Shown here in pieces: positions 1-64,000 of a DNA stretch of 64,000 nucleotides; positions within the stretch are counted from its first letter, which is position 1; each line of letters starts with the position of its first letter. The stretch is taken from assembly GCA_041082245.1 (NCBI GenBank), contig JBDOIE010000015.1, positions 18,589 to 82,588 on the forward strand, in the 5' to 3' direction. The position numbers and the translations under genes are program-made. The DNA comes from Chloroflexia bacterium (GTDB taxonomy: Bacteria; Chloroflexota; Chloroflexia; DTKN01). The notes beneath the pieces were generated by a model that made no database searches, had not been told where the DNA came from, and saw nothing but the letters and a program-made list of their open reading frames with translations.

Positions 1-535
1 CTTCCTTGCCGCGCGCAATGTGATGGGGGGTACCGTGGTGGGCCGAGCGATCTATACCCTGATGCGCACGGTCCTGAACCTGTGGCGTTCCGTAGAGCCG
101 CTCATCCAGGCCCTGATCTTCGCCTCCTGGGTCGGCTTTGGCCCGTTTGCGGGAGTACTCGGGCTGGGCGTCTGGAACATCCCCAACGTGGCCAAACTCT
201 TCTCGGAGGCGATCGAGGACATCGATACGGGTCCGGTGGAAGCGATCACCGCGACCGGCGCCACGCGCCTGCAAACACTTTTCTACGCGGTCGTCCCGCA
301 GCTGCTCCCGGCATTCCTCGCGTTTGTCCTTTATCAGTGGGATATCAGCATCCGGATGTCGACGGTCATCGGCTTTGTGGGTGGAGGCGGCCTGGGGCAG
401 CAGTTCCTGGCCTGGGTCGGGTTGGACGAGTACGGGAAAGCGGCTACCGCGCTTTGGGCGATCGTGGCGATGGTCTGGAGCATGGATTATGTGAGCGCCC
501 GGGTGCGCGAACGGTTCATCGGTGTGACGCGCTAG
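1..535 (+). CDS. phnE: Phosphonate ABC transporter permease PhnE-like, C-terminal part (5' end outside the window)
   Basis: ORF 20..535 is open to the left window edge. Hydrophobic permease C-terminus with a PhnE-type motif (EAIDTGPVEAITATGATRLQTLFYAVVPQLLP). Motif recognition only. Confidence 0.6.
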   Translation, partial: FLAARNVMGGTVVGRAIYTLMRTVLNLWRSVEPLIQALIFASWVGFGPFAGVLGLGVWNIPNVAKLFSEAIEDIDTGPVEAITATGATRLQTLFYAVVPQLLPAFLAFVLYQWDISIRMSTVIGFVGGGGLGQQFLAWVGLDEYGKAATALWAIVAMVWSMDYVSARVRERFIGVTR

Positions 536-566
536 CGTTGCGGTGCGTTACGAAATGGAGTAGCAA

Positions 567-599
567 GCGAGGGGACAGGTCTCGCACCTGTCCCCTCGC
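567..599. terminator. Perfect 14-bp inverted repeat (GCGAGGGGACAGGT / ACCTGTCCCCTCGC, 5-nt loop) between convergent phnE and the UPF0182 gene. Putative bidirectional terminator hairpin with no clear U-tract.
   Basis: Read directly from the sequence; it lies in the 107-nt gap between two converging stop codons. Confidence 0.4.
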
Positions 600-641
600 A
601 ATGTGCGCCCGGAAAGCGGTGCATGCCGGAGACCCTGCCGG

Positions 642-3491
642 TTACTGTTGCTCGGCCAGCCTCACGAGTTCCTCCAGGTCTGCCTGCAGCTGTTCCATCT
701 CTCTGCCGTAGCATGCCCAGTCCGCCCTGCGAAGGCATTCCTGCGCCGCGCGGTAGTGGTCAGCCGCCGAGCGCGCGACCTCCCCCCATCGGCGCTCCTG
801 CGCGGGCGGCGTTCCTGCGCCGAGCACCTGACGAAGCGCGTCCTCGAGCGTTTCCCCCATCGCGATCTGGTTTCCGTAGGCAACGATCACGCGGCGGAGC
901 TCCGGAATTTGCCCCGTCTCGGACTGCAGATAGAGCGGGCGTACGTAAAGCAGATTGTGCTCGATCGGAACCACGAGCATGTTCCCCAGGATGACCTGCG
1001 ATCCGTGCTGGTTCCAGAGCGTCAACTGCTGGGAGATGTAGGGGTGCTGGTTCGTCCGGGCCTCGATCTGGAACGGCCCATAGACCAGGCTCTGCTTCGG
1101 AAACTTGAACACGCCCAGCCGGCCATAGTCGTCCAGGTCGCATTGCACGTGCATCCAGGCGATCATGTTGTCCCGGTTCACAGGGGTGAACGGCACCATC
1201 AAGAAGAACTCTTCCTGTTCCCAGCCGGGAAGCCGCATGATCACGTAGTAGCTGTCGATGTACCGCTGTTCGCCGAGATAGGTCTCTTGGGCGAATTGCC
1301 AGGCATCTTCCTTGTTGTAGAAGACCTGTGGGTCACGCATATGATAGGTAGAGTACACGTAAGTCTGTGCGCGAAAGATCTCCTCCGGATAGCGCCAGTG
1401 TTCCCGCAGGCCCGCGGGCATCTCGGATACCGGACGGAAAAGCGTCGGAAAGATTGCGGCGTAGGTCTGCACCACCGGATCGTTTGGGTCCACGATATAG
1501 TAGGTCGTCGTGCCTTCGTATGGATCGATGACCACCTTGACCGCATTTCGGATGTAGTTCAACGACCCGTACGGTTCCGAATACGGATACATATTGCTCA
1601 CGGTGTAAGCGTCCTGAAGCCAGTAGATCTTCCCGTCCAGGATGACGGGATAGGGGTCATAATCGTAGGCGAGGAAAGGAGCGATGGTCTCGACCCGCTC
1701 CTGCACCGTCCGGTAGAACAGGATACGGCTCTCGGAGGTCACATAGTTGCTCACCAGGATCGGCAGGTCGCCAAAGCGAAGTGCGAAGGCCAGCCGCCGC
1801 AGGAATCCCCCCAGAGGGACACCGTCTTTCCCCTGATAGTGGGTGTAGACGTTCTCGTCCCCCTTCGGATAGTCGAACTCTTCTGCCGCGGTATTCACGA
1901 TGACATAATTGGTAGTTTCCTCTCCGATGTAGATCTCCGGCCGGTCCAACCGAAGCTCGTCGAAGGTGTGCCGCGGCGGGATATCTCGAAGATAGAAGCA
2001 GGGTTGGCCCTCCGTGCAGATCTCGTTGACCGGGCTCATGACGACGCCGTACCCGTGGGTGTACACGAGGTGCCGGTTCTGCCAGGTCTGGGCCTGTTCC
2101 GGCAGCTCATCGACAGAGAGCTCCCGCACAGCCAGCTCTACCTCCCGGTATTTCCCGCCAAGGCGGTAGCGCTCGACGTCGATATCGTGGAAATTGTAAT
2201 AGAGCCGGATCTCCTGTAGCTGGCTGTAGGTATCGTAGAGGGGCCGGTGGTCCCACAGCCGGATGTTCTCCAGCGTGCCCGCGTTGCGGTTGGCCGTTTC
2301 CAGGGTCAGCGTGCCCGTGACAGGATACTCGACTTCCTCCACGTGCTCCAGGCCGTAAGCCGCGAGTGTGTATCGGATGGCGTGCTCGATGTAGGGCCGC
2401 TCCATAGCGAGCTCACTGGGACGCACACGGAAGGTCTGCACGAGGGCAGGGTAAATCACCCCCATGACGAGCAGACAGGCGAGCCAGGTCCCGCCGCCGG
2501 CAGCCAGCAATGCCCACCGACGCCGCCACAGGTTCACGAGGAGCAACACCGCGCATCCGATGACGATCCATGTCAGCACGGCGTACGCCGGCCATCGGGC
2601 ATGCACATCCGTGTAGCTTGCGCCGAAGGCGGCGCCGTGCCGCGAGTACAGCAGCTGGTAGATCTTGAGCCGGTAATCCCACGCTTTGACCAGGAGCAAC
2701 AGGACACCGAGCAGCGACAGGTGGCCGAGCGCCGGTGCAGGGAAACTCCTGCGGCGCAGGGCAACGACGTAGATCAGCCCGGTCACCACCAGGGCGACTC
2801 CTGTGAGCCACAACAGCATGGCCTTCAGGTCCAGCAACAGCCTGAGGCGGAACAGGTAGAAGCCGAGATCCCGGCCGAACAGGGGATCGCGTGTGCCGAC
2901 CTCTACCCCGTGCAGGAACCGCAGCACGCGCATCCATTTCCCTTGCGCAACGCTACCGAACACGATCCCCGCGATGGCCGCAAGGGTCCACAGGATCGGG
3001 ATCGCCGCACGCCCACTGCGCCTCGGAAGCGGTGTCCACTCCTCTGTGCGCTCTCGCTGCCGGAGCAATGCATGCAAGGCTCCCTGCCAGGAGAAGCCCA
3101 GGAACAGGCTCGAGGGCAGGGCCGCGCCGAAGAACAACAGGAAGCGCGTAAGGACCTGCGTGCGGAACACCTCCCCGTAGCCCAGGTGCCCGAACCAGAG
3201 GGCATCGGTGTAGATGCGTACGCCCAGGGTAAGTGCAAGGACGAGCAGCAGCAGCCCTAGTGCGCCCACGATCCATGGCCAGAACCGCGCGGGCCGGCCT
3301 GGGCCACCCCACACCCCACGCCGACGGAGGTAGATACCGAGGGCGATCAGATCGGCCAGCACGAACAGCCCGATCAACACACCCCAGGCGCGAGAGGAAA
3401 TCAGGATCAAGAGGACAATAGCCACAATGACCCCAAGCGCGATGATCACACCCTGACGCTTTCCACGCATAGCGATCTCCTCCTCATCCAT
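642..3491 (-). CDS. UPF0182-family large membrane protein. N-terminal multi-TM region plus a large C-terminal domain.
   Basis: ORF 642..3599 on the minus strand. Start refined to the ATG at 3491 (MDEEEIAMRGKR), which has a GGGAGG-like RBS and an 8-nt overlap (ATGGATGA) with the upstream M28-like gene. Seven or more hydrophobic helices are followed by a conserved soluble region (YYVIMRLPGWEQEEFFLMVPFTPVNRDNMIAWMHVQ). Family assigned from memory. Confidence 0.6.
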   Translation of the reverse strand: MDEEEIAMRGKRQGVIIALGVIVAIVLLILISSRAWGVLIGLFVLADLIALGIYLRRRGVWGGPGRPARFWPWIVGALGLLLLVLALTLGVRIYTDALWFGHLGYGEVFRTQVLTRFLLFFGAALPSSLFLGFSWQGALHALLRQRERTEEWTPLPRRSGRAAIPILWTLAAIAGIVFGSVAQGKWMRVLRFLHGVEVGTRDPLFGRDLGFYLFRLRLLLDLKAMLLWLTGVALVVTGLIYVVALRRRSFPAPALGHLSLLGVLLLLVKAWDYRLKIYQLLYSRHGAAFGASYTDVHARWPAYAVLTWIVIGCAVLLLVNLWRRRWALLAAGGGTWLACLLVMGVIYPALVQTFRVRPSELAMERPYIEHAIRYTLAAYGLEHVEEVEYPVTGTLTLETANRNAGTLENIRLWDHRPLYDTYSQLQEIRLYYNFHDIDVERYRLGGKYREVELAVRELSVDELPEQAQTWQNRHLVYTHGYGVVMSPVNEICTEGQPCFYLRDIPPRHTFDELRLDRPEIYIGEETTNYVIVNTAAEEFDYPKGDENVYTHYQGKDGVPLGGFLRRLAFALRFGDLPILVSNYVTSESRILFYRTVQERVETIAPFLAYDYDPYPVILDGKIYWLQDAYTVSNMYPYSEPYGSLNYIRNAVKVVIDPYEGTTTYYIVDPNDPVVQTYAAIFPTLFRPVSEMPAGLREHWRYPEEIFRAQTYVYSTYHMRDPQVFYNKEDAWQFAQETYLGEQRYIDSYYVIMRLPGWEQEEFFLMVPFTPVNRDNMIAWMHVQCDLDDYGRLGVFKFPKQSLVYGPFQIEARTNQHPYISQQLTLWNQHGSQVILGNMLVVPIEHNLLYVRPLYLQSETGQIPELRRVIVAYGNQIAMGETLEDALRQVLGAGTPPAQERRWGEVARSAADHYRAAQECLRRADWACYGREMEQLQADLEELVRLAEQQ

Positions 3492-4632
3492 CCTGGGCCG
3501 GCCTCCCGGTGTCGAGCGTGTCCAGGCCCCTGGCGACGCTGGCCGCGAGCCGGACGGCCTGTTCCAGCACTTCGGGTTCCACCTGGGAGGATGTATCACT
3601 GGGCCAGTGCCAGTTGGCCGGAAGCCCCTTTTCGAGCGTCATCAGGCTTACCGCCCGGTAACCCCGTGCCAGTGGAACCAGCGCGCTCGTGCTCCCGGCG
3701 CGAAAAGGCCGAAAGGCCGCCTTTGCCTCACTGCGGCGGGCCAGGTCGATGAGCGTCGCATCCGACCGGTGCGGCCAGAGTACGCCCTCCGCCGTGACGA
3801 CTGTGAGTTCCCCCCGGCCCACGCTCTCCAGGTTCACGAAGAACGCCTCGTCCCGCGGAAACGGGTAACGGCCCAGGAAATGCTGTATCCCCTGGGGCGC
3901 GGACTTACCGCACCCGGTCGCGACGAACCACAGGGCCGTATGGTCGAGGTCGTCCAATTCTTCCGCCAGCCACAGGAGTACGGCGACTCCGGAAGCGTTG
4001 TCGTTTGCCCCGGGAACGTGCGGCATCACCGCCTCGCGGTGTACGAGGAGGAGGAGAAACAACGCGAGGTACCCCGCCGGAATACCCTGCAAGTAAAGCG
4101 GCCACGGACTTCCCGTCGCCCAATGCAGGACCATCAGCACCGGAACACATACCAGCGCCACGGCCAGGAGCAGGAAAGAACACCGGATGCTGCGGACCCA
4201 CCGGGGGTGGAACAGGAGTGCAGCGCGCGCCGTATCCAGGTTCGCGAAGAAGATCAGGTGTCGCCTCTGTTCACGGCTGGGTGGCCGTGTGCCGACCACG
4301 TTCTGGCTCTTTCCCCAGGCAAGCCACGAAGAGACAACCGGAAAAGACAGCATCTCCAGCACAAAACCGGTTAGTACGAGCAGAGCCAGAGCGAGTCCCG
4401 CCGGGCGAGCAACGCGGTAGAGCAGGGGCGACAAGGAACCGAGCAGGCAGAGCAGCCCGCAGGGCAAACTGGACGTGGTCACGGCGCGAAACGGCTGTAC
4501 TTCCACCGCCAAGCCGCCTTCCCGCATCCTTGCGTTGACATAAGCGGCAGCCTGGGCCTCCGCCGCGGACGTCGACGGGCGAGGGCCGATGGTGTCGGCA
4601 AGGAACCGCACGATTTCCATCGCGTCCCGCAT
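3484..4632 (-). CDS. M28-family (Zn-aminopeptidase fold) membrane protein. The catalytic-type region is interrupted by about 5 TM helices, and the Glu-Glu motif is not evident.
   Basis: HVPGANDNASGVAVLLWLAEEL matches the M28 Asp/Zn-binding motif. Hydrophobic helices lie between the N-terminal segment and this motif. Translationally coupled to the UPF0182 gene. Confidence 0.5.
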   Translation of the reverse strand: MRDAMEIVRFLADTIGPRPSTSAAEAQAAAYVNARMREGGLAVEVQPFRAVTTSSLPCGLLCLLGSLSPLLYRVARPAGLALALLVLTGFVLEMLSFPVVSSWLAWGKSQNVVGTRPPSREQRRHLIFFANLDTARAALLFHPRWVRSIRCSFLLLAVALVCVPVLMVLHWATGSPWPLYLQGIPAGYLALFLLLLVHREAVMPHVPGANDNASGVAVLLWLAEELDDLDHTALWFVATGCGKSAPQGIQHFLGRYPFPRDEAFFVNLESVGRGELTVVTAEGVLWPHRSDATLIDLARRSEAKAAFRPFRAGSTSALVPLARGYRAVSLMTLEKGLPANWHWPSDTSSQVEPEVLEQAVRLAASVARGLDTLDTGRPAQDG

Positions 4633-4806
4633 CGTCCGCTCCTTTCTGGACTATACGGCCCACGCGGCGATCGGTTGCATGCCTCCGCGGCCCCCACCGT
4701 ACGTTCGCTCCGATCCCCTCACCGACGTTACGGCCCCTGGATCGCGCTCGGTGATAGGCCTCGCGCCTTCGAAAACGCACGGGCATATCGCACGAAGCGA
4801 GAGGAA

Positions 4807-5889
4807 TCATGGAGCGGCTGCGAGCGCTTCCTTGAGCACCTGGATCGCCGGGATGGATGTCGGGTCCGCACGGTAGAGCATCGCGAGGTAATAGCTCGTT
4901 GCATCGCCCAGCAGCACAGATGTGAGCATCTGGGCCAGGTCCCCACAGCCGCGGCTCGTGACCACACGACAGGGGGTACCGCCTTCCTCGAAGATGCGGC
5001 GGGTGATGTCCATCCGCAGCCGGTTGCGAGGGTGATCGGCATCCGAGGCGAGCAGGATCGCCCGCACGTTCGAAGCAAGTCGCGGAGGGTAAGCTGTGCC
5101 CGCGACAACGTTGTGGTCCATTTCCGGGAGCTCGTCGCACATCGCCCAGGACTTGCTGTTCTCGTTGAACTGCCCCTTCCAGCGGCGGGCGACCGGAGCC
5201 AGAAGCCCCGAACCGCAGATGAACGGAAGATGGCCGTAGAGCCAGCGCGCCAGCTCCTTAGCTGGATTCCGTTCTTCGGGGATCTCGGGCCGTACCTCCA
5301 GGAGGAGCTCGTTCAACAGGGAGACCGCTTCCTCCACCTGAGGCGTAGGGTCGGGAAGAAGGTCCAACCGCACGAGCACGCCCAGGAGCAGGAGAAAGCT
5401 GTATCCCAGCGCCTCGCGCGGCTGAGCGAGGTAATCGAACTGGAGCACATCGATTCCCCAGTCACGGGCGCGTCTCGCGAGCTCCCCGCCCGTCGTGACC
5501 GCGATCAGCGTCGCGCCGCGCCGTCGCGCCTCCTCCGCTGCAGAAAGCGTTTCCTCGGTGTTCCCCGAGTAGCTGGACGCGATGACCAGCGTATGCCGGC
5601 CCGCGAAGGCGGGAAGCCCGTAATCGCGATGTACCGTTACCGGCAAGGATGACCATCGTTCCGCGAGCGCGCGGACCAGGTCCCCTCCGATGGCCGATCC
5701 GCCCATACCGGCGATCACCACGGCGCGGGGTGGTGCGGGCGTAGCCGGTGGGGACCAGCTACGGACAAGCTCCCAGGCACGGCGGCACTGGTTCGGCAGG
5801 TCGAAAAGGCGCGCACCTGCCCGGGAGCGGTCGATCTCCAGGTAAGTGTTGGGGTCATCGAGATCGGGTAGGGGAAGAATCGTCGCCAC
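4807..5889 (-). CDS. Bifunctional phosphoglucose/phosphomannose isomerase (SIS-domain PGI/PMI family)
   Basis: VVIAGMGGSAIGGDLV and IASSYSGNTEETL SIS motifs. Start placed at an in-frame GTG (5889) preceded by AAGGAGG with a 5-nt spacer. Any longer N-terminal extension would have no RBS. Confidence 0.75.
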   Translation of the reverse strand: MATILPLPDLDDPNTYLEIDRSRAGARLFDLPNQCRRAWELVRSWSPPATPAPPRAVVIAGMGGSAIGGDLVRALAERWSSLPVTVHRDYGLPAFAGRHTLVIASSYSGNTEETLSAAEEARRRGATLIAVTTGGELARRARDWGIDVLQFDYLAQPREALGYSFLLLLGVLVRLDLLPDPTPQVEEAVSLLNELLLEVRPEIPEERNPAKELARWLYGHLPFICGSGLLAPVARRWKGQFNENSKSWAMCDELPEMDHNVVAGTAYPPRLASNVRAILLASDADHPRNRLRMDITRRIFEEGGTPCRVVTSRGCGDLAQMLTSVLLGDATSYYLAMLYRADPTSIPAIQVLKEALAAAP

Positions 5890-5929
5890 ACCATCCTCCT
5901 TCGATCGGGCGATCTCCTGGCTGGCCGAG

Positions 5930-5958
5930 AGTATAGCACAGGGGTGCGGCCGGGTCAA
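5930..5958 (-). promoter_or_regulatory. Sigma70-like promoter for the PGI/PMI gene: TTGACC, 17 bp, TATACT (TG-extended), read on the minus strand
   Basis: Hexamers and spacing read directly from the sequence. It sits about 40 nt upstream of the GTG start at 5889. Confidence 0.45.
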
Positions 5959-5962
5959 GCGT

Positions 5963-5991
5963 TTGCGCCTGCCCCGTAAACCTGGTACAAT
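5963..5991 (+). promoter_or_regulatory. Sigma70-like promoter for parA: TTGCGC, 17 bp, TACAAT (TG-extended)
   Basis: Hexamers read directly. It lies back-to-back with the PGI promoter, about 35 nt upstream of the parA ATG. Confidence 0.45.
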
Positions 5992-6026
5992 AGGGCCGAC
6001 CGGTAGCGCTGGTGGGACATCGCCCG

Positions 6027-6827
6027 ATGGGATATACATTTGCCCTGGCCAATCAGAAAGGCGGCGTCGGCAAGACGACGACGGCGGTTAACCTGAGTGC
6101 CTTCCTGGCAAGGCAAGGGTACCATGTCCTCCTCGTAGACGGTGATCCCCAGGGAAATGCGACGACAAGCCTGGGAATCGCAAAGTCGAGGCTGCGGGCT
6201 ACCCTTTACGAAGCACTCCTGGACCACCTGCCCCTGGATCGGGTGATTGTCCCGACCGGACGTTCGGGCCTCGATCTTGTTCCAGCGACGGTGCAGCTTG
6301 CCGGGGCCACAGTGGAGCTGCTGGCACAGGAAGGGCGGGAACAGCGGCTGGAGCAGGTGCTGCGGCCGTACCGTGAGCTGTACGATTTCGTGTGCATCGA
6401 TGCCCCGCCTTCGCTCGGGCTGTTGACCATCAATGCACTTGTGGCTTCGCAGGGAGTGTTGATCCCGCTCCAGTGCGAGTACCTCGCGATGGAGGGCCTG
6501 GCGCAGCTTCTGGGGACAGTGCGGCGCGTCCAGCAGCGCCTCAATCCGGGATTGCAGCTGATCGGGATCGTGATGACGATGTACGACAGCCGCACGCGCC
6601 TGTCCCTGGAAGTTGTCCAGGAAGTGCAGCGCCATTTGCCTGGCCGAATGTTCCGCACGGTGATCCCGCGCACGGTGCGCCTGGGCGAAGCACCGAGCCA
6701 TGGCCGAACGATCTGGGAGTACGACGCCCACAGCTACGGGGCGCTTGCGTACGAACGGCTCGGGCAGGAGTTCCTGGCGCGCTTGGGGTTCACCGTCCCG
6801 GAACGGAAGGAGGGGGCGCATGTCTGA
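6027..6827 (+). CDS. parA: ParA/Soj chromosome-partitioning ATPase
   Basis: Deviant Walker A (ALANQKGGVGKTTTAVNLSAFLA) and DGDPQGN motif. ATG at 6027 chosen; the ORF track begins at a GTG at 6012. Confidence 0.85.
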   Translation: MGYTFALANQKGGVGKTTTAVNLSAFLARQGYHVLLVDGDPQGNATTSLGIAKSRLRATLYEALLDHLPLDRVIVPTGRSGLDLVPATVQLAGATVELLAQEGREQRLEQVLRPYRELYDFVCIDAPPSLGLLTINALVASQGVLIPLQCEYLAMEGLAQLLGTVRRVQQRLNPGLQLIGIVMTMYDSRTRLSLEVVQEVQRHLPGRMFRTVIPRTVRLGEAPSHGRTIWEYDAHSYGALAYERLGQEFLARLGFTVPERKEGAHV

Positions 6828-7665
6828 ACGCAGGCGGCTTGGGCGCGGGCTAGACGCGCTTATCCCCACGGCAGGAGAGAGCGAAGGGATCCGCGAAATC
6901 CCGCTGGAACGGATCGTGCCGAACCCCCGCCAGCCGCGCCAGCGGGAGGATCCCGAGGGGCTGCAGGAACTTGCTGCATCGATCGCGGCGCACGGGGTGC
7001 TGCAGCCGGTCATCGTGACCGAGGTGCTGGATGCGCTTCCGCCGACCTATCAGCTCGTCGCAGGGGAACGGCGCTGGCGTGCCGCGCGTCTGGCCGGGTT
7101 GACCACGATTCCGGCGATCGTGAAGGATGTCTCGCCGCGGCAGATGGTGGAGCTCGCGCTGGTCGAGAACCTCCAGCGCGAAGATCTGAACCCGCTGGAA
7201 GAAGCGGAAGCTTACCGGGTGCTGGTGGAAGAGTTCGGGTTGAACCACGACGATGTGGCACGTCAGGTCGGGCGAAGCCGGCCGGCTGTGACGAACAGCC
7301 TGCGTCTCTTACAGCTTCCCGAGCCCGTGCGGGAACGTGTGGCTTCGGGCGAGTTGTCGGCCGGGCACGCTCGGGCGTTGCTTTCGCTCCCTACGCCGGA
7401 GGCCCAGGTGAAGGCGATGGAGATCGTCCTCCGACGCGGGCTGAGCGTACGCCAGACCGAACGGCTCGTGCGCGGCCTCTTGCGCCGCAGAGAGCGAGGC
7501 GTGGCCACGCGGCGGGACGAGCCGGAGATCGCCGCCCTGGAGGCGCGCTTGCAAGGGTTGCTGGGCACCCGGGTCCGTATCCAGCGGGGGCGCAAAGGAG
7601 GCCGTCTCGTCATCTACTTCTTTTCCGACGAGGAGCTGGAAGCGCTGCTACAGCGTTTGGAATGA
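6820..7665 (+). CDS. parB: ParB/Spo0J partition protein
   Basis: ParB box (MSERRRLGRGLDALIP ... PNPRQPR ... QPVIV). ATG at 6820 follows GGAGGGGG and overlaps the parA stop by 8 nt. Confidence 0.85.
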   Translation: MSERRRLGRGLDALIPTAGESEGIREIPLERIVPNPRQPRQREDPEGLQELAASIAAHGVLQPVIVTEVLDALPPTYQLVAGERRWRAARLAGLTTIPAIVKDVSPRQMVELALVENLQREDLNPLEEAEAYRVLVEEFGLNHDDVARQVGRSRPAVTNSLRLLQLPEPVRERVASGELSAGHARALLSLPTPEAQVKAMEIVLRRGLSVRQTERLVRGLLRRRERGVATRRDEPEIAALEARLQGLLGTRVRIQRGRKGGRLVIYFFSDEELEALLQRLE

Positions 7666-7694
7666 CCCGCCTTTAGCGGGGCAAGGAGGAAACC

Positions 7695-8627
7695 ATGCCG
7701 CTGGTCAATTCGCGTGCACTGTTCGAACGGGCTTCGAAAGAGGGGTATGCCATCGGTGGGTTCAATGTGAACAACATGGAGATTCTGCAGGGAATCGTCG
7801 ATGCCGCAGAGGAGAAGCGTGCGCCTCTGATCCTTCAGGTCTCAGCCGGTGCGCGGCGCTATGCGCGCCACGAGTACCTGACGAAGCTGGTCGAAGCGGC
7901 GGTGCTGACGAGCAGTGTTCCGATCGTGCTCCACCTCGACCACGGGGAGGATTTCGCGATCTGCAAGAGCTGCATCGACGGCGGCTTTACCTCGGTGATG
8001 ATCGACGGGTCGCGGCTGCCGTTCGAAGAGAACATCGCCCTGACGCGGCAGGTCGTGGAGTATGCCCATCCCCGCGGTGTTACCGTGGAAGCGGAACTGG
8101 GTCGGCTGGCCGGGATCGAGGACGACGTTTCGGCCACCGAGCGTGAGGCGCGCTTCACAGACCCCGACCAGGCCGCCGAGTTCGTGGCACGTACCGGATG
8201 CGACTCGCTGGCCGTAGCGATCGGGACGAGCCACGGGGCCTATAAGTTCAAAGGGGAACCGCGTCTGGACTTCGATCGTCTGCGTGCCATCGTGGAGAAA
8301 TTGCCCCCGGGGTACCCGCTCGTGCTCCACGGGGCTTCCAGTGTCCTTCCTGAGTTGGTGCAGATCTGCAACGCTTACGGCGGCAATATCCCGGGTGCCC
8401 AGGGCGTGCCGGAGGAGATGATCATCGAGGCGCGCAAGATCGGCATCCGGAAGGTGAACATCGATACCGACCTTCGGTTGGCGTTTACAGGTGCGGTGCG
8501 CAAGTACCTGTTCGAGCATCCGGAGGAATTCGATCCGCGCAAGTACCTGGCCCCTGCCCGCGAGGCAATCCGCCAGGTCGTGCTCCACAAGCTGGACGTG
8601 CTGGGTTGCGTGGGAAAGGCCGACTGA
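7695..8627 (+). CDS. fba: Class II fructose-bisphosphate aldolase
   Basis: GGFNVNNMEILQGIVDAAEE, LHLDHG and HGASSV motifs. AAGGAGGA RBS 6 nt upstream of the ATG. Confidence 0.85.
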   Translation: MPLVNSRALFERASKEGYAIGGFNVNNMEILQGIVDAAEEKRAPLILQVSAGARRYARHEYLTKLVEAAVLTSSVPIVLHLDHGEDFAICKSCIDGGFTSVMIDGSRLPFEENIALTRQVVEYAHPRGVTVEAELGRLAGIEDDVSATEREARFTDPDQAAEFVARTGCDSLAVAIGTSHGAYKFKGEPRLDFDRLRAIVEKLPPGYPLVLHGASSVLPELVQICNAYGGNIPGAQGVPEEMIIEARKIGIRKVNIDTDLRLAFTGAVRKYLFEHPEEFDPRKYLAPAREAIRQVVLHKLDVLGCVGKAD

Positions 8628-8686
8628 GCTCGGCGCAGGCCGGGCAGGGCCCACCATCCCGGCGGTAAACCGGCAGGAGGGACTCG

Positions 8687-10393
8687 ATGCGCAAGGGCTA
8701 CCTGGCTTTCGTACTCCATTCGCATATGCCGTATGTCCGGCAGGCCGGGCGGTGGCCTTTCGGCGAGGAGATGCTCCACGAAGCGATGGCGGAAACCTAC
8801 CTTCCCCTTCTGAACGCGTTCTACGACCTGCGCGCGGATGGTGTGCCCTTTCGGGTCACCGTCGGGATTACACCGATCCTCGGGGAGCAGCTGGCCGATG
8901 CGGAAGTCTTGGACCATTTCGAGACCTTTCTGCTGGGGGAAGTCGAGCTGGCGCACCAGGATGTGGAGCGCTTCCAGAAGGCAGAAGCGTCGGTTCCAGA
9001 TGCTCCGCATTTCCTGTACCTGGCGCGCTTCTATGAGGAGTGGTACCGCAATCTCCTCCAGGCATTCCGTGAGCGGTTCCGGCGGGATCTGATCGGGGCT
9101 TTTCACCTCCTGCAGGACGAGGGGTTCATCGACATTCTGACGAGCGCGGCGACGCACGCCTACTTGCCCCTGATGGAGCGCGATTCGACCATCTACGCGC
9201 AGCTACGCACTGGGGTCGCGAGCTACCTGCGCCATTTTGGCCGTCTTCCGAGAGGCATCTGGTTGCCCGAGTGTGCGTATCGGCCGGGCTTCCTTAAGGT
9301 CGAGGACGGGCGAGAGATCGTGAAACCGGGCCTTGAGGAGTTTCTGGCGGAGCTGAACCTGAGCTACACGTTTGTCGAGACACACGCCATCGAGCGCGGC
9401 CGGCTGACTGGGAAGGCGGTGGGCGATGTGGTGGGGCCGTACGGTGGGGTGCCGAAGCGCAAACTCGTAGTACCGCTCGAAGAAGGCCGGGAGCCGGCCG
9501 AGCGAACCACTTTCCGGCCCTATTACATCCAGGCTTCTTCCGTGGCCGTTTTCGGGCGAGATGCGCGCACGGGCAAGCAGGTGTGGTCCGCATCGGAGGG
9601 TTATCCGGGCGATTTCGTGTATCGGGAGTTTCATCGCAAGGACGATATCTCCGGCTTGCAGTACTGGCGTGTAACCGGAGATCGGGTTGACCTGGGCGAA
9701 AAGGACCTGTACGATCCGTATCACGCGTTCCACCGCGCGCAGGAGCACGCGTCGCATTTTGTGGAGGTGGTGCGGGAGCACCTGCTCGGCTACTGGGCCA
9801 GGAGCGGCCGGCCGGGGATCGTGGTTGCGGCCTACGATACGGAGCTGTTCGGCCATTGGTGGTTCGAGGGCATCAACTGGCTCAAAGAGGTCCTGGTACG
9901 TCTGGCGCGCGATCCGGATATCGAACTGAGCACTGTGGGGGAGTATCTGGAGCAGTTTCCGCCCGAGGAAGCGATCGTGTTGCCGGAGGGGTCGTGGGGC
10001 AAGGGCGGAGACCATTCTACCTGGATGAACCCGGAGACCGAGTGGATGTGGCCCCTCATCCACGACGCAGAACGGCGTATGGAGCAACTGGTGGCTCGCT
10101 TCCCGGATGCCGAGGGCGAGCGTCTGGAAGTCCTGAAGCAGGCCGGGCGCGAACTGCTCCTTCTGGAAAGCAGCGACTGGCCGTTTCTGATCGACACAGG
10201 GCAGGCGGTCGCGTACGCGACGGACCGTTTCCAGGGGCATTTGGCGCGGTTCAACCGCCTTTGCGTACTTGCGGAAAAGCCCTCTCTGGACGCTGCGGAT
10301 CGTGACTACCTTCAGGAGTGCCAGCGTTTGGACAACCCCTTCCTGAACCTGGACTACCGCGTCTTCTCGGCGCGCGAAGGGCGAGCCGGCTAA
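8687..10393 (+). CDS. Glycoside hydrolase family 57 protein, 1,4-alpha-glucan branching-enzyme-like
   Basis: N-terminus (LAFVLHSHMPYVRQAGRWPFGEEMLHEAMAETYLPLL) closely resembles GH57 branching enzymes such as the Thermus/Thermococcus type. GGCAGGAGGGA RBS. Confidence 0.8.
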   Translation: MRKGYLAFVLHSHMPYVRQAGRWPFGEEMLHEAMAETYLPLLNAFYDLRADGVPFRVTVGITPILGEQLADAEVLDHFETFLLGEVELAHQDVERFQKAEASVPDAPHFLYLARFYEEWYRNLLQAFRERFRRDLIGAFHLLQDEGFIDILTSAATHAYLPLMERDSTIYAQLRTGVASYLRHFGRLPRGIWLPECAYRPGFLKVEDGREIVKPGLEEFLAELNLSYTFVETHAIERGRLTGKAVGDVVGPYGGVPKRKLVVPLEEGREPAERTTFRPYYIQASSVAVFGRDARTGKQVWSASEGYPGDFVYREFHRKDDISGLQYWRVTGDRVDLGEKDLYDPYHAFHRAQEHASHFVEVVREHLLGYWARSGRPGIVVAAYDTELFGHWWFEGINWLKEVLVRLARDPDIELSTVGEYLEQFPPEEAIVLPEGSWGKGGDHSTWMNPETEWMWPLIHDAERRMEQLVARFPDAEGERLEVLKQAGRELLLLESSDWPFLIDTGQAVAYATDRFQGHLARFNRLCVLAEKPSLDAADRDYLQECQRLDNPFLNLDYRVFSAREGRAG

Positions 10394-10396
10394 CCG

Positions 10397-12511
10397 ATGG
10401 TAGGCTTGGGCAGTCATCCCGGGCAATCCAGCTGCTGGAAGGCCGGTAGCCGCTGCTTCTGGCCGAACGCCCTTTCGCGGTACCGGGTGTTGCCTCTTGT
10501 GCTGCTAGTGACCGCGATCTTTGTGGTGTGCGCGTACCAGTTCGACCGCATCTACACGGTGGATGCGGGTCGATACGCGGATCGTCCCTTCCTGCGAGGT
10601 TTTCATGATCGGGAGGGAGTCGACGGGCTCGAGCCTTTCCGCTGGACGGGTGCGAGGTCGGAAGTGATTTTCCCGGGGGTAGGGGCGCGGGACCGGTGGC
10701 TGCTGGTGCGGCTGGGCGGGCACGAGTACGCGGGGTTAGCGGACCGGACGGTGCGGATCGCGGTCAATGGCACTGTGATGAGCGAGGTCGTGGTGTCGAA
10801 GGGCTGGCAGGCGTACCGTTTCTGGATTCCGGCCAGCGAGCAACATCTGGGCAGCGTACGGGTTACGCTCGAAACGACGCCGTTTGTGCCAGCGGAGGTC
10901 GCTGGGGGCGAGGATGATCGCCTTGTCGGGGTGAAGGTAAGCCGCGTGGAGCTCGTGCCTATGAGCAATGGATTCTCGGCCGGCTGGCCGGCCCTCGTAC
11001 CGCTCTTGTGGTGCCTGCTCCTTGTGGCAGGGATTTACGCAGGGCTGAGCACCTGGGTCGTTTCTTGGCGAGGGGCTGCCGTGGTTGCCCTGCTTGTGGC
11101 AGCCGCTGTTGCCTGCGCGCTCAGCGTGTACCGGCTTCAGGTGGCGGCCTACCTGCCACGGCTCGTGGCAGGGATGCTGCTGGGCCTGGCGCTCGCCGCA
11201 GCTTCGGGCCGCCTAGCGCGCCTCCTGTACCGGTGGAGTGGCGTGGCCGCATCCGATCGGGACGTACGGTGGCTTCAGGCGATCTTTCTGGTTGGCTTCT
11301 GGCTGAAGGCCTGGGGCCTGCTCTACCCCAACAGTGTCGCGATCGACCTGAAGTGGCATCTCTGGCAGGCACAGCGAATCGTGGATGGAGAGCTCGCCAC
11401 GATCTACAAACCCGGGGCGCTCGCGTTCTGGATCGCGCCGGACCAGTGGGGCGGCAGCCTGGAAGCGGCCGTGCCCTATTCACCGTTCTACCACATCACT
11501 GCCGCAGCGTTCTTCTTCCTTCCATGGCCCCCGTACGTCACGGCGAACCTTCTGAGCGTTTTCCTGGATACAAGCCGCGGCTTCTTGCTCTACGGGCTCG
11601 CGAGAAAACTGGGTATGGGGAACCGCGCAGGTATCTTTGCGGCGCTGCTGTACGGCCTTTTCCCGACGACGTTCCTCCTCCATTCCTGGGGAAACGTGCC
11701 GACGACGACCGGGCTCTGGTGGGCGATTGCCGCTACGTGGTACCTTGTGGCGGGGTGGGAAAAGATGAAGCGCTGGACCGTCTGGTCCGGGCTTGTCGTC
11801 TTGCTCCTGGGCACAATGCTCTATTATAGCGTGATCGCGGCGTTCATCGTCGTCTTTTTCGTGCTCTTGCTCCTTGGGCTCTCGTGGAGCCGTAGCCTCG
11901 AAGTACGCCCGCTCGGGAGGGTCGGGCTTGCCCTGGTGGTTGCTGTAGGGCTGGCGATGGCGATCTACTACTGGCAGTACGTTCCCCCGCTCTTGCTGCT
12001 CTTGCGCTCCGGGAGACTGGGAGCAGGCCTGGGAAGCACGGCCCAGTCCGTTCCGGTGACCGTGTTCCTCTGGCGGACACTCGTGAGGATCGCTTCGCTG
12101 CGGTACGGGCTCCTCTGGCCGGCAGTGCTGGCCTTCGTGGGGCTCTGGGCGGGACGCGGCTGCTTGCGGAATCCCCTGACGCGCTGGCTGACATGGTCCT
12201 GGTTCCTGACAGGGCTGCTGTTCCTGGCAGTCGATTACCGGATCCAGCTCGTCGATAAGCATATCTTCTTCCTGATGCCGCTTCTCGCGCTGTGGGGCGG
12301 GGTCGCACTCGATTGGTTGCTGGGCAGCCGGTGCTGGGGGAAAGCAATAGTGTGGGCGACCGCTCTAGCGCTTGCGGTGGCCTCACTGCATACCTGGCTG
12401 TACCGGCTTTCGAACGTACAGCAAGAATGGACCGAAGCAGATATCCGGATTGTCGGCGAACGGCTGGCCCCGCTGATGGTCGCCGGCATCCAGCGGCTCT
12501 TGGGGCTGTAG
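10397..12511 (+). CDS. Large polytopic membrane protein (paralog A). N-terminal TM anchor plus a roughly 130-aa extracytoplasmic module, then 12 or more TM helices. GT-C-like?
   Basis: ATG lies 3 nt after the GH57 stop. Hydrophobicity profile. The N-terminal module shares conserved blocks with ORF 15882..18170 (FRWTGARSEVIFPGVG / YRWTRAEASVRLPEVG; LVGVKVSRVELVP / LGVAVERVELRAV). Confidence 0.5.
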   Translation: MVGLGSHPGQSSCWKAGSRCFWPNALSRYRVLPLVLLVTAIFVVCAYQFDRIYTVDAGRYADRPFLRGFHDREGVDGLEPFRWTGARSEVIFPGVGARDRWLLVRLGGHEYAGLADRTVRIAVNGTVMSEVVVSKGWQAYRFWIPASEQHLGSVRVTLETTPFVPAEVAGGEDDRLVGVKVSRVELVPMSNGFSAGWPALVPLLWCLLLVAGIYAGLSTWVVSWRGAAVVALLVAAAVACALSVYRLQVAAYLPRLVAGMLLGLALAAASGRLARLLYRWSGVAASDRDVRWLQAIFLVGFWLKAWGLLYPNSVAIDLKWHLWQAQRIVDGELATIYKPGALAFWIAPDQWGGSLEAAVPYSPFYHITAAAFFFLPWPPYVTANLLSVFLDTSRGFLLYGLARKLGMGNRAGIFAALLYGLFPTTFLLHSWGNVPTTTGLWWAIAATWYLVAGWEKMKRWTVWSGLVVLLLGTMLYYSVIAAFIVVFFVLLLLGLSWSRSLEVRPLGRVGLALVVAVGLAMAIYYWQYVPPLLLLLRSGRLGAGLGSTAQSVPVTVFLWRTLVRIASLRYGLLWPAVLAFVGLWAGRGCLRNPLTRWLTWSWFLTGLLFLAVDYRIQLVDKHIFFLMPLLALWGGVALDWLLGSRCWGKAIVWATALALAVASLHTWLYRLSNVQQEWTEADIRIVGERLAPLMVAGIQRLLGL

Positions 12512-12513
12512 CG

Positions 12514-14010
12514 ATGCGCGTGTGGCCGAGAAGCGCGGTAGACCGGCTGACTAGCTTCTGGAACAGGCTCGAACGCCACGCGGGTCTCCTGTTGGCGCTG
12601 ATGCTCGTGGGCTATGGGTTGCTGTTCAGCGCAGCCTCGATCTACAAACTGTACACCTTGCGGCAGGGTTTCGACCTTGCGGGCAACGAGCAGACGATCT
12701 GGAACACCATGCACGGCCGGTTCTTCCGGACCTCGGTGTTCGCGATGATGGATTATGACTTCGATGACGGACCGGTGCTCCTGGAGATCCCGCTCGCGGC
12801 CCTGTACGCGCTCTGTCCGTCCACGTCTACGCTGCTCGTACTGCAAACGCTGGCGATCGTTCTGGGGGCGTTGCCGCTCTACGGTCTGGTCCGCGACCTG
12901 TGGGGCCGGCGGGTGCCAGGGTTGATCGCAGCAGCGCTCTATCTGCTGCACCCGACGGTCCAGCACATCAACCTCTACGAGTTCCAGTACCGCTCTTTTT
13001 CGATGGCCTTTGCGCTCGCTGCCTTCTACTTCTTCGAACGCCGTCGCTGGGGTTGGTGGGCGCTTTTTCTCCTGCTCGCGATGGCGACCAAGACCGAGTC
13101 CGCGCTTTTTGCGGTCGCCTTCGGAGTGTACGCTTTGCTTCGTAAACGTCGGTGGCCGTACGTGGTCCCGCCGATCGTCGTGGGCGCTGCTTGGTTCTAC
13201 ATCGCCCTGTTTGTCGTTGTCCCGCACTTTACACACGGGAATGGCAGTTTCGTCGCCGGCATCTACAGCTACGGCTACCTGGGCAATACGCTGGGCGAAG
13301 TGGTCCGTACCTTTGTGACGCGGCCGGTGTTCGTGCTTTCCGTACTCTTTCAGCCGCTCAAGGTACGGTTCCTCCTCTCCTTCCTGTTCCTTTCGGCGTT
13401 CTTGCCGATCCTTGCGCCGGGGCCGCTTCTGCCGGCTGCTCCGATCTTCCTGCTGAACCTGCTTTCCCCAAACCCGGTACAGTTCAGCCTCTACTACCAG
13501 TACCAGGGGCTGACGCTGCCCGCAGTGCTCGTATCTGCGTGGTATGGACTGGATCGCCTGCTTCGCTTCGGCCGGCGGCGGCTGGGGTGGGAGGGGGAAC
13601 GCGCTCGTTCGATTGCCCTCTGCTTGCTGCTCGTGTTCGGCCTGTTGAACTGCGTGCTGTGGAAAAACGCCCTGTGGAGTACGGTACGCAACCGGGATAC
13701 CGCGCAGCGGATTGCCGATGCGCGCGCGGTGCTGGCCCAGGTACCGCCCGATGCTCCGGTTGCGGCCAGCAGTTTTCTCGCTCCCTTCCTGGCACAGCGC
13801 GAAGGCCTCTACTTCTTTCCCGGCAACCGGTCCTATCCGGAGGCGTACATCGCCCGCGCCGAGTACATCGTGACGGACACCTCCGATCTTCTCCCACCGC
13901 GCGGCCGCGAACTGCTGGCTGCCTACCGCCAGAGCGGGGAGTGGGAAGTGGTCGTGCAGCGGGGCGACTTCTTACTACTGCGGCGGGTGCGCCCGTCGCC
14001 GCAGCCGTGA
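12514..14010 (+). CDS. DUF2079-like integral membrane protein (GT-C-type glycosyltransferase-like)
   Basis: ATG at 12514 lies 2 nt after the previous stop. Multi-TM protein with an acidic first-loop motif (YDFDDGPV). Family recalled from memory. Confidence 0.45.
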   Translation: MRVWPRSAVDRLTSFWNRLERHAGLLLALMLVGYGLLFSAASIYKLYTLRQGFDLAGNEQTIWNTMHGRFFRTSVFAMMDYDFDDGPVLLEIPLAALYALCPSTSTLLVLQTLAIVLGALPLYGLVRDLWGRRVPGLIAAALYLLHPTVQHINLYEFQYRSFSMAFALAAFYFFERRRWGWWALFLLLAMATKTESALFAVAFGVYALLRKRRWPYVVPPIVVGAAWFYIALFVVVPHFTHGNGSFVAGIYSYGYLGNTLGEVVRTFVTRPVFVLSVLFQPLKVRFLLSFLFLSAFLPILAPGPLLPAAPIFLLNLLSPNPVQFSLYYQYQGLTLPAVLVSAWYGLDRLLRFGRRRLGWEGERARSIALCLLLVFGLLNCVLWKNALWSTVRNRDTAQRIADARAVLAQVPPDAPVAASSFLAPFLAQREGLYFFPGNRSYPEAYIARAEYIVTDTSDLLPPRGRELLAAYRQSGEWEVVVQRGDFLLLRRVRPSPQP

Positions 14011-14044
14011 CGCGGGCGCTTTTGGATTCGGAGCGAGGCGCAAC

Positions 14045-15736
14045 GTGGACGAAACCAACCACACGCCGCTTTCACGTCAGGTTGCGGGAGCGATGTTCTG
14101 GAACGTGATGCTCTTCCCGCTCAAGTTTGTGGTCGGCGTGGCCGTGGGCATCGTCGTGCCGAACCTCCTGGGGCTGGAGCGCTACGGTCTTTACATTCTG
14201 CTTGTTTCTTTGGCAAGTACCCTGGGAAGCTATGCGGACCTGGGGATGGAGCGCGCTTTGCCACGCTACATTCCCGAGGTCGCGCACCATTTCGGACGCG
14301 CGGGACTGCGCCGCTTCCTGCGCGAAGTCGTCGTGGTCAAACTGGGCTTGCTGCTCCTGCTCCTCCTGGGCCTGCAGCTGTTCTCCGGTCCGCTCCAGGG
14401 GTATGTGCGGGGCAACGAATTGCGCAAGATCGCCTCGATCGACCTTCAGCTGCAGCAGGAAAGCGATCCGGTGCGACGCGAACGCCTGCTTGCTGAGCGG
14501 AGTGCGCACGAGCAGCTGATCGCCCGGTTGGAGCGCGAGGGCCGGCTGTACCTCTGGACAATCGGCGCAATGCTCCTTCTGGGGGCGGTTTTCGATGTCT
14601 TGACGCGCCTCCTCGTGGCCTACTTCAGGCAACGGGCCACAAACGCGATCGATGTGGGGTTGGCAGTGCTGCAACCGCTGCTCATCATCGTGTTGGTCCT
14701 GGCCGGCTGGGACATGAAAGGGATCCTGGTTGCCCTGGTCGTCACACCGATCGTCGGGGTGGCGCTTGCCGCCTGGCGTGCACGGCAGGCGATGGTGGCG
14801 CTGCCGGAAGGCACCGCAACGGCAGATCGGTGGTGGCATCGCGTCTGGAGACGTTTCCTTGCCTTCTCGGCGATCTCCTACCTGATCAACCTCAGCACAT
14901 GGCTGTACGACCTCGCCTTCCTGAGCCTGGTCACGGCGGCATACCTGGGCACAGCGGACGTAGCGGCCCTGGGGGTGGCAAGCAAGTTTGTGGGCCTCTT
15001 TCTGACCTACCTGATGGTACCGTTGAGCGGGATCCAGGTACCGCTCTTCGCCCATCTGTACGCGCGGAAAGGCCTGCAGGAGCTCCAGCAGGCGTTCGAG
15101 GTCCTGAGCCAGTTCCTGCTCCTCCTGCTTGTGCCCACGGGCGTCGGACTTGCGCTGCTGTCCCCGTCTCTGGTTCCGCTGCTCTACCCCGGGTTTCCCC
15201 GGAGCACGGGCGTACTCGTGATCATCCTCATCGCGGCGATGTTCCTGGAAACGCTGATCGGGACACCCCAGAACATCCTGCAGGTCTACGAGCGCTACGG
15301 GATCGTGGTCCTCGGCCGGCTCCTTGCTCTGGTCGTGGTACCGCTGCTTTACCTATGGGTGCCGCGGTACGGGCTGATCGGCGCAGTCGGGGCGGCGAGT
15401 GTGGCGCGCGTGGCTTCGCGGGCGGTAACTTTCTGCTACAGCCTGCGGGCTTTCCCGCTGCACTTTCCCTGGCGGTTTGCCGCGCGGGTGAGTTGTGCCA
15501 CGGCGACCATGCTGGCCGTCCTCTACCCCCTGACCCTATGGTTGAGGATCACCCAGATCGGGAGCGGCTGGGGAGGGCGCCTCGCCGTGCTGGCGAAGGA
15601 CCTGGGCCTCACAGCGCTCGGAGGTGTAGTGTTCTTCGGCGTGCTCCGCCTGCTCGGCGGTCTCGACCCGGCGTTGCGGAATCGTCTGAACGAACTGCGT
15701 TTCCCGCTGAAAGAGCGGATCCTGCGTTTCCTCTAG
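14045..15736 (+). CDS. MOP/Wzx-like polysaccharide (lipid-linked oligosaccharide) flippase
   Basis: About 14 TM helices with the typical polysaccharide-biosynthesis-protein architecture. Start is a GTG at 14045 with a GGAG/GAGG RBS; an alternative ATG lies at 14093. Confidence 0.55.
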   Translation: MDETNHTPLSRQVAGAMFWNVMLFPLKFVVGVAVGIVVPNLLGLERYGLYILLVSLASTLGSYADLGMERALPRYIPEVAHHFGRAGLRRFLREVVVVKLGLLLLLLLGLQLFSGPLQGYVRGNELRKIASIDLQLQQESDPVRRERLLAERSAHEQLIARLEREGRLYLWTIGAMLLLGAVFDVLTRLLVAYFRQRATNAIDVGLAVLQPLLIIVLVLAGWDMKGILVALVVTPIVGVALAAWRARQAMVALPEGTATADRWWHRVWRRFLAFSAISYLINLSTWLYDLAFLSLVTAAYLGTADVAALGVASKFVGLFLTYLMVPLSGIQVPLFAHLYARKGLQELQQAFEVLSQFLLLLLVPTGVGLALLSPSLVPLLYPGFPRSTGVLVIILIAAMFLETLIGTPQNILQVYERYGIVVLGRLLALVVVPLLYLWVPRYGLIGAVGAASVARVASRAVTFCYSLRAFPLHFPWRFAARVSCATATMLAVLYPLTLWLRITQIGSGWGGRLAVLAKDLGLTALGGVVFFGVLRLLGGLDPALRNRLNELRFPLKERILRFL

Positions 15737-15808
15737 GAGGGCGCTGGCGTTCGCGTACAACCCTGCTGCGCTCGGCTGTTCCGGGGAAACTTCTGGCATA
15801 GAGCGCGC

Positions 15809-15837
15809 TTGCCCGCGGCGTGTGCGGGTGGTATAAT
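15809..15837 (+). promoter_or_regulatory. Sigma70-like promoter: TTGCCC, 17 bp, TATAAT (TG-extended), upstream of the paralog B membrane gene
   Basis: Read directly from the sequence. The -10 hexamer is 44 nt upstream of the ATG at 15882. Confidence 0.5.
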
Positions 15838-15881
15838 CCGGCGCTGATTGTGCACCCGATGGGAAAAGCGAAGGTCGTGCG

Positions 15882-18170
15882 ATGCGGGAAAGGCTCACGC
15901 GCACAGAGGCTGGCTCGATTGCCCGCGCACGCATACTGTGGCCGGTCCTCCTCCTTGTGGCGGGCGTAGCGGGTCTCCTTGTGGCGTTCCAGATGCGTCC
16001 GCCCGTTGTCGTACGGGTGGGGGAAGCGGCATCCGAGCCTCTGCTCAAGAATTTCCACGCTCCCGAAGCGACGGGGGGCCGCGCGTACCGCTGGACGCGC
16101 GCCGAAGCGAGCGTTCGGTTGCCCGAGGTGGGCCTGCCCGCGCCCTGGGAACTCGTGCTGTACCTGTCCGGACAGCCTGATCGAACCATCCCGCTGTTTC
16201 TCGCCGTGGACGGGGACGAGGTGGGGCGGCTGGACATCGCTTCCAGGAGCGGTGTCTATTCCCTCGTTCTGTCCGGTAAGTCTTCTCCCTTCGCTCATTC
16301 CGTCGAATTGGAGCTGCGTACGTCGGCGTTCTCTCCCCCCAACGACCCCCGGGAGCTCGGAGTGGCCGTGGAGCGGGTCGAACTGCGGGCGGTCGGCCAC
16401 GGGCCCCGGGGGATTGCGCTGGGGCCGTCCCTGCTGTTCCTGGGACTCTCGTTGCTGTCCTACGCGGGCTTCGCGCGCCTGAGCGGGAGCCGTCTGGGCG
16501 GACTTGTCGCTGGGGGGATGGTACTGGGGTTTGCCTGCGTGGGGGTGCAGAGGTACTGGCCCACACAGCAATTCCGCCCGTTCCCGTGGGCCGCGGTGAT
16601 CGGCTCGGTCTCTCTCGCAGGCCTCGTGTACGGACCCGCGGTGCGTCGCGATCTTGCGGCGATGTCCCGTACAATGGCGGCCGGCCGTCTCGCGCTCCCC
16701 CGGGCAAGGACGATAGCCACCTCCCGGGGATGGCTCTGGGCAATGGCCGCGGGTGCGTGCCTGGTCCTTGGCCTTCACCTTGCGGCCCCGTGGCTGCCTG
16801 TGGAACAGGGTCCGTACGAGAACCTGTCCTGGGGAGTCCGTTTCTACGGGCGCCTTCCAGTCGGGTGGCGCTGGGGCGGGGTACTCGCGGCGGCCGCGGT
16901 CTGTCTGGGGTCCGGGCCGTTGGCCCGTGCCCTGCTCGGGCTCTCTTTCCGGACGCGCCATTACCGGGTACGGAGTGCTCTCGTGGCAGCGGCGCTGGCC
17001 GCTTTGCTTGCAATAGCCTGTTTCTGGCTGCTGCGTACCCGCTGCTTCTATGGCGACTGGGAAGAGATCGTGGAGGACATTGCGCTGGGAGCGCTCTGGC
17101 GGGAACGGAGTCCGGTCGATTTCCTGCTCCGGGCTGGCTTGGGGCGGGCGCTAGCGGCGCAATGGCCCGCCTGGCTGCGGGTAGCTCCGCCCCTCTCGCG
17201 ATGCCTTGTGCAGCCGGTGGCGGCAACGGACGCTTTTCCGGCTCTGCGCGGTGCGCTTGGCGTACTCAGCTGCATTGTTGGCGGGGTGTTCGTCGCGGGA
17301 GCCTCAGGGCTCGGCGCGGCGCTGTTCCCACAGCGGCTGGAGCGTTCGTTCTTTGTGCTCCTCCTGGTCGCACAGGGGACGGCGTTGCTCTTTGCAGGCT
17401 ACATCGAGATGTACACGATGGTTACGGCGGCGCTGGCCGTGTTTCTGCTCTCCGGGGTCCTCGCGTTACAGCGCCGTATCGGGTATGTGTGGTCCGTGTG
17501 GGCTTTCGCGCTGGCCGTGGTGACGCACCTGCAGGCGGTGTACCTGGCGCCCGCGCTGCTCTATGTGGTGTGGAATGCGGTTGCAGAAGGCCGCCGAGCA
17601 CGTATCCGGGCGGTGCTCGGTGCGGTGCTTGCGGGACTGCTGCTGCTTGCCCTTGTATCGGGAATCTTCCTCTTGCTCGGCTATGACCCAGGGAGGTTGA
17701 CCTGGGCATCCCGCGGGCTCGGGGGCGTGGACGGGGTTTTCCTCAAGCACCTCCTGCGGCCAGCCCCAGAAGCGCACGAACCGTACCCGATCCTGTCCTG
17801 GGAACACTTGCGCGCTGTACTGAACCAGCAGCTACTGGCCGCGCCGCTTTCGCTGTTTGCCCTGGTCGCAACGGTAGCCGCTTTCGGGCGGCGGTGGCGA
17901 GCGCTCCTTGCGGACCGGATCCTGGTCTTTCTGCTGCTCGCTACGGTGCCTGCCCTTCTCTTCACCTGGGTATACAACCCGGACCTGGGGGCGCGCCAGG
18001 ACTGGGACCTCCTGGCGCCACCGTTCGTGCTCCTGACGGCGACCGCGGCCTACCTGATCCTTGGGCGCGTGCGGCCGGCCGGGGCGCGCTTGAGCGGGGC
18101 GATCGTCTGGCTATCCGTTTCCCTCCTGCATACCCTTTCCTGGCTCTGGCTCAACCACCTTGGGCTGTAG
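15882..18170 (+). CDS. Large polytopic membrane protein (paralog B) sharing the N-terminal extracytoplasmic module of paralog A
   Basis: ATG at 15882. A TM anchor and a conserved module are followed by 14 or more TM helices. See paralog A for the shared motifs. Confidence 0.5.
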   Translation: MRERLTRTEAGSIARARILWPVLLLVAGVAGLLVAFQMRPPVVVRVGEAASEPLLKNFHAPEATGGRAYRWTRAEASVRLPEVGLPAPWELVLYLSGQPDRTIPLFLAVDGDEVGRLDIASRSGVYSLVLSGKSSPFAHSVELELRTSAFSPPNDPRELGVAVERVELRAVGHGPRGIALGPSLLFLGLSLLSYAGFARLSGSRLGGLVAGGMVLGFACVGVQRYWPTQQFRPFPWAAVIGSVSLAGLVYGPAVRRDLAAMSRTMAAGRLALPRARTIATSRGWLWAMAAGACLVLGLHLAAPWLPVEQGPYENLSWGVRFYGRLPVGWRWGGVLAAAAVCLGSGPLARALLGLSFRTRHYRVRSALVAAALAALLAIACFWLLRTRCFYGDWEEIVEDIALGALWRERSPVDFLLRAGLGRALAAQWPAWLRVAPPLSRCLVQPVAATDAFPALRGALGVLSCIVGGVFVAGASGLGAALFPQRLERSFFVLLLVAQGTALLFAGYIEMYTMVTAALAVFLLSGVLALQRRIGYVWSVWAFALAVVTHLQAVYLAPALLYVVWNAVAEGRRARIRAVLGAVLAGLLLLALVSGIFLLLGYDPGRLTWASRGLGGVDGVFLKHLLRPAPEAHEPYPILSWEHLRAVLNQQLLAAPLSLFALVATVAAFGRRWRALLADRILVFLLLATVPALLFTWVYNPDLGARQDWDLLAPPFVLLTATAAYLILGRVRPAGARLSGAIVWLSVSLLHTLSWLWLNHLGL

Positions 18171-18317
18171 CAGAGGGGCTGTGGACCCGGTTCCCTTGGA
18201 CAGACGTTTTTCGAGTACGGCGCTTCTGCACTCCGGACGTGAACCGTCCCTCACAATTGGCCGGTGCGTCTCCCGGCTGTCCGTCCCGCTGCTCGGCCGG
18301 TCCGGCCCATCCGCGCT

Positions 18318-18572
18318 CTAACGTGTCGAGAAGCGCCGCACCGGGATGTCGGCCACGAGTCGGTCCTGGCGCTCGGTGCGCGTGATTTTGACATCGATGT
18401 GCTCGGCATCGATCTCCACGTACTTGGAGATCACGGCGATGATCTCGCTCTTCAGCGTTTCCAGAAGCTGCGGCGAAAAGCCGCGGTCGTGCACAAGCAC
18501 GAGCTGCAGACGCTCTTTCGCGATCGCGGAGCTCTTTGGGCGTCGCTGGAACATGCTGCGTACCAGATCCAC
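18318..18572 (-). CDS. minE: Cell division topological specificity factor MinE
   Basis: 84 aa, GTG start. Typical MinE N-terminus (FQRRPKSSAIAKERLQLVLVHDR). Confidence 0.85.
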   Translation of the reverse strand: MDLVRSMFQRRPKSSAIAKERLQLVLVHDRGFSPQLLETLKSEIIAVISKYVEIDAEHIDVKITRTERQDRLVADIPVRRFSTR

Positions 18573-18588
18573 GGCTCGTCCTCCCTGT

Positions 18589-19401
18589 TCACTGACCCCT
18601 GGTGCCGTCGTTGCGGCGGCCCATCCAGGTGGCGATCCGCCCCCAGAACGAGGGCTCCTCGGGGACCGTTAGCGGCACTTCCTCGCCCAGGAGCCGTCGG
18701 GCAATCTGAAGGAACGCCTGGCCGGCCGCGGAACGGTTTTCCAGCACCACCGGCACCCCACGGTTCGTGGACGTCAGGATGTGGGCATCTTCAGGAACAA
18801 TCCCGATGATCGGGATCGCCAGGATCTCGCGGACGTCTTCTACACTCAGCATCTCTCCCCGACGCACCATGCTGACGTTCAGGCGGTTGATGATCAGGCG
18901 GGGTTCCCCTTTCTCTTCGGCCTCGACCAGCCCGATGATCCGATCGGCATCGCGGACGGCCGCAACCTCTGGAGTGGTCACGATCAGCACCTCGTCCGCT
19001 CCTGCAACGGCGTTCTTGAAACCCTGCTCGATGCCCGCAGGGCTGTCGATGAGGATGAAATCGAATTCCCCGCGCAGCTGGCGGCACACCTCGATCATGT
19101 CCGTGGGGCTCACAGCGGTCTTGTCGCGCGTCTGCGCCGCTGGAATCAGGTAGAGATCGGGCAGACGTTTGTCTTTGATCATCGCCTGGCGGAGCCTGCA
19201 ACGACCCTCCACGACGTCCACCAGGTCGTACACGATGCGGTTCTCGAGCCCCATCACGATATCCAGGTTCCGCAGGCCGATGTCCACATCGATGGCCACC
19301 ACGCGCTGTCCCAGCATCGCCAGGGCAGTGCTCAAGTTCGCGGTCGTAGTGGTCTTGCCCACCCCTCCCTTGCCGGAGGTGATCGTGATCACTTGGGCCA
19401 T
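18589..19401 (-). CDS. minD: Septum site-determining ATPase MinD
   Basis: MAQVITITSGKGGVGKTTTTANL deviant Walker A. ATG at 19401 with a GGAGG RBS. The ORF track extends further upstream, but that stretch has no RBS. Confidence 0.9.
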   Translation of the reverse strand: MAQVITITSGKGGVGKTTTTANLSTALAMLGQRVVAIDVDIGLRNLDIVMGLENRIVYDLVDVVEGRCRLRQAMIKDKRLPDLYLIPAAQTRDKTAVSPTDMIEVCRQLRGEFDFILIDSPAGIEQGFKNAVAGADEVLIVTTPEVAAVRDADRIIGLVEAEEKGEPRLIINRLNVSMVRRGEMLSVEDVREILAIPIIGIVPEDAHILTSTNRGVPVVLENRSAAGQAFLQIARRLLGEEVPLTVPEEPSFWGRIATWMGRRNDGTRGQ

Positions 19402-19439
19402 ACCTGCCTCCTTCCAGTGCTCAGGCGGACCAGCCCTCC

Positions 19440-20129
19440 TCAGGGCCGCCGGAAGAGATCCCACGGCTCCACGACGATACGGCCGCCCGCGATATACGCA
19501 ACCTCGGGACCCGCGGACGGTACGCCTTCCTCGGGGGGGCGAGCGGCCAGGTTGGCGATTCGGAGCTGCGTCGGCGAAAGGTCGAGCGCACACACGATGG
19601 CTCGCTCGTCTCCGATGGCCCCGGCATGGACGACGCCACGCAGCCGTCCCCAGACCACCACGTCGCCCCCGGCCAGGACTTCGGCGCCCGGATTCACGTC
19701 CCCCAGCACCGTGATCGGCCCATGGTGCCGTACGGCCTGTCCCGAGCGGACCGTGCGCGTGACGAACAGCGCGTCGGAGATCGCGAGCGGACGGGTGCCG
19801 CTTTCCGCGCGTGTGGGGAGCGGCGCGGTCGCGGAAGGGACCGCCCGGACGCCGGCATCCCGAAGGGCGCCGCGCGTCTGACGGTTCAGGGTGCCAACCG
19901 CACGGAGATCCACGCCCCATCGCTGCAGGATCGTGGTCAGCTGGCCCAACTCCTCCGTGCTGAGGGCACGGTTCCCTACATCCACCATCAGTTCGGCGCC
20001 CCGGAAAAAGCTTTCCCCGCGCCGCAGCTGCTCTTCCAGAGCGGCGAGCAACGCTTCCAGCGGCGCTTCCTCGTCCAGGAACAGGCGCAGGCCCGTCCGG
20101 TCACCTTTCAGGCGAACCAGTTCCTCCAT
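19440..20129 (-). CDS. minC: Septum site-determining protein MinC
   Basis: MinC-like N-terminus (MEELVRLKGDRTGLRLFLD) and C-terminal beta-helix repeats. ATG at 20129 with a GAGGGAA RBS; an alternative GTG lies at 20141. Confidence 0.75.
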   Translation of the reverse strand: MEELVRLKGDRTGLRLFLDEEAPLEALLAALEEQLRRGESFFRGAELMVDVGNRALSTEELGQLTTILQRWGVDLRAVGTLNRQTRGALRDAGVRAVPSATAPLPTRAESGTRPLAISDALFVTRTVRSGQAVRHHGPITVLGDVNPGAEVLAGGDVVVWGRLRGVVHAGAIGDERAIVCALDLSPTQLRIANLAARPPEEGVPSAGPEVAYIAGGRIVVEPWDLFRRP

Positions 20130-22272
20130 CGGTTCCCTCACTTGCCGATGCTCCTGACCGTGTGAAGTAGTACTCGATGATATCGGTTACCGCCGGCAGG
20201 GCGATCCGGCTTCCTTGTCCACCGCCCTCCACGACCACCGCGACGGCGATCTGCGGGTCTTCGTAGGGAGCAAAACCGACGAACCACGCGTGGGCCTGCC
20301 GCACGCCCGGCCTCAGGAAAGGCCCGAACTCCGCCGACCCCGTCTTGCCGGCGATCGCGACGCTCGCGTGCGTGCGCGCGTAATCGGTGGCCGATTCGGT
20401 GACTACCCGCCGCATTCCCTGCCGCACTACCGCCAGATAGTCGGGGTCGACCGGCAACTGGTGAATCACCTGCGGGCGGAACTCCTGTACGACCTGTCCC
20501 TGGGCGTCCTGGACGCGCAGCAGTAGCTGTGGGCGGTACAGGGTTCCGCCGTTGGCGATGGCGGCCACGGCGTTGACGAGCTGCAGCGGGGTGACCAGGA
20601 TATTGCCCTGGCCGATGGCCATGTTGTACAGGTCGCCCTGGACCCACGGTTCCCCGAGCGTCTCCTCTTTCCATTCGGGCGTCGGGATCAGTCCCGATGC
20701 CTCACCGGGCAATCCCAGCCCCGTCGGTTCGCCGAATCCGAAGGCGTGAGCGTACCGTACGAACCTCTCGATCCCCAGACCGTCCTCGTACTGCTTGTCG
20801 GGTGTACCACCGGCGATGGTGAAGAAGAAGACGTTACAGGAGTTCCGGATCGCCACATCCACTGTCTGCCAGCCGTGTCCGCTGCGCAGCCAGCAGGGGA
20901 AAACCTGTGGAGGAAGGTTGGGGTCGTAGCGGTTCGGCACGAGCAACGCTCCGCCGTCGAAGATGCGTGTCTTCGGAGTGATCACCTTTTCCTGGAGCGC
21001 AGCCGAAGCGACCACCAGTTTGAAGGTAGACCCGGGGGGATAGCTCCCGGAGATGGCCCGGTTTAGAAGCGGGTTGCGAGGATCATCCAGCAGGCGCCGG
21101 AACTCTTCCTGCGTGATGCCGCGCGCAAAGAGGTTGTTGTCGTAGGACGGCAAGCTGACCATCGCGAGCACCTGCCCGCTCCGCACGTCCAGGACGACTG
21201 CAACCCCGCTCGTCACCGGGCGGTAGTCCCGCGGCCGCTCCCGCTCTGCCTGGCGGATGTACTGCTCCAGGATCGCCGTGGCTCTTTCCTGGAGGTCCGT
21301 ATCCAGAGTCAGTACGACGTCATAGCCGGGGCGCGGATCCTTGGTCCAGAAAGGAGCGCCGACCGGGCGGCCGCTTGCGTCCACCTGGATTTCCTGCAGC
21401 CCGAGTTCCCCGCGAAGGATCGCCTCGAAGGCACGCTCTGCCCCGAGCTTGCCGATGCGATCGTTCTCGAGGTACCGGACAGGCTGGCCGTTCTTGGGGT
21501 CAGGGTTCTCTGCTGCGAGTTCCTCCGCGCTGATCCTCCCAACGTATCCCACGACGTGTGCCGTCAGGGCACCCGTCGGATAGCGTCTCGATGGCTCGGG
21601 CTGGACATAGATCCCGGGAAGGTCGAGCCGGTGTTCCTCGATGACAAGTGCGACATCGCGCGGCACGTTTTCCGCCAGGGGGACAGGCAGGTAGACGGGG
21701 ACGTGGCTATCGTACAAAACTTGTTCGAGGGACGTGGTGTAAGTCAGGCCGGCCGAGGACGCGATCCGTGTCCGAAGCCACGCCGCATCCGATTCCGTCA
21801 GACGCACGGTTGCGCGGAAGGGTCCCTCGAGGTCCAGAAGCGCTTCCAGATCTCCTCCATAGCCCAGTTCGAGACGCTCGCCCAACCATGCATAGAGCGT
21901 TTCCAGGGCGGTTGGATCGATCTTGCGGGGGTCTACCTCCACTGTCCCTTCGCACCGGAGCAGCGCACATAGCCGGTCGAACAACCGTGTGCGTTCCGCT
22001 TCATCCTCGGGCAAACTATCCACTGTGGCCATGATGGTGAAGCTGGGGACGTTCTCGGCAAGTACCCGCCCCGCGCGGTCAAAGATCCTCCCCCGAATGG
22101 GCAACATGGCCACCGTTCGACGGCGGTTTCCTTCGGCCGCTTCCCGGTAGCGCGCGCCCTCCACGATCTGCAAGTACCAGAGCCGCGTGCCGAGGAGTGC
22201 GAATGCAGCCACCAACAGCAGTCGCAGAAGGATGAAACGCCAGGAAGGCCTGTGTCTCCGCCGTCCGTTCAC
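20101..22272 (-). CDS. mrdA: Penicillin-binding protein 2 (peptidoglycan D,D-transpeptidase, MrdA-type)
   Basis: Contains the transpeptidase signature GSTFK; KTG is partly supported (AIAGKTGSAEF), while SxN was not located. N-terminal TM segment present. Start refined to the GTG at 22272 with a GGGGGAGGAAAG RBS just after the mreD stop; the longer ORF would overlap mreD by 290 nt. Confidence 0.8.
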   Translation of the reverse strand: MNGRRRHRPSWRFILLRLLLVAAFALLGTRLWYLQIVEGARYREAAEGNRRRTVAMLPIRGRIFDRAGRVLAENVPSFTIMATVDSLPEDEAERTRLFDRLCALLRCEGTVEVDPRKIDPTALETLYAWLGERLELGYGGDLEALLDLEGPFRATVRLTESDAAWLRTRIASSAGLTYTTSLEQVLYDSHVPVYLPVPLAENVPRDVALVIEEHRLDLPGIYVQPEPSRRYPTGALTAHVVGYVGRISAEELAAENPDPKNGQPVRYLENDRIGKLGAERAFEAILRGELGLQEIQVDASGRPVGAPFWTKDPRPGYDVVLTLDTDLQERATAILEQYIRQAERERPRDYRPVTSGVAVVLDVRSGQVLAMVSLPSYDNNLFARGITQEEFRRLLDDPRNPLLNRAISGSYPPGSTFKLVVASAALQEKVITPKTRIFDGGALLVPNRYDPNLPPQVFPCWLRSGHGWQTVDVAIRNSCNVFFFTIAGGTPDKQYEDGLGIERFVRYAHAFGFGEPTGLGLPGEASGLIPTPEWKEETLGEPWVQGDLYNMAIGQGNILVTPLQLVNAVAAIANGGTLYRPQLLLRVQDAQGQVVQEFRPQVIHQLPVDPDYLAVVRQGMRRVVTESATDYARTHASVAIAGKTGSAEFGPFLRPGVRQAHAWFVGFAPYEDPQIAVAVVVEGGGQGSRIALPAVTDIIEYYFTRSGASASEGTDGGTGSPER

Positions 22273-22292
22273 GTCGTTCTTTCCTCCCCCGA

Positions 22293-22778
22293 CTACCCGA
22301 TCCGCATCCGGGGCCGGATGCGGCGATCCAACCATTCGCTCAACGCATAGACCAGGGGCATCAAGGCTCCATGGACAAGCGCCAGGGGCAGGACGACGCG
22401 CACCAGGACCTCCGAGTGCCATGGGACACCTGTCAGCACCACCAACAGCAGGTGATAGCCAATTGTCCCAAGGAACGCCGCACCCGCCGGGAAGAGCAGG
22501 TTGCCCCGGTGTAAAGGCGCGACCATCGCTCCCACAGCCGCAACCACAAGGAGGAGCGCCAGCGTGTGGCTGCCCAGCCATCCCGGAGAGAGAAGGTCGA
22601 GGGCCATCCCCCCTACGAAGGCACCGATCGCTCCCTCGCGCAGGCCGCGGACAACGGTCCAGGCGACCACGCCCAGGAAAAGTAGGTCCGGCCTGGCCCC
22701 GAGCAACGGTATTTTGGGCATCGCGGCGGACTGCACGAACGCCAGCAGAACCAGAACGACCAGCAACCCAATGCGCAC
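22293..22778 (-). CDS. mreD: Rod shape-determining protein MreD
   Basis: 161-aa polytopic membrane protein, located between mreC and the PBP2 gene. Confidence 0.7.
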   Translation of the reverse strand: MRIGLLVVLVLLAFVQSAAMPKIPLLGARPDLLFLGVVAWTVVRGLREGAIGAFVGGMALDLLSPGWLGSHTLALLLVVAAVGAMVAPLHRGNLLFPAGAAFLGTIGYHLLLVVLTGVPWHSEVLVRVVLPLALVHGALMPLVYALSEWLDRRIRPRMRIG

Positions 22779-22782
22779 GAGG

Positions 22783-23616
22783 CTACCTCGTCCCCAGGAC
22801 GATCATCACCCGCTCGAGGTGGTCCAGGTCGACTGCCGGGATCAGCTCCAGCTCCTGGTGGAGGTCGGCGGTCTTGATAACCCGGAGGACCTGGCCGATC
22901 GGCAGTCCGGCCGGGAAAGCATCTTCCTGGAACGGCGGGAGCTGGAGTCCGGATGTCAGCACCCAGTCCCCCTCGCTGACGCGGGCCTCCAGCGGCACGA
23001 AACGCATCCGCAGCCGGCTTCCGGCCTGCCAGCGTCCCTCGACCAGACCGGTCGGTCGGTCCGGGTTTTGGATGACCGCGCTCACTGCGCTGGCGACGTC
23101 GGTAATGAGTAACACATCGGCCGAGTTGCCGTACACCCGGAGGACGCGCCCCACAAGTCCTGCCGGGGCGATGACGGCCATCCCTTCGCGTACAGCTAGC
23201 TGTCGTCCGTCCGGCGGCGACCACACGACCCGGATCGTTTGTTGTAACCCGCTCGGGTCACGGCCGATCACCTCCGCATAGAGGAGCAGCAGATCCGGAT
23301 AGCGCTCCCGCACGCCGAGGAGCCGCCGCAGCTGCTCGTTTTCGCGCTGGATCTCCTGAAAGCGGCGGTTCTCCTGAGTCAGATAGGCGATCGTTTCTTT
23401 CAGCTGTTCGTTTTCTTCCTGGAGTTCCGCCGCCTTCTGCCACCGTTCCCACAGCCGGCTGAGCTCGGTCGAACTGCCCTCAAGGCCGCGCTGAAGGGGC
23501 GCCGTGGCCCAGTTCCACGCGGCCCTTGTCCACCCCAATCCCACGAGGCGGTCGGCCACCAGGAAGCCTACCGCCAGGATCGTCAGGATGAGGAACGTTA
23601 GGCCGGTCTTGCGCAC
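22783..23616 (-). CDS. mreC: Rod shape-determining protein MreC
   Basis: N-terminal TM segment, a coiled-coil region (QEENEQLKETIAYLTQENRRFQEIQRENEQLRRLL) and a beta-rich C-terminus. Confidence 0.8.
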   Translation of the reverse strand: MRKTGLTFLILTILAVGFLVADRLVGLGWTRAAWNWATAPLQRGLEGSSTELSRLWERWQKAAELQEENEQLKETIAYLTQENRRFQEIQRENEQLRRLLGVRERYPDLLLLYAEVIGRDPSGLQQTIRVVWSPPDGRQLAVREGMAVIAPAGLVGRVLRVYGNSADVLLITDVASAVSAVIQNPDRPTGLVEGRWQAGSRLRMRFVPLEARVSEGDWVLTSGLQLPPFQEDAFPAGLPIGQVLRVIKTADLHQELELIPAVDLDHLERVMIVLGTR

Positions 23617-23688
23617 AGTTGACTCCCGTCTGGGTCCGACCCACGTTTCGGGGGAACCCGGCGCGCCCCGACGGACGCGGCCGGAGGC

Positions 23689-24762
23689 CTAGGCTGCGGC
23701 AGGGATCGGCCTGAGCCGCTGGCTGGCCAGGATGATCTTGCGGTACCGTTCGAAATCTTCCACAATGGCGCCGCACCCCCGCGCGACACAGGTCATCGGG
23801 TCATCCGCGATGCGCACGGGGATCTTGGTCTCGTGAGCAAGGCGGCGATCCAGGCCCAGGAGCAGAGCCCCACCGCCAGCCAGAACGATGCCGTGCTCCA
23901 TGATGTCCGCCAGGAGTTCTGGCGGCGTTTCCTCCACTGCCGCGCGCACTTCTTCCACGATACGGTTGACCGGGCCCGCGATCCCCTCGCGCAGTTCCAC
24001 GCTGCTGACCTCGACCTCTTTGGGGAGGCCCGTCAACAGGTCCCGGCCCCTGAGGCACACCTTGCGTTCCTCGGCCAAAGGAAAGGCGCTTCCAGCGAGG
24101 ATCTTGGCCCGTTCCGCCATCCGGTCACCGATCAACAGGTTGAACGCCGAGCGCGCAAAGGCGACGATGGCTTCGTCGATCTCGTCGCCCGCCGTACGGA
24201 TGGAGCGGGAGACCACGACGCCGCCCAGCGAGATCACCGCGACCTCGGTCGTGCCGCCGCCGATGTCCACGATCATGTTGCCGGTAGGCTCCGTGATGGG
24301 AAGGCCGGCCCCGATCGCCGCGGCGAGCGGTTCTTCGATCGTGTACGCTTCCCGTGCACCTGCGTGAATGGCCGCATCTTTGGCAGCCCGCTTTTCCACT
24401 TCGGTCACACCGCTCGGTACCCCGATGACGACACGCGGGCTGGGCCGTGGCCATCCGCGGACCCGCTGGTGTGCGCGGTCGATGAAATAACGGAGCATCT
24501 GCTCGACCACATCGAAATCGGCGATCACACCGTCCTTGAGCGGCCGGATCGCGATGATGTTGGCCGGGGTCTTGCCCACCATGGCCTTGGCTTCTTCGCC
24601 TACGGCGAGCACGGCTTTGCTCTTGCGCTCGATCGCCACGACCGAGGGCTCGCCAACCACGATCCCCTTCCCGCGCACGTAGACGAGGGTCGTCGCGGTG
24701 CCCAGGTCGATTCCCAAATCGCGGCTAAAGATCCCCGCGAACGCCGAAATCGGGTTCAGCAT
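23689..24762 (-). CDS. mreB: Rod shape-determining actin-like protein MreB
   Basis: DLGIDLGTATTLVYVRGKGIV and VDIGGGTTEVAV motifs. ATG at 24762 with an AAGGAG RBS. Confidence 0.9.
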   Translation of the reverse strand: MLNPISAFAGIFSRDLGIDLGTATTLVYVRGKGIVVGEPSVVAIERKSKAVLAVGEEAKAMVGKTPANIIAIRPLKDGVIADFDVVEQMLRYFIDRAHQRVRGWPRPSPRVVIGVPSGVTEVEKRAAKDAAIHAGAREAYTIEEPLAAAIGAGLPITEPTGNMIVDIGGGTTEVAVISLGGVVVSRSIRTAGDEIDEAIVAFARSAFNLLIGDRMAERAKILAGSAFPLAEERKVCLRGRDLLTGLPKEVEVSSVELREGIAGPVNRIVEEVRAAVEETPPELLADIMEHGIVLAGGGALLLGLDRRLAHETKIPVRIADDPMTCVARGCGAIVEDFERYRKIILASQRLRPIPAAA

Positions 24763-24803
24763 CTTCTTGCTCCTTGTCCCAGGACTCAAGTCATTGGCAT
24801 TAT

Positions 24804-24832
24804 AGCATAGAAGCGAAAAGTTCGCTTGTCAA
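24804..24832 (-). promoter_or_regulatory. Candidate mreB promoter on the minus strand: TTGACA, 17 bp, TATGCT. A TATAAT hexamer lies 5 nt further downstream.
   Basis: Read directly. Its -35 hexamer overlaps the -35 of the divergent yebC promoter inside the palindromic core TTGTCAA. Confidence 0.35.
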
Positions 24833-24854
24833 AACCGGGGCTTCAGGCTATAAT
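24826..24854 (+). promoter_or_regulatory. Sigma70-like promoter for yebC: TTGTCA, 17 bp, TATAAT
   Basis: Read directly. It is 57 nt upstream of the yebC ATG, which has a GCAGGAGGA RBS. Confidence 0.5.
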
Positions 24855-24910
24855 GATACTTTGGCAGATGGGTAAACGCATACGCGGCGGGACCGCAGGA
24901 GGATAGGACG

Positions 24911-25687
24911 ATGTCCGGGCATTCCAAGTGGGCGCAGATCAAGCGGAAGAAGGGTGTGGCAGATATCCGGCGAGGACAGCTGTTCACCAAACTGGGGCGG
25001 GAGATCATGATCGCAGTGCGCGAGGGCGGGCCAGACCCCGAGGCGAACTTTCGCCTGCGGATGGCGATCGAGCGGGCACGACGCGAGAACATGCCGATGG
25101 AGAACATCCAGCGCGCGATCGACCGAGCAGCTGGCCGCACCGGAGAGGCGGCGGTCGAGGAGGTCATCTACGAAGGGTATGCTCCACACGGCGTTGCGTT
25201 GATCGTGAATGCCGCAACGGACAATCGCAACCGTACTGTGGCCGAGGTACGCAACGTGCTGACCCGCGGCGGCGGAAGCCTGGGCGAGACCGGATGCGTA
25301 TCCTGGTTGTTCGATGTCAAGGCCTACTTCACGATCGAGGTGCCCGGCGAAGACCCCGACGAGGTCCAGGCTGCGGGCGAAGCGATTGCGCTCGACGTGA
25401 TGGACGTGGACGGCGTGCAGGATGTCAAAGTCGAGGGAAACGTCGTCGAGATCTATGCCGATCTGTCGGACCTGAAGCGCGTGCGCGACGCCCTCATCCA
25501 GCGCGGGTATAACGTCACAACGGCTGAAAAGACCTACGTCCCGAAAAGCACGGTTTCGCTCAGCGAGAAAGACACCATCCAGGTACTCAAGTTGCTGGAG
25601 CGGATCGAGGAACTTGACGACGTCCAGAAGACCTACTCCAACCTGGAGATCCCGGACTCTGTCCTTGCGGCGCTGGAGCAGGAATAG
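24911..25687 (+). CDS. yebC: YebC/PmpR-family DNA-binding transcriptional regulator
   Basis: MSGHSKWAQIKRKKGVADIRRGQLFTKLGREI is a near-canonical YebC N-terminus. Confidence 0.85.
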   Translation: MSGHSKWAQIKRKKGVADIRRGQLFTKLGREIMIAVREGGPDPEANFRLRMAIERARRENMPMENIQRAIDRAAGRTGEAAVEEVIYEGYAPHGVALIVNAATDNRNRTVAEVRNVLTRGGGSLGETGCVSWLFDVKAYFTIEVPGEDPDEVQAAGEAIALDVMDVDGVQDVKVEGNVVEIYADLSDLKRVRDALIQRGYNVTTAEKTYVPKSTVSLSEKDTIQVLKLLERIEELDDVQKTYSNLEIPDSVLAALEQE

Positions 25688-25720
25688 CGTACCGGCCGCG
25701 GCTTCAGGGGGTACCCGACC

Positions 25721-26218
25721 ATGCGTGTCCTCGGCCTGGACCCCGGGACCGCTCGCTTGGGGTGGGGAGTCATCGAGGGGGAAGAAGAGCCTCGGCTGGT
25801 CGGCTGCGGAACGTTGACCACACCGGCGAACCTGCCGCTGGCGACTCGCCTGGCGCAGCTCTTTTCGGAGCTCCAGACGATTGTGACGCAGTTTCGTCCG
25901 GAAGCCGCCGCGCTGGAGGAGATCTTTTTCTCGCGGAACGCGCGCACGGCGTTTGCCGTCGGTCAGGCTCGCGGTGCGGCGCTCGTGGCCCTGGCGGTAG
26001 CCGGGATCCCCGTGCACGAGTACACCCCGCTCGAAGTGAAACAGGCAGTCACCGGGTATGGCCGTGCGGAGAAGCACCAGGTGCAGGAGATGGTGCGCGC
26101 GCTGCTGCGCCTGGCCGAACCTCCTCGGCCGGACGATACTGCGGACGCCCTGGCGGTGGCCATCTGCCATTTTCACGCGGCCCGTATGCAACGGCTGCTT
26201 GCTGAGCGAACGGAATGA
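25721..26218 (+). CDS. ruvC: Holliday junction resolvase RuvC
   Basis: MRVLGLDPGTARLGWGVIE plus conserved acidic catalytic residues. Sits in the typical yebC-ruvC arrangement. Confidence 0.85.
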   Translation: MRVLGLDPGTARLGWGVIEGEEEPRLVGCGTLTTPANLPLATRLAQLFSELQTIVTQFRPEAAALEEIFFSRNARTAFAVGQARGAALVALAVAGIPVHEYTPLEVKQAVTGYGRAEKHQVQEMVRALLRLAEPPRPDDTADALAVAICHFHAARMQRLLAERTE

Positions 26219-26320
26219 TTCCCCTCTGGCCTCGGCCACAGGCCGGGCCGTTTGCTGTGTTCCTCGTGTTATCTCTCCGGGCTGCGATCGAGCAAGACTT
26301 GGACGCGCAGGGGGTAATGG

Positions 26321-27868
26321 ATGAAGACGCTGAGCATCCTGAACGATGTCCTGGGCCCTGTGATGCGCGGTCCTTCCTCCTCCCACACGGCAGGGTCGTT
26401 CCACATCGGCCGGCTCGCGCGTTGCCTCTACGGCGTGACTCCGGAGAAGGCCGTCATCCGTTTCGATCCGGACGGGTCCTACGCCCGTGTCTACCGGGAC
26501 CAGGGGAGCGACCTCGGGTTCGTGGCAGGGCTGCTGGGCTGGGAGATCACGGACGACCGTTTCTCGCGGGCGCTGGAAGCTGCCCAGGCACAGGGGGTGT
26601 CGGTTCACTTCGTGACGGAACCGATTCCCGGGGCGGACCATCCGAACTCCGTGGAGCTGGAGCTATCGGGTGGTGGCAGACCCTCGCTCCGGGTGCTCGC
26701 CCGCTCGATCGGCGGTGGGACGGTGGAGATCGTGCGGCTGCAGGAGTGGCCCGTATGCCTGAGGGGGAGCGCTTTCGAGCGCATCGCGGAGGCAGAGGAT
26801 CGGGCGGCTGGGGCAATTGCAGAGCTACTTGGCGCGGACGCTCTGGCTGCCCCGGAGCAGCAGAGCAAGGATGGCAGAACACTGCTCCGTGTGGCTGCGG
26901 CCCGCCCGCTTTCGGACGACGAGGAGCGCGCGCTGCAGCGGCTGGCCGGCGTACGGCGGGTGTGGACAGCGCCCCCGCTGGGGTATGTGGTGCGCGGCCG
27001 GCCGCTCTTCTCCAGTGCCGCCGAGATGGAGGCCTATGCGTGCGAACAAGGCATTTCGCTGGGCGAGGCCGCGCTTCGCTATGAAGCCGCATTGCTCGGG
27101 GTTGACGAAGACACGGTGCTGGAGGAAGCCGAGCGGCGGCTGAGCATCATGCAGTCCGCGGTGGAACGAGGACTTGCGGAAGAGGTTTCACCGCAGTTGC
27201 TTACGCCCTGCGCGGGCAAGATCTACCGCGCGGAAGCGGCAGGATGCCTCCCCGGTGGCGGGCTACATACGCGCGCTGCGGCACGCGCGATGGCCGTCAT
27301 GCACGTGAGCAGCTCGATGGGCGTGATCTGCGCAGCGCCGACGGCAGGGTCTTCCGGGGTAATCCCCGGCGTGCTCGTGACGCTGATCGCAGAGCGCGGG
27401 TTGGAGCGGCGACGCGCCGCGCTTGCGCTTCTTGCAGCAGGTGCAGTGGGCCTCGCGATCGGCGCACGGGCGACTTTCGCCGCCGAGGAGGCCGGATGCC
27501 AGGTGGAGATCGGGGCCTCGGGGGCAATGGCCGCTGCGGCGGTGGTAGAGGCCGCAGGCGGCACGCCGCGACAGGCCCTCGACGCTGCCGCGATCGGGCT
27601 CCAGAACACCATGGGCTCGGTGTGCGACCCGGTGCAGGGGGTCGTGGAGATCCCCTGCCATACGCGGAACGCCGCCGCCGCGGCAGCCGCCTTCCTGTGT
27701 GCGGACCTGATCCTGGGAGGGTACGAGAACCCGGTGCCGCTGGATGAGACGGTGGATGCTGCCTATGCAGTGGGTCGGATGCTGCCCCGAGAGCTGCGCT
27801 GCACGGCTTTGGGAGGGCTCTCCCTCGCTCCGTCGGCGCAGCGGTTGCCCCGGCGTGGCCGCACCTAA
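26321..27868 (+). CDS. sdaA: L-serine dehydratase (iron-sulfur dependent, fused beta+alpha type)
   Basis: GPSSSHTAGSFHIGRLA N-terminal signature. The 515-aa length is consistent with the fused form. Confidence 0.75.
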   Translation: MKTLSILNDVLGPVMRGPSSSHTAGSFHIGRLARCLYGVTPEKAVIRFDPDGSYARVYRDQGSDLGFVAGLLGWEITDDRFSRALEAAQAQGVSVHFVTEPIPGADHPNSVELELSGGGRPSLRVLARSIGGGTVEIVRLQEWPVCLRGSAFERIAEAEDRAAGAIAELLGADALAAPEQQSKDGRTLLRVAAARPLSDDEERALQRLAGVRRVWTAPPLGYVVRGRPLFSSAAEMEAYACEQGISLGEAALRYEAALLGVDEDTVLEEAERRLSIMQSAVERGLAEEVSPQLLTPCAGKIYRAEAAGCLPGGGLHTRAAARAMAVMHVSSSMGVICAAPTAGSSGVIPGVLVTLIAERGLERRRAALALLAAGAVGLAIGARATFAAEEAGCQVEIGASGAMAAAAVVEAAGGTPRQALDAAAIGLQNTMGSVCDPVQGVVEIPCHTRNAAAAAAAFLCADLILGGYENPVPLDETVDAAYAVGRMLPRELRCTALGGLSLAPSAQRLPRRGRT

Positions 27869-28896
27869 GCGGGTGCATAGAGCTCCAGCACGTCACGAAG
27901 GACAGCGGCAGCGGTGGGAAGGGGGGTCGCCTCGACGATGCTTGCGGCAAGCACACCGCAGATGTCCGTATGGTAGACGATTCCCATCTGCTCAGGACCC
28001 AAGCGGGCCAGCGGATGATGTTCGGGCAGGGTGGTGGGGCCCACAGCGAGGCGGTACCCTTGGGCGGTGCGTTCTGCGAGGGCCAGTGGGCGGATGACCT
28101 GCCCCTGCGAGCGCGCATGCTGCAACGTTTCCGGCTGGATGCCCGAGATACCCTGGATGGTGACGTCTGCCAGGGAAGCAGGGTATCGCAGGACGCTCCA
28201 GGCCAGGATGACCAGCTTTTCTGCGGCATCCCAGCCGTCGATATCCAACCTGGGGTCGGCCTCGGCATGTCCGGCCGCCTGCATTTCAGCAAGCGCCTGT
28301 TCGAATGTTGCCCCCTGCTCCAGGCGGCAAAGAACGGCGTGCGAGGTCAGGTTCAGGATGCCCTCGAGGCGTACGATGTCGGCAGCGGCAAGGTCGCGGC
28401 GCCCCAGGTTGACCGCGGGGAGCCCTCCACCGACGGTCGCACTGAAACGCATCCGCGCGCCGGAGCGGGCAGCGAGCTCCAGAAGGTGCGGGAATGCGAG
28501 CACCAGGGGCGACTTGTTCGCGGTGACGACATCCATGCCTCGGGAAAGCGCGGCTTGCATGCATCCCAGGCCGGGCTGGCCGGTCTGGAGGTTGGCCGGG
28601 GAGGCTTCGACCAGCAGGTCAGCCGCGATGGTGCGCACGATCGGTTCTGCCGGCATATCGGCGTGCCCGACACCAGGAATCTGGCCAACGCTGCTGCCTG
28701 CGCGCTTCTGTTGGAGGACCCTTTCCAGGGCGATCCCACAGGGATCGTACGCGGCGCCACCCCGGTCCGCACACCCAACGAGCACGAGCTCCAGCCCGTA
28801 CCGTTCCCGGAGCAGGTCACGCTTTTCAGAAACGATCTCGAGAAACCGCCGGCCGACCTGCCCTATACCGTTCAGGAAGAACCGCACAACACGCAT
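27865..28896 (-). CDS. Homoserine dehydrogenase-like NAD(P)-binding oxidoreductase (no ACT domain)
   Basis: N-terminal Rossmann motif (FLNGIGQVGRRFLE) and ANKSPL / EGILNLTSH motifs reminiscent of Hom. 343 aa. Confidence 0.5.
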   Translation of the reverse strand: MRVVRFFLNGIGQVGRRFLEIVSEKRDLLRERYGLELVLVGCADRGGAAYDPCGIALERVLQQKRAGSSVGQIPGVGHADMPAEPIVRTIAADLLVEASPANLQTGQPGLGCMQAALSRGMDVVTANKSPLVLAFPHLLELAARSGARMRFSATVGGGLPAVNLGRRDLAAADIVRLEGILNLTSHAVLCRLEQGATFEQALAEMQAAGHAEADPRLDIDGWDAAEKLVILAWSVLRYPASLADVTIQGISGIQPETLQHARSQGQVIRPLALAERTAQGYRLAVGPTTLPEHHPLARLGPEQMGIVYHTDICGVLAASIVEATPLPTAAAVLRDVLELYAPA

Positions 28897-28946
28897 TTCT
28901 ACCTATCCCTTTCGGATGTAGCAGACCCATCTCAAAGGAGGCGAAA

Positions 28947-29243
28947 GTGCCGCAGACCCTGCGCGTCGAGATTGTAGAGGTGCAAGGCAATTGCCCCGTC
29001 TACCGGGGCGGCGAGTCTTTCTACATCGAGGCCGGGTATCGGCTGAAAGCACCGGAGCCCGTTTGCCTCCACGGAATCGTCAGCATTCTTCCGTACTACG
29101 TTGCACTGGCAAGAGGCATTCCCGCGCGGGACCTGGGCCTTGCGGGCCCTGACGGGGCCGCCTACGTGCAATGCCTCGACCCTCACGCCCTTACCGGCGG
29201 GGGCACCGTGACTTTTCGGCTGACGACCGAGGCCGCACCGTAG
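28947..29243 (+). CDS. Small conserved hypothetical protein (98 aa, 3 Cys)
   Basis: GTG start preceded by AAAGGAGG with a 5-nt spacer. Balanced amino-acid composition. Overlaps the 3' end of the convergent 29183..31636 gene by 61 nt. Confidence 0.45.
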   Translation: MPQTLRVEIVEVQGNCPVYRGGESFYIEAGYRLKAPEPVCLHGIVSILPYYVALARGIPARDLGLAGPDGAAYVQCLDPHALTGGGTVTFRLTTEAAP

Positions 29244-31636
29244 CACAGGGCTCCCGCGGCCAGGACCGCGCCGTATCCCGCCGTGAGGGCCAGCCACTGT
29301 GCCCCGATCGCGCCCACAACCGATGCACATCCGTTCGCCGCCCAGGCCCACGGGATGAGCGATCGCCGTGTGCTGCCCAGGGCACGTATGGCGGTGGGAA
29401 AGGGAATTCCCATCCCGAAGCCCAGGGGCAGCAGAAGCAAGGTGCCGATCCCCAGGCGCGCCCAAAAGGGAAGGCCCATCGTCGCCTGGACAAGCAGCGG
29501 CAACCCTGGCACAGCGAGCGCGATCGTCGTCGCGAGCACAAGGAGCAGTCCACCGAGCCGAACCTCCCGGCCTGCGCTCCACAGGCTTCCAAGCCCGGAC
29601 CCGACGAGCAGGGCGAAGAGCACGGTCGCCGTGGCGTAGAGCGGCCGGTCGAGGTACAGGGTAAACCGCCCCAAGAGCGGAATCTCCACAGCCATAAACC
29701 CGACGCCGAGCGCTGCGAAGTAGAGCAACACCGGGCCACGGCCGGCTACCTTTTCCCGGCGGTGCAGCGCGACCGGGAGCAAGATGAGCAACCCTGACGC
29801 CCCGACCGCAAGCAGGAGCAGCACAGGCACGATCAGGAAGCCCGCTCCCCCGAACGGCTGCGCGGTCTGCCCGTACTGCGCCAGCAGCTGCGGCAACTGA
29901 CGCCACGTGAAGAACTGGTAGAAGAAAGGGCGATCGTCCTCGGCCGGTCGGACATCGGCCGGCCAGCTGCGCAGGAACGCGCGGCGGTCCGGACCCACCA
30001 GGTAGCCTCGAAACGCATCGTAATAGATGGGCCCTTCCCGCACGATGTTGTGACGGTTCGCTTCCCCACGCTGCATGCCCGGGAGCCAGACGAGGTCGAA
30101 GCGCCGTTCCGCGCAGAAGCGGCGCACAGTCTGCAGCTCCGCAGGCGTCCACGCTTCCCGCCGCGCGAGGAGCAGCAGAGTGGACCAGCTGCGCACGGCA
30201 ACGATCTGTGCCTCCGGATGCGATGTTCCTTCCCGCTCCAGGGCTTCAACGAGCGTCGTGAGTGCCCGCAGTTCCTCCGAAGGTGGCTGCTGCAACCAGC
30301 GCGTGATCGCGAGGATCCCGTCCGGGGCAAGCCGTCGTAGCGCAGCGCGGAACGACTCTACCGTGTAGCGGCTTTCTTCGACCAGACTGTAGGCGCCTGC
30401 GGTCACCACCGTCCGCTCCCCGGTCAGGCAGTAGACGATCAGGTCGAATTGCGGTCCGCACGAGGCCAGGTAGGAGCGGGCGCCCCGGTGCAACACACGT
30501 ACCTGGGGACGGGAGAAGATCCCGCCGATCTCCGAGGCCAAGTGCTCCTCGACCACTTCTGCGACCAGCGGGTCCTGCTGGATGACCACGATCTCGCGCG
30601 CTCCTTGCTCCAGTGCTTGCAGCAGGTCCAGCCCACCCATCGGCTCGATAAGCAGGGTGCGCGCCCCCGGGCGGATGTGATAGGGCAGGGAGGTCAGCAT
30701 CGCATCCAGGAAAGCGGGAGGGGCATCCGATGCGTGCACCAGGGTGAGCGGCGAAGGCTGATCGCCGTCGATCGTCAATGACATCTGCTGGGGCAACGGG
30801 CCGCTAGGCACGAGGGGCAGACCTGGGAAGGAGTGGTACGGACCACCGGCGACGACGTCCACGCGCGCGGCCGCATGCTCTTTCGAGTACACGAGGCGCG
30901 CGCCCGGGAAGAAGAGCTGCTGCACCAGGCTCTTGTGGGGGTCCATACGCGGTGTCAAAGCGGGGGGAGGGCGCAGGAGGAGGATCAGCGAACCTCCTAG
31001 CCCGGCAAGTGCGAAGAGTACCGGCCACGACCGCTTCCCCAGCGAGAAGAGTACCGCGGCGGTGGCAGCCAGAAGCGCGGCCGCCAGCGGAAGCCTCTGG
31101 CTACCCAGGAGACCGATAAGCGGAACGGCAAGCGCTGTCCCCAGGGCCGATCCGGCCAGGTTTGCACCGTACAGCCGGCCAGCGTGCTCCGGTGTAGATT
31201 CCAGCACCAGGCACACCACCAGACCCCCGCAGAGGAAGGGAAGGCCCAGCGCGAGGTAGTACAGCGTAAGGTACACGTACTGGCGGCGGTCCCAAGCCAC
31301 AGCATACAGGTCGAGCGGAAGGGCGTGAAGGATCCACAGCAGAACCACACATAGCGCGGAGAAACCGATGCTCAGTCCGACCAGGGTCTGGCGTCGCAGC
31401 GGCCGTGTGAGGCCCGGAAACGCGGCGTGGAGCGACCCCCCCGCGCCGCTCCCGAGCAATGCCAGGCTGACCACGAGGAAGGCGAAATGGTACCATTGGC
31501 ACACCGCGAGCATGCGCGTGAGCCCGACCTCGAGGAGGAGGACGCTTGCAGAAAGCAACGACAGGCCCAGGTAGAGCGCGACCACTGCCGGCTCCTGGAG
31601 ACCTTGGCTACTCCGGTTCAACCCGCGCGAGGGCAT
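29183..31636 (-). CDS. Membrane-embedded spermidine-synthase-like (class I SAM/aminopropyltransferase fold) protein. N- and C-terminal polytopic TM blocks flank the catalytic-fold domain.
   Basis: The central region (RARTLLIEPMGGLDLLQALEQGAREIVVIQQDP ... FDLIVYCLTG ... LAPDGILAI) resembles the SpdS fold, with many hydrophobic helices on both sides. Start set to the ATG at 31636 (MPSRGLNR); the ORF-track start at 31804 would overlap the upstream gene. Confidence 0.55.
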   Translation of the reverse strand: MPSRGLNRSSQGLQEPAVVALYLGLSLLSASVLLLEVGLTRMLAVCQWYHFAFLVVSLALLGSGAGGSLHAAFPGLTRPLRRQTLVGLSIGFSALCVVLLWILHALPLDLYAVAWDRRQYVYLTLYYLALGLPFLCGGLVVCLVLESTPEHAGRLYGANLAGSALGTALAVPLIGLLGSQRLPLAAALLAATAAVLFSLGKRSWPVLFALAGLGGSLILLLRPPPALTPRMDPHKSLVQQLFFPGARLVYSKEHAAARVDVVAGGPYHSFPGLPLVPSGPLPQQMSLTIDGDQPSPLTLVHASDAPPAFLDAMLTSLPYHIRPGARTLLIEPMGGLDLLQALEQGAREIVVIQQDPLVAEVVEEHLASEIGGIFSRPQVRVLHRGARSYLASCGPQFDLIVYCLTGERTVVTAGAYSLVEESRYTVESFRAALRRLAPDGILAITRWLQQPPSEELRALTTLVEALEREGTSHPEAQIVAVRSWSTLLLLARREAWTPAELQTVRRFCAERRFDLVWLPGMQRGEANRHNIVREGPIYYDAFRGYLVGPDRRAFLRSWPADVRPAEDDRPFFYQFFTWRQLPQLLAQYGQTAQPFGGAGFLIVPVLLLLAVGASGLLILLPVALHRREKVAGRGPVLLYFAALGVGFMAVEIPLLGRFTLYLDRPLYATATVLFALLVGSGLGSLWSAGREVRLGGLLLVLATTIALAVPGLPLLVQATMGLPFWARLGIGTLLLLPLGFGMGIPFPTAIRALGSTRRSLIPWAWAANGCASVVGAIGAQWLALTAGYGAVLAAGALCYGAASVVSRKVTVPPPVRA

Positions 31637-31670
31637 TGGACCCCGGAAGCGCACGGAGCGAACAGTGGGC

Positions 31671-32633
31671 TCAGAGAGCGCCGGATGCTTCTTCCTCGCG
31701 GTACCAGCGGTAGAACCGTTCCAGGCCCTCTTCCAGGCATGTGCGCGGCTCGAAACCGAGCAGCCGCCGTGCCTTGGAGATATCCGCGTGGGTAAGCGGA
31801 ACATCGCCCGGGGCAGGGGGTTCCTGCACCACGTGGGCCTTTCGTCCGACGATCTGCTCGATCAGGGCGATAAAGCCTCGCACCGTAACGGTACGGGAGT
31901 TGCCCAGGTTGATGATTTCCCAGGCGAGTTCGGCGTCCAGAGCCGCCAGTACCCCGGCGACGATGTCGTCGATGTAGGTAAAATCGCGCTGGGCGCTCCC
32001 GTCTCCGTACAGGTGGAGCGGTTCGCCGCGGTGTATCGCCTCGGTGAACCGGTATGGGGCCATATCGGGGCGACCACGCGGGCCGTACACCGTGAAGAAA
32101 CGAAGCGCTGTACACGGCAGACCATACAGGTGATGGTACGTGTAGGCGAGCAGCTCCGCAGCGCGTTTCGTTGCTGCGTAGGGAGAGATCGGGTGCAGAC
32201 ATGGGTCGTCCTCGCGGAACGGCGGGCGGCTGTCCACCCCGTAAACCGAGGAGCTGGAAGCAAGGAGGAATGCTCGCACGCCGAACCGGCGTGCCTGCTC
32301 GAGCAAAACCAGCGTCCCTCCCACGTTGACTTCCTGGAAGAGCTGTGGCTGGGCCAGCGAGTAGCGGACCCCGGCCATCGCCGCAATGTGCACAACCTTC
32401 TCCGGCCGCTCCGTTTCGAACAGAGAACGCACCGTGCTCACATCCCGGATGTCTCCTTCCCAGAGGCGAAAGTTGGAGCGCCCGAAGAGCGGGGCGATGT
32501 TGCGCCGTTTCCGCGCCGGGCTGTAGTAATCGTGAAAGTTGTCCAGACAGACCACCTCGTCGCCGCGTGCGACCAGCGCCTCGCAGACGTGCGAGCCGAT
32601 GAACCCGGCCCCTCCGGTCACAAGCACCTTCAC
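31671..32633 (-). CDS. NAD-dependent nucleotide-sugar epimerase, UDP-glucuronate 4-epimerase-like
   Basis: [15 protein letters not shown], the NFHDYY motif and YxxxK. Overlaps the UXS stop by 4 nt (ATGA). Confidence 0.7.
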
Positions 32634-33595
32634 AACCGCCCCTCCTTTTCCAGACGCGCGCGGAACCAGGCCACCGTGTGGGTGAGTCCTTCCTCCAGCG
32701 GCACCACCGGTTCCCAGTTCAGGATGCGTCGGGCGAGGGTGATGTCCGGCTGGCGCACGTGGGGATCGTCACGGGTGCGTTCGTCGTTTGGGACGACGAA
32801 CTTGATCGGCGAACGGCTCCCTGTGATTTTCAGGACAAGCCGTGCGAAATCCAGAATGGTCATCTCCTGCGGGTTTCCGAGGTTGACCGGACCCGGGTAG
32901 TCGCTGAAGAGCAACCGCGTGAGGCCCTCTACCATGTCGGAGATGTAACAGAACGACCGCGTACGCTGCCCGTCGTCGTAGACCGTGAGTGGCTCGCCCA
33001 GTAGCGCCTGCCGGATAAAGTTCGGCACCACGCGTCCGTCGTCCAGCCGCATCCGGGGCCCGTAGGTGTTAAAGATGCGCGCGATGCGGGTCGGAATGCC
33101 GTGGGCGCGGTGGTAAGCCATGGTCAGCGCTTCCGCAAAGCGCTTAGACTCGTCGTAAACGCCCCGCGGCCCCACCGGATTGACGTTGCCCCAGTAAGTC
33201 TCGGGCTGAGGATGTATCTGTGGGTCGCCGTAGACCTCGGAGGTGGAAGCAAGCAAGAACACGGCCCGCTTGGCGAGCGCGAGCCCAAGGGCGTTGTGCG
33301 TCCCCAGCGCGCCCACCTTCAGGGTCTGGATTGGCTTTTCCAGGTAGTCGACCGGGCTGGGCAGCGACGCGAGGTGGAGGATCGCATCCAGTGGGCCCTC
33401 CACGTGGATGAAGCGGGTGACATCGTGCAGCACAAAGTGGAAGCGCTCGTGTTCCATCAGGTGTGCGATGTTATCCTTACTCCCGGTCACGAGGTTATCC
33501 ATTGCGATGACCTCGTGGCCTTCCGCGAGGAAACGCTCGCACAGGTGGGAACCGATGAAGCCGGCGCCGCCCGTGACGAGGATCCGCATGTCCAC
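32630..33595 (-). CDS. UDP-glucuronate decarboxylase (UDP-xylose synthase)
   Basis: [28 protein letters not shown] and YDESKRFAE are strongly UXS-like. Confidence 0.8.
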
Positions 33596-33635
33596 CTCCG
33601 CTTTTCGAGGGGCGGTTCCTCCTGTGAGAACGCCC

Positions 33636-35105
33636 CTAGTACGCGCCCTTGCCGGTGATCACTGCCGGGATCGTACGCAACAGGATCACCAGATCGAGCC
33701 ACAGGTTCCAGTTCTCGATGTAGTAGAGGTCCAACCGGACCATCTCGTCGAAGGTGAGGTCGCTTCGCCCGGAGACCTGCCAGATGCCTGTCAGACCAGG
33801 GAGAACCTCAAGGCGTTTCCGATGCCACGGCTCGTACTGTGCAACCTCGCCCGGGGTTCCTGGCCGGGGTCCTACCCAGCTCATCTCGCCCCACAGGATG
33901 TTAAAGACCTGTGGCAGCTCGTCGAGGCTTGTGCGGCGCAGGATGCGTCCCACGCGCGTGACCCGGGGGTCATCGCGGATCTTGAAGAGCGGGCCGCTGG
34001 CCTCGTTGAGCGGGGCGAGCCGCTCCTGTTCGGCTTCGGCATTGGCGTGCATGGTGCGGAACTTGAGCAGCGTGAAAGGCCTCCCTCGCCGACCGATCCG
34101 CCTCTGACGAAAGAGCACCGGCCCTGGGGAATCCAGTTTGATCGCCAGGGCGATGGCCAGGAGCAGCGGCCATCCGAGCGCGAGCACGAGGAGGCTGAGG
34201 ACGATGTCGAGCGTACGCTTCAGGACGAGGTTCCATCCGCGGATGGCTACCTCTTTCAGCCCGATCAGGGGGATGCCCGCCAGCTCGGCTACATCCACCC
34301 GGTCGAAGCTCATCTCGAAGAGATCGGGTGCGATCCGAAAGTCCACCCCCTCCTGGCGGCACAGGTTGGCGACTTCGAGCGTCTGCCGGTGCTCGTGCGG
34401 TGGAAGCGCGATGATGACCTCGTCGATGCGACAGGGCTGCAGGACAAGGGGAAGGTCCTCCGTCCGGCCCAGGTAGCGAAACGTCCCCTCGATCTCGCTT
34501 GGTGCATCCCCAGGGCGGTCTTCGTTGTCCAAGTAGCCCACGAGGAAGTATCCCAGTTCCGGCCGGCTCTGGATGCTTTCCATCACGCGCTTTCCGGCCT
34601 GGCCCGCCCCTACGACGAGCACGCGCTCGACCCCGATGCCGTTTTTCCAGAGCCAGCACTGCAGCCGGCGGACAAGCGCCCGGCCCCCTGCGACGGCCAC
34701 GGTGATGGTGAACCAGGCGTAGAGATACAGCAGGCGCGTGTAATAGGTGCGCGTAGCATAGAGCACGACGACGAGGATGGCTACGGCGAGCGTTGTGCTA
34801 TCCGCAATGCGTGCAAGCGCTTCCAGCCAGCTCGCACCACGCGGAAGCCGGTAAAGCCCACGGCTCTCCAGCAGGATGAGGAGGATGCCCACGAGGGTCA
34901 GGCCGATCCAGAAGAAATTCTGGAACGGCAGATAGTAGATCTCGAGCACAGCGCGCCCGAGCTGAAGGTCGTACCGCAGCCAGTACGCCAGGGCAAAGCC
35001 CGCGAAGGCCATGCCGGCATCCAGGCAGAGCAAGCCAATGTGCTGAATGATGCGTCGTAGGCGTCGACTCAGCAAACCACACCTCTGCGGTCGATCCGCG
35101 CCCAT
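33636..35105 (-). CDS. Polyprenyl-phosphate sugar phosphotransferase (WbaP/exopolysaccharide priming glycosyltransferase family)
   Basis: C-terminal bacterial sugar transferase domain ([11 protein letters not shown] ... [21 protein letters not shown]) plus N-terminal TM helices. Confidence 0.8.
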
Positions 35106-35437
35106 TATACCACAACCGTCGGCACCGGCGCGCTGCAGGTACAGACGGCACTCGCGATATCCGTAGCCGAGCTTCTACGACGTAACAGGCCAGTCGGCCG
35201 GCCGGCCCCGCAAAAGCGCCCCGGAACCGGAGAATCTTACGGGATGACGGAAGGTGCCGCTGCATACGGAGCACGCGTGGGAGTGTCGGTTGCGAGCCAC
35301 GTCGCACCGATCGATGGGAGACAGCGCCACCGCGCAGAACGGTGCAACCGATGCTCGAGACGTTCGATGTGCACCTCGCGGGCAATGTTCGGCCGCCGGG
35401 CGACCCTCTGTTGGAACTCAGCTGGCCAGGAGCCTCC

Positions 35438-35466
35438 TTGACGACCAGGGATGACTTGGGTATGAT
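35438..35466 (+). promoter_or_regulatory. Sigma70-like promoter: TTGACG, 17 bp, TATGAT, upstream of the membrane gene at 35515
   Basis: Read directly. The -10 hexamer is 48 nt upstream of the GTG start. Confidence 0.45.
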
Positions 35467-35514
35467 ACGCTCGCAGTCTGCTCCCGGCAAAAGGTCGCAC
35501 GAGGACGTGGATCC

Positions 35515-37023
35515 GTGAGAGCTTCTCGGCTTGCCGTGCTGTTTTCCCGCGAGGCGCTCTGGACAGGGAGCCTCTTTCTCCTCTTCCTCTTCGCGCTATT
35601 GGTGCAGCCGCTCCGTTCTGCCGACTTCTGGTGGCACCTGAAGGTGGGCGAGATCGTCCTGGACGAGCACGCCGTGCCCCGCGTCGATCGCTTTTCGACC
35701 ACCATGGCTGGGCATCCGTACACCTACCAGAGCTGGTTGGCAGGGGTGTGCTTTGCGCTCCTCTACCGTCTGGGCGGCGCGGGCACGGTTGTGGTGGCCC
35801 ACGCCTTGCTCCTCAGCGCGGCTTACTCCCTCCTGTGGAGCGTCTGTCGGAAAGCCGGCGGCCACCCGCTGGTGGCGACGGCGTGCACGTTCGCGGCGAT
35901 GGTCGTTTGCGGCGGAAACTGGGGCGTCCGGCCTCAGAGCTTCTCCACCTTCCTTTTTGCGCTCTTTTTCTGGCTCTTGGTACGCCACGCGCGGGGCGAG
36001 CAGGTACCGTGGTGGCTTTTTCCTCTGGGGATGGTGGTGTGGGCGAACCTGCACGGAGGCTTCGTACTGGGTCTGGGATTGCTTGGTGCGGCGGTGGTGG
36101 GGGAAGGGATCGCGTGGTTGTTGCCAGGCCGGCCGTTCCCGATCGTTTCGGGCAAGCGCTGGACGGGGATGGTCGGAGCACTGGTCTCTTCCGTTGTTGG
36201 CACGCTGGTGAATCCGGCCGGCCTGGGAGTCTACGCGTATGTCCGCAGGATCCAGCGAAACCCGGTCATCCACGGAGCCATTGCCGAGTGGCAGCCCCCG
36301 CGTGTGGACGAGCCTGTGGGAGCGATCTTCTTTGGCTCTTTGTTCCTGCTGTTCCTTGTCCTTCTTTACCGGGGGTACCGACCGCATCCGAGGGAAGCGC
36401 TGTGGTTGCTCGGCACCGGGTGGTTGGCCCTCGGTAGCGTCCGAAGCATCCTCTGGTACACGTTTCCGATGGCGCTGCTGCTGGCCCAGTCGGTGGGAAC
36501 CGTTCGTCTGCCCCGGATACGAAAGCCGCGCGTCGGCGAGGCGGTGGCGAACGGTGCGGTGCTCGTGCTCCTGCTGGCGCTCGTGGTCGCGGCGCTTCCG
36601 CCGTTCAAAGGACGATTGCCCCTTGGGGCGGACCTGCGGGGGACCATCGCCCCGGACACCCCAGTACGTGCCACAGACTATATCCTGAGCCACGGCCTCG
36701 CTGGGCCGATTTTCCACCGGATGGAGTACGGGGACTACCTGCTCTGGCGCTGTTATCCAGAACGGCGGGTCTTTGTCGATCCCCGTATCGAGCTGTATCC
36801 GCCTGCGATCTGGGAGGCGTACGAAGCCATCTCACAGGGCGGGCCGCAGGCCGCGAATCTGCTCGAGCAGTACGGCATCCGCGTCCTGCTCCTGGACCGG
36901 GTCCGCCAGGCGCGTCTGCTGGAGTGGGCGCGTAGCTCCGGCCTGTGGCATCTGTGTTTTGAGGACGAGGCAGAGGGGACCGCAGTGCTCGCACAGAGCT
37001 GTCCCGGAGACAAGGTTCAGTGA
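35515..37023 (+). CDS. Polytopic membrane protein with a C-terminal soluble domain (GT-C-type glycosyltransferase-like)
   Basis: 11 or more TM helices, then a roughly 150-aa hydrophilic C-terminus. GTG start. Family uncertain. Confidence 0.4.
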   Translation: MRASRLAVLFSREALWTGSLFLLFLFALLVQPLRSADFWWHLKVGEIVLDEHAVPRVDRFSTTMAGHPYTYQSWLAGVCFALLYRLGGAGTVVVAHALLLSAAYSLLWSVCRKAGGHPLVATACTFAAMVVCGGNWGVRPQSFSTFLFALFFWLLVRHARGEQVPWWLFPLGMVVWANLHGGFVLGLGLLGAAVVGEGIAWLLPGRPFPIVSGKRWTGMVGALVSSVVGTLVNPAGLGVYAYVRRIQRNPVIHGAIAEWQPPRVDEPVGAIFFGSLFLLFLVLLYRGYRPHPREALWLLGTGWLALGSVRSILWYTFPMALLLAQSVGTVRLPRIRKPRVGEAVANGAVLVLLLALVVAALPPFKGRLPLGADLRGTIAPDTPVRATDYILSHGLAGPIFHRMEYGDYLLWRCYPERRVFVDPRIELYPPAIWEAYEAISQGGPQAANLLEQYGIRVLLLDRVRQARLLEWARSSGLWHLCFEDEAEGTAVLAQSCPGDKVQ

Positions 37024-37937
37024 AACCATCCCCCCAGGGCGATGCCGCTCGAGACGAGCGAAGCGGCTGCCCATAGCGAGACGGCGCGGAGAGAAGGTAC
37101 AGGGAGAGGGTTTGACGGGGCACGCAGGAGGGGAAGCGATTGGCCCAGGAGAGCGAAGGCCAGGAACGTCCCCCACGATGGTCGGCTGAGAAGGATCCAG
37201 AGAACCCCTGTCGCCTGAGGAAAGAGGAAGCCCATCGCGGCTTTCCGCGGGGCATCCTGTCGCAGAAGGGCTAGCCACGCGCCTGCGGCCGTGCCCCATA
37301 ACAGTCCCAGGCACAGGGAGGGGATGGAAAGCGGGGCCCGGCAAGCGTGCCCGAGCCACCAGGGCCAGGCGATCAGTGAGATCCCTGCGAGGAGGAGTCT
37401 TGGCCAGGTGCGAGATCGGGCAAGCCGGAGCAAGCCGAGGAGGGCCAGGCCGGCTGCACACGCGACGAGCGGGCGATTTCCCAGGAGGGCGCAGGTCAGA
37501 AGAAGCGTGACAAGCAGAAAAGCGAACTCAGGCGTTGTTCTCTTCGCGAGTGCTGTCTGCACCTTCCGGAAGGCTTTGCCGAGTGCGCGGGCGGCGAGGG
37601 CGCTGAGGGAGCCAGGCCGGGTGTAGGGAAGATAGGGGAACGAACGGGCAGAAGAAGCGCGCCGCAGGGATGGGGGGTTGGTTGGGCTGGAGCGATCGGC
37701 CCCCGCGCCGTATCCTACGAGTCGAACCCAGACCGTACCTATGAGCAAGCAACCGAGAAACAGGCGCGCAAGGTCCCACCAGCGCAGCGTCTGGCTTCCT
37801 GCGGCGGCACCCCCCGCGACCCACGCCAACGCGCTGGCCACACCCGCAGGTGTCAGCGCGAGCCGGATCTCCGGCCCTACGAGTGCCGCAACAGGCCCTG
37901 ATCTGGGTGACTCGCGGTGCTCGGTCCTCATTGCCAT
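37017..37937 (-). CDS. Hypothetical integral membrane protein (306 aa) in an operon downstream of amt
   Basis: Hydrophobic helices. 10-nt overlap with the amt 3' end. No recognisable motif. It could be an antisense artefact. Confidence 0.3.
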   Translation of the reverse strand: MAMRTEHRESPRSGPVAALVGPEIRLALTPAGVASALAWVAGGAAAGSQTLRWWDLARLFLGCLLIGTVWVRLVGYGAGADRSSPTNPPSLRRASSARSFPYLPYTRPGSLSALAARALGKAFRKVQTALAKRTTPEFAFLLVTLLLTCALLGNRPLVACAAGLALLGLLRLARSRTWPRLLLAGISLIAWPWWLGHACRAPLSIPSLCLGLLWGTAAGAWLALLRQDAPRKAAMGFLFPQATGVLWILLSRPSWGTFLAFALLGQSLPLLRAPSNPLPVPSLRAVSLWAAASLVSSGIALGGWFH

Positions 37938-39238
37938 TTCTTGGTGTTACCGAGGGCCACGAGGCGGAACAGGAAGTAGCCAAATCCCAGGCCCCACGCC
38001 AGAAGGACCACCGCCCCGAGTATCTGGGCAGCGAGCTGGCCGAAATCGGGTGCCATGCCCGGCGCAAGGAGGAAGATGCCGGTCACGCCCTGGCCGGAAA
38101 CGCCCAGGTAGCGGGGGGACCCCACCCCATTCAGACCGATTCCGAAGCTACCGTCGGCCAGGAGGCCTGTGGCGAGCATCCCCCAGAGCCCTCCCAGGCC
38201 AAAGGTGGCGACGACTCCTGCGCTGTCCTCGAGCTTCCACACGCGTTCCACGAGGTAACTCCCGAGGCAGACCAGCAGGCCGGCCACGGCGCCGACCAGG
38301 ACGAGCGAGGCGAGCGGCGCAAAGGGAGCGGGCCCGGCTGCCGCGGCAGTCCCTGCCAGTATTCCCCGCCCGATCATGTCGCCCCGCAGGCGGCTCGTGG
38401 TAAAGGCCATGTAGAGCCCGGCAACGAAGCCGCCGGCGACTGCTGCGGCCAGCGTGTTGCCTGCTACCGCAGCAAGGCGAGGCGAAACGTCGCGCAGGCT
38501 GCCGAGCTGTAGCGCGAGCATTCCGACAAACGTAAGGAGCACCGCTCCAGGGGAAGGGTTGCCTTCGCGTACCGGGTTGCGGCGCTTCCCACGGGTCGCC
38601 AGCAGCGCGGCCAGCGCGAGCATGCCTCCCAGCCCATAGTGCACGCCGGCGCCGCCCGCGTCGACCGTCCCGTGGCCCAGAAACCCTGTGCGCCCCGTCG
38701 CGGCGAGCCACCCGCTCCCCCAGACCCAATGGCCCATCAGCGGGTAAACGAGGCCGGCAATCGCAACTGTCGCCGCGATCCATCCGGGTGCGTTGAGCCT
38801 GCGAAGCACGGGGCCCAGGGCGATCGCGAGGACGCACACGGTTCCGGACCCCTCGAGCAGCAGCAGCGCGGCACGCGAGGAGGAATCCGCGTCTCGGAGC
38901 CCGATACCGCTCCACGCGAGCAGGCCGGATCCTTCTCCGAACGGCTCCCACTGCCAGGAAGCTCGCGCGCTCTCTCCCAGCGCGGGAAAATGGACCGCGC
39001 CGTATAAAAGGGGGAACCCCACTGTCCCCGCCACAATCAGGCCCAGGAGGGCGGCGGCCAGCATCCGCCCTGCCTCGGTTTCCTGTGTGGATGCGCGGCC
39101 GGCGGTCATCCACGTCAAACCGGCCCCAAGGGCGAGCCCCAGCAATGCGGTGCAGGTTACCCAGAGGATACCCGTGTCGGCTGTCAATCCAGCCCCCTTT
39201 CTGTTCTTCGCGCGGCGCCATTCTAACACGCGCTCCAT
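37928..39238 (-). CDS. amt: Ammonium transporter (Amt family)
   Basis: Amt signatures MGHWVWGSGWLAATG and GTVDAGGAGVHYGLGGMLALAALLATRGKR. A possible alternative TTG start at 39187 has an AAAGGGGG RBS. Confidence 0.75.
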   Translation of the reverse strand: MERVLEWRRAKNRKGAGLTADTGILWVTCTALLGLALGAGLTWMTAGRASTQETEAGRMLAAALLGLIVAGTVGFPLLYGAVHFPALGESARASWQWEPFGEGSGLLAWSGIGLRDADSSSRAALLLLEGSGTVCVLAIALGPVLRRLNAPGWIAATVAIAGLVYPLMGHWVWGSGWLAATGRTGFLGHGTVDAGGAGVHYGLGGMLALAALLATRGKRRNPVREGNPSPGAVLLTFVGMLALQLGSLRDVSPRLAAVAGNTLAAAVAGGFVAGLYMAFTTSRLRGDMIGRGILAGTAAAAGPAPFAPLASLVLVGAVAGLLVCLGSYLVERVWKLEDSAGVVATFGLGGLWGMLATGLLADGSFGIGLNGVGSPRYLGVSGQGVTGIFLLAPGMAPDFGQLAAQILGAVVLLAWGLGFGYFLFRLVALGNTKKWQ

Positions 39239-39350
39239 GGGGCTGTCAATCGTCGCCCTGGCGGATCTTGGACACGGTGGATGAGGGTCCCCACGTCATC
39301 CGGAAAGGGCCGGCGATCGGCGCCGTGTCCCGAGCTCGGTCAGAGGGCGA

Positions 39351-42101
<2,751 letters not shown>

Positions 42102-42152
42102 GGTCCGGAGGGAAGACTTCTTGAAACGCCAGTGGGTGCGGAGGAGCGGACG

Positions 42153-45137
42153 ATGGAACTGTTTCGTCTCGTACTGGTCCAACTGAACCCTACAGTGGGT
42201 GACTTGCAGGGCAACGCGCAGAAGGTGGTTGCTGCGCTCGAGGAGGCCCGCGGAGTCGGAGCCGACCTTGTGATCTTTCCCGAACTCGTCCTGACCGGCT
42301 ATCCGCCGGAAGACCTTCTCCTGATGCCCTCGTTCGTGCAGGAGAACCTGGCGTGCCTCCAGCAGGTTGCCGGGGCGACGTCCGGGATCACAGCGCTCGT
42401 GGGCTTTGTTGATTGCCGCGACGACGAGATCTACAACGCCGCAGCGGTCCTGCACGATGGCGAAGTCGCGGCTGTCTATCACAAGCTCTATCTGCCCAAC
42501 TACGGCGTGTTTGATGAATACCGCTACTTCCACCCCGGAGGCCGCCCCCTGGTGTTCCGGCAGGGCCCTGCCACGGTAGGGGTAAGCATCTGCGAGGATA
42601 TCTGGTACCCGGCCGGCCCGGTGGAGGCGGAAGCGCTGGCGGGAGCGCGGTTGATCGTGAACATCTCGGCTTCGCCCTATCATATGGGCAAGGGGCGCGG
42701 GCGGGAGCGGATGCTCGCTACCCGGGCGGCCGACAACGTGGCCTATGTGGCCTTCTGCAACCTGGTCGGCGGCCAGGACGAGCTCGTCTTCGACGGGGGG
42801 AGCGTCGTCTTCGATCCTCGGGGAGAACTCGTGGCGCGGGCACGCTATTTCGAGGAAGACCGCCTGGTCGTCGATCTGGATCTCGGGACCGTCTTGCGCC
42901 AGCGCCTGCACGATCCTCGCCGGCGCCAGCTCCACTCCGCGGCTGCCGATGGTGTGGAGGAGCTGCGGCTCACATCGCTCGAGCCGGGAGCCCGGGCACC
43001 GGTCCCTCCGCGGATCGAGCCGCTGCCGGAACCGGATGCCGAAGTGTACCGCGCCCTGGTCCTTGGCACGCAGGACTATGTCCGGAAAAACGGTTTCCGG
43101 CAGGTGGTCGTGGGCCTTTCGGGCGGGGTGGATTCGTCGCTTGTGGCGACCATCGCGGTGGACGCACTGGGCCCTGAGAACGTGATCGGCGTCTTTATGC
43201 CCAGCCGCTACTCTTCCACCGAAAGCCGCGAGGATGCCCGTGCGGTGGCCGACCTGCTGGGCATCCGCTTCCTGGAAATCCCGATCGATGAGATCTTTTC
43301 TGCTTACATCGCAGCGCTGGCTGCTCCCTTTGCGGGGTTGGCGCAGGATGTGACCGAGGAGAACATCCAGGCGCGCATCCGGGGTAACCTGCTGATGGCC
43401 CTTTCGAACAAGTTCGGCTGGCTGGTGCTGACGACGGGCAACAAGAGCGAACTCGCAACTGGGTACTGCACCCTCTACGGGGACATGGCCGGAGGTTTTG
43501 CGGTGCTGAAAGATGTACCGAAAACCCTTGTCTACCGCCTTGCCCGTTACCGCAACGCCCGATCTCTCGCGATTCCGGATCGTGTCCTGACAAAGCCCCC
43601 CTCGGCCGAACTACGCCCCGACCAGCGCGACGAAGACACCCTGGGACCCTATGCTCTGCTCGACCCCATCCTTCAAGCGTACGTCGAGGAGGATCGGGGA
43701 CTCGCGGAGATCGTCGCGCTTGGATACAGGGAGGAGGATGTGCGCCGGATCCTGCGGATGGTCGATCGCTCGGAGTACAAGCGTCGCCAGGCGCCTCCAG
43801 GGATCAAGATCACGCCACGTGCCTTTGGCCGCGATCGGCGGCTCCCGATTACGCACCGCTTTCGGCCCTCGGCACCCCGGAGCGGGGGGGCGTGCCCTTT
43901 TCCCGGGCACGCCCCCGCTGTGTCCCTTTCAGATCACGCCCTGCTCCCGGAGGCGGGCGATTTCCTCGGGCACGTAGCCGAGGTACGTTTGCAAGATTTC
44001 CTCCGTATGTTGCCCGAGGAGCGGGGGTGGGTTCTCCAGCCGCACCGGGGTGCGGGAAAGTTTCAGGGGCGAGCCCGCAACCCGGATGCGGCCGGCCGTA
44101 GGGTGAGGCAGTTCGACAACCATCCCCCTCGCGAGGACCTGGGGGTCGGAGAACACCTCGTCGATGTGGAGGATGGGAGCGCACGGGATGTTTGCAGCGA
44201 GGAGTGCCTCTTCCCACTCGCGTGCCGTGCGGGTGCGAAACCGTTCCTGCAGGATCGGGATGAGGATATCGCGGTTCTGCACGCGGAGAGGGTTCGTTGC
44301 GAACCTCGGGTCCTCGGCGAGATCGTCCCATCCGCCGACCGCGCACAGATCGCGCCACTGGCGGTCGTTGCCCACTCCCACCGCGATCCAGCCGTCGGAC
44401 GTGGGGAACGGCTCGTACGGCACGATGTTGGGGTGGGCATTCCCATAGCGTTTCGGGCGCTCGCCCGAGATCAGGTAGTTGCTGCCCACGTTGATCAGCC
44501 AGGCCACGTGGGAATCCAGGAGCGCGATGTCGATGTACTGTCCTTCCCCGCTCCTTTCCCGTTCCTGCAGCGCGGCGAGGATGGCGATCGTCGCGTACAA
44601 GCCTGCCGTCACGTCGACGATGGCAAGGCCGACCTTCATAGGCGGCCCTTCGACCGGGCCGGTGATGCTCATGATCCCGCCCTGGGCCTGGATGATGAAA
44701 TCGTAGCCGGGGCGGTCACGGTAGGGCCCGGTTTGGCCGTAACCCGTGATCGCACAGTAGATCAAACGCGGGTTCCGCGTGCGCAGGGCCTCATACCCGA
44801 TTCCCCATTCGTCCATCGTGCCGGGGTAAAAGTTCTCCACGAGCACGTCGGCCCGCTCGGCCAGCCGCTGGACGATTTCCCGGCCTTCCCGGGTTTTCAG
44901 GTTCAGGGTGATGCTCTTCTTCCCACGGTTCACGCACAGGTAGTAGGCAGCTTCCCCTCCGGCAAATGGGGGTCCCCACTGACGGGTATCGTCCCCCCGT
45001 CCGGGGATTTCGACCTTGAGCACCTCAGCTCCGAGGTCGGCAAGCATCATGGTGCAGTACGGGCCCGCCAGCACCCGGGAGAGATCGAGCACCAGCAGGC
45101 CCTCGAGGGGAGCGCGTGTGCCTCCGGGCATCCATAA
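42153..45137 (+). CDS. nadE: Glutamine-dependent NAD+ synthetase (CN-hydrolase plus NAD-synthetase domains). Homology ends near 43865, but the frame has no stop codon until 45137.
   Basis: MELFRLVLVQLNPTVGD N-terminus, CN-hydrolase and SGGVDSS motifs, and a conserved C-terminus (YKRRQAPPGIKITPRAFGRDRRLPITHRFR). The 3' boundary is unreliable: the extension is antisense to the CoA-transferase gene. Confidence 0.6.
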   Translation: MELFRLVLVQLNPTVGDLQGNAQKVVAALEEARGVGADLVIFPELVLTGYPPEDLLLMPSFVQENLACLQQVAGATSGITALVGFVDCRDDEIYNAAAVLHDGEVAAVYHKLYLPNYGVFDEYRYFHPGGRPLVFRQGPATVGVSICEDIWYPAGPVEAEALAGARLIVNISASPYHMGKGRGRERMLATRAADNVAYVAFCNLVGGQDELVFDGGSVVFDPRGELVARARYFEEDRLVVDLDLGTVLRQRLHDPRRRQLHSAAADGVEELRLTSLEPGARAPVPPRIEPLPEPDAEVYRALVLGTQDYVRKNGFRQVVVGLSGGVDSSLVATIAVDALGPENVIGVFMPSRYSSTESREDARAVADLLGIRFLEIPIDEIFSAYIAALAAPFAGLAQDVTEENIQARIRGNLLMALSNKFGWLVLTTGNKSELATGYCTLYGDMAGGFAVLKDVPKTLVYRLARYRNARSLAIPDRVLTKPPSAELRPDQRDEDTLGPYALLDPILQAYVEEDRGLAEIVALGYREEDVRRILRMVDRSEYKRRQAPPGIKITPRAFGRDRRLPITHRFRPSAPRSGGACPFPGHAPAVSLSDHALLPEAGDFLGHVAEVRLQDFLRMLPEERGWVLQPHRGAGKFQGRARNPDAAGRRVRQFDNHPPREDLGVGEHLVDVEDGSARDVCSEECLFPLACRAGAKPFLQDRDEDIAVLHAERVRCEPRVLGEIVPSADRAQIAPLAVVAHSHRDPAVGRGERLVRHDVGVGIPIAFRALARDQVVAAHVDQPGHVGIQERDVDVLSFPAPFPFLQRGEDGDRRVQACRHVDDGKADLHRRPFDRAGDAHDPALGLDDEIVAGAVTVGPGLAVTRDRTVDQTRVPRAQGLIPDSPFVHRAGVKVLHEHVGPLGQPLDDFPAFPGFQVQGDALLPTVHAQVVGSFPSGKWGSPLTGIVPPSGDFDLEHLSSEVGKHHGAVRARQHPGEIEHQQALEGSACASGHP
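43886..43916. terminator. 12-bp GC-rich inverted repeat (GGGGGCGTGCCC / GGGCACGCCCCC, TTTTCCC loop) between the nadE conserved end and the CoA-transferase stop. Putative bidirectional terminator. Its left arm is part of a G7 homopolymer.
   Basis: Read directly from the sequence. Confidence 0.35.
43929..45131 (-). CDS. Family III CoA-transferase (CaiB/BaiF family)
   Basis: LEGLLVLDLSRVLAGPYCTMMLADLGAEVLKVE N-terminus is canonical. 400 aa. AAAGGAGG RBS. Confidence 0.8.
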   Translation of the reverse strand: MPGGTRAPLEGLLVLDLSRVLAGPYCTMMLADLGAEVLKVEIPGRGDDTRQWGPPFAGGEAAYYLCVNRGKKSITLNLKTREGREIVQRLAERADVLVENFYPGTMDEWGIGYEALRTRNPRLIYCAITGYGQTGPYRDRPGYDFIIQAQGGIMSITGPVEGPPMKVGLAIVDVTAGLYATIAILAALQERERSGEGQYIDIALLDSHVAWLINVGSNYLISGERPKRYGNAHPNIVPYEPFPTSDGWIAVGVGNDRQWRDLCAVGGWDDLAEDPRFATNPLRVQNRDILIPILQERFRTRTAREWEEALLAANIPCAPILHIDEVFSDPQVLARGMVVELPHPTAGRIRVAGSPLKLSRTPVRLENPPPLLGQHTEEILQTYLGYVPEEIARLREQGVI

Positions 45138-45150
45138 CCTCCTTTTGCCC

Positions 45151-46434
45151 TCAGCTGTTGATGACCCCCGCCAGGCTATGCTCGAAGATGGAAAGAGCCT
45201 CGTCGAGCTCCGGATCGCCGATGATCAGAGGTGGCGTCCAGCGAAGGACATTGTCGTCGGTGCCGCAAGTAGCCAGAAGGAGTCCAGCCTCCAGGCAAGC
45301 CCGCTGCGTATCCCGGGTGCGATCCTTGTCCGGCGTGCGCCCCCCGGGAACGACAAACTCGACGCCGACCATCAGCCCCTGGCCGCGCACCTCCCCGATG
45401 GCGGGGTAGCGCTGCTGCAGCGCCCGCAGCCGGCTCCGCAGCTTCTCCCCCATTATAGCACTATTTTTCACCAGCTGTTCTTCCTCCAGCACGCGCAGGG
45501 CCACCTCGGTTGCGCTGCAGGCGACAGGAGAAGGAACAGGCACGTCCCAGGCTCCTTCTTTGTGCGGGTCCTCGAGAAGTCCCCGACGTGCGGCGACAGC
45601 CCCGAGCGGCAGGCCTGTGGACAGGATCAGGATGTCCGGAACGACCCCCGAATGCTCCAAAGCAAAGAAGCGCCCGCTCCGGCCAAAGCCGGTGCATCTT
45701 TCGTCGAAAAGGAGCAGGATGCCGAATTCGCGGCAGATGTCGCGCAGGCCACGGAGGAATGGGGCTGGAGCGACCACACATCCTCCCTCCCCCAGGATCG
45801 GTTCGACGAGGATGGCGGCTGTCTCCTGTGGCACAGTCTGGCTCTTCAAGAGGAAGCGTACCTGCTCCAGCGGCCAGCCGCAGCAGCTGCCAGCACTGTA
45901 GCGCTCGGGCGCCGCCTCCGCCTTCGGGCAACGGTAGCAATACGGGTAGGGCGCGACCAGGGTCCTGCACGAAAGGGAAGGGTTACCGGTGCATTGCCAG
46001 GCTTTGGCGGTGGACAGGTTCACAGTGGCTATCGTGTGGCCGTGGAAACCGCGCTGGAAGACGATCAGGTTCGGGCGGCCCGTGACGTGGCGCGCGAGCC
46101 GGATCGCCAGCTCGACCGCCTCGCTCTCGCTACCTGTCAGGCAAATGTCAGGGAGCTCGGCGGGCACGACATCGCGCAGTACGCTGACCAACCGGAGCAT
46201 CGGCTCGTGGGGCGCAACGTTCCCCGCCAGGTGGAACAGGCGGCCGGCCTGAGCGCGGATGGCTTCGACGACCCGGGGATGGTTGTGCCCCGTATTCGAT
46301 ACCCCCACACTTGTGGCAAAATCCAGATATCGGCGCCCGCACTCATCCCATAGAAAGGCGTGTTCCCCTCGGACAACAGCGTGTCCAAGGAGAAACTGCG
46401 GTGATGCGTACATTTCGGTTCTACGATCGTTCAT
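45151..46434 (-). CDS. Class III PLP-dependent aminotransferase (GABA/ornithine/omega-aminotransferase family)
   Basis: Class III fold pattern (YLDFATSVGVSNTGHNHPRVVEA ... LIFDERCTGFGRSG). Confidence 0.7.
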   Translation of the reverse strand: MNDRRTEMYASPQFLLGHAVVRGEHAFLWDECGRRYLDFATSVGVSNTGHNHPRVVEAIRAQAGRLFHLAGNVAPHEPMLRLVSVLRDVVPAELPDICLTGSESEAVELAIRLARHVTGRPNLIVFQRGFHGHTIATVNLSTAKAWQCTGNPSLSCRTLVAPYPYCYRCPKAEAAPERYSAGSCCGWPLEQVRFLLKSQTVPQETAAILVEPILGEGGCVVAPAPFLRGLRDICREFGILLLFDERCTGFGRSGRFFALEHSGVVPDILILSTGLPLGAVAARRGLLEDPHKEGAWDVPVPSPVACSATEVALRVLEEEQLVKNSAIMGEKLRSRLRALQQRYPAIGEVRGQGLMVGVEFVVPGGRTPDKDRTRDTQRACLEAGLLLATCGTDDNVLRWTPPLIIGDPELDEALSIFEHSLAGVINS

Positions 46435-46496
46435 CTCACCCTTCTCGTCGGCGGCCTAGAGCCGCCGCTTGTGCCACGCTCCTTCCATCACCCCGC

Positions 46497-47408
46497 TCAC
46501 TCTTCGGGCTCCGGAGACGCGTAGCGGGGTAGTTGCAGCGGGCCAAGCCCACGGAATCCGGGGCCCTGCGCGATCCCTTCGCTGTACATCGGAAAGTTCC
46601 CGTGAAAGTCGCGCAGCTGCTTCAGATGCTGGTTCAGGCCTAGCGTCCCCAGCTCCCTTGTCCGCCGAACGAGCTCGAGGTCCAGCATTTCGACAATCAG
46701 CTCTTCCTCTGCACCGGCCTCGTGCAGGATACGGCCGTGCGGATCTACCACCAGGGAACGGCCAGCGGCGGTGGGCGCGGCGGCGTTCACGCTGACCAGG
46801 TAGCATTGGTTGAACAACGCATGCGCCTGCTCCAGGACCAGCTCGGCCCGCCGGTCTTGGGTGTACGAAAGCGAGGGGTGGAGGATGACTTCGGCACCCA
46901 GCCAGATCAGGCTGCGCACCACCTCCGGGAACCAGGTGTCGTAGCAGATGCACAGCCCGAAGCGCCCTACACCGGGAATGTCGAAGGTGCAGAAATCGTG
47001 GCCGGGGGCGACCACTTCCCACGGCCTCCAGGGAAACATCTTGCGGTACCGTGTGACGAGTTCTCCTTCGGGCGAAAAGACCGGCGCGGTGTTGTACACG
47101 GCATCGCCTTCACGTTCGTGAAAAGAGCCGGGCTGCAGCCAGAAGCGGTAGCGACGAGCCAGTGCGGCCAGCCGTTCCGTCAGGGGCCCCGGGACGGCCT
47201 CGGCATTCCAGTCCCAAGAACGGCCGTCCGGGGGAGGCACCCGTGGGGCGATGCCGGTAGGGTAGAGCTCAGGAAAACATACCAACTGTACCCAGGGGAA
47301 GGAGCGACGGATCAGCGCGAGCACTTGCTCCATCCGCTCGACCGTCCGCTCCGCGTTCCAGGGAACGACTGGCACCTGGGCCACGGCGATTCCCAGAGAT
47401 CTGGACAT
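46497..47408 (-). CDS. Carbon-nitrogen hydrolase family protein (nitrilase/amidase)
   Basis: CN-hydrolase catalytic Glu-Lys-Cys context (CFPELYPTG, LCICYDTWFPE). AAAGGAGG RBS. Confidence 0.7.
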   Translation of the reverse strand: MSRSLGIAVAQVPVVPWNAERTVERMEQVLALIRRSFPWVQLVCFPELYPTGIAPRVPPPDGRSWDWNAEAVPGPLTERLAALARRYRFWLQPGSFHEREGDAVYNTAPVFSPEGELVTRYRKMFPWRPWEVVAPGHDFCTFDIPGVGRFGLCICYDTWFPEVVRSLIWLGAEVILHPSLSYTQDRRAELVLEQAHALFNQCYLVSVNAAAPTAAGRSLVVDPHGRILHEAGAEEELIVEMLDLELVRRTRELGTLGLNQHLKQLRDFHGNFPMYSEGIAQGPGFRGLGPLQLPRYASPEPEE

Positions 47409-47411
47409 GGT

Positions 47412-48464
47412 TCAAACCTCCTTTCTCGAAACGCGTGGCGCGATGGGTTCCGCAGGCACTACTTCTTTCCCTTCCGCGAGGTGGCACGCGACGAGGTGGC
47501 CGACGTCGATCTCGCGCCAGGGAGGATCTGCCTGCTGACACAGGGGACGCGCTTCGGGACAACGGGTGTGGAAGCGGCAGCCGGGGGGCGGATTCGCCGG
47601 GCTCGGTACCTGGCCCGGCAGGAGAAGCCGTTCCCGACGGCCACCCGGCACCGGAAGGGGGATCGACCCGAGCAACGCCCGCGTATAGGGGTGCCCCGGC
47701 CGGTCGAAGACCTGCTCCACGTGCCCGCTTTCCACGAGCCGTCCTAGGTACATAACAGCAATACGGTCGCTGATGTGGTGGACGACCCGCAGATCGTGGG
47801 AGATGAACAGGTAGGTCAGCCCACGCTGCTCCTTGAGCTCCGCGAGCAGGTTGAGGATCTGGGCCTGCACAGAAACGTCCAGTGCACTGGTCGGCTCGTC
47901 CAACACCAGGAAACGCGGTTCGAGGCTGAGCGCCCGTGCGATCGCCACCCGCTGACACTGGCCCCCGCTCAGTTCGTGCGGGTATCGGGCCAGATGCTGG
48001 GCGCCCAGGCCGACCATCTCGAGGAGGGCCAGCACACGCTCCCGTTCCTCGGCCCGGGAAAGTCTGAGGTGTGTCCGCAGGGGCTCAGCCACTATATCGA
48101 AGACGTGGAACCGTGGGCTGAGCGAAGCCAGCGGGTTCTGGAACACGATCTGCATCTCACGTCTTATGCGCTGCAGGTCGCTTCGGGAAAGCCTGAGGAT
48201 ATCTTGTCCGTCGAAAAGCACCTCGCCATCGGTTGGCTCGATAAGGCGCAAGATGCACCGGCCCAGCGTTGTCTTTCCGCACCCGGATTCCCCCACGAGC
48301 CCCAGAACCTCTCCCCGTGCGATCCACAGGTCGACCCGATCCACGGCCCGTATGAGCCGCGGGCGGGTAAAGAGCCAGTCTCCGCGCGCGCGGAACAGTT
48401 TCGCGAGGGAACGGACCTGGACCAGCGGCTCATCCACGCGGCCGGCGACTGTCGCCCCCTTCAT
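47412..48464 (-). CDS. Peptide/nickel-type ABC transporter ATP-binding protein (DppF/OppF-like)
   Basis: Walker A (GESGCGKTT), signature LSGGQCQR and a C-terminal oligopeptide-ABC extension. ATG at 48464 overlaps the upstream stop. Confidence 0.8.
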   Translation of the reverse strand: MKGATVAGRVDEPLVQVRSLAKLFRARGDWLFTRPRLIRAVDRVDLWIARGEVLGLVGESGCGKTTLGRCILRLIEPTDGEVLFDGQDILRLSRSDLQRIRREMQIVFQNPLASLSPRFHVFDIVAEPLRTHLRLSRAEERERVLALLEMVGLGAQHLARYPHELSGGQCQRVAIARALSLEPRFLVLDEPTSALDVSVQAQILNLLAELKEQRGLTYLFISHDLRVVHHISDRIAVMYLGRLVESGHVEQVFDRPGHPYTRALLGSIPLPVPGGRRERLLLPGQVPSPANPPPGCRFHTRCPEARPLCQQADPPWREIDVGHLVACHLAEGKEVVPAEPIAPRVSRKEV

Positions 48465-49441
48465 GGGCGGCCCTCCGTGGTTGCGACATAGCAAGCGACC
48501 AGATGTCCTGGTGCGACCTCGGTGAGCGAAGGTCGGTCGCTCCAACAGCGCTCGCGGGGTTGTCCACACCGGGAGGCGAAGGCACAGCCAGGGATCGACC
48601 CGGGATTTGCGGGTACCGTCCCCGGGATGGCCGCTAGCCGGCGGCCCCGGCTACCCGGCCGCGGGATAGCCGCCATCAATCCTTGCGTATAGGGATGACG
48701 CGGGGCACTGAAGATCGCTTCCGTCGGACCGATCTCCGCCACCCGGCCAGCATAGAGCACGGCGAGTCGGGAGCACGTCTCGGCAATAATCCCTAGGTCG
48801 TGGGTGATCAGCAGCAGCGCGATTCCGTAGCGCTGTTGCAGGTCACGCAGCAATGCCAGAATCTGGGCTTCGATCGTCACATCGAGTGCCGTTGTGGGCT
48901 CGTCCGCGATCAGCAGAGACGGCCGGCACGAAAGGGCCATCGCGATCATGACGCGTTGCTGCATTCCGCCCGAAAGCTCGTGCGGGTAGCACCCCAGGAC
49001 CCTGGGCGCATCCGGCAAACCGACCGCTTCCAGCACTTCGAGCGCACGCGCCTGTGCTTCCGCACGGGAGACTGGCTGGTGTCTACGGATGACGCGCACG
49101 ATCTGGGAACCCACGGTGAACACCGGATTCAGGGATGAAGCGGGATCCTGGAAGATCATAGCGATCCGTCCGCCCCGAATAGACTGCATTTCCTCTTCCG
49201 ACTTGGACCCCAGGTCTTCGCCCTCGAGCCAGATATGCCCACCTGCAATCCGCCCCGGCCGTGAAATCAATCGGAGGATAGAAAGCCCGGTTACCGTTTT
49301 TCCGCACCCCGTTTCGCCGACCAGGCCGAACGACTCGCGGTGTTGGATCTCGAAGCTCACTCCGTCCACCGCGCGCACGATCCCGCGTCGTGTACGGAAT
49401 TCCACACAAAGGTTCTCGACGCGCAGCAGCGGTTCGCCCAC
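48461..49441 (-). CDS. Peptide/nickel-type ABC transporter ATP-binding protein (DppD/OppD-like)
   Basis: Walker A (GETGCGKTV) and LSGGMQQR. Start set to the GTG at 49441 with an AAGGGG RBS just after the permease stop; the ORF-track start would overlap the permease by 73 nt. Confidence 0.75.
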
Positions 49442-49451
49442 TTCTTTCCCC

Positions 49452-50345
49452 TTAACGGTACTGGCGTGGATCGAAAATGTCGCGCAAAGTATCTCCGAGC
49501 AGGTTGAACGCAAGCACTGTGACAAAGATGGCTAGCCCTGGAAACGTGGAGTACCACCACTGGGTGAGGAGGAAGGCGCGTCCTTCGCTCACCATCAGTC
49601 CCCAATCGGGTGCCGGGGGCTGTGCGCCCAGCCCGATGAAAGCCAGGCCGCCTGATGCCAGGATAACGGTGCCGATGTCGATGGTCGCCTGGACCAGGAT
49701 AGGGGATAGGCAGTTCGGGAGAATGTGCCGAAAGATGATCCCCAGGCTCGGGACCCCGACCGCGCGTGCCGCTTCCACGAAATGCCGTTCTCGGAGCGAC
49801 AGCGCGATCCCGCGGACCAGCCGTGTGTACCAGGGCCACCAGGAGATCGCGATGGCCAGCATCGCGTTCGTCAACCCGGGCCCGATGGCGGCCACGATCG
49901 CCATGGCGAGCAGCAGGGAAGGGAAGGCCAAGAAGAGGTCGGTGATCCGCATGATCAGGTCGTCGACCCAGCCTCCCACATACCCGGCTACGGCGCCAAG
50001 CAGTGAACCGATCGCCACTGCGAGCCCGACCACGATGAGCGAAGTGCTCAGCGCCGGCCGCGCGCCGATGATGATGCGGCTGAGGATGTCACGGCCAAGG
50101 CGGTCTGTGCCGAGCGGGTGCTCTCGCGAAGGCGGCAACATCCGCGTGGCCACGTTTGTCTTACCGAAGCCTTGCTCCGGGTAAGGGGCGATCCAGGGAC
50201 CGGCGATGGCCAGGACCAGAAAGCCCGTGATCACAAGCACGCTGAACAGGGCCAGAGGGTCGCGTGTGATCACGTGGGCCGCGTGACGCCACCTCCGCTG
50301 CGTTTGCAGTTCCTCAGGAGAACGGGCGCTCTCTCTTGTCGACAT
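49452..50345 (-). CDS. ABC transporter permease (DppC/OppC-like)
   Basis: 6 TM helices plus an EAA-like loop. Confidence 0.8.
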   Translation of the reverse strand: MSTRESARSPEELQTQRRWRHAAHVITRDPLALFSVLVITGFLVLAIAGPWIAPYPEQGFGKTNVATRMLPPSREHPLGTDRLGRDILSRIIIGARPALSTSLIVVGLAVAIGSLLGAVAGYVGGWVDDLIMRITDLFLAFPSLLLAMAIVAAIGPGLTNAMLAIAISWWPWYTRLVRGIALSLRERHFVEAARAVGVPSLGIIFRHILPNCLSPILVQATIDIGTVILASGGLAFIGLGAQPPAPDWGLMVSEGRAFLLTQWWYSTFPGLAIFVTVLAFNLLGDTLRDIFDPRQYR

Positions 50346-50357
50346 CGTCCTTTTCCT

Positions 50358-51380
50358 TCAACGGAGGCTGATACGCGGGTCGATCCAGGCCTGGAGCAAG
50401 TCAACAGCCAGATTGATGCCTACGTATCCTGCAGCAGCAAAGAGCGTGATTCCCATCACTGCCGGATAGTCCACGCTTAATAGCGAGTGGACCGTAAAGA
50501 GGCCGAGCCCGGGCCAGTTGAAAACGATCTCGATGAAGAAGGTCCCGGTGAGCGCATATGCCAGGGTCAGACCGATCACGGTCAAAGTGGGGCCGATCGC
50601 ATTCTTCAGTGCGTAGCCATAGACCACGAACCGCTCGGATATCCCGTATGCGCGCGCCGTCCGGATATAGTCCTGGGCCAACACTTCCAGCATAGTACCG
50701 CGGGTCATGCGGGCAATGAGGCCGATGGGGTAGGCCGCCAGCGTGAAGGCGGGAAGGACGATGTGCCAGGCGACGTCCTTGAAAGCAACCCAGTTCCCGG
50801 TGATGGCCGTGTCGAGCAGGAAGAACCCGGTGAGTGGCCGGATCGGATGGGTAAAGCGGAGTTCCGTCGCGAACCGGCCCGTGAGCGGGAGCAGGTGAAG
50901 CCAGCGGAAAAAGACCAGTTGCAGCACCAGGCCCAGCCAGAAGGCCGGCATCGAAACCCCGGCGATCGATAGCGTGCGCACCACGACGTCGAACGGGCTG
51001 CCCTGGAAACGAGCCGAGAAGACGCCCAGCGGTACACCGATCAGCACTGCAAGGGACATCCCGACTGCGAGCAGTTCCAGCGACGCGCAGACCCGGTCTC
51101 CGATTTCCCGCAGCACCGGGCGCTTGGTAGAGATCGATTCGCCCCAGTCGCCCCGCAGGAGGTCGCGCATGTAGATCAGGTACTGCACGGGAAGGGGGCG
51201 GTTCAATCCCAGGCGTTCACGGACCATCTCCACCTGCTCGGGGCGGGGATGCGGGCCGATGTAGGCGGCCGCGGGGTCGGAGGGAATGACCCGTGCGAGG
51301 GTAAAGGTGATCAGCGAAAGCCCCAGCAGGACAAAAAGCGACATACCCAAACGCCGCAGTACAAACGCCGCTTTCCGCAC
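50358..51380 (-). CDS. ABC transporter permease (DppB/OppB-like)
   Basis: Typical N-terminus (VLRRLGMSLFVLLGLSLITFTL). Confidence 0.8.
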   Translation of the reverse strand: MRKAAFVLRRLGMSLFVLLGLSLITFTLARVIPSDPAAAYIGPHPRPEQVEMVRERLGLNRPLPVQYLIYMRDLLRGDWGESISTKRPVLREIGDRVCASLELLAVGMSLAVLIGVPLGVFSARFQGSPFDVVVRTLSIAGVSMPAFWLGLVLQLVFFRWLHLLPLTGRFATELRFTHPIRPLTGFFLLDTAITGNWVAFKDVAWHIVLPAFTLAAYPIGLIARMTRGTMLEVLAQDYIRTARAYGISERFVVYGYALKNAIGPTLTVIGLTLAYALTGTFFIEIVFNWPGLGLFTVHSLLSVDYPAVMGITLFAAAGYVGINLAVDLLQAWIDPRISLR

Positions 51381-51441
51381 CGTTGCACTCCCGAAATCTA
51401 CTCTGGGACTCGCCCCAGCGCAATTGTTCTCCGTCCAGGGA

Positions 51442-51467
51442 GCGGGGGCGGAAGGACCCGCCCCCGC
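51442..51467 (-). other. Intercistronic perfect 10-bp GC hairpin (GCGGGGGCGG, AAGGAC loop, CCGCCCCCGC) between the substrate-binding protein gene and the first permease gene
   Basis: Read directly. It lies in the 130-nt gap inside the minus-strand operon. It may act as an mRNA-stability element or a partial terminator. Confidence 0.4.
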
Positions 51468-51510
51468 CCTGAAGACTTAATTGCTCTGGCCTGCGGACTC
51501 GCGAGCGACG

Positions 51511-53136
51511 CTATTCCGCGTACAACGGGTAGAAAAAGAGCGTGAAGGGGTAGTTCATGTTGTACGTGAACCCCTTCAGCCACTTTGGCACTACCAGCGG
51601 CGTCTGCACGTCGTAGAGAAAGACCGCCGGGGCGTCATCAACCAGCAGATTCAGTGCCTGCTCGTAGAGTTGGGCCGATCGGGTAGGGTCAGTGGCTACG
51701 AGCGTGGCCGCCTCGTCGATCAACTGGTCGTACTCCGGATTGGAGTAGTAGCTGAGGTTGAAGAACGGTTTTTCCTCGCTGTGGAACAGCGAGTACATGT
51801 TGTCCGTTCCGGCATCCGCGTACGTCGGCCAGTACAGAAGCAGGAAGATGTCCTGCGCCTTGGTGGGGTCGCCCTTGGCCAGTTCCCACTGTTGCTTCCA
51901 CAACATCGGGCGGATCTCCACGTCGATGCCGATCTCCGCCAGCGCGTCTTTGATGATCGGCGCAAAGCGCTCCTCGCTCTGGTTCTCCGCGGCGTAGGTG
52001 AGCACCACGTGGAGGCCTCCGCCCTCGAACCCGGCCTGTTTCATGAGCTCTTTCGCTTTTTGGGGATCGTATGGATACTGCTTTACGTTCGGGCTGTACG
52101 GCCACACCCCCTCCGGGACCGGCCCACGTGACTGTTTGCCGAAGCCCTGGGCGCCTACAGCGATGATATCCTCGTACGGGATCGCATAGGACACCGCCTG
52201 GCGCACCAGTTTGTTGTCGAAAGGAGGCTTGCGCGTGTTGAGGTAGGCCGCATAGTTGTACATGCTCGGTTCGACGCGGAATTCAAAGTTCGGGTTGTTC
52301 TGGTACAGGTGGATGTTCTCAAGCGGGAGGGATAGGGCGAGGTCCACTTCGCCTCCATCGAGCATCTGCTGCTGGGTGACGGCTTCCGGTACAATGCTCA
52401 CCACGATTTTATCAAAGTGCGGAACGTCTGTCCATCCCCCCCAGTAGTCCGGAAAGGCCGCGAGGACTACTTCTTTATCCGGCGTATAGGATTCCAGGTA
52501 GTACGGGCCTGTCCCCGCAGAAATGCCCTGCTCGAAGTAGTTCGGGTCAGCAGTGGCGGCCGCGATCGCCTTCGGGCTCATGATCCACGCCCCGTTGGAG
52601 CTGGCGGCGATCAGGTCCAGGGCCGCGGCATATTTCAGCTGAAAGCGCACGGTGTAGTCGTCGAGAGCTTCGATCTTGTCCACCGGCGCCCAGATGAAAG
52701 CCGCGCCCAGGCCGAGCTGTATCGTACGCTCGATCGACTGTTTGACCGCTTGCGCGGTGAGGTTTTCGCCATCGTGGAACTTGACCCCCTTGCGCAGATG
52801 GAAGGTCCATTGTAACCCGTCGGGAGAGACTTCCCAGCTTTCCGCCAGGGCCGGCCGGAAGCGTTCCGCCGATCCGGGCGGATTCACGTAGAGCAGGGGT
52901 TCGTACAGGTTGACCATGTAGAGCACCTCCGTGGAGAAAGAGGCGCTCGGGTCCCAAGTGGTCACGTTTGCGGTAGCCGCGACGCGCAGAACGCGCGGGG
53001 CCGGGGTCGCGGTCGGCGCAGGGGGCGGGACGGTCGGAGCGGAGGGCTGGGTCGGTTGAGCGGGGATCGTAGCGGGCCCACACTGCACCAGGGCGAAACT
53101 CAGGCACACCAGCAGAAGGAAGGACACGCGCTTCAT
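51511..53136 (-). CDS. ABC transporter substrate-binding protein, family 5 (peptide/nickel/opine type), secreted lipoprotein-like
   Basis: ATG at 53136 (MKRVSFLLLVCLSFALVQC lipoprotein-like signal) with a GGAGGAGG RBS. Family 5 SBP length and motifs. Confidence 0.8.
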   Translation of the reverse strand: MKRVSFLLLVCLSFALVQCGPATIPAQPTQPSAPTVPPPAPTATPAPRVLRVAATANVTTWDPSASFSTEVLYMVNLYEPLLYVNPPGSAERFRPALAESWEVSPDGLQWTFHLRKGVKFHDGENLTAQAVKQSIERTIQLGLGAAFIWAPVDKIEALDDYTVRFQLKYAAALDLIAASSNGAWIMSPKAIAAATADPNYFEQGISAGTGPYYLESYTPDKEVVLAAFPDYWGGWTDVPHFDKIVVSIVPEAVTQQQMLDGGEVDLALSLPLENIHLYQNNPNFEFRVEPSMYNYAAYLNTRKPPFDNKLVRQAVSYAIPYEDIIAVGAQGFGKQSRGPVPEGVWPYSPNVKQYPYDPQKAKELMKQAGFEGGGLHVVLTYAAENQSEERFAPIIKDALAEIGIDVEIRPMLWKQQWELAKGDPTKAQDIFLLLYWPTYADAGTDNMYSLFHSEEKPFFNLSYYSNPEYDQLIDEAATLVATDPTRSAQLYEQALNLLVDDAPAVFLYDVQTPLVVPKWLKGFTYNMNYPFTLFFYPLYAE

Positions 53137-53190
53137 GACTTTTCCTCCTCCACGAAACGTCGGATCCCGCAGCCCGCATCGGTCGATTTC

Positions 53191-53196
53191 AGTATA
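53191..53196 (-). promoter_or_regulatory. Candidate -10 element (TATACT) for the SBP/ABC operon, about 50 nt upstream of the ATG. No convincing -35.
   Basis: Read directly. Weak. Confidence 0.25.
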
Positions 53197-53241
53197 GCGG
53201 TGGGCTCTCACACGGCTCTAACCCTTTCTCTTACAGCGCGG

Positions 53242-53270
53242 TTGCGCGTAGGCCCGGTCGCAGGTATAAT
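53242..53270 (+). promoter_or_regulatory. Sigma70-like promoter: TTGCGC, 17 bp, TATAAT, upstream of the STAND regulator gene
   Basis: Read directly. 50 nt upstream of the ATG at 53320. Confidence 0.5.
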
Positions 53271-53319
53271 CGCCTTGAGCAGGGCAAGCCTTGGCGCCCG
53301 CCGAACAGGGCGGTGAACG

Positions 53320-56300
53320 ATGAGGGACCTGCCCCTCCTGAGCACCAAGTTCCTGGTTCCGCGGCTCCAGCCGGACCATCTGCCGCGAGAACGGCTCGTG
53401 CGGCAGCTTGGGGTAGCCTTGTACAAGCGTCTTGTGCTACTCTCAGCGCCGCCCGGATACGGGAAAACGACCCTGCTGGCGCTGTTTGCGCGGCAAACGG
53501 AGATTCCCCTGATCTGGTATCAGCTCGATGCGACGGACAACGATCCGATCCTGTTCCTGCACTCCTTGGTCACCGGGTTTCGGATGCGCTTTCCCGGCTT
53601 TGCCCCTGCGACCACAGCATTGCTGGAGGATCATCGCCAGCAGCCCGACCGGCTGCTGGCCGTGTTGCTGAACGAGGTGACAGGCGAGATCAGACCGGAC
53701 GTGCTTCTGGTACTGGAGGATTATCACGCGATCCGGCATCCTGATGTCCACCGGCTGGTACAGTTCTTGCTGGATCACCAGCCGCCGCAGCTGCACCTGT
53801 TGCTTTCCACCCGGGAGGAGCCTCCTCTATCCCTGGCCGGCCTACGCGCAGCCGGCGAGCTCATCGAGTTGCGTGCTGCCGACTTGCGGTTCACAACCGA
53901 GGAGATTTCGCAACTTACGGCATCCCTGGAACTGGGCGAAACACTCGTCGATCTTCTCGCAGAACGCACTGAAGGGTGGCCTGCGGGTCTGCAGCTTGCG
54001 CTCGCGGCGCTGGCACAGAGGCCGGGAGTGCCGCCTCAAGAGGTCGTGCGGCGCTTCCGGGGGAACCACCGCTTCGTTTTCGATTACCTGGCCGAAGAGG
54101 TTTTCGAACGCCAGCCTCGCGAGGTACAGGATTTCCTGTTGCGATCTTCCATCCTGGAGCAGATGAGCGCGCCGAGCTGCAACGACATCCTCGGGATCGA
54201 CAACGCGAAAGTGCTCCTTGAAGAGCTGGAGAAACGGAACCTTTTCCTGCAGGGCCTGGATGAAGAGCGGCGCTGGTACCGATACCATCAGCTGTTTCGA
54301 GATTTCCTTCTGGATCGCCTCTACCGGCAGGGCGAAGAAGAACCGCTTCGGTTGCACGCGCGGGCTGGCGACTACTACGCCGAACAGGGAATGTGGGATC
54401 TGGCCGCCGAGCACTACGTCGCGGCACGGAGCGTTCCAGGATTGAGCCGGGCGGTCCGCGCGCTTGCTCCGTGCTGTCTGCAGAGTGGCCGCCTGGAGAC
54501 CCTATACCGTTACCTTTTGGCCTTACCGCCTCGGGTCTTCGAAGAGGAGCCGGACTTGCTTCTGTACCAGGGGCAGGTGTTCCGCCACTGGGGCAGGGTC
54601 GAGGAAGCGGTCGCTTGTTACGAAAGAGCACGTTCCCTTTATGAGGTGCGCGACGAACGGAATGGGCTGTCGCGCGCGCTGAGCGAGCTGGCTTACATCG
54701 CGCTCTCGCGTGGCGAATACCGGGATGCCCAGCGGCTGGCGCAGCAGGCTCTGGGTGCCGCAGGACCGCACGACCATCTGGAACGATCCTCGGCACTGAT
54801 GGCGCTGGCGCGTAGCACTGGTTTCCTGGAAGGGATGGAACGCGGGTGCAAGCTCGGGGAAGAGGCACTTCGCGAGGCGGAGGTCGCTGATCCCCCGCTG
54901 CCTCGGACGGCCCGGGCGCGCCTGCTGCTTTCTCAGGCCCAGTTATGTTGGTGGTACGGGGACCCTTTCGCTACTGTGGGCCATTGTCAGGCGGCGCTGG
55001 ACGCGGAGCCTGAGCCGGTTTCGCCTATTGCCTGCCGGGCCTTTGTCATTATGGTCAGCCCCCATCTCTATTGGGGCAACTTTTCGTTAGCCCGTGACCT
55101 TGCACAAAAGGGCCTGGCGTTGAGCGAGCAACTCCAGTACACCGAGTGGCGGCCGATGGCACATGCGGCGCTGGGCATGGTGCTTTCTCGCCAGGGCCAG
55201 CTGGCTCTAGGGGAGAAGCACCTCCGTGAAGCGATCTCGCTGGCCCGTCGCCTGGGTGCGGAAAGCTACGCGCAGCTGATGGCGGCCGGGTACCTTGCAG
55301 CGAACCTGAGCCAGCAGGGCCGGCTGGCGGAAGCTCGCCGCTGCTGCGAAGAGGTCCTGCATCTATACGAGGCCAACCAGGAGACCTACGAATACTCGGT
55401 GTGCCGGAGCGTGCTGGGCGATGTGTTGATGGATATGGGGGATCTGGACACGGCGTGGGAGTATTTCCTGAGCCTGCGGCAGATCGATGAGGCGCGACAG
55501 TTCCGTCTGCCGTTGGCGATGGTCCATTTTGCTCTGGGCTACCTGCATCTCTTGGCCGGCCGTCGGGACCCGGCGCTGGAGGCCATCCGGGATTCGATGG
55601 AGATCATACGCCAGACAAACACGGTCGTCCTCTATCTCGACCAGGGGCAACGCGCAGCTGCCGTGTGTCGAGCGGCACTCGAAGCTGGGATCTGCCCCGA
55701 TCTCGCGCGCCGGATCCTTGGGATGCTTGGCGCCGATGGGCAGCTGGCCGTGGAGCCTTGCTATGAGGCCCGTACATCCACCGAGCCGGTCGACCGGCGG
55801 AGGCCCTTCGAGATCGTAACGCTTGGCGGGTTCCGCGTCTTCTACGAGGGGCGTGAGATCGGGAAAGAAGCCGGGTTGGTGGGGCGCCCCAGGGAGATGC
55901 TGGCCTATTTCATCACCCATCGGTACGAGCGCCTTCCCCTCGACCGGATCGTGGAAGACCTTTGGCCCGGGTGCGCTCCGGAACAGGGACAAGCCGTTTT
56001 TCACACCACGCTGCACCGGCTGCGCCGTGCTTTGAGCCGCGTCGCCGGCCCAGGAACCTATGTCCGTCACGATGGCGGAGAGTATCAGCTGGAGGCCGAG
56101 GCATTTCGCGTGGACGTCGACACGTTCGAGGCCTGTCTGCAGCGTGCGCGGAGCAGCGTCGGCACCAGTGCACAACGCGCCTGCGAAGAGGCAGCCCAGC
56201 GCTATGGGGGAGCGTACCTGGTTAACCTGTACGCAGACTGGTGCGAAGCCGAACGCCGGAGGCTCACCTCGGCCTATCTGGAAGTGCTCCGCACGCTTGT

Positions 56301-56577
56301 CGCGGCGTATACCGCTGCCGGGGACTATACGCGTGCCGTTTGGGCATGCGAGCGAATGCTCGAGGTCGATCCGCTGCTGGAAGAGGTGCACTGCGAGCTG
56401 ATGCGGCTCTGGCACCGGATGGGGAATCGTGCGGCGGTCATCCGCCAGTACGAGCGCCTCGTCCAGCTGCTCGCGCAGGAGGTGTGTGCAAGCCCCTTGC
56501 CGGAAACGCAGCGCCTCTTGCGGGAGCTGCTGGCTCGGCCAGCAGGCGCCATCCTTGACAATCCGGGGCCTTTCTGA
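53320..56577 (+). CDS. Large ATP-dependent transcriptional regulator: MalT-like STAND NTPase N-terminus, TPR-like repeats, C-terminal OmpR-type winged helix plus BTAD (SARP-type) module
   Basis: N-terminus (LLSTKFLVPRLQPDHLPRERLVRQL ... LLSAPPGYGKTTLLALF, Walker B LVLEDYH) resembles MalT. The C-terminus (FEIVTLGGFRVFYEGREIG ... MLAYFITHRYERLPLDRIVEDLWP ... then a BTAD helical repeat) resembles SARP/AfsR DNA-binding domains. Confidence 0.6.
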   Translation: MRDLPLLSTKFLVPRLQPDHLPRERLVRQLGVALYKRLVLLSAPPGYGKTTLLALFARQTEIPLIWYQLDATDNDPILFLHSLVTGFRMRFPGFAPATTALLEDHRQQPDRLLAVLLNEVTGEIRPDVLLVLEDYHAIRHPDVHRLVQFLLDHQPPQLHLLLSTREEPPLSLAGLRAAGELIELRAADLRFTTEEISQLTASLELGETLVDLLAERTEGWPAGLQLALAALAQRPGVPPQEVVRRFRGNHRFVFDYLAEEVFERQPREVQDFLLRSSILEQMSAPSCNDILGIDNAKVLLEELEKRNLFLQGLDEERRWYRYHQLFRDFLLDRLYRQGEEEPLRLHARAGDYYAEQGMWDLAAEHYVAARSVPGLSRAVRALAPCCLQSGRLETLYRYLLALPPRVFEEEPDLLLYQGQVFRHWGRVEEAVACYERARSLYEVRDERNGLSRALSELAYIALSRGEYRDAQRLAQQALGAAGPHDHLERSSALMALARSTGFLEGMERGCKLGEEALREAEVADPPLPRTARARLLLSQAQLCWWYGDPFATVGHCQAALDAEPEPVSPIACRAFVIMVSPHLYWGNFSLARDLAQKGLALSEQLQYTEWRPMAHAALGMVLSRQGQLALGEKHLREAISLARRLGAESYAQLMAAGYLAANLSQQGRLAEARRCCEEVLHLYEANQETYEYSVCRSVLGDVLMDMGDLDTAWEYFLSLRQIDEARQFRLPLAMVHFALGYLHLLAGRRDPALEAIRDSMEIIRQTNTVVLYLDQGQRAAAVCRAALEAGICPDLARRILGMLGADGQLAVEPCYEARTSTEPVDRRRPFEIVTLGGFRVFYEGREIGKEAGLVGRPREMLAYFITHRYERLPLDRIVEDLWPGCAPEQGQAVFHTTLHRLRRALSRVAGPGTYVRHDGGEYQLEAEAFRVDVDTFEACLQRARSSVGTSAQRACEEAAQRYGGAYLVNLYADWCEAERRRLTSAYLEVLRTLVAAYTAAGDYTRAVWACERMLEVDPLLEEVHCELMRLWHRMGNRAAVIRQYERLVQLLAQEVCASPLPETQRLLRELLARPAGAILDNPGPF

Positions 56578-56583
56578 TAGTAT
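56555..56583 (+). promoter_or_regulatory. Sigma70-like promoter: TTGACA, 17 bp, TAGTAT. The -35 lies inside the last codons of the regulator gene, and the -10 starts right after its stop. It would give a roughly 160-nt leader for the protease gene.
   Basis: Read directly. Confidence 0.4.
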
Positions 56584-56746
56584 CACTTGTGTAGACATTA
56601 TCTCCCTTTCTCCATCTGTATCCCGGCATCCCGAACCCGGGTGTGCGTTGCACAGCCCGAGCGTATTTGCCTACAGAGAGGAGGTGGTCGCCGCTAGCTG
56701 TTCCTCCCGCTTCCCGTGGATCCAGGCTGAGAGCAAGGAGGTTACG

Positions 56747-59700
56747 ATGAACTGGAGCCGAATCCTGCGGCTACTCGGTGTACTGGTGCTCCTCGTGATC
56801 GGCCTAGCGGCGCTTCCTTCGGTCGCGACCCCGAACAGCAAGATCGAGCCGGCACTCCTGGAGAAACTCGCCGCGGAACGGACCGCTGATTTCATCGTCC
56901 GCTTTGGCGAACAGGCGGACCTCAGTCCTGCCTATCAGATGGGCTGGAAAGAGCGCGGCGAGTTCGTTGTGCGCGCGCTGACCGAAGTGGCCGAGCGCAG
57001 CCAGGCGACGGCAAAGACCTACCTGGACGGGCGCGGTATCGCGTACCGGACGTTTATCGCGGGCAACGAACTATACGTCTGGTCGGGCGATCTCGCCGCC
57101 GCCAACCGTCTGGCCGAGTTTCCCGAAGTGGCTTTCATCCGGGCTACCCGCACGTACTACGTGGATCCGATCATCTCCAACGAGACAAACGCCGCGCCGC
57201 ACGCGCTTGACTGGGGCATCTTGGATACAGGAGCAGATGACTTTTGGGCCGCTTTCGGCGTCCAGGGCGACGGCATCGTAGTTGCGAACATCGACACCGG
57301 CGTCCAGTGGAACCACCCCGCCCTCGACCAGGCCTACAAGTGCGCTTCGAACCCGACCAGCCCTGCCTGCTGGTACGATCCTTCCAGCATCTGCGGGGGT
57401 ACCGTGTGCGACAACAACGGCCACGGCACGCACACGATGGGCACGATGGTCGGGGACGACGATCCCTCGCTAGCCTATCAGGTCGGGATGGCGCCGAACG
57501 CCCTGTGGATCGCCTGCAAGGGGTGCGAGACGAACTCGTGCTCGGATTTCGCCCTGAACGCCTGCGCGGACTGGATCCTGCAACCCGATGGCAACCCGGC
57601 GAACCGCCCGCACGTGGTGAACAACTCCTGGGGCGGGGGTGGGTGCGACACCTGGTACCAGGCGAAGGTACAGGCCTGGCGCGCGGCCGGCATCTTCCCC
57701 GCCTTCTCGGCCGGGAACTCGGGTTCTGGCTGCGGCACGCTGGGTAGCCCCGGGGACTATCAGGAGTCGTTTGCCAGCGCGGCACACGATGTCTCCCGCA
57801 ACATTGCCTCCTTCTCGAGCCGGGGTCCTTCCTGCTTCGGGCACGATCCGTACACGAAGCCGAACATCTCGGCCCCGGGTGTAAACGTCTGCTCCTCGGT
57901 GCCCACAAACGCCTGGAGCTGCACCTACAGCGGCACCTCGATGGCCAGCCCGCACTCCGCGGGGGCGGTGGCGCTGCTCTGGTCGTGCAACCCGAGCCTG
58001 ATCGGCCAGATCGACCTGACCTTCGAGGCCCTCCAGAACACCGCGGATACGCCGCCGGCCGGAAACTGCAATGCGCCTCCGGACGGTGAGGGGAACTATA
58101 CCTACGGCTACGGATACCTCAACGTGTACCAGGCCGGCCTCCAGTACTGCGGCGGTGTCGCGCTGGGCTACCTGCAGGGCCACGTGTACGATGCCGACAC
58201 CGGCAGCCCGATCGGGGGAGCCAACGTGATCGCGGTACCGGGTGGCCAGATCCTCGCGGTCACGGATCCCACGGGCTACTACACGATGTCCCTGGTCCCC
58301 GGGGTCTACGACGTGACGGCCTCGAAGAACGGCTACGACTCGCAGACGGTCCAGGACATCCACATCTACACCGACACTGTGACCACCCAGGACTTCCAGC
58401 TGCACTTCCTTGGCCAGTGGACGTTGCTTCCGGACAACCCGTTCGACTACACCCGCTTCGACTGCGTCTGGTTCGACGACGGGACGGGACCCTCGGCCTA
58501 CAACCAGAAGGTCTACTGCCTCGGCGGGCGCACCGGCTCCACGACCGAGGATCCCTCTATCTGGCGCTTCGATCCGGTAACCCAGGTCTGGACGGATACC
58601 GGGCACGACGTCTACGAGGATGTCTCCAACTACACCGCCAACCTGCTGCGGGACGAGAACTATGACACCCAAGGGCTAGCGATCTACATCGTCGGTGGGT
58701 ACGACGCGGAGGGCGGCGGCTATATGCCCATTGTGCAGCGTTACTACCCCAAGACCGGGCTTGCGCAGAACGTCCCCGACGACCCCTGGCCGGTAATGGT
58801 CGGCGGGTACAACACCATCCCCGGAGCGTGCGTCAGCACCTCGGATCTGACCAAGATCTACTGCTTCGGCGCCTGGGAGAGCAACGCTGCGCCCTATTTC
58901 TCCGCCCAGACCTGGGAGTATGACCCGACCCGGCCCGACACCCAGCGCTGGCAGCAGATCACCACGGCCAACCTGAGCGTGCCACGGGGTTACATCCTGG
59001 CCGCGGTCCAGGGCACCAAGATCTATGCCATAGGCGGTGACTACCAGTACACGGGCGGCGATCTGGTGCCCACGGACATCGTCGAGGTGCTCGATGTGAC
59101 CAACCTGGCCGCGGGCTGGTCGACCGTGGCCTCCATGCCCATCCCGCTGTCCCAGGGGCGTGCCTTCGGCCTCGATGTCGACACGCTGGGAGTGAACGTC
59201 CCCGTGGGCAAGATTTACACCGCGGGCGGCGGCGACTGGCCGAACGAGACCACCGAGGCGATGGAGTACGACGTGGCGTCCGACACCTGGAATCAGGCCT
59301 TCCCCGATCTGAACATCGCCCGCCGCAACCACGCTGGTGTATACATCCCGCTGTGCACGCCCGATGATCCGACCGACCTGATGCCTTCGCTCTTGGTGGT
59401 CGGAGGCCGGAGCGGCTCGGATGTCCCGCCCTACCCCCAGCCGGAGTACTTCCCGTTCTCCTGCTCGATCTGTGAGCCGGTCGAGATCCTGTCGGTCATT
59501 ACCACGACCGAAGGGTGCGTCGTCTCCTTCAGCGCGGAGGTAACGGGTACCGAGCCGATCGACTTCCTGTGGGACTTTGGGCCCTTCGGGACGACCACGG
59601 AGACGAACCCGATCGTGGACTTCCAGGCGAGCGGCACCTACGCCTACACGTTGACCGTCTCCAACTGCGGCGGTACCGACAGCTGGAGCGGTACAGTCAC

Positions 59701-59767
59701 GGTCGAGTGTGCGCCGCCGATGTGGGAGATCTACCTGCCTGTCGTCTTCAAAGCCTACGAACCTTAG
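56747..59767 (+). CDS. Secreted multi-domain subtilisin-like serine protease (S8): signal peptide, I9-like propeptide, S8 catalytic domain, CarbopepD-reg-like beta-sandwich, Kelch-type beta-propeller-like region and a C-terminal PKD-like domain
   Basis: AAGGAGG RBS. MNWSRILRLLGVLVLLVIGLAALPSVA signal. Catalytic triad motifs (VANIDTGV, HGTHTMGT, GTSMASPHSAG). Repeated ...YxxGG... blades. C-terminal WDFGPFGTTTE...YTLTVSN PKD-like motif. Confidence 0.85.
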   Translation: MNWSRILRLLGVLVLLVIGLAALPSVATPNSKIEPALLEKLAAERTADFIVRFGEQADLSPAYQMGWKERGEFVVRALTEVAERSQATAKTYLDGRGIAYRTFIAGNELYVWSGDLAAANRLAEFPEVAFIRATRTYYVDPIISNETNAAPHALDWGILDTGADDFWAAFGVQGDGIVVANIDTGVQWNHPALDQAYKCASNPTSPACWYDPSSICGGTVCDNNGHGTHTMGTMVGDDDPSLAYQVGMAPNALWIACKGCETNSCSDFALNACADWILQPDGNPANRPHVVNNSWGGGGCDTWYQAKVQAWRAAGIFPAFSAGNSGSGCGTLGSPGDYQESFASAAHDVSRNIASFSSRGPSCFGHDPYTKPNISAPGVNVCSSVPTNAWSCTYSGTSMASPHSAGAVALLWSCNPSLIGQIDLTFEALQNTADTPPAGNCNAPPDGEGNYTYGYGYLNVYQAGLQYCGGVALGYLQGHVYDADTGSPIGGANVIAVPGGQILAVTDPTGYYTMSLVPGVYDVTASKNGYDSQTVQDIHIYTDTVTTQDFQLHFLGQWTLLPDNPFDYTRFDCVWFDDGTGPSAYNQKVYCLGGRTGSTTEDPSIWRFDPVTQVWTDTGHDVYEDVSNYTANLLRDENYDTQGLAIYIVGGYDAEGGGYMPIVQRYYPKTGLAQNVPDDPWPVMVGGYNTIPGACVSTSDLTKIYCFGAWESNAAPYFSAQTWEYDPTRPDTQRWQQITTANLSVPRGYILAAVQGTKIYAIGGDYQYTGGDLVPTDIVEVLDVTNLAAGWSTVASMPIPLSQGRAFGLDVDTLGVNVPVGKIYTAGGGDWPNETTEAMEYDVASDTWNQAFPDLNIARRNHAGVYIPLCTPDDPTDLMPSLLVVGGRSGSDVPPYPQPEYFPFSCSICEPVEILSVITTTEGCVVSFSAEVTGTEPIDFLWDFGPFGTTTETNPIVDFQASGTYAYTLTVSNCGGTDSWSGTVTVECAPPMWEIYLPVVFKAYEP

Positions 59768-59787
59768 GGTGTAACGCGGAAAGGAAC

Positions 59788-59820
59788 GGGGCCCGGGGAA
59801 TGCCCGGGCCCCGTTTTCTT
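59788..59820. terminator. Intrinsic terminator: 10-bp stem GGGGCCCGGG / CCCGGGCCCC (GAATG loop) followed by GTTTTCTT. Bidirectional between the protease gene and the convergent minus-strand gene.
   Basis: Read directly. It is 20 nt after the protease stop. The T-run overlaps the stop of the minus-strand gene. Confidence 0.7.
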
Positions 59821-60664
59821 ACTGGCCGGCGAAGGTATCCAGCAGCAGCGCGAGTGCCTCGGCGACGTCGCGATGCGTGTCCCCGGTGCACTGGCTGGCC
59901 AGCACGTCTACGAGCTCGTGCAGCCTTGTGGCGGTTTCTGGCGGAAGGTGCGACAGCATGGCGCGCGCCTGTTCGGCCAGGTCAGGGGCGTGGGCAAAGA
60001 GGGGACGTGCGTAGAGCAACGGGCGCAGCTGGGCGGAAAGGTAGAGCAGGCGGGCACGGGGCTCCCAGCGGGCCATCTTCCAGATCGTGACGTCGTCTTC
60101 TTCCTTTTCCATCTGGTAGGCGGCCAGGGCGACCTGATCGTCGATGAAACCGTGCTGCACCAGCAGCCGCACTGCTTCGAACCCCTTGATGGCGATGGCG
60201 ACATAGTAGAGCACCTGCTGGAGCACTTCCATCTCCACGCCCCGCGCGCGGCTCAGGAGGATCAGGCGGCGCGGGATGGAGAAACGGTAATAGTCCGGCC
60301 GGCCGTGCAAGACGCTATGGGCGACCACCTGATGTAATGCTCCCCGTTGCAAAAGGGGTGGGTGGCAAAGGAGTCGCTCCAGGCATACATTCAGCCGTGG
60401 GACGCCCTCCCAGGCATCGTGCGTGGCGAGAAATCCCTCCTCCCCGGCAGTGACCACGCCGGCCTCGAGCCGCTTCTGCGCGCTGTATGTGCGCCACGCC
60501 TCGAGCGTCTCGAACAGGGCAAGCACCACGGTGTCAGGCGTACGTACGGTGAGCGCCCGGTAGCACAACTCGATTTCCCGGAGGATGGCCCGGCAGGTGT
60601 CTTCCGAGACTTCCCCGTACGTCTCGATCTCGATCTGAGGCACGTCTTTCAGACCATGGTCCAC
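59819..60664 (-). CDS. Hypothetical protein (281 aa), translationally coupled downstream of sbcC. No recognisable domain.
   Basis: GTG start at 60664 with a GGAGGAGGG RBS embedded in the sbcC 3' end (16-nt overlap). Balanced composition. No Mre11/SbcD phosphoesterase motifs. Confidence 0.5.
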   Translation of the reverse strand: MDHGLKDVPQIEIETYGEVSEDTCRAILREIELCYRALTVRTPDTVVLALFETLEAWRTYSAQKRLEAGVVTAGEEGFLATHDAWEGVPRLNVCLERLLCHPPLLQRGALHQVVAHSVLHGRPDYYRFSIPRRLILLSRARGVEMEVLQQVLYYVAIAIKGFEAVRLLVQHGFIDDQVALAAYQMEKEEDDVTIWKMARWEPRARLLYLSAQLRPLLYARPLFAHAPDLAEQARAMLSHLPPETATRLHELVDVLASQCTGDTHRDVAEALALLLDTFAGQ

Positions 60665-63228
60665 CGGCTGCCCTCCTCCGTCCGTTCGATTTCGATTCGC
60701 ACCGGGAAACGCTCCTTCAGCTCCTGGAGGTGCGTGATCACAAGGATTTTCTCGAAATCGCCTTCGACTGAGTGGATCGCCTCGACGAGCTTTTCCCTCC
60801 CCTGGGTGTCCTGGCTGCCAAACCCCTCGTCGATCACAAGCGTCTGGAGGCGTGCCCCGGCGCGCCGCGCAAGCAACCGGCTCAAGGCGATCCGCAGCGC
60901 AAAGTCGATGCGGAGCTTTTCGCCGCCGGAAAACATCTCGTAGGGCCGGGTACCGCGCAGGTCCGACACGTGGATATCGAGCGTCTCCTGGACCGTGCCC
61001 TTTTGCGTCACCCGCTGCATGGCGACCTGCACGGACATCTCTCCGTCGCTCATCTGGCGCAGCAGCAGGTTCGCTTCCTGTTCGATTTCCGGTACGGCGG
61101 ATTCGATGAGCATTGCCTGTACACCGCGCTTGCCGAGCGATTCCAGGAGCTCCTGATAGATCGCTACCTGATCGCGGCGCTTCTTGAGTTCTCGTTCCTT
61201 CTCCTTGCGCTCTTCACCCAACCGCTCGAGCTGCTGCAGCTCCCCCAGCGCGGCGCCGAGCGCTTGATCCGCGCGCTGGAGCTGGAGTTGCGCCGATTTC
61301 CAGGCGCTCTCCAATTGCTGCCGGCGGTGCTGCAAGGCCGCCCATTCGGCAAGCACCTCTTGCAGCTGCTGCAGTTGCGTCTCTACGCATTGAAGCTCGT
61401 CTTCCCGCTCCAGGAGTGCAGTCCGTGTCTCGCCGAGGAGCCGTTCCTCCGCCTCGAGCTGCATACGGGCCGCGGTGAGCTGCCGGTATTCCCCTTCGAT
61501 CCCTCTCAAGCGCAGCAACTCCTTCCGCAGGGCATCGTGCTCCGCCCGATCGTAGGGAAGCGTCTCCAGTTCCTGACGCACCGCCGTTAGGGCCCTGCGT
61601 GCCTCGTGGGCGAAATCCCCGCCTGCGAGTGTATTCTCTATGCTCGCCAGCGCCGCTTGGTCCCGAGCCTGATCCTGAGCAAGATGCTCCAGTTCTGCGA
61701 GCATCCGCTCCAGCACCGCCCGCTCCTGCTCGAGCAGGCTGCGTCCTCGCAACTGCTCTTCCAATTCCTGGAGCTTGCCGCGCAAGCGGGCGATCTCCTT
61801 CTCTTCCTGCTGGGCGGCGGCTTCCCTGGCGCGGTAGAGGTCTCTTTTCTCCTTGTCCTCCGCTTCATAGCTTCGCCGCACGCGTTCCAGACCCTCGGCA
61901 CCCAAAGGGCTCTGGCACAGGGGGCAGTTCGCCTCGCCTTCCGCGAGAAGCGCCAGTTTCTCCCGCAGCAGTGACATCTCCTCCCTAAGACGCTGGCATT
62001 CCGCGCGAAGGGTCTGGACGGTTTCCATCCGGGCACGCTCTTCCGCCTGAAGGGCTGTTCGCTGCTGCTCCAGTTCTTGAGCCTGCTCGAGCTGTTGGGC
62101 CAGCCGATTCAGTCGCTCGAGGAGCTGCGGGCGTTCCCGTAGCCGGTGCTCCCGTTCCGCGATCTGCCGGCGGAGGACTTCGCGCTCCGTCACGTAGCGA
62201 CTGCGTTCCCTTTCGATCGCTTGCTCGAGTTCACGAACCTGTTCCGCAAGGGCAAGGCGCTGCCCGGCCATCCGGGAGAGCTCTTCGTTCCGCTCCTGGA
62301 GCTGCCGGAAATGCATGTACGCCGCTTCGATCTCCGGGGCCTGCTCCAGGATCCGACGGGCGGCCTCTACGCGCTCCTGTTGTTGCGCGCAACGCGCGCG
62401 GAGTTGTTCGACTTCCGATTTCAGGCGGGTTCGCCGTTTTTCCGTCTCCGTGAGGTGTAACCGTTGAGCCTCGAGTTCGGACATCCGCGCGCGAACTTCT
62501 TCGAGGGCGCGCCATTGCCGGTCGAGTTCTTCCTGCCATCGGGCAACATCCTGGGCTGCCTGCTCTTTCGCCCTTTCCAGTTCCTCCTGGCGTGCGAGCT
62601 GGCGCTCCAGTGCTTCCAGCGCGATCGCCAGGTCCTGCACCCGGCGCTCTTCGAGCCGGAGGCGCTCGCGTGCCCGTTCCTCTAGGCGCTCGTAATACGC
62701 TAACCCAAGGATATCCGCGAGGACTTGTTTCCGTTCGGCTGGTGGTTTCAACGTGAACAGATCTGCTTTTCCCTGAAGCAGGAAGGACGAGTTCACGAAG
62801 GTTTCATAGTCCATACGCAGGAGATCGACGATCCGCCTTTCAGTCTGTGGTACATTTTCCCCGGCGATCGAGCGCCAGCCCAGAGGGCCAAAGGCTTCCA
62901 GCTCCAGACGGGTGCGCCCGGACTTTTTCCCTGCGCCGGCCCCGCCTCTCTGCGCCCGTTCTCGCTGCCGGCGGACCCGGTAAGGGGTTCCTTCCAGAAG
63001 GAATTCGAATTCCACCTCCATCTCGTTCGCCCCGGTGGAGATGAGGTCGTCATCCGTGCGTCCGCGGGCGCGCCCCCAGAGCGCCCAGGTGATCGCGTCG
63101 AGCAAGGCGGACTTGCCGGCGCCGTTCGGGCCGGAGAGGCACGCCAGGTGGATATCGCCGAATTCGAGGGGTGGAAGGCCCTCGCGGTAGCACATGAAGT
63201 TGCGTAGTCGCAACGCGACCGGGATCAT
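60649..63228 (-). CDS. sbcC: SbcC/Rad50-like SMC-family ATPase with a zinc hook (CPLCQ)
   Basis: N-terminal Walker A (LSGPNGAGKSALLDAITWALWG), long coiled coils, a central CxxC hook, and a C-terminal signature (FSGGEKLRIDFALRIALS) plus D-loop (LVIDEGFGSQD). ATG at 63228 with a GGAGGTG RBS. Confidence 0.85.
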   Translation of the reverse strand: MIPVALRLRNFMCYREGLPPLEFGDIHLACLSGPNGAGKSALLDAITWALWGRARGRTDDDLISTGANEMEVEFEFLLEGTPYRVRRQRERAQRGGAGAGKKSGRTRLELEAFGPLGWRSIAGENVPQTERRIVDLLRMDYETFVNSSFLLQGKADLFTLKPPAERKQVLADILGLAYYERLEERARERLRLEERRVQDLAIALEALERQLARQEELERAKEQAAQDVARWQEELDRQWRALEEVRARMSELEAQRLHLTETEKRRTRLKSEVEQLRARCAQQQERVEAARRILEQAPEIEAAYMHFRQLQERNEELSRMAGQRLALAEQVRELEQAIERERSRYVTEREVLRRQIAEREHRLRERPQLLERLNRLAQQLEQAQELEQQRTALQAEERARMETVQTLRAECQRLREEMSLLREKLALLAEGEANCPLCQSPLGAEGLERVRRSYEAEDKEKRDLYRAREAAAQQEEKEIARLRGKLQELEEQLRGRSLLEQERAVLERMLAELEHLAQDQARDQAALASIENTLAGGDFAHEARRALTAVRQELETLPYDRAEHDALRKELLRLRGIEGEYRQLTAARMQLEAEERLLGETRTALLEREDELQCVETQLQQLQEVLAEWAALQHRRQQLESAWKSAQLQLQRADQALGAALGELQQLERLGEERKEKERELKKRRDQVAIYQELLESLGKRGVQAMLIESAVPEIEQEANLLLRQMSDGEMSVQVAMQRVTQKGTVQETLDIHVSDLRGTRPYEMFSGGEKLRIDFALRIALSRLLARRAGARLQTLVIDEGFGSQDTQGREKLVEAIHSVEGDFEKILVITHLQELKERFPVRIEIERTEEGSRWTMV

Positions 63229-63245
63229 CGTGCACCTCCGAAGGT

Positions 63246-63274
63246 AGTCTAGCATATAGCGACTCTCGGCGCAA
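63246..63274 (-). promoter_or_regulatory. Sigma70-like promoter for sbcC: TTGCGC, 17 bp, TAGACT, read on the minus strand
   Basis: Read directly. About 18 nt upstream of the sbcC ATG. Confidence 0.4.
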
Positions 63275-63280
63275 CCGCGT

Positions 63281-63309
63281 TTGTCCCGGGGGCCTATGTG
63301 TGCTATAAT
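63281..63309 (+). promoter_or_regulatory. Sigma70-like promoter: TTGTCC, 17 bp, TATAAT (TG-extended), for the PfkB-kinase gene
   Basis: Read directly. 28 nt upstream of the ATG at 63338. Confidence 0.5.
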
Positions 63310-63337
63310 CGGTATATCGTGGGGTACAGGAGAGCGC

Positions 63338-64000
63338 ATGGAAGAGGCGTGGCAGCCCGAAGTCCTCGTGATCGGCGCAGCGTGCCTGGATATCAAGGGG
63401 CACGTGTCCGGCCCCGTGCATCCCGGAACCTCGAATCCCGGGCGCGTACGTATCAGCATTGGCGGGGTTGCCCGTAACATCGCCGAGAACCTCGCGCGAT
63501 TGGGGACACGCACGACGCTGCTCGCCGTCGTGGCGCGTGATCCGTTCGGGGAGCAGATCGTGAAGCACACGGGCGCCGCGGGCGTGGACGTGAGCCAGGT
63601 GCTCTTCAGCCGCGACCAGCGGACCAGCGCTTATCTAGCGATCGTGGATGGGGAAGGGAACCTTACGGCCGCAGTGGATGACACGGCCACGACGGCAGAA
63701 TTGACCCCGCGCTACGTCTACCGGCGGCGCCGCCTGTTTCGAGCGGCGCGCATGGTTGTGGTCGATGCCAACACACCGGTCGCCACGGCACAGACGGTAC
63801 TCCGGATCGCGCATCACTACCGAGTTCCAGTATGCCTCGATCCTGTTTCCTATGAGTTGGCGCGCAGGTACCGGGAGCTGATCGGCCAATTCCACCTGTT
63901 GACCTGTGGACAAGTGGAAGCCGAGGCGCTGCTCGAGCAACCTGTACGTTCGCGCCGCGAGGCGACCGCAGCGGCGCGGCGGCTCGTCAGCACTGGCACT
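63338..64000 (+). CDS. PfkB-family carbohydrate/nucleoside kinase (ribokinase/pseudouridine-kinase-like), 3' end outside the window
   Basis: EVLVIGAACLDIKGHV ... GGVARNIAENLARLG pattern. The frame is open to the window end. Not in the ORF track because it has no stop. Confidence 0.6.
   Translation, partial: MEEAWQPEVLVIGAACLDIKGHVSGPVHPGTSNPGRVRISIGGVARNIAENLARLGTRTTLLAVVARDPFGEQIVKHTGAAGVDVSQVLFSRDQRTSAYLAIVDGEGNLTAAVDDTATTAELTPRYVYRRRRLFRAARMVVVDANTPVATAQTVLRIAHHYRVPVCLDPVSYELARRYRELIGQFHLLTCGQVEAEALLEQPVRSRREATAAARRLVSTGT

Follow-up and report, generated by a model that had tools for sequence, protein, structure and literature searches.

The gene at 53320..56577 (+) of a 64-kb stretch of Chloroflexota DNA, called here in its entirety the window, encodes a protein of 1085 amino acids with an ATG start, in which a MalT-type STAND NTPase and a TPR sensor are followed by a linker and a C-terminal SARP module. 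The locus raises the question of what kind of regulator this protein is and which of its neighbours, a secreted protease downstream or an ABC-transporter operon on the opposite strand, it controls. To our knowledge, all SARPs studied to date are actinobacterial, carry the SARP module at the N-terminus and control secondary metabolism or development, all MalT/LAL proteins studied to date give their output through a LuxR HTH, and transcription regulation in the Chloroflexota is almost unstudied.

The open reading frame is genuine, and the order of its parts is MalT-clade STAND ATPase, TPR, linker, winged helix and BTAD. This order is borne out alike by HMMs, by matches to PDB sequences and by an AlphaFold model of high confidence. 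The N-terminus agrees with the N-termini of orthologues (MKPSILLRTKFLVPR vs MRDLPLLSTKFLVPR). Pfam assigns AAA_16 to residues 23-162, TPR_12/TPR_MalT to 415-770 and BTAD to 931-1071 (E 1.5e-19). The AlphaFold2 model has a mean pLDDT of 91.7 and a pTM of 0.70; the pLDDT falls below 50 at residues 807-825 (55738..55794, +), a disordered linker that tethers the output module.

The NOD, comprised of the P-loop NBD and a helical/winged-helix arm, occupies residues 1-400 (53320..54519, +) and is placed in the MalT clade by phmmer, Foldseek and PF25873 (WHD_MalT), the last assigned to the winged-helix arm by precomputed annotation. When PDB sequences are searched with phmmer, residues 17-403 align to residues 12-401 of E. 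coli MalT (8bob, E 2.3e-47), and the alignment takes in both the ~60 residues at the N-terminus and Walker A (SAPPGYGKTT vs SPAGYGKTT). The NOD matches that of MalT with TM 0.85 (8bob_C, Foldseek) at 29% identity. With the NCBIfam MalT model, residues 6-486 match MalT 2-487 (E 6.7e-91); the alignment ends at residue 486, and the score is under the equivalog cut-off (305.7 vs 537 bits). Walker A (residues 42-51; 53443..53472, +) and Walker B (VLLVLED, residues 128-134; 53701..53721, +) were located by sequence and homologue alignment. Among 114 homologues G46, G48, K49 and T50 of Walker A are invariant, as are D134 and H136 at Walker B, and E133 is at least 90% conserved. Both Walker motifs are intact and the winged-helix arm is present, as in MalT/LAL proteins. 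The superhelical TPR-like sensor typical of these proteins follows at residues 404-803 (54529..55728, +; PF17874 TPR_MalT) and corresponds to MalT domain III (1hz4, TM 0.79, Foldseek). A Pfam search for the GerE/LuxR HTH, with which MalT/LAL proteins end, gave no match in the regulator; its C-terminus is instead a winged helix and BTAD.

The output module begins with an OmpR-type winged-helix DNA-binding domain (residues 830-930; 55807..56109, +) with the recognition helix AVFHTTLHRLRRAL. It is directly followed, as in SARPs, by the BTAD (residues 931-1072; 56110..56535, +), which is identified by PF03704, a match to AfsR and Foldseek. For the isolated winged-helix segment, Pfam Trans_reg_C gives a marginal, sub-threshold score (E 0.0084, 16.6 bits vs a cut-off of 26.2), and the winged-helix call therefore leans on structure (Foldseek, 8k60) and on family-level matches, Trans_reg_C being annotated in many homologues that share the architecture. 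A single phmmer stretch joins residues 836-1077 to residues 51-287 of the AfsR SARP module (8hvr, E 6e-7), and Foldseek superposes the module on AfsR in 8k60_I/J with TM 0.75-0.76 and an rmsd of 3.5-3.8 over 250 columns. The module lies at residues 830-1072 of 1085, whereas the recognised SARP classes (small, medium, large and SARP-LAL) all carry it at the N-terminus (PMC10972967; 2026 preprint).

The initial annotation, made from the sequence alone, had described the protein as a circularly permuted SARP with a MalT-like N-terminus and a winged helix and BTAD at its C-terminal end. The order NTPase-TPR-wHTH-BTAD and the identity of both ends are confirmed by the results above, but the implied origin from AfsR does not hold. 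A profile search of the N-terminal fragment for NB-ARC, with E values up to 10, found none, and the regulator does not have the NB-ARC NOD that AfsR-type proteins carry between the SARP module and the TPR. The PDB sequence search aligns full-length AfsR (chains 8jke and 8k60) to it through the SARP module only. A rearranged AfsR is ruled out by the MalT-clade ATPase and this restricted alignment; for these reasons, and with no NB-ARC match, the regulator is a MalT/LAL-type protein with a SARP module in place of the LuxR output domain. PADLOC found no defence-system match, only a single weak generic TPR match (E 4e-4), and neither a defence STAND model nor a nuclease or other effector domain of the anti-phage (Avs-like) STANDs was detected by it.

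The same architecture is present in all 120 of the 120 best database matches and in 45 of the 80 best genome loci, and the proteins that share it come nearly all from Chloroflexota. It defines a common, unstudied family in this phylum, labelled by NCBI "BTAD domain-containing putative transcriptional regulator". The initial annotation took this domain order to be one not known to have been characterised, in agreement with our search of the open literature (subscription papers, e.g. the 2004 STAND classification, lay outside it), in which no description of a C-terminal SARP/BTAD on a MalT scaffold was found. It had also allowed for a common annotated family with a known function; the family is indeed common and generically annotated, but has no function assigned.

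As judged from gene order, the conserved partner of the regulator is the divergent operon at 43929..53136 (-), delineated by domain searches and synteny. On the minus strand it encodes an SBP_bac_5 lipoprotein (51511-53136), two permeases (50358-51380 and 49452-50345), two ATPases (48461-49441 and 47412-48464), an amidase-like CN_hydrolase (46497-47408), a class-III aminotransferase (Aminotran_3; 45151-46434) and, reported for the operon in this genome, a CoA-transferase III (43929-45131). The ABC transporter is of the Opp/Dpp type. Synteny between operon and regulator extends to 26 related loci. By tblastn, 21 genome loci have divergent SBP_bac_5 and permease genes directly upstream of the regulator, gene calls place them upstream in five of six close homologues, and in the five close loci L082-L086 the operon continues through CN_hydrolase and Aminotran_3. 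The genes 3' of the regulator vary between loci. All operon proteins score under the cut-offs of the NCBIfam equivalog models; its probable role is the import and catabolism of a nitrogen compound of the peptide or amide type. The operon is the likely target of the regulator. Distant paralogues (26-32% identity) have heterogeneous neighbours, SBP_bac_5 in three of ten and VWA, amine oxidase, HD-GYP and RNA polymerase beta' genes in the remainder, and the target assignment is therefore limited to the regulator's orthologous group.

The divergent promoter region contains a predicted binding site of three 8-bp direct repeats at 53205..53235 (-), conserved in clade A, which consists of seven loci with regulators about 60-73% identical to that of the window. 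Read on the minus strand, the distal repeat is TGTAAGAG (53235-53228), the middle repeat GGTTAGAG (53223-53216) and the proximal repeat TGTGAGAG (53212-53205), with start-to-start spacings of 12 and 11 bp. The ABC-operon promoter has a predicted -10 hexamer that reads TATACT on the minus strand (53191..53196, -) and lies 8 bp downstream of the proximal repeat; the -35 position is occupied by AGAGCC, which has one of six matches to TTGACA. With the -10 hexamer and the transcription start both predicted from the sequence, the array is placed at roughly -21 to -51. An array so placed overlaps the core promoter, a geometry that is by itself also compatible with a repressor. On the other side, the likely promoter of the regulator itself, TTGCGC-17-TATAAT (53242..53270, +), was read from the sequence and is under the promoter-scan threshold. 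Its predicted -35 sits 6 bp from the distal repeat, and the position of the site just upstream of it makes autoregulation possible. In SARP promoters direct repeats recur with an 11-bp period, the 3' repeat is 8 bp from the -10, each protomer touches the first 8 bp of its repeat, and the box overlaps a poor -35 (PMC10936776). In silico, the predicted site follows the SARP pattern, in which the period of the repeats is 11 or 22 bp and the 3' repeat stands 8 bp away from the -10; the afs box has two repeats, whereas here there are three, at 11- and 12-bp spacing.

The clade-A site reads TGTnAGAG-N4-TGTnAGAG-N3-nGTGAkAG-N8-TAyAmT in its seven loci, where it lies in intergenic regions that are otherwise unalignable, and is found nowhere else in the 64-kb window. 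A pattern made from the six other clade-A loci has one match in the window, at 53205-53235 with one mismatch, and none in 100 shuffled controls. A two-unit scan of the window returned only the same site (shuffle mean 0.4), and an independent repeat search yielded GGCTCTCAC/GGCTCTAAC at 11-bp spacing. In clade B (17 loci) the site is TTTGCAAA-N3-TTTGCAAA-N10-TAnnAT, at a constant distance to a -10 that is mostly extended by TGn. The ABC promoter has no -35 in either clade and keeps a good -10. When 1.09 Mb of loci were scanned on both strands, the site patterns were confined almost entirely to these intergenic regions. Site, regulator and operon occur together in 24 loci, and L087, a close orthologue without the ABC operon, is also without the site. 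The clade-B units are palindromic, so that direct- and inverted-repeat binding are indistinguishable there; the distance from the end of these 8-bp units to the -10 is 10 bp, and the 8-bp rule fits them only with a 2-bp register shift.

Sequence comparison between the clades indicates that the repeats co-vary with the residues of the recognition helix and wing, which are QAVFHTTLyRLRRAL...YvRhE in clade A and TAFHTALSRLRNAL...lILVE in clade B. Conservation and co-variation suggest that the regulator binds DNA at the repeats. Our preferred reading, to which we assign a probability of about 0.7, is that the regulator is a MalT/LAL-type STAND activator with a C-terminal SARP module that switches on the divergent operon via the three repeats. 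The resting protein would be an ADP-bound, autoinhibited monomer. A small-molecule inducer, probably a substrate or catabolite of the adjacent uptake and catabolic operon, would bind the TPR-like sensor, ADP would be exchanged for ATP, and the NOD would oligomerise. The oligomer would align the SARP modules, each tethered by a flexible linker of ~20 residues, side by side on the repeats at 53205-53235 with 11/12-bp phasing, and the modules would substitute for the contact between the -35 and sigma region 4, as in AfsR. In this genome, the SBP_bac_5 lipoprotein, both permeases, both ATPases, the CN-hydrolase, the class-III aminotransferase and the CoA-transferase would be turned on. MalT and GutR, which bind the inducer and then ATP, provide a precedent (PMC10936776), and by this analogy the regulator would multimerise in an inducer- and ATP-dependent manner. 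We infer that it activates rather than represses the ABC operon, and likewise the inducer, ATP dependence and stoichiometry of its action.

The initial annotation had arrived at a different target. Adjacent to the regulator and on the same strand is a secreted S8 subtilase with a signal peptide, Peptidase_S8, CarboxypepD_reg, a Kelch propeller and PKD (56747..59767, +), which was taken as the probable target, with its promoter embedded in the regulator's 3' end. A promoter-like site was recovered there by a promoter scan as TTGACA-17-TAGTAT with an upstream TG (56555..56583, +), overlapping the last codons of the regulator and crossing its stop codon. The pairing of a secreted protease with a peptide-type ABC importer would be physiologically sensible, and the closest relative, L082, shares both the downstream protease (86% identity over 198 aa, tblastn) and the promoter motif. 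However, the promoter of L082 stands between the genes, about 100 nt past the stop codon of the regulator, and the overlap in the window is therefore a local accident. A tblastn search of related loci found the protease homologue only in L082, besides L001, which is the same contig; according to gene calls the genes 3' of the regulator in L083-L087 are unrelated. The protease is a neighbour and not a conserved partner. The SARP-type repeats that the initial annotation proposed to look for in its leader, which is ~165 nt long, were found instead past the 5' end of the regulator gene, in the divergent ABC promoter; a repeat search detected no direct repeats in the protease leader or promoter, and neither the three-unit nor the two-unit site model matched there. 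The promoter itself is near-consensus, with a perfect -35 and an extended -10, and needs no activator that replaces the -35. Control of the protease by the regulator is thus very improbable, and the protease promoter is outside the predicted regulon. A weak candidate site in the leader (TAGTATCACTtgtgTAGACA) was rejected, as it matches no site model, is unconserved in L082 and lies downstream of the -10. An Rfam scan of 52900-57000 gave nothing credible.

If the regulator does bind the repeats, its main role at the divergent promoters might be that of a repressor or a dual autoregulator, with inducer and ATP relieving repression. Occupancy of an array that overlaps the ABC core promoter and borders on the -35 from which the regulator itself is probably transcribed could block RNA polymerase. 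Nevertheless, we consider this unlikely, because a promoter with a good -10 and no -35 in both clades bears the signature of activator dependence, and the 8 bp to the -10 with 11-bp phasing is the geometry of the SARP activation complex (PMC10936776). Moreover, the characterised proteins in which BTAD occurs are activators, as are the STAND proteins of MalT type, and orthologues differ in the distance from the site to the regulator's own -10, which ranges from 2 nt to over 30 nt. The repeats could also belong to another transcription factor, with the regulator acting elsewhere or on nothing near and the synteny being coincidental or due to some other functional link. Distant paralogues do adjoin unrelated genes, but the co-occurrence of site, regulator and operon in 24 loci, the loss of the site where the operon is missing, the change of the repeats between clades together with the recognition-helix and wing residues, and a repeat geometry specific to SARP-type binders (PMC10936776) make this the least probable of the readings.

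The family unites the SARP and MalT/LAL proteins, with the SARP module as an interchangeable output on the MalT scaffold. It provides a testable regulon prediction of a 31-bp site, one promoter and one operon, and natural specificity variants (TGTnAGAG vs TTTGCAAA) paired with recognition-helix changes. The system may be used for studying how STAND oligomerisation places SARP modules on DNA, for mapping the residues of the SARP DNA-binding domain that set sequence specificity and for exploring the sensing of peptide- or amide-type nutrients in Chloroflexota. Labels that are generic or misleading, for example "LuxR family maltose regulon positive regulatory protein", are also corrected. A wider and more tentative proposal, which we rate at slightly less than even odds, is that such proteins are a hitherto uncharacterised class of ligand-gated STAND activators throughout the phylum, whose NOD oligomers would line up at least three tethered C-terminal SARPs in head-to-tail order on an array of three repeats that takes the place of the -35 contact. 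If true, SARP-type 'sigma adaptation' would not be peculiar to actinomycete antibiotic regulation but would be a portable, general output mechanism that serves primary catabolism in the Chloroflexota and in some Bacillota, and the SARP output would function from either end of the STAND scaffold.

Among the known systems, E. coli MalT and the LALs share with the regulator the order of NOD, sensor and C-terminal DNA-binding output. The STAND NODs can be aligned residue by residue, from the first ~15 positions to the end of the arm, and the sensor corresponds to MalT domain III. The target, predicted for the regulator, is likewise an adjacent ABC-transporter and catabolic operon, and inducer- and ATP-driven multimerisation onto several repeated boxes would be expected by analogy. 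However, their LuxR/GerE HTH of about 65 aa is replaced by a winged helix and BTAD of ~245 aa on a disordered linker, and in place of MalT boxes a head-to-tail direct-repeat array over the -35 position is predicted. PH0952 of Pyrococcus horikoshii (6mfv; Foldseek E 8.6e-14, TM 0.60), a MalT-like STAND with a TPR sensor and the model for double autoinhibition of TPR-sensor STANDs, is alike in the fold of the NOD and the sensor; its 641-residue chain aligns to these two parts only and has no SARP module.

AfsR and the other large SARPs possess all three elements, the SARP output, the STAND ATPase and the TPR sensor. The SARP module of the regulator superposes on that of AfsR in the transcription initiation complex (TM 0.75), and the predicted promoter geometry (8-bp repeats, 11-bp period, 8 bp to the -10, poor -35) is the same. 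In AfsR, however, the module is N-terminal rather than C-terminal, the ATPase is NB-ARC rather than MalT-clade, and the site has two repeats where three are predicted here. The large SARPs are from actinomycetes whereas the host of the regulator belongs to the Chloroflexota, the AfsR target is secondary metabolism and not, as predicted here, a nutrient uptake and catabolic operon, and, unlike AfsR, the regulator gives no indication of Ser/Thr-kinase control. The SARP-LALs (PimR, FilR, SanG) likewise join a SARP module to a LAL-like part, an ATPase and repeat region without the LuxR HTH; in them the SARP module is N-terminal and the LAL-like part comes after it (PMC10972967). The regulator reverses this order, and its N-terminus retains the complete MalT-type start.

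The regulator is encoded on the plus strand by an ORF with an ATG start (53320-56577, 1085 residues). Because Pfam, NCBIfam, PDB sequences, an AlphaFold2 model and Foldseek agree, its domain order of NTPase, TPR sensor, winged helix (wHTH) and BTAD is real, as the initial annotation had proposed. Pfam places AAA_16/AAA_22 at residues 23-162, TPR_12/TPR_MalT across residues 415-770 and BTAD at residues 931-1071 (E 1.5e-19); the winged helix by itself is under the Pfam threshold (E 0.0084). The NCBIfam MalT model aligns its positions 2-487 to residues 6-486 (E 6.7e-91) with 305.7 bits, under the equivalog cut-off of 537 bits. Residues 17-403 match residues 12-401 of E. coli MalT in a PDB sequence search (8bob, E 2.3e-47), and this alignment spans the extreme N-terminus, Walker A and Walker B (LLVLEDYH in the regulator, LVIDDYH in MalT), which upholds the earlier description of a MalT-like N-terminus. 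The same search matched residues 836-1077 to the AfsR SARP module in a single stretch (8hvr, E 6e-7) and found no match to full-length AfsR chains outside that module. The AlphaFold2 model, made from 114 homologues, is confident (pLDDT 91.7, pTM 0.70) and has a disordered linker at residues 807-825. Foldseek aligned it with the MalT NOD (8bob_C, TM 0.85), MalT domain III (1hz4, TM 0.79), an archaeal MalT-like STAND-TPR protein (6mfv, TM 0.60) and the AfsR SARP module as bound within the transcription initiation complex (8k60_I/J, TM 0.75-0.76, rmsd 3.5-3.8 Å over 250 columns).

Judged by sequence, the ATPase belongs to the MalT clade. PF25873 (WHD_MalT) is recorded for the family and no NB-ARC signal was found in the regulator with Pfam; the protein is not a rearranged AfsR. 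The name "circularly permuted SARP" given earlier thus describes the order of the functional parts correctly and fails as an account of origin. In evolutionary terms the regulator appears to be a member of the MalT/LAL group that has had a SARP module put in place of the LuxR domain at its C-terminus. Walker A residues G46, G48, K49 and T50 and Walker B residue D134 are invariant across the 114 homologues; such conservation speaks for a functional nucleotide switch.

A search of 5.8 billion protein clusters with the regulator gave 5124 matches at E ≤ 1e-10. Domain content was read from the best 120, a few of which are partial; the complete sequences are ~1050-1150 residues long. All of these 120 except two partial sequences have BTAD together with WHD_MalT and TPR_MalT, and many additionally have Trans_reg_C. 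The homologues carry generic or misleading database names, "BTAD domain-containing putative transcriptional regulator" at NCBI and "LuxR family maltose regulon positive regulatory protein" at JGI. On contigs, counting one genome per species, 588 relatives were confirmed, and 45 of the best 80 of these loci match via the C-terminal SARP module. The hosts are nearly all Chloroflexota (Anaerolineales, Caldilineaceae, Thermoflexia, Ardenticatenaceae, Promineifilaceae, Aggregatilineales), with two loci in Bacillota; the nearest named relative is in a Thermoflexia MAG (62% identity), which assigns the window to a Chloroflexota genome.

The SARP module alone gave 52,445 matches at E ≤ 0.001 among 1.84 billion representatives. 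In the best 150 of them the module is C-terminal in ~37 proteins of at least 1000 residues and N-terminal in ~16. It is also C-terminal after GAF, after LysM-FtsK, and as a second SARP on NB-ARC proteins. Two proteins from this search, P0136 (1229 residues) and P0152 (1368 residues), have an NB-ARC ATPase and TPRs between two BTAD/SARP stretches and look like AfsR with an additional C-terminal module. Three others (P0166, P0174, P0163) carry a C-terminal wHTH-BTAD in GAF-SARP (~740 residues) and LysM plus FtsK/SpoIIIE ATPase-SARP (1182 residues) arrangements. Reviews of SARP classes describe the module at the N-terminus only (PMC10972967), and no mention of a C-terminal SARP or BTAD was found in the literature searched. 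The NTPase-TPR-wHTH-BTAD order is therefore new against the characterised literature, as had been supposed, but not against the sequence databases, where it is abundant under generic names; its rarity had been overstated.

The conserved partner of the regulator, as judged from synteny, is the divergent operon on the minus strand. Its first gene, immediately upstream of the regulator, encodes an SBP_bac_5 lipoprotein (SBP, 51511-53136); the remaining genes encode two permeases, two ATPases, a CN-hydrolase, a class-III aminotransferase and a family-III CoA-transferase. The SBP and permease genes lie divergently beside the regulator in 21 genome loci (SBP identity 51-64% by tblastn), and five of six close homologues have the complete series as far as the aminotransferase. 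The CoA-transferase occurs only on the contig of the window, the other loci ending at or before the aminotransferase. In NCBIfam the SBP comes closest to GsiB/DppA, the CN-hydrolase to amidases, the aminotransferase to GABA transaminase and the CoA-transferase to succinate-glutarate CoA-transferase, all under the equivalog cut-offs; a nitrogen compound of the peptide, amide or omega-amino type is the probable substrate. A second, weak CN_hydrolase-like stretch lies just past the operon end (42213-42905, plus strand, 27% identity to the operon hydrolase), within a long ORF (42132-45137) overlapping the opposite-strand CoA-transferase gene.

Between the regulator and the operon, the intergenic regions of clade A (the window and six loci with regulators about 60-73% identical) are 165-381 bp long and share one alignable element. 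In the direction of the operon, all seven have three direct repeats, TGTnAGAG-N4-TGTnAGAG-N3-nGTGAkAG, and a spacer of exactly 8 bp separates the last repeat from a -10-like hexamer (TATACT or TATAAT). In the window the array lies at 53205-53235 and the predicted -10 of the ABC operon at 53191-53196, both on the minus strand; the hexamer at the -35 position has one of six matches to TTGACA. The site is 69-88 nt from the SBP start codon in clade A, a near-constant distance, and a variable 83-295 nt from the regulator start. The pattern derived from the six other loci has a single match in the 64-kb window, at the array itself (shuffles 0/100), a two-unit scan of the window gave no second site, and a repeat search found the 11-bp-spaced repeat independently.

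Clade B, 17 other loci, has a different array, TTTGCAAA-N3-TTTGCAAA, invariably 10 bp from a TAnnAT hexamer, or 8 bp if read in the register TGCAAAnn. Most of these promoters have an extended -10 (TGn), and a -35 is again absent. Its unit TTTGCAAA is a perfect 8-bp palindrome (e.g. L005 2507-2525, L022 5939-5957); the tandem pair is identical on both strands, and the site could therefore, in principle, serve both divergent promoters. Both patterns are almost confined to the divergent intergenic regions in 1.09 Mb of loci scanned, and where the repeat sequence differs between the clades, residues of the recognition helix and wing differ too. Beside another SBP_bac_5 gene, a distant paralogue (L038, 29% identity) has TGTAACAG twice with 11-bp spacing in the intergenic region (5423-5441), with GACTCT 8 nt further on; this unit is similar to the clade-A TGTnAGAG. 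In SARP promoters the direct repeats recur every 11 or 22 bp and the 3' one ends 8 bp short of the -10; each protomer touches the first 8 bp of a repeat, and the box overlaps a poor -35 (PMC10936776). In its sequence geometry the divergent-promoter array thus carries the published hallmark of SARP promoters.

That these repeats belong to an unrelated binder is the least probable reading, and the correlated change of protein and repeat speaks against it. The sole close orthologue away from the ABC operon (L087, protein P0022, 59% identical) has neither the operon nor the three-repeat site and sits instead among flavodoxin-like and thioredoxin-domain genes, which makes it valuable as a negative control provided by nature. 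Repression by the regulator would use the same repeats and is the least improbable of the alternatives, though still unlikely beside an array placed as in SARP promoters at a promoter that lacks a -35.

Control of the downstream S8 subtilase, the target proposed by the initial annotation, is very improbable. The gene (plus strand, 56747-59767) has an AAGGAGG ribosome-binding site ahead of its ATG at 56747 and codes for a signal peptide directly after it; Pfam finds Peptidase_S8 and, as an unusual C-terminal decoration of the secreted subtilase, CarboxypepD_reg, a Kelch beta-propeller and PKD. In its favour, a near-consensus promoter-like TTGACA-17-TAGTAT with TG does lie across the regulator stop codon, embedded in the 3' end of the gene as had been noticed. 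The motif is kept in L082, the closest relative, where it is intergenic, ~100 nt past the regulator stop; the overlap is therefore local to the window. Comparison of window 56500-56760 with L082 11160-11560 shows conservation of the promoter (cTTGACAA...CTTTCTGATAnTAT) and of the parts ATCCCGGCATC and GAGAAAGGAGGTG of the ~165-nt leader, which has no Rfam match. About 100 nt that follow the regulator stop in L082 are missing from the window, so that the last ~10 codons of the ORF (residues 1079-1085 have low pLDDT) overrun the promoter. Against such control, in-frame tblastn of the related loci found protease homologues only in L082 and in L001, which is the same contig, and the genes downstream of the regulator are unrelated in five other close homologues. 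Direct repeats, which the initial annotation had suggested looking for, are absent from the leader, and the site models did not match there. A promoter with a perfect -35 is also the opposite of a SARP-dependent one; among the related loci, the protease is not the conserved partner.

The regulator has a likely promoter of its own, TTGCGC-17-TATAAT (plus strand), in which the TATAAT (53265-53270) precedes the ATG by 49 nt. Autoregulation is possible, because the distal repeat of the array is 6 bp from this -35. Many orthologues (L003-L009, L012, L019, L040) have TATAAT 6-9 nt ahead of the regulator ATG, which suggests leaderless mRNAs.

A MalT-like switch with a SARP output is the best-supported model. 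The domains, the synteny, the site with its position and the co-variation were observed directly; from them we infer DNA binding, the inducer, the stoichiometry and the regulatory sign. Proteins that join a MalT/LAL scaffold to a SARP output constitute an abundant yet uncharacterised family, now with a specific regulon prediction. In MalT and GutR, inducer binding, ATP binding and NOD oligomerisation provide the precedent (PMC10936776). After that precedent, an inducer on the sensor would lead to ATP binding and NOD oligomerisation, and the linker-tethered SARP modules would be presented as an array occupying the three repeats. At the ABC-operon promoter these modules would stand in for the missing -35 contact, like AfsR at afsS.

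Follow-up and report, generated by a model that had tools for sequence, protein, structure and literature searches.

A translationally coupled sbcC operon with a degenerate zincin-like partner gene in one Chloroflexia lineage

SbcCD/Mre11-Rad50 is usually regarded as an obligate two-gene unit, in which the ATPase is encoded next to its nuclease. What, then, is the role of a gene that overlaps the 3' end of an sbcC with no adjacent sbcD, and that encodes a 281-residue protein of a previously undescribed and unannotated family? This question is raised by a locus at one end of a 64,000-nucleotide stretch of Chloroflexia DNA (hereafter the window). The initial annotation of this locus considered that the small protein, here named X, could be a non-canonical nuclease or a regulatory partner of SbcC, or a component of a defence module. 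We examined the two genes, their relatives and their surroundings in order to weigh these proposals.

The sbcC gene (60649-63228, minus strand) runs from an ATG at 63228 to a TGA at 60649-60651 and encodes a Rad50/SbcC-family ATPase of 859 residues. The mechanically defined reading frame reaches 63570; a GGAGGTG motif is located 5 nt 5' of the ATG at 63228, and a 99%-identical homologue (P0195) is likewise 859 residues long. The product matches the Pfam models AAA_23, SMC_N, SbcC_Walker_B and Rad50_zn_hook, the latter with 25.3 bits for a cutoff of 24.3. Its top NCBIfam match is TIGR00618 (sbcc; 292.8 bits, E = 5e-87), a score that does not reach the curated cutoff of 478.5, and its close homologues are named 'SMC family ATPase' or 'AAA family ATPase' at NCBI. 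The bipartite ABC-type head displays a Walker A motif GPNGAGKS (residues 33-40; 63109-63132), an ABC signature FSGGE (residues 766-770; 60919-60933), a Walker B and D-loop LVIDEGF (residues 797-803; 60820-60840) and an H-loop VITH. A CxxC zinc hook, CPLC, is found in the middle of the long coiled coil (residues 435-438 of 859; 61915-61926), all these motifs being read on the minus strand. As judged from them, the ATPase is of the Rad50 type with its motifs intact, which agrees with the earlier description of a Rad50-like SbcC bearing a zinc hook.

Gene X lies directly downstream on the same strand (59819-60664), with a GTG start at 60664 and a TAA stop at 59819. Both genes overlap by 16 nt (60649-60664, minus strand), and a Shine-Dalgarno-like site for X, GGAGGAGGG (60671-60679, minus strand), lies inside the terminal part of sbcC and precedes the GTG by 6 nt. 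Related loci bear out the translational coupling that had been proposed from these features: a purine-rich counterpart of the Shine-Dalgarno site is kept in six of them, and the same junction, in which SbcC ends in RWTxV right before its stop codon and X begins with MDxG, is also present in L005, L006, L008, L009, L010 and L086. No terminator is found between sbcC and X. Just 3' of the stop codon of X, where two convergent genes meet, a GC-rich hairpin with a 12-bp stem and a CAUUC loop (59786-59814, minus strand) displays a fold energy of -30.3 kcal/mol (z-score of -4.8) and is likely to be the terminator of the sbcC-X transcript; the consensus terminator scan did not flag it because its T-run is weak. 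At the other end, a divergent intergenic region of 109 bp (63229-63337) separates sbcC from a PfkB-family kinase gene (63338-64000, plus strand; Pfam PfkB, 5e-29), which starts with an ATG at 63338 and is cut by the window end. The only sigma-70-like site of this region (TTGTCC-17-TATAAT, 63281-63309) is on the plus strand. The assignment of the upstream neighbour as a divergent PfkB gene was therefore correct; this gene is a neighbour only, outside the sbcC-X unit, and the surroundings of the pair in the window consist of metabolic genes.

The lack of an adjacent sbcD withstood a dedicated search. Neither a phosphoesterase motif nor a tblastn match to E. coli SbcD was found across the 64-kb window, which extends ∼770 bases beyond the upstream side of sbcC. 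In related loci, no Metallophos/SbcD gene lies within 8-10 kb of sbcC, and ∼1 Mb of such loci contain neither a Metallophos motif nor an SbcD match. A search of a plasmid collection for SbcD gave no Chloroflexota record among the matches listed. Besides, five out of five sampled Chloroflexota SbcC homologues of ∼850 residues (41-46% identity) have no Metallophos gene and no X nearby. The orphan state of sbcC is therefore a trait of this subfamily that is not caused by X, and genes of the ∼850-residue Chloroflexota SbcC subfamily are generally located away from sbcD. In the literature, no direct description of the SbcD arrangement of Chloroflexi, of an orphan sbcC or of an HExxHxxxH motif was found; the nearest report ascribes non-fused, non-canonical SbcD/SbcC-type pairs to Chloroflexus and Dehalococcoides (PMC3175470).

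X can be considered as a real gene since 47 homologous clusters were retrieved in one search and 266 in another. This family of ∼266 clusters is chiefly found in Bathyarchaeia and other archaea, in addition to Chloroflexota. Scans of X with Pfam, NCBIfam and PADLOC matched no model, and for 23 family members these scans yielded no meaningful match either, Emfourin (E = 0.079) being the sole hit. As noticed initially, X has no calcineurin-like phosphoesterase signature: the motifs D-x-H, G-D-x2-D and G-N-H-D/E are absent, and there is no Pfam Metallophos match. The AlphaFold model of X (pLDDT of 91.5) displays a zincin-like metalloprotease fold, with its beta-sheet and active-site helix, followed at the C-terminus by an additional helical domain of ∼150 residues. 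The Foldseek comparison that had been suggested for the 281-residue protein thus uncovered a zincin-like resemblance but no match with E <= 0.001 against PDB and BFVD, and a sequence profile search of PDB with X returned no match either. The protein is acidic (pI 5.5), no DNA-binding or SbcC-binding element is recognisable in it, and tblastn against phage and plasmid collections retrieved no homologues.

The active site of this fold is degenerate in the window protein. Most X homologues read R-H-E-x-x-H-S-x-L-H-G at the active-site helix, and HExxH is carried by 101 of the 155 family members. In the window X, this motif is absent (HQVVAH) and the family alignment gives H111-Q-V-V-A-H116-S-V-L-H120-G121 (60302-60334, minus strand). 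Moreover, the segment AIK160-G161-FE163 (60176-60193, minus strand) has a glycine where an aspartate co-varies with HExxH, D161 being present in 101/101 HE members vs 3/54 non-HE members. H116, H120 and K160 are 100% conserved over the 155 sequences, against 99% for H82 and Y126. HExxH is found in all 63 archaeal X loci and in 8 of the 9 Chloroflexota genome loci without SbcC linkage, and H-Q-V/I in all seven SbcC-linked genomes and 37/37 linked clusters; positions 112, 113 and 161 are the sole non-conservative sites that are conserved within both groups yet differ between them. Since HQVVAH and Gly161 are shared by the window X and its whole clade, canonical peptidase chemistry has probably been lost in both. 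The clade has replacements at three residues (first His, catalytic Glu and the co-varying Asp), and X is therefore most likely not a peptidase. The retained His/Tyr/Lys pocket may still confer a residual metal-dependent activity. An exact match between HExxH loss and SbcC linkage was considered and discarded: P0038 and P0051 lack the motif yet are not preceded by SbcC, and the RRQ group is another unlinked lineage without it. Several lineages of the X family have lost the catalytic triad independently.

The sbcC-X pairing does recur in related genomes, within a single Chloroflexia lineage that comprises seven species-level metagenome-assembled genomes in addition to the window. Assemblies in which the pair is present are GCA_049970175.1, GCA_036172265.1, GCA_964592645.1, DAOTVY01, DAOUAK01, JAFGKG01 and CAZTIG01. 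SbcC is next to X in L002-L011 and in none of the other X loci, and it is absent at 73 of the 80 genome loci that carry X. Over these 80 loci, no conserved neighbour of X was found, the biggest neighbour cluster being an MFS transporter (9 loci). For 18 clusters of X and 18 of SbcC, the longest contigs are identical in length. Four contexts are observed upstream of the pair (PfkB, a PhoR-like kinase, a helicase with small ORFs, and ribosomal S21) and three downstream (an S8 peptidase, a PRiA4_ORF3 gene, and a small ORF followed by YceG). Rearrangements have occurred several times on both sides of the pair without separating it, and 7/8 genomes retain the 16-nt overlap, a pattern which is expected from selection for a joint function. 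This survival through flank rearrangements counts against a reading of mere co-expression.

Taking these data together, we favour, at a probability of about 0.5, the view that sbcC-X is a lineage-specific co-expression operon and not a new SbcC-X nuclease machine, X keeping the role of its family. The two-gene operon would be defined by a common upstream region, overlapping genes, a ribosome-binding site internal to sbcC and a strong hairpin after X; it could have arisen when a free-standing X gene came to lie directly 3' of sbcC in one Chloroflexia lineage. As this sbcC subfamily is generally not beside sbcD, SbcC presumably relies on a nuclease from another locus. Since the pocket residues H82, H116, H120, Y126 and K160 are retained, the core biochemical role of X is probably the same as in its many relatives unlinked to SbcC, most plausibly the binding of a metal or of a peptide-like ligand. 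Coupling would then provide X with co-expression with SbcC.

The recurrence of the pairing in relatives leaves room for a lineage-specific regulatory or accessory partner, and we regard as a tentative possibility that X is an accessory subunit of the SbcC complex, i.e. a pseudo-protease made in a fixed ratio to SbcC, SbcD being supplied from elsewhere. Such a subunit could attach to SbcC itself or to its substrates, such as DNA ends blocked by protein, and regulate or target the complex. However, the catalytic residues are equally lost in the unlinked P0038, P0051 and RRQ group, the 73 other X loci show no SbcC linkage, SbcC homologues elsewhere do without X, and the acidic X has no recognisable element for binding DNA or SbcC. 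In a bolder version, one Chloroflexia lineage would have turned a catalytically dead zincin-fold protein into a stoichiometric subunit of its Rad50-type ATPase, either as an adaptor for protein-blocked ends or as a structural replacement of the Mre11 partner in an SbcC subfamily not encoded beside sbcD; this appears improbable to us.

That X would instead take the place of SbcD as a metal-dependent nuclease, its zincin/YbeY-like scaffold providing the cutting activity for SbcC, is very unlikely. No sign of nuclease identity was detected in X, and the proposal of a non-canonical nuclease finds no support in the degenerate zincin-like fold, the acidic character of the protein and the lack of SbcC linkage at most of its loci. 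The orphan state of sbcC is equally the rule in ∼850-residue SbcC homologues without X. In addition, most members of the X family have the HExxH of classical peptidases and no link to SbcC, the third His of YbeY is a Tyr in X, and comparison of the X profile with E. coli YbeY by hhalign was not significant (probability of 1.8%). The published treatment of Chloroflexus and Dehalococcoides as organisms with SbcD/SbcC-type pairs (PMC3175470) also argues against a replacement. As for an anti-phage module of the Lamassu or another SMC-ATPase type with X as effector, PADLOC matches SbcC to LmuB at 81 bits and to mad3 at 69 bits, which could suggest it, but the SbcC model scores far more (293 bits vs 81 bits for LmuB). 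X itself has no PADLOC match, and no effector such as LmuA was recognised; the pair is vertically inherited in one lineage among metabolic and housekeeping genes; and phage or plasmid collections hold no X homologues. The defence proposal can hardly be upheld in view of these observations.

Our analysis contrasts with the obligate two-gene view of this complex by pointing to a large ∼850-residue Chloroflexota SbcC subfamily that is generally encoded apart from an Mre11-type gene. In one lineage, sbcC has fixed a translationally coupled partner gene whose product has a wholly different fold and belongs to an unannotated, mostly archaeal family of HExxH zincin-like proteins. If X binds SbcC, it would be a Rad50 accessory factor of a new kind and would exemplify a pseudo-protease in DNA repair. 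If it does not, the sbcC-X locus would be an ordinary lineage-specific operon, and the lasting value of this work would lie in having defined a new family of zincin-like proteins, together with the residues it conserves and the co-varying unit H112/E113/D161.

Compared with known zincin-fold metallohydrolases, such as 3cmn (a putative hydrolase of Chloroflexus), M48/BepA, M9 collagenases, M1 and M61 aminopeptidases and anthrax lethal factor, X shows no detectable kinship at the sequence level, and all Foldseek E-values exceed 0.001. The window protein lacks their first His and catalytic Glu, while the X family shows a further invariant His, located four residues past the motif, and adds the invariant H82, Y126 and K160. 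The metallo-endoribonuclease YbeY (UPF0054) differs by the third His ligand of its H-x3-H-x5-H motif, which corresponds to Y126, and the helical C-terminal domain of ∼150 residues belongs to X. The structural match to the DNA-protein crosslink proteases SprT/Spartan and Wss1 is weaker than to generic zincins, and X differs from them in being acidic and devoid of HExxH and of a DNA-binding domain. Unlike Lamassu and SMC-type defence systems, the window pair is located in a conserved chromosomal neighbourhood with metabolic genes and has no recognised effector. Finally, E. coli has overlapping sbcD and sbcC genes, whereas the window sbcC is not preceded by sbcD and is followed by an overlapping non-nuclease gene; its product is also ∼190 residues shorter than E. 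coli SbcC (b0397; 859 vs 1048 residues). Both proteins nevertheless share heads with Walker A, signature, Walker B and H-loop motifs and a coiled coil with a central CxxC, and both head lobes align with 28-32% identity (BLASTP).

The sbcC gene of the window, on the minus strand, runs from an ATG at 63228 to a TGA at 60649-60651 and encodes 859 aa. Its mechanical ORF extends to 63570; GGAGGTG lies 5 nt before the ATG, and the homologous cluster P0195 (99% identity) likewise measures 859 aa. The product matches AAA_23, SMC_N, SbcC_Walker_B and Rad50_zn_hook in Pfam (the last at 25.3 bits for a cutoff of 24.3), and its top NCBIfam model is TIGR00618 (sbcc; E = 5e-87), although the score of 292.8 bits falls short of the curated 478.5-bit cutoff. 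Walker A (GPNGAGKS), the FSGGE signature, Walker B (LVIDEGF), the H-loop and a zinc hook CPLC (residues 435-438) are all found. Directly downstream, the gene of the 281-aa protein X (59819-60664, minus strand) starts with a GTG, and its first 16 nt are also the last 16 nt of sbcC; GGAGGAGGG (60671-60679) is located 6 nt upstream of this GTG, within sbcC. A terminator scan detected no terminator-like element between the two genes. The translational coupling proposed in the initial annotation is thus confirmed by the GTG start, the RBS in the end of sbcC and the overlap. Every other checkable detail of its locus description (ORFs, PfkB, no adjacent SbcD) also proved right, including the divergent PfkB-family gene, which starts at 63338 with 109 bp between it and sbcC. 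After the X stop codon, a perfect 12-bp GC-rich stem (59786-59814; -30.3 kcal/mol, z = -4.8) without a clean T-run separates X from the S8 peptidase gene convergent with it and is probably a bidirectional terminator.

This arrangement is a conserved, translationally coupled bicistron of one Chloroflexia lineage. When the window SbcC was compared by tblastn with all X loci, a full-length SbcC directly upstream of X was found only in L002-L011, which correspond to seven species-level Chloroflexia MAGs with 58-80% (X) and 52-68% (SbcC) identity to the window. The protein collection contains 18 X clusters whose longest contigs are identical in length to those of 18 SbcC clusters, and the pairing thereby reaches down to 47% SbcC identity. 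The window shares the 16-nt overlap with six further genomes, and a ∼100-nt spacer replaces it in one paired genome. The overlapping junction is itself conserved: SbcC ends in ...RWTxV*, X begins with MDxG (start codon ATG, GTG or TTG), and the sequence upstream of X is purine-rich. The flanks differ. The upstream side carries a PfkB gene in the window, L005 and L009, a PhoR-type kinase in L002, small ORFs and a DEAD/HNH/MZB helicase in L085, and the gene of ribosomal protein S21 in L086; on the downstream side there is an S8/Kelch peptidase, a gene with a PRiA4_ORF3 domain, or a small ORF and then YceG. Since the pair is retained in these different surroundings, it behaves as a unit within the lineage. 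The helicase of L085 (Chloroflexia MAG KM4338-10; 829 aa, DEAD/Helicase_C/HNH/MZB, 4340-6829, same strand, ∼600 bp upstream of the pair) is MrfA-like and contains an HNH nuclease domain as an insertion.

X is a real, conserved gene, and outside this lineage its family and the SbcC subfamily are mutually independent. A word-seeded search retrieved 47 clusters of homologues and an exhaustive profile search 266 representative clusters; among the matches listed, the relatives consist of a single domain and measure at most about 330 aa, most of them 250-300. Species-representative genomes contain 80 loci, mostly in Bathyarchaeia, with further archaeal hosts in Hadarchaeota, Nitrososphaeria, Brockarchaeota and one Asgard MAG, and hosts among Chloroflexota in Dehalococcoidia, Anaerolineae and Chloroflexia. 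Searches of the phage and plasmid collections detected no member of the family. Its only mobile-element-like context was seen in a Bathyarchaeia MAG (L001, 6988-9449), where a tyrosine-integrase gene and VapBC (PIN/VapB) flank the X homologue. Recurrence of the pair in related genomes therefore holds for one Chloroflexia lineage and not beyond, as none of the 73 other genome loci has SbcC beside X. Clustering of all ORFs within 4 kb of X revealed no neighbour shared by more than nine loci. In the P0038 lineage, where the motif is degenerate and SbcC is not linked, another upstream gene, encoding a 169-aa acidic protein without Pfam match (L090, 226-735), overlaps X by 17 nt, a second, independent translational coupling of X. 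This gene is preceded by an apparent C-terminus of a Lon-type protease.

Neither X (Pfam, NCBIfam, PADLOC) nor any of 22 relatives scanned individually (Pfam, NCBIfam) gave a match, and the family profile had none among PDB sequences. An AlphaFold2 model from a 46-sequence alignment (pLDDT 91.5, pTM 0.90) combines an alpha/beta domain at the N-terminus (residues ∼10-130) with a helical bundle at the C-terminus. The Foldseek comparison advocated by the initial annotation yielded weak top matches in PDB and BFVD (M61 aminopeptidase, lethal factor, YbeY, SprT-like), all of them zincins, a fold that also includes M1 aminopeptidases and thermolysin. As judged from this model, X is a remote member of a zincin-like fold, with no close solved relative and a degenerate catalytic motif, and belongs to an undescribed family.

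An alignment of 155 family members shows no variation at H116, H120 and K160 and 99% conservation of H82 and Y126. Most relatives display the helix R-H112-E113-x-x-H116-S-x-L-H120-G, i.e. a canonical HExxH plus an extra histidine. HExxH occurs in 101 of the 155 sequences, in all 63 archaeal genome loci, in five of six Dehalococcoidia loci, in the Anaerolineae locus (L012) and in L053 and L074. In the window X and its linked relatives (7/7 genomes, 37/37 protein clusters), it is replaced by H111-Q112-V113-V-A-H116. Only five positions are conserved within each group and differ between them: 112 (H to Q) and 113 (E to V), at 60326-60331 in the window, 161 (D to G), at 60182-60184, and two conservative hydrophobic changes. 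D161 accompanies H112-E113 in 101/101 members and is kept in only 3 of the 54 others; a fourth (P0040) combines E113 with D161. These 54 are spread over several separate lineages. More than one lineage has lost all of H112, E113 and D161 yet keeps H82, H116, H120, Y126 and K160. From this co-variation, we infer that H112, E113 and D161 could constitute one catalytic unit (zinc ligand, general base, and third ligand or His-orienting Asp) that was lost on several occasions, whereas the remaining pocket was kept everywhere; a putative metallopeptidase would thus have been converted repeatedly to a non-catalytic form. As the three residues are absent from the window X, it is most likely not a canonical metallopeptidase; peptide cleavage would have been lost and a ligand- or metal-binding pocket retained. 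H116-x3-H120 may be a YbeY-like metal site, although the third histidine of YbeY is a tyrosine in X and the profile comparison is not significant. The nearest unlinked relative (P0051, 44% identity) has already lost HE and has no SbcC in its 170 nt upstream; together with P0038, this indicates that motif loss and SbcC linkage are not strictly coincident.

The orphan state of sbcC is equally independent of X. No Mre11/SbcD motif or SbcD-like sequence was detected in the 64-kb window, and no SbcD in ∼1 Mb of examined loci (phosphoesterase motif; tblastn with E. coli SbcD as bait). Proteins of 850-860 aa from Dehalococcoidia, Anaerolineae and other Chloroflexota (∼40-46% identity) form a large set that includes the window SbcC. 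Five such homologues in long contigs (P0221, P0256, P0231, P0222, P0308) have neither Metallophos/SbcD nor X within 5-6 kb, so that the lack of an adjacent sbcD appears as a subfamily-wide property, X or no X. Two unannotated genes upstream of P0221 have no Pfam match. The closest homologue without X (L087, JGI 3300028903, 450-kb contig, 6001-8580; 46% identity) is surrounded by numerous small ORFs without annotation and by genes for an HTH and an HU protein; a gene for a 176-aa protein overlaps its start and one for a 568-aa protein follows, both without Pfam match, and the region resembles phage DNA or a mobile element. Non-fused, non-canonical SbcD/SbcC-type pairs of Chloroflexus and Dehalococcoides were concatenated in PMC3175470, implying that Mre11-type genes are present in the phylum. 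SbcC presumably works with an unlinked nuclease.

How should the coupling be understood? With a probability of about one in two, it would do no more than co-express an otherwise autonomous X. That X is instead a true lineage-specific accessory subunit of SbcC is a tentative alternative. The acidity of X (clade mean pI 5.5, net charge -9) argues against direct DNA binding. The strongest proposal of the initial annotation, X as a nuclease partner of SbcC, is not supported in view of the zincin fold and the X-independent orphan sbcC; since sbcC is orphan in the subfamily irrespective of X, a replacement of SbcD by X is improbable.

A defence module, also considered initially, is more improbable still. 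SbcC has a PADLOC match to LmuB (81 bits), but this reflects general SMC/Rad50 similarity; X has no such match, and the 20-kb surroundings are neither a defence island nor a mobile element. They comprise a GH1 glycosidase, a CoA-transferase, an aminotransferase, a CN-hydrolase, an Opp-type ABC transporter, a secreted S8 subtilase with CarboxypepD_reg, Kelch beta-propeller and PKD domains (56744-59767, plus strand, convergent with X) and, adjoining it and syntenic in L005, a 1085-aa regulator of SARP/LuxR-like STAND architecture (53320-56577, plus strand; AAA_16, TPR/MalT-like, BTAD). In L010, two paralogous S8 subtilase copies flank the pair.

The libraries and literature searched contain no description of the X family or of an sbcC-zincin operon. 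Rad50-type ATPases and the zincin fold are already known; the novelty lies in the sbcC-X arrangement and the degenerate X branch. Two points deserve attention: the coupling is conserved, and sbcC lies apart from sbcD throughout the subfamily as sampled. SbcC and SbcD have been reported to co-occur systematically in genomes (PMC1193525), and the two genes overlap in E. coli, whereas no sbcD adjoins the sbcC of the window.
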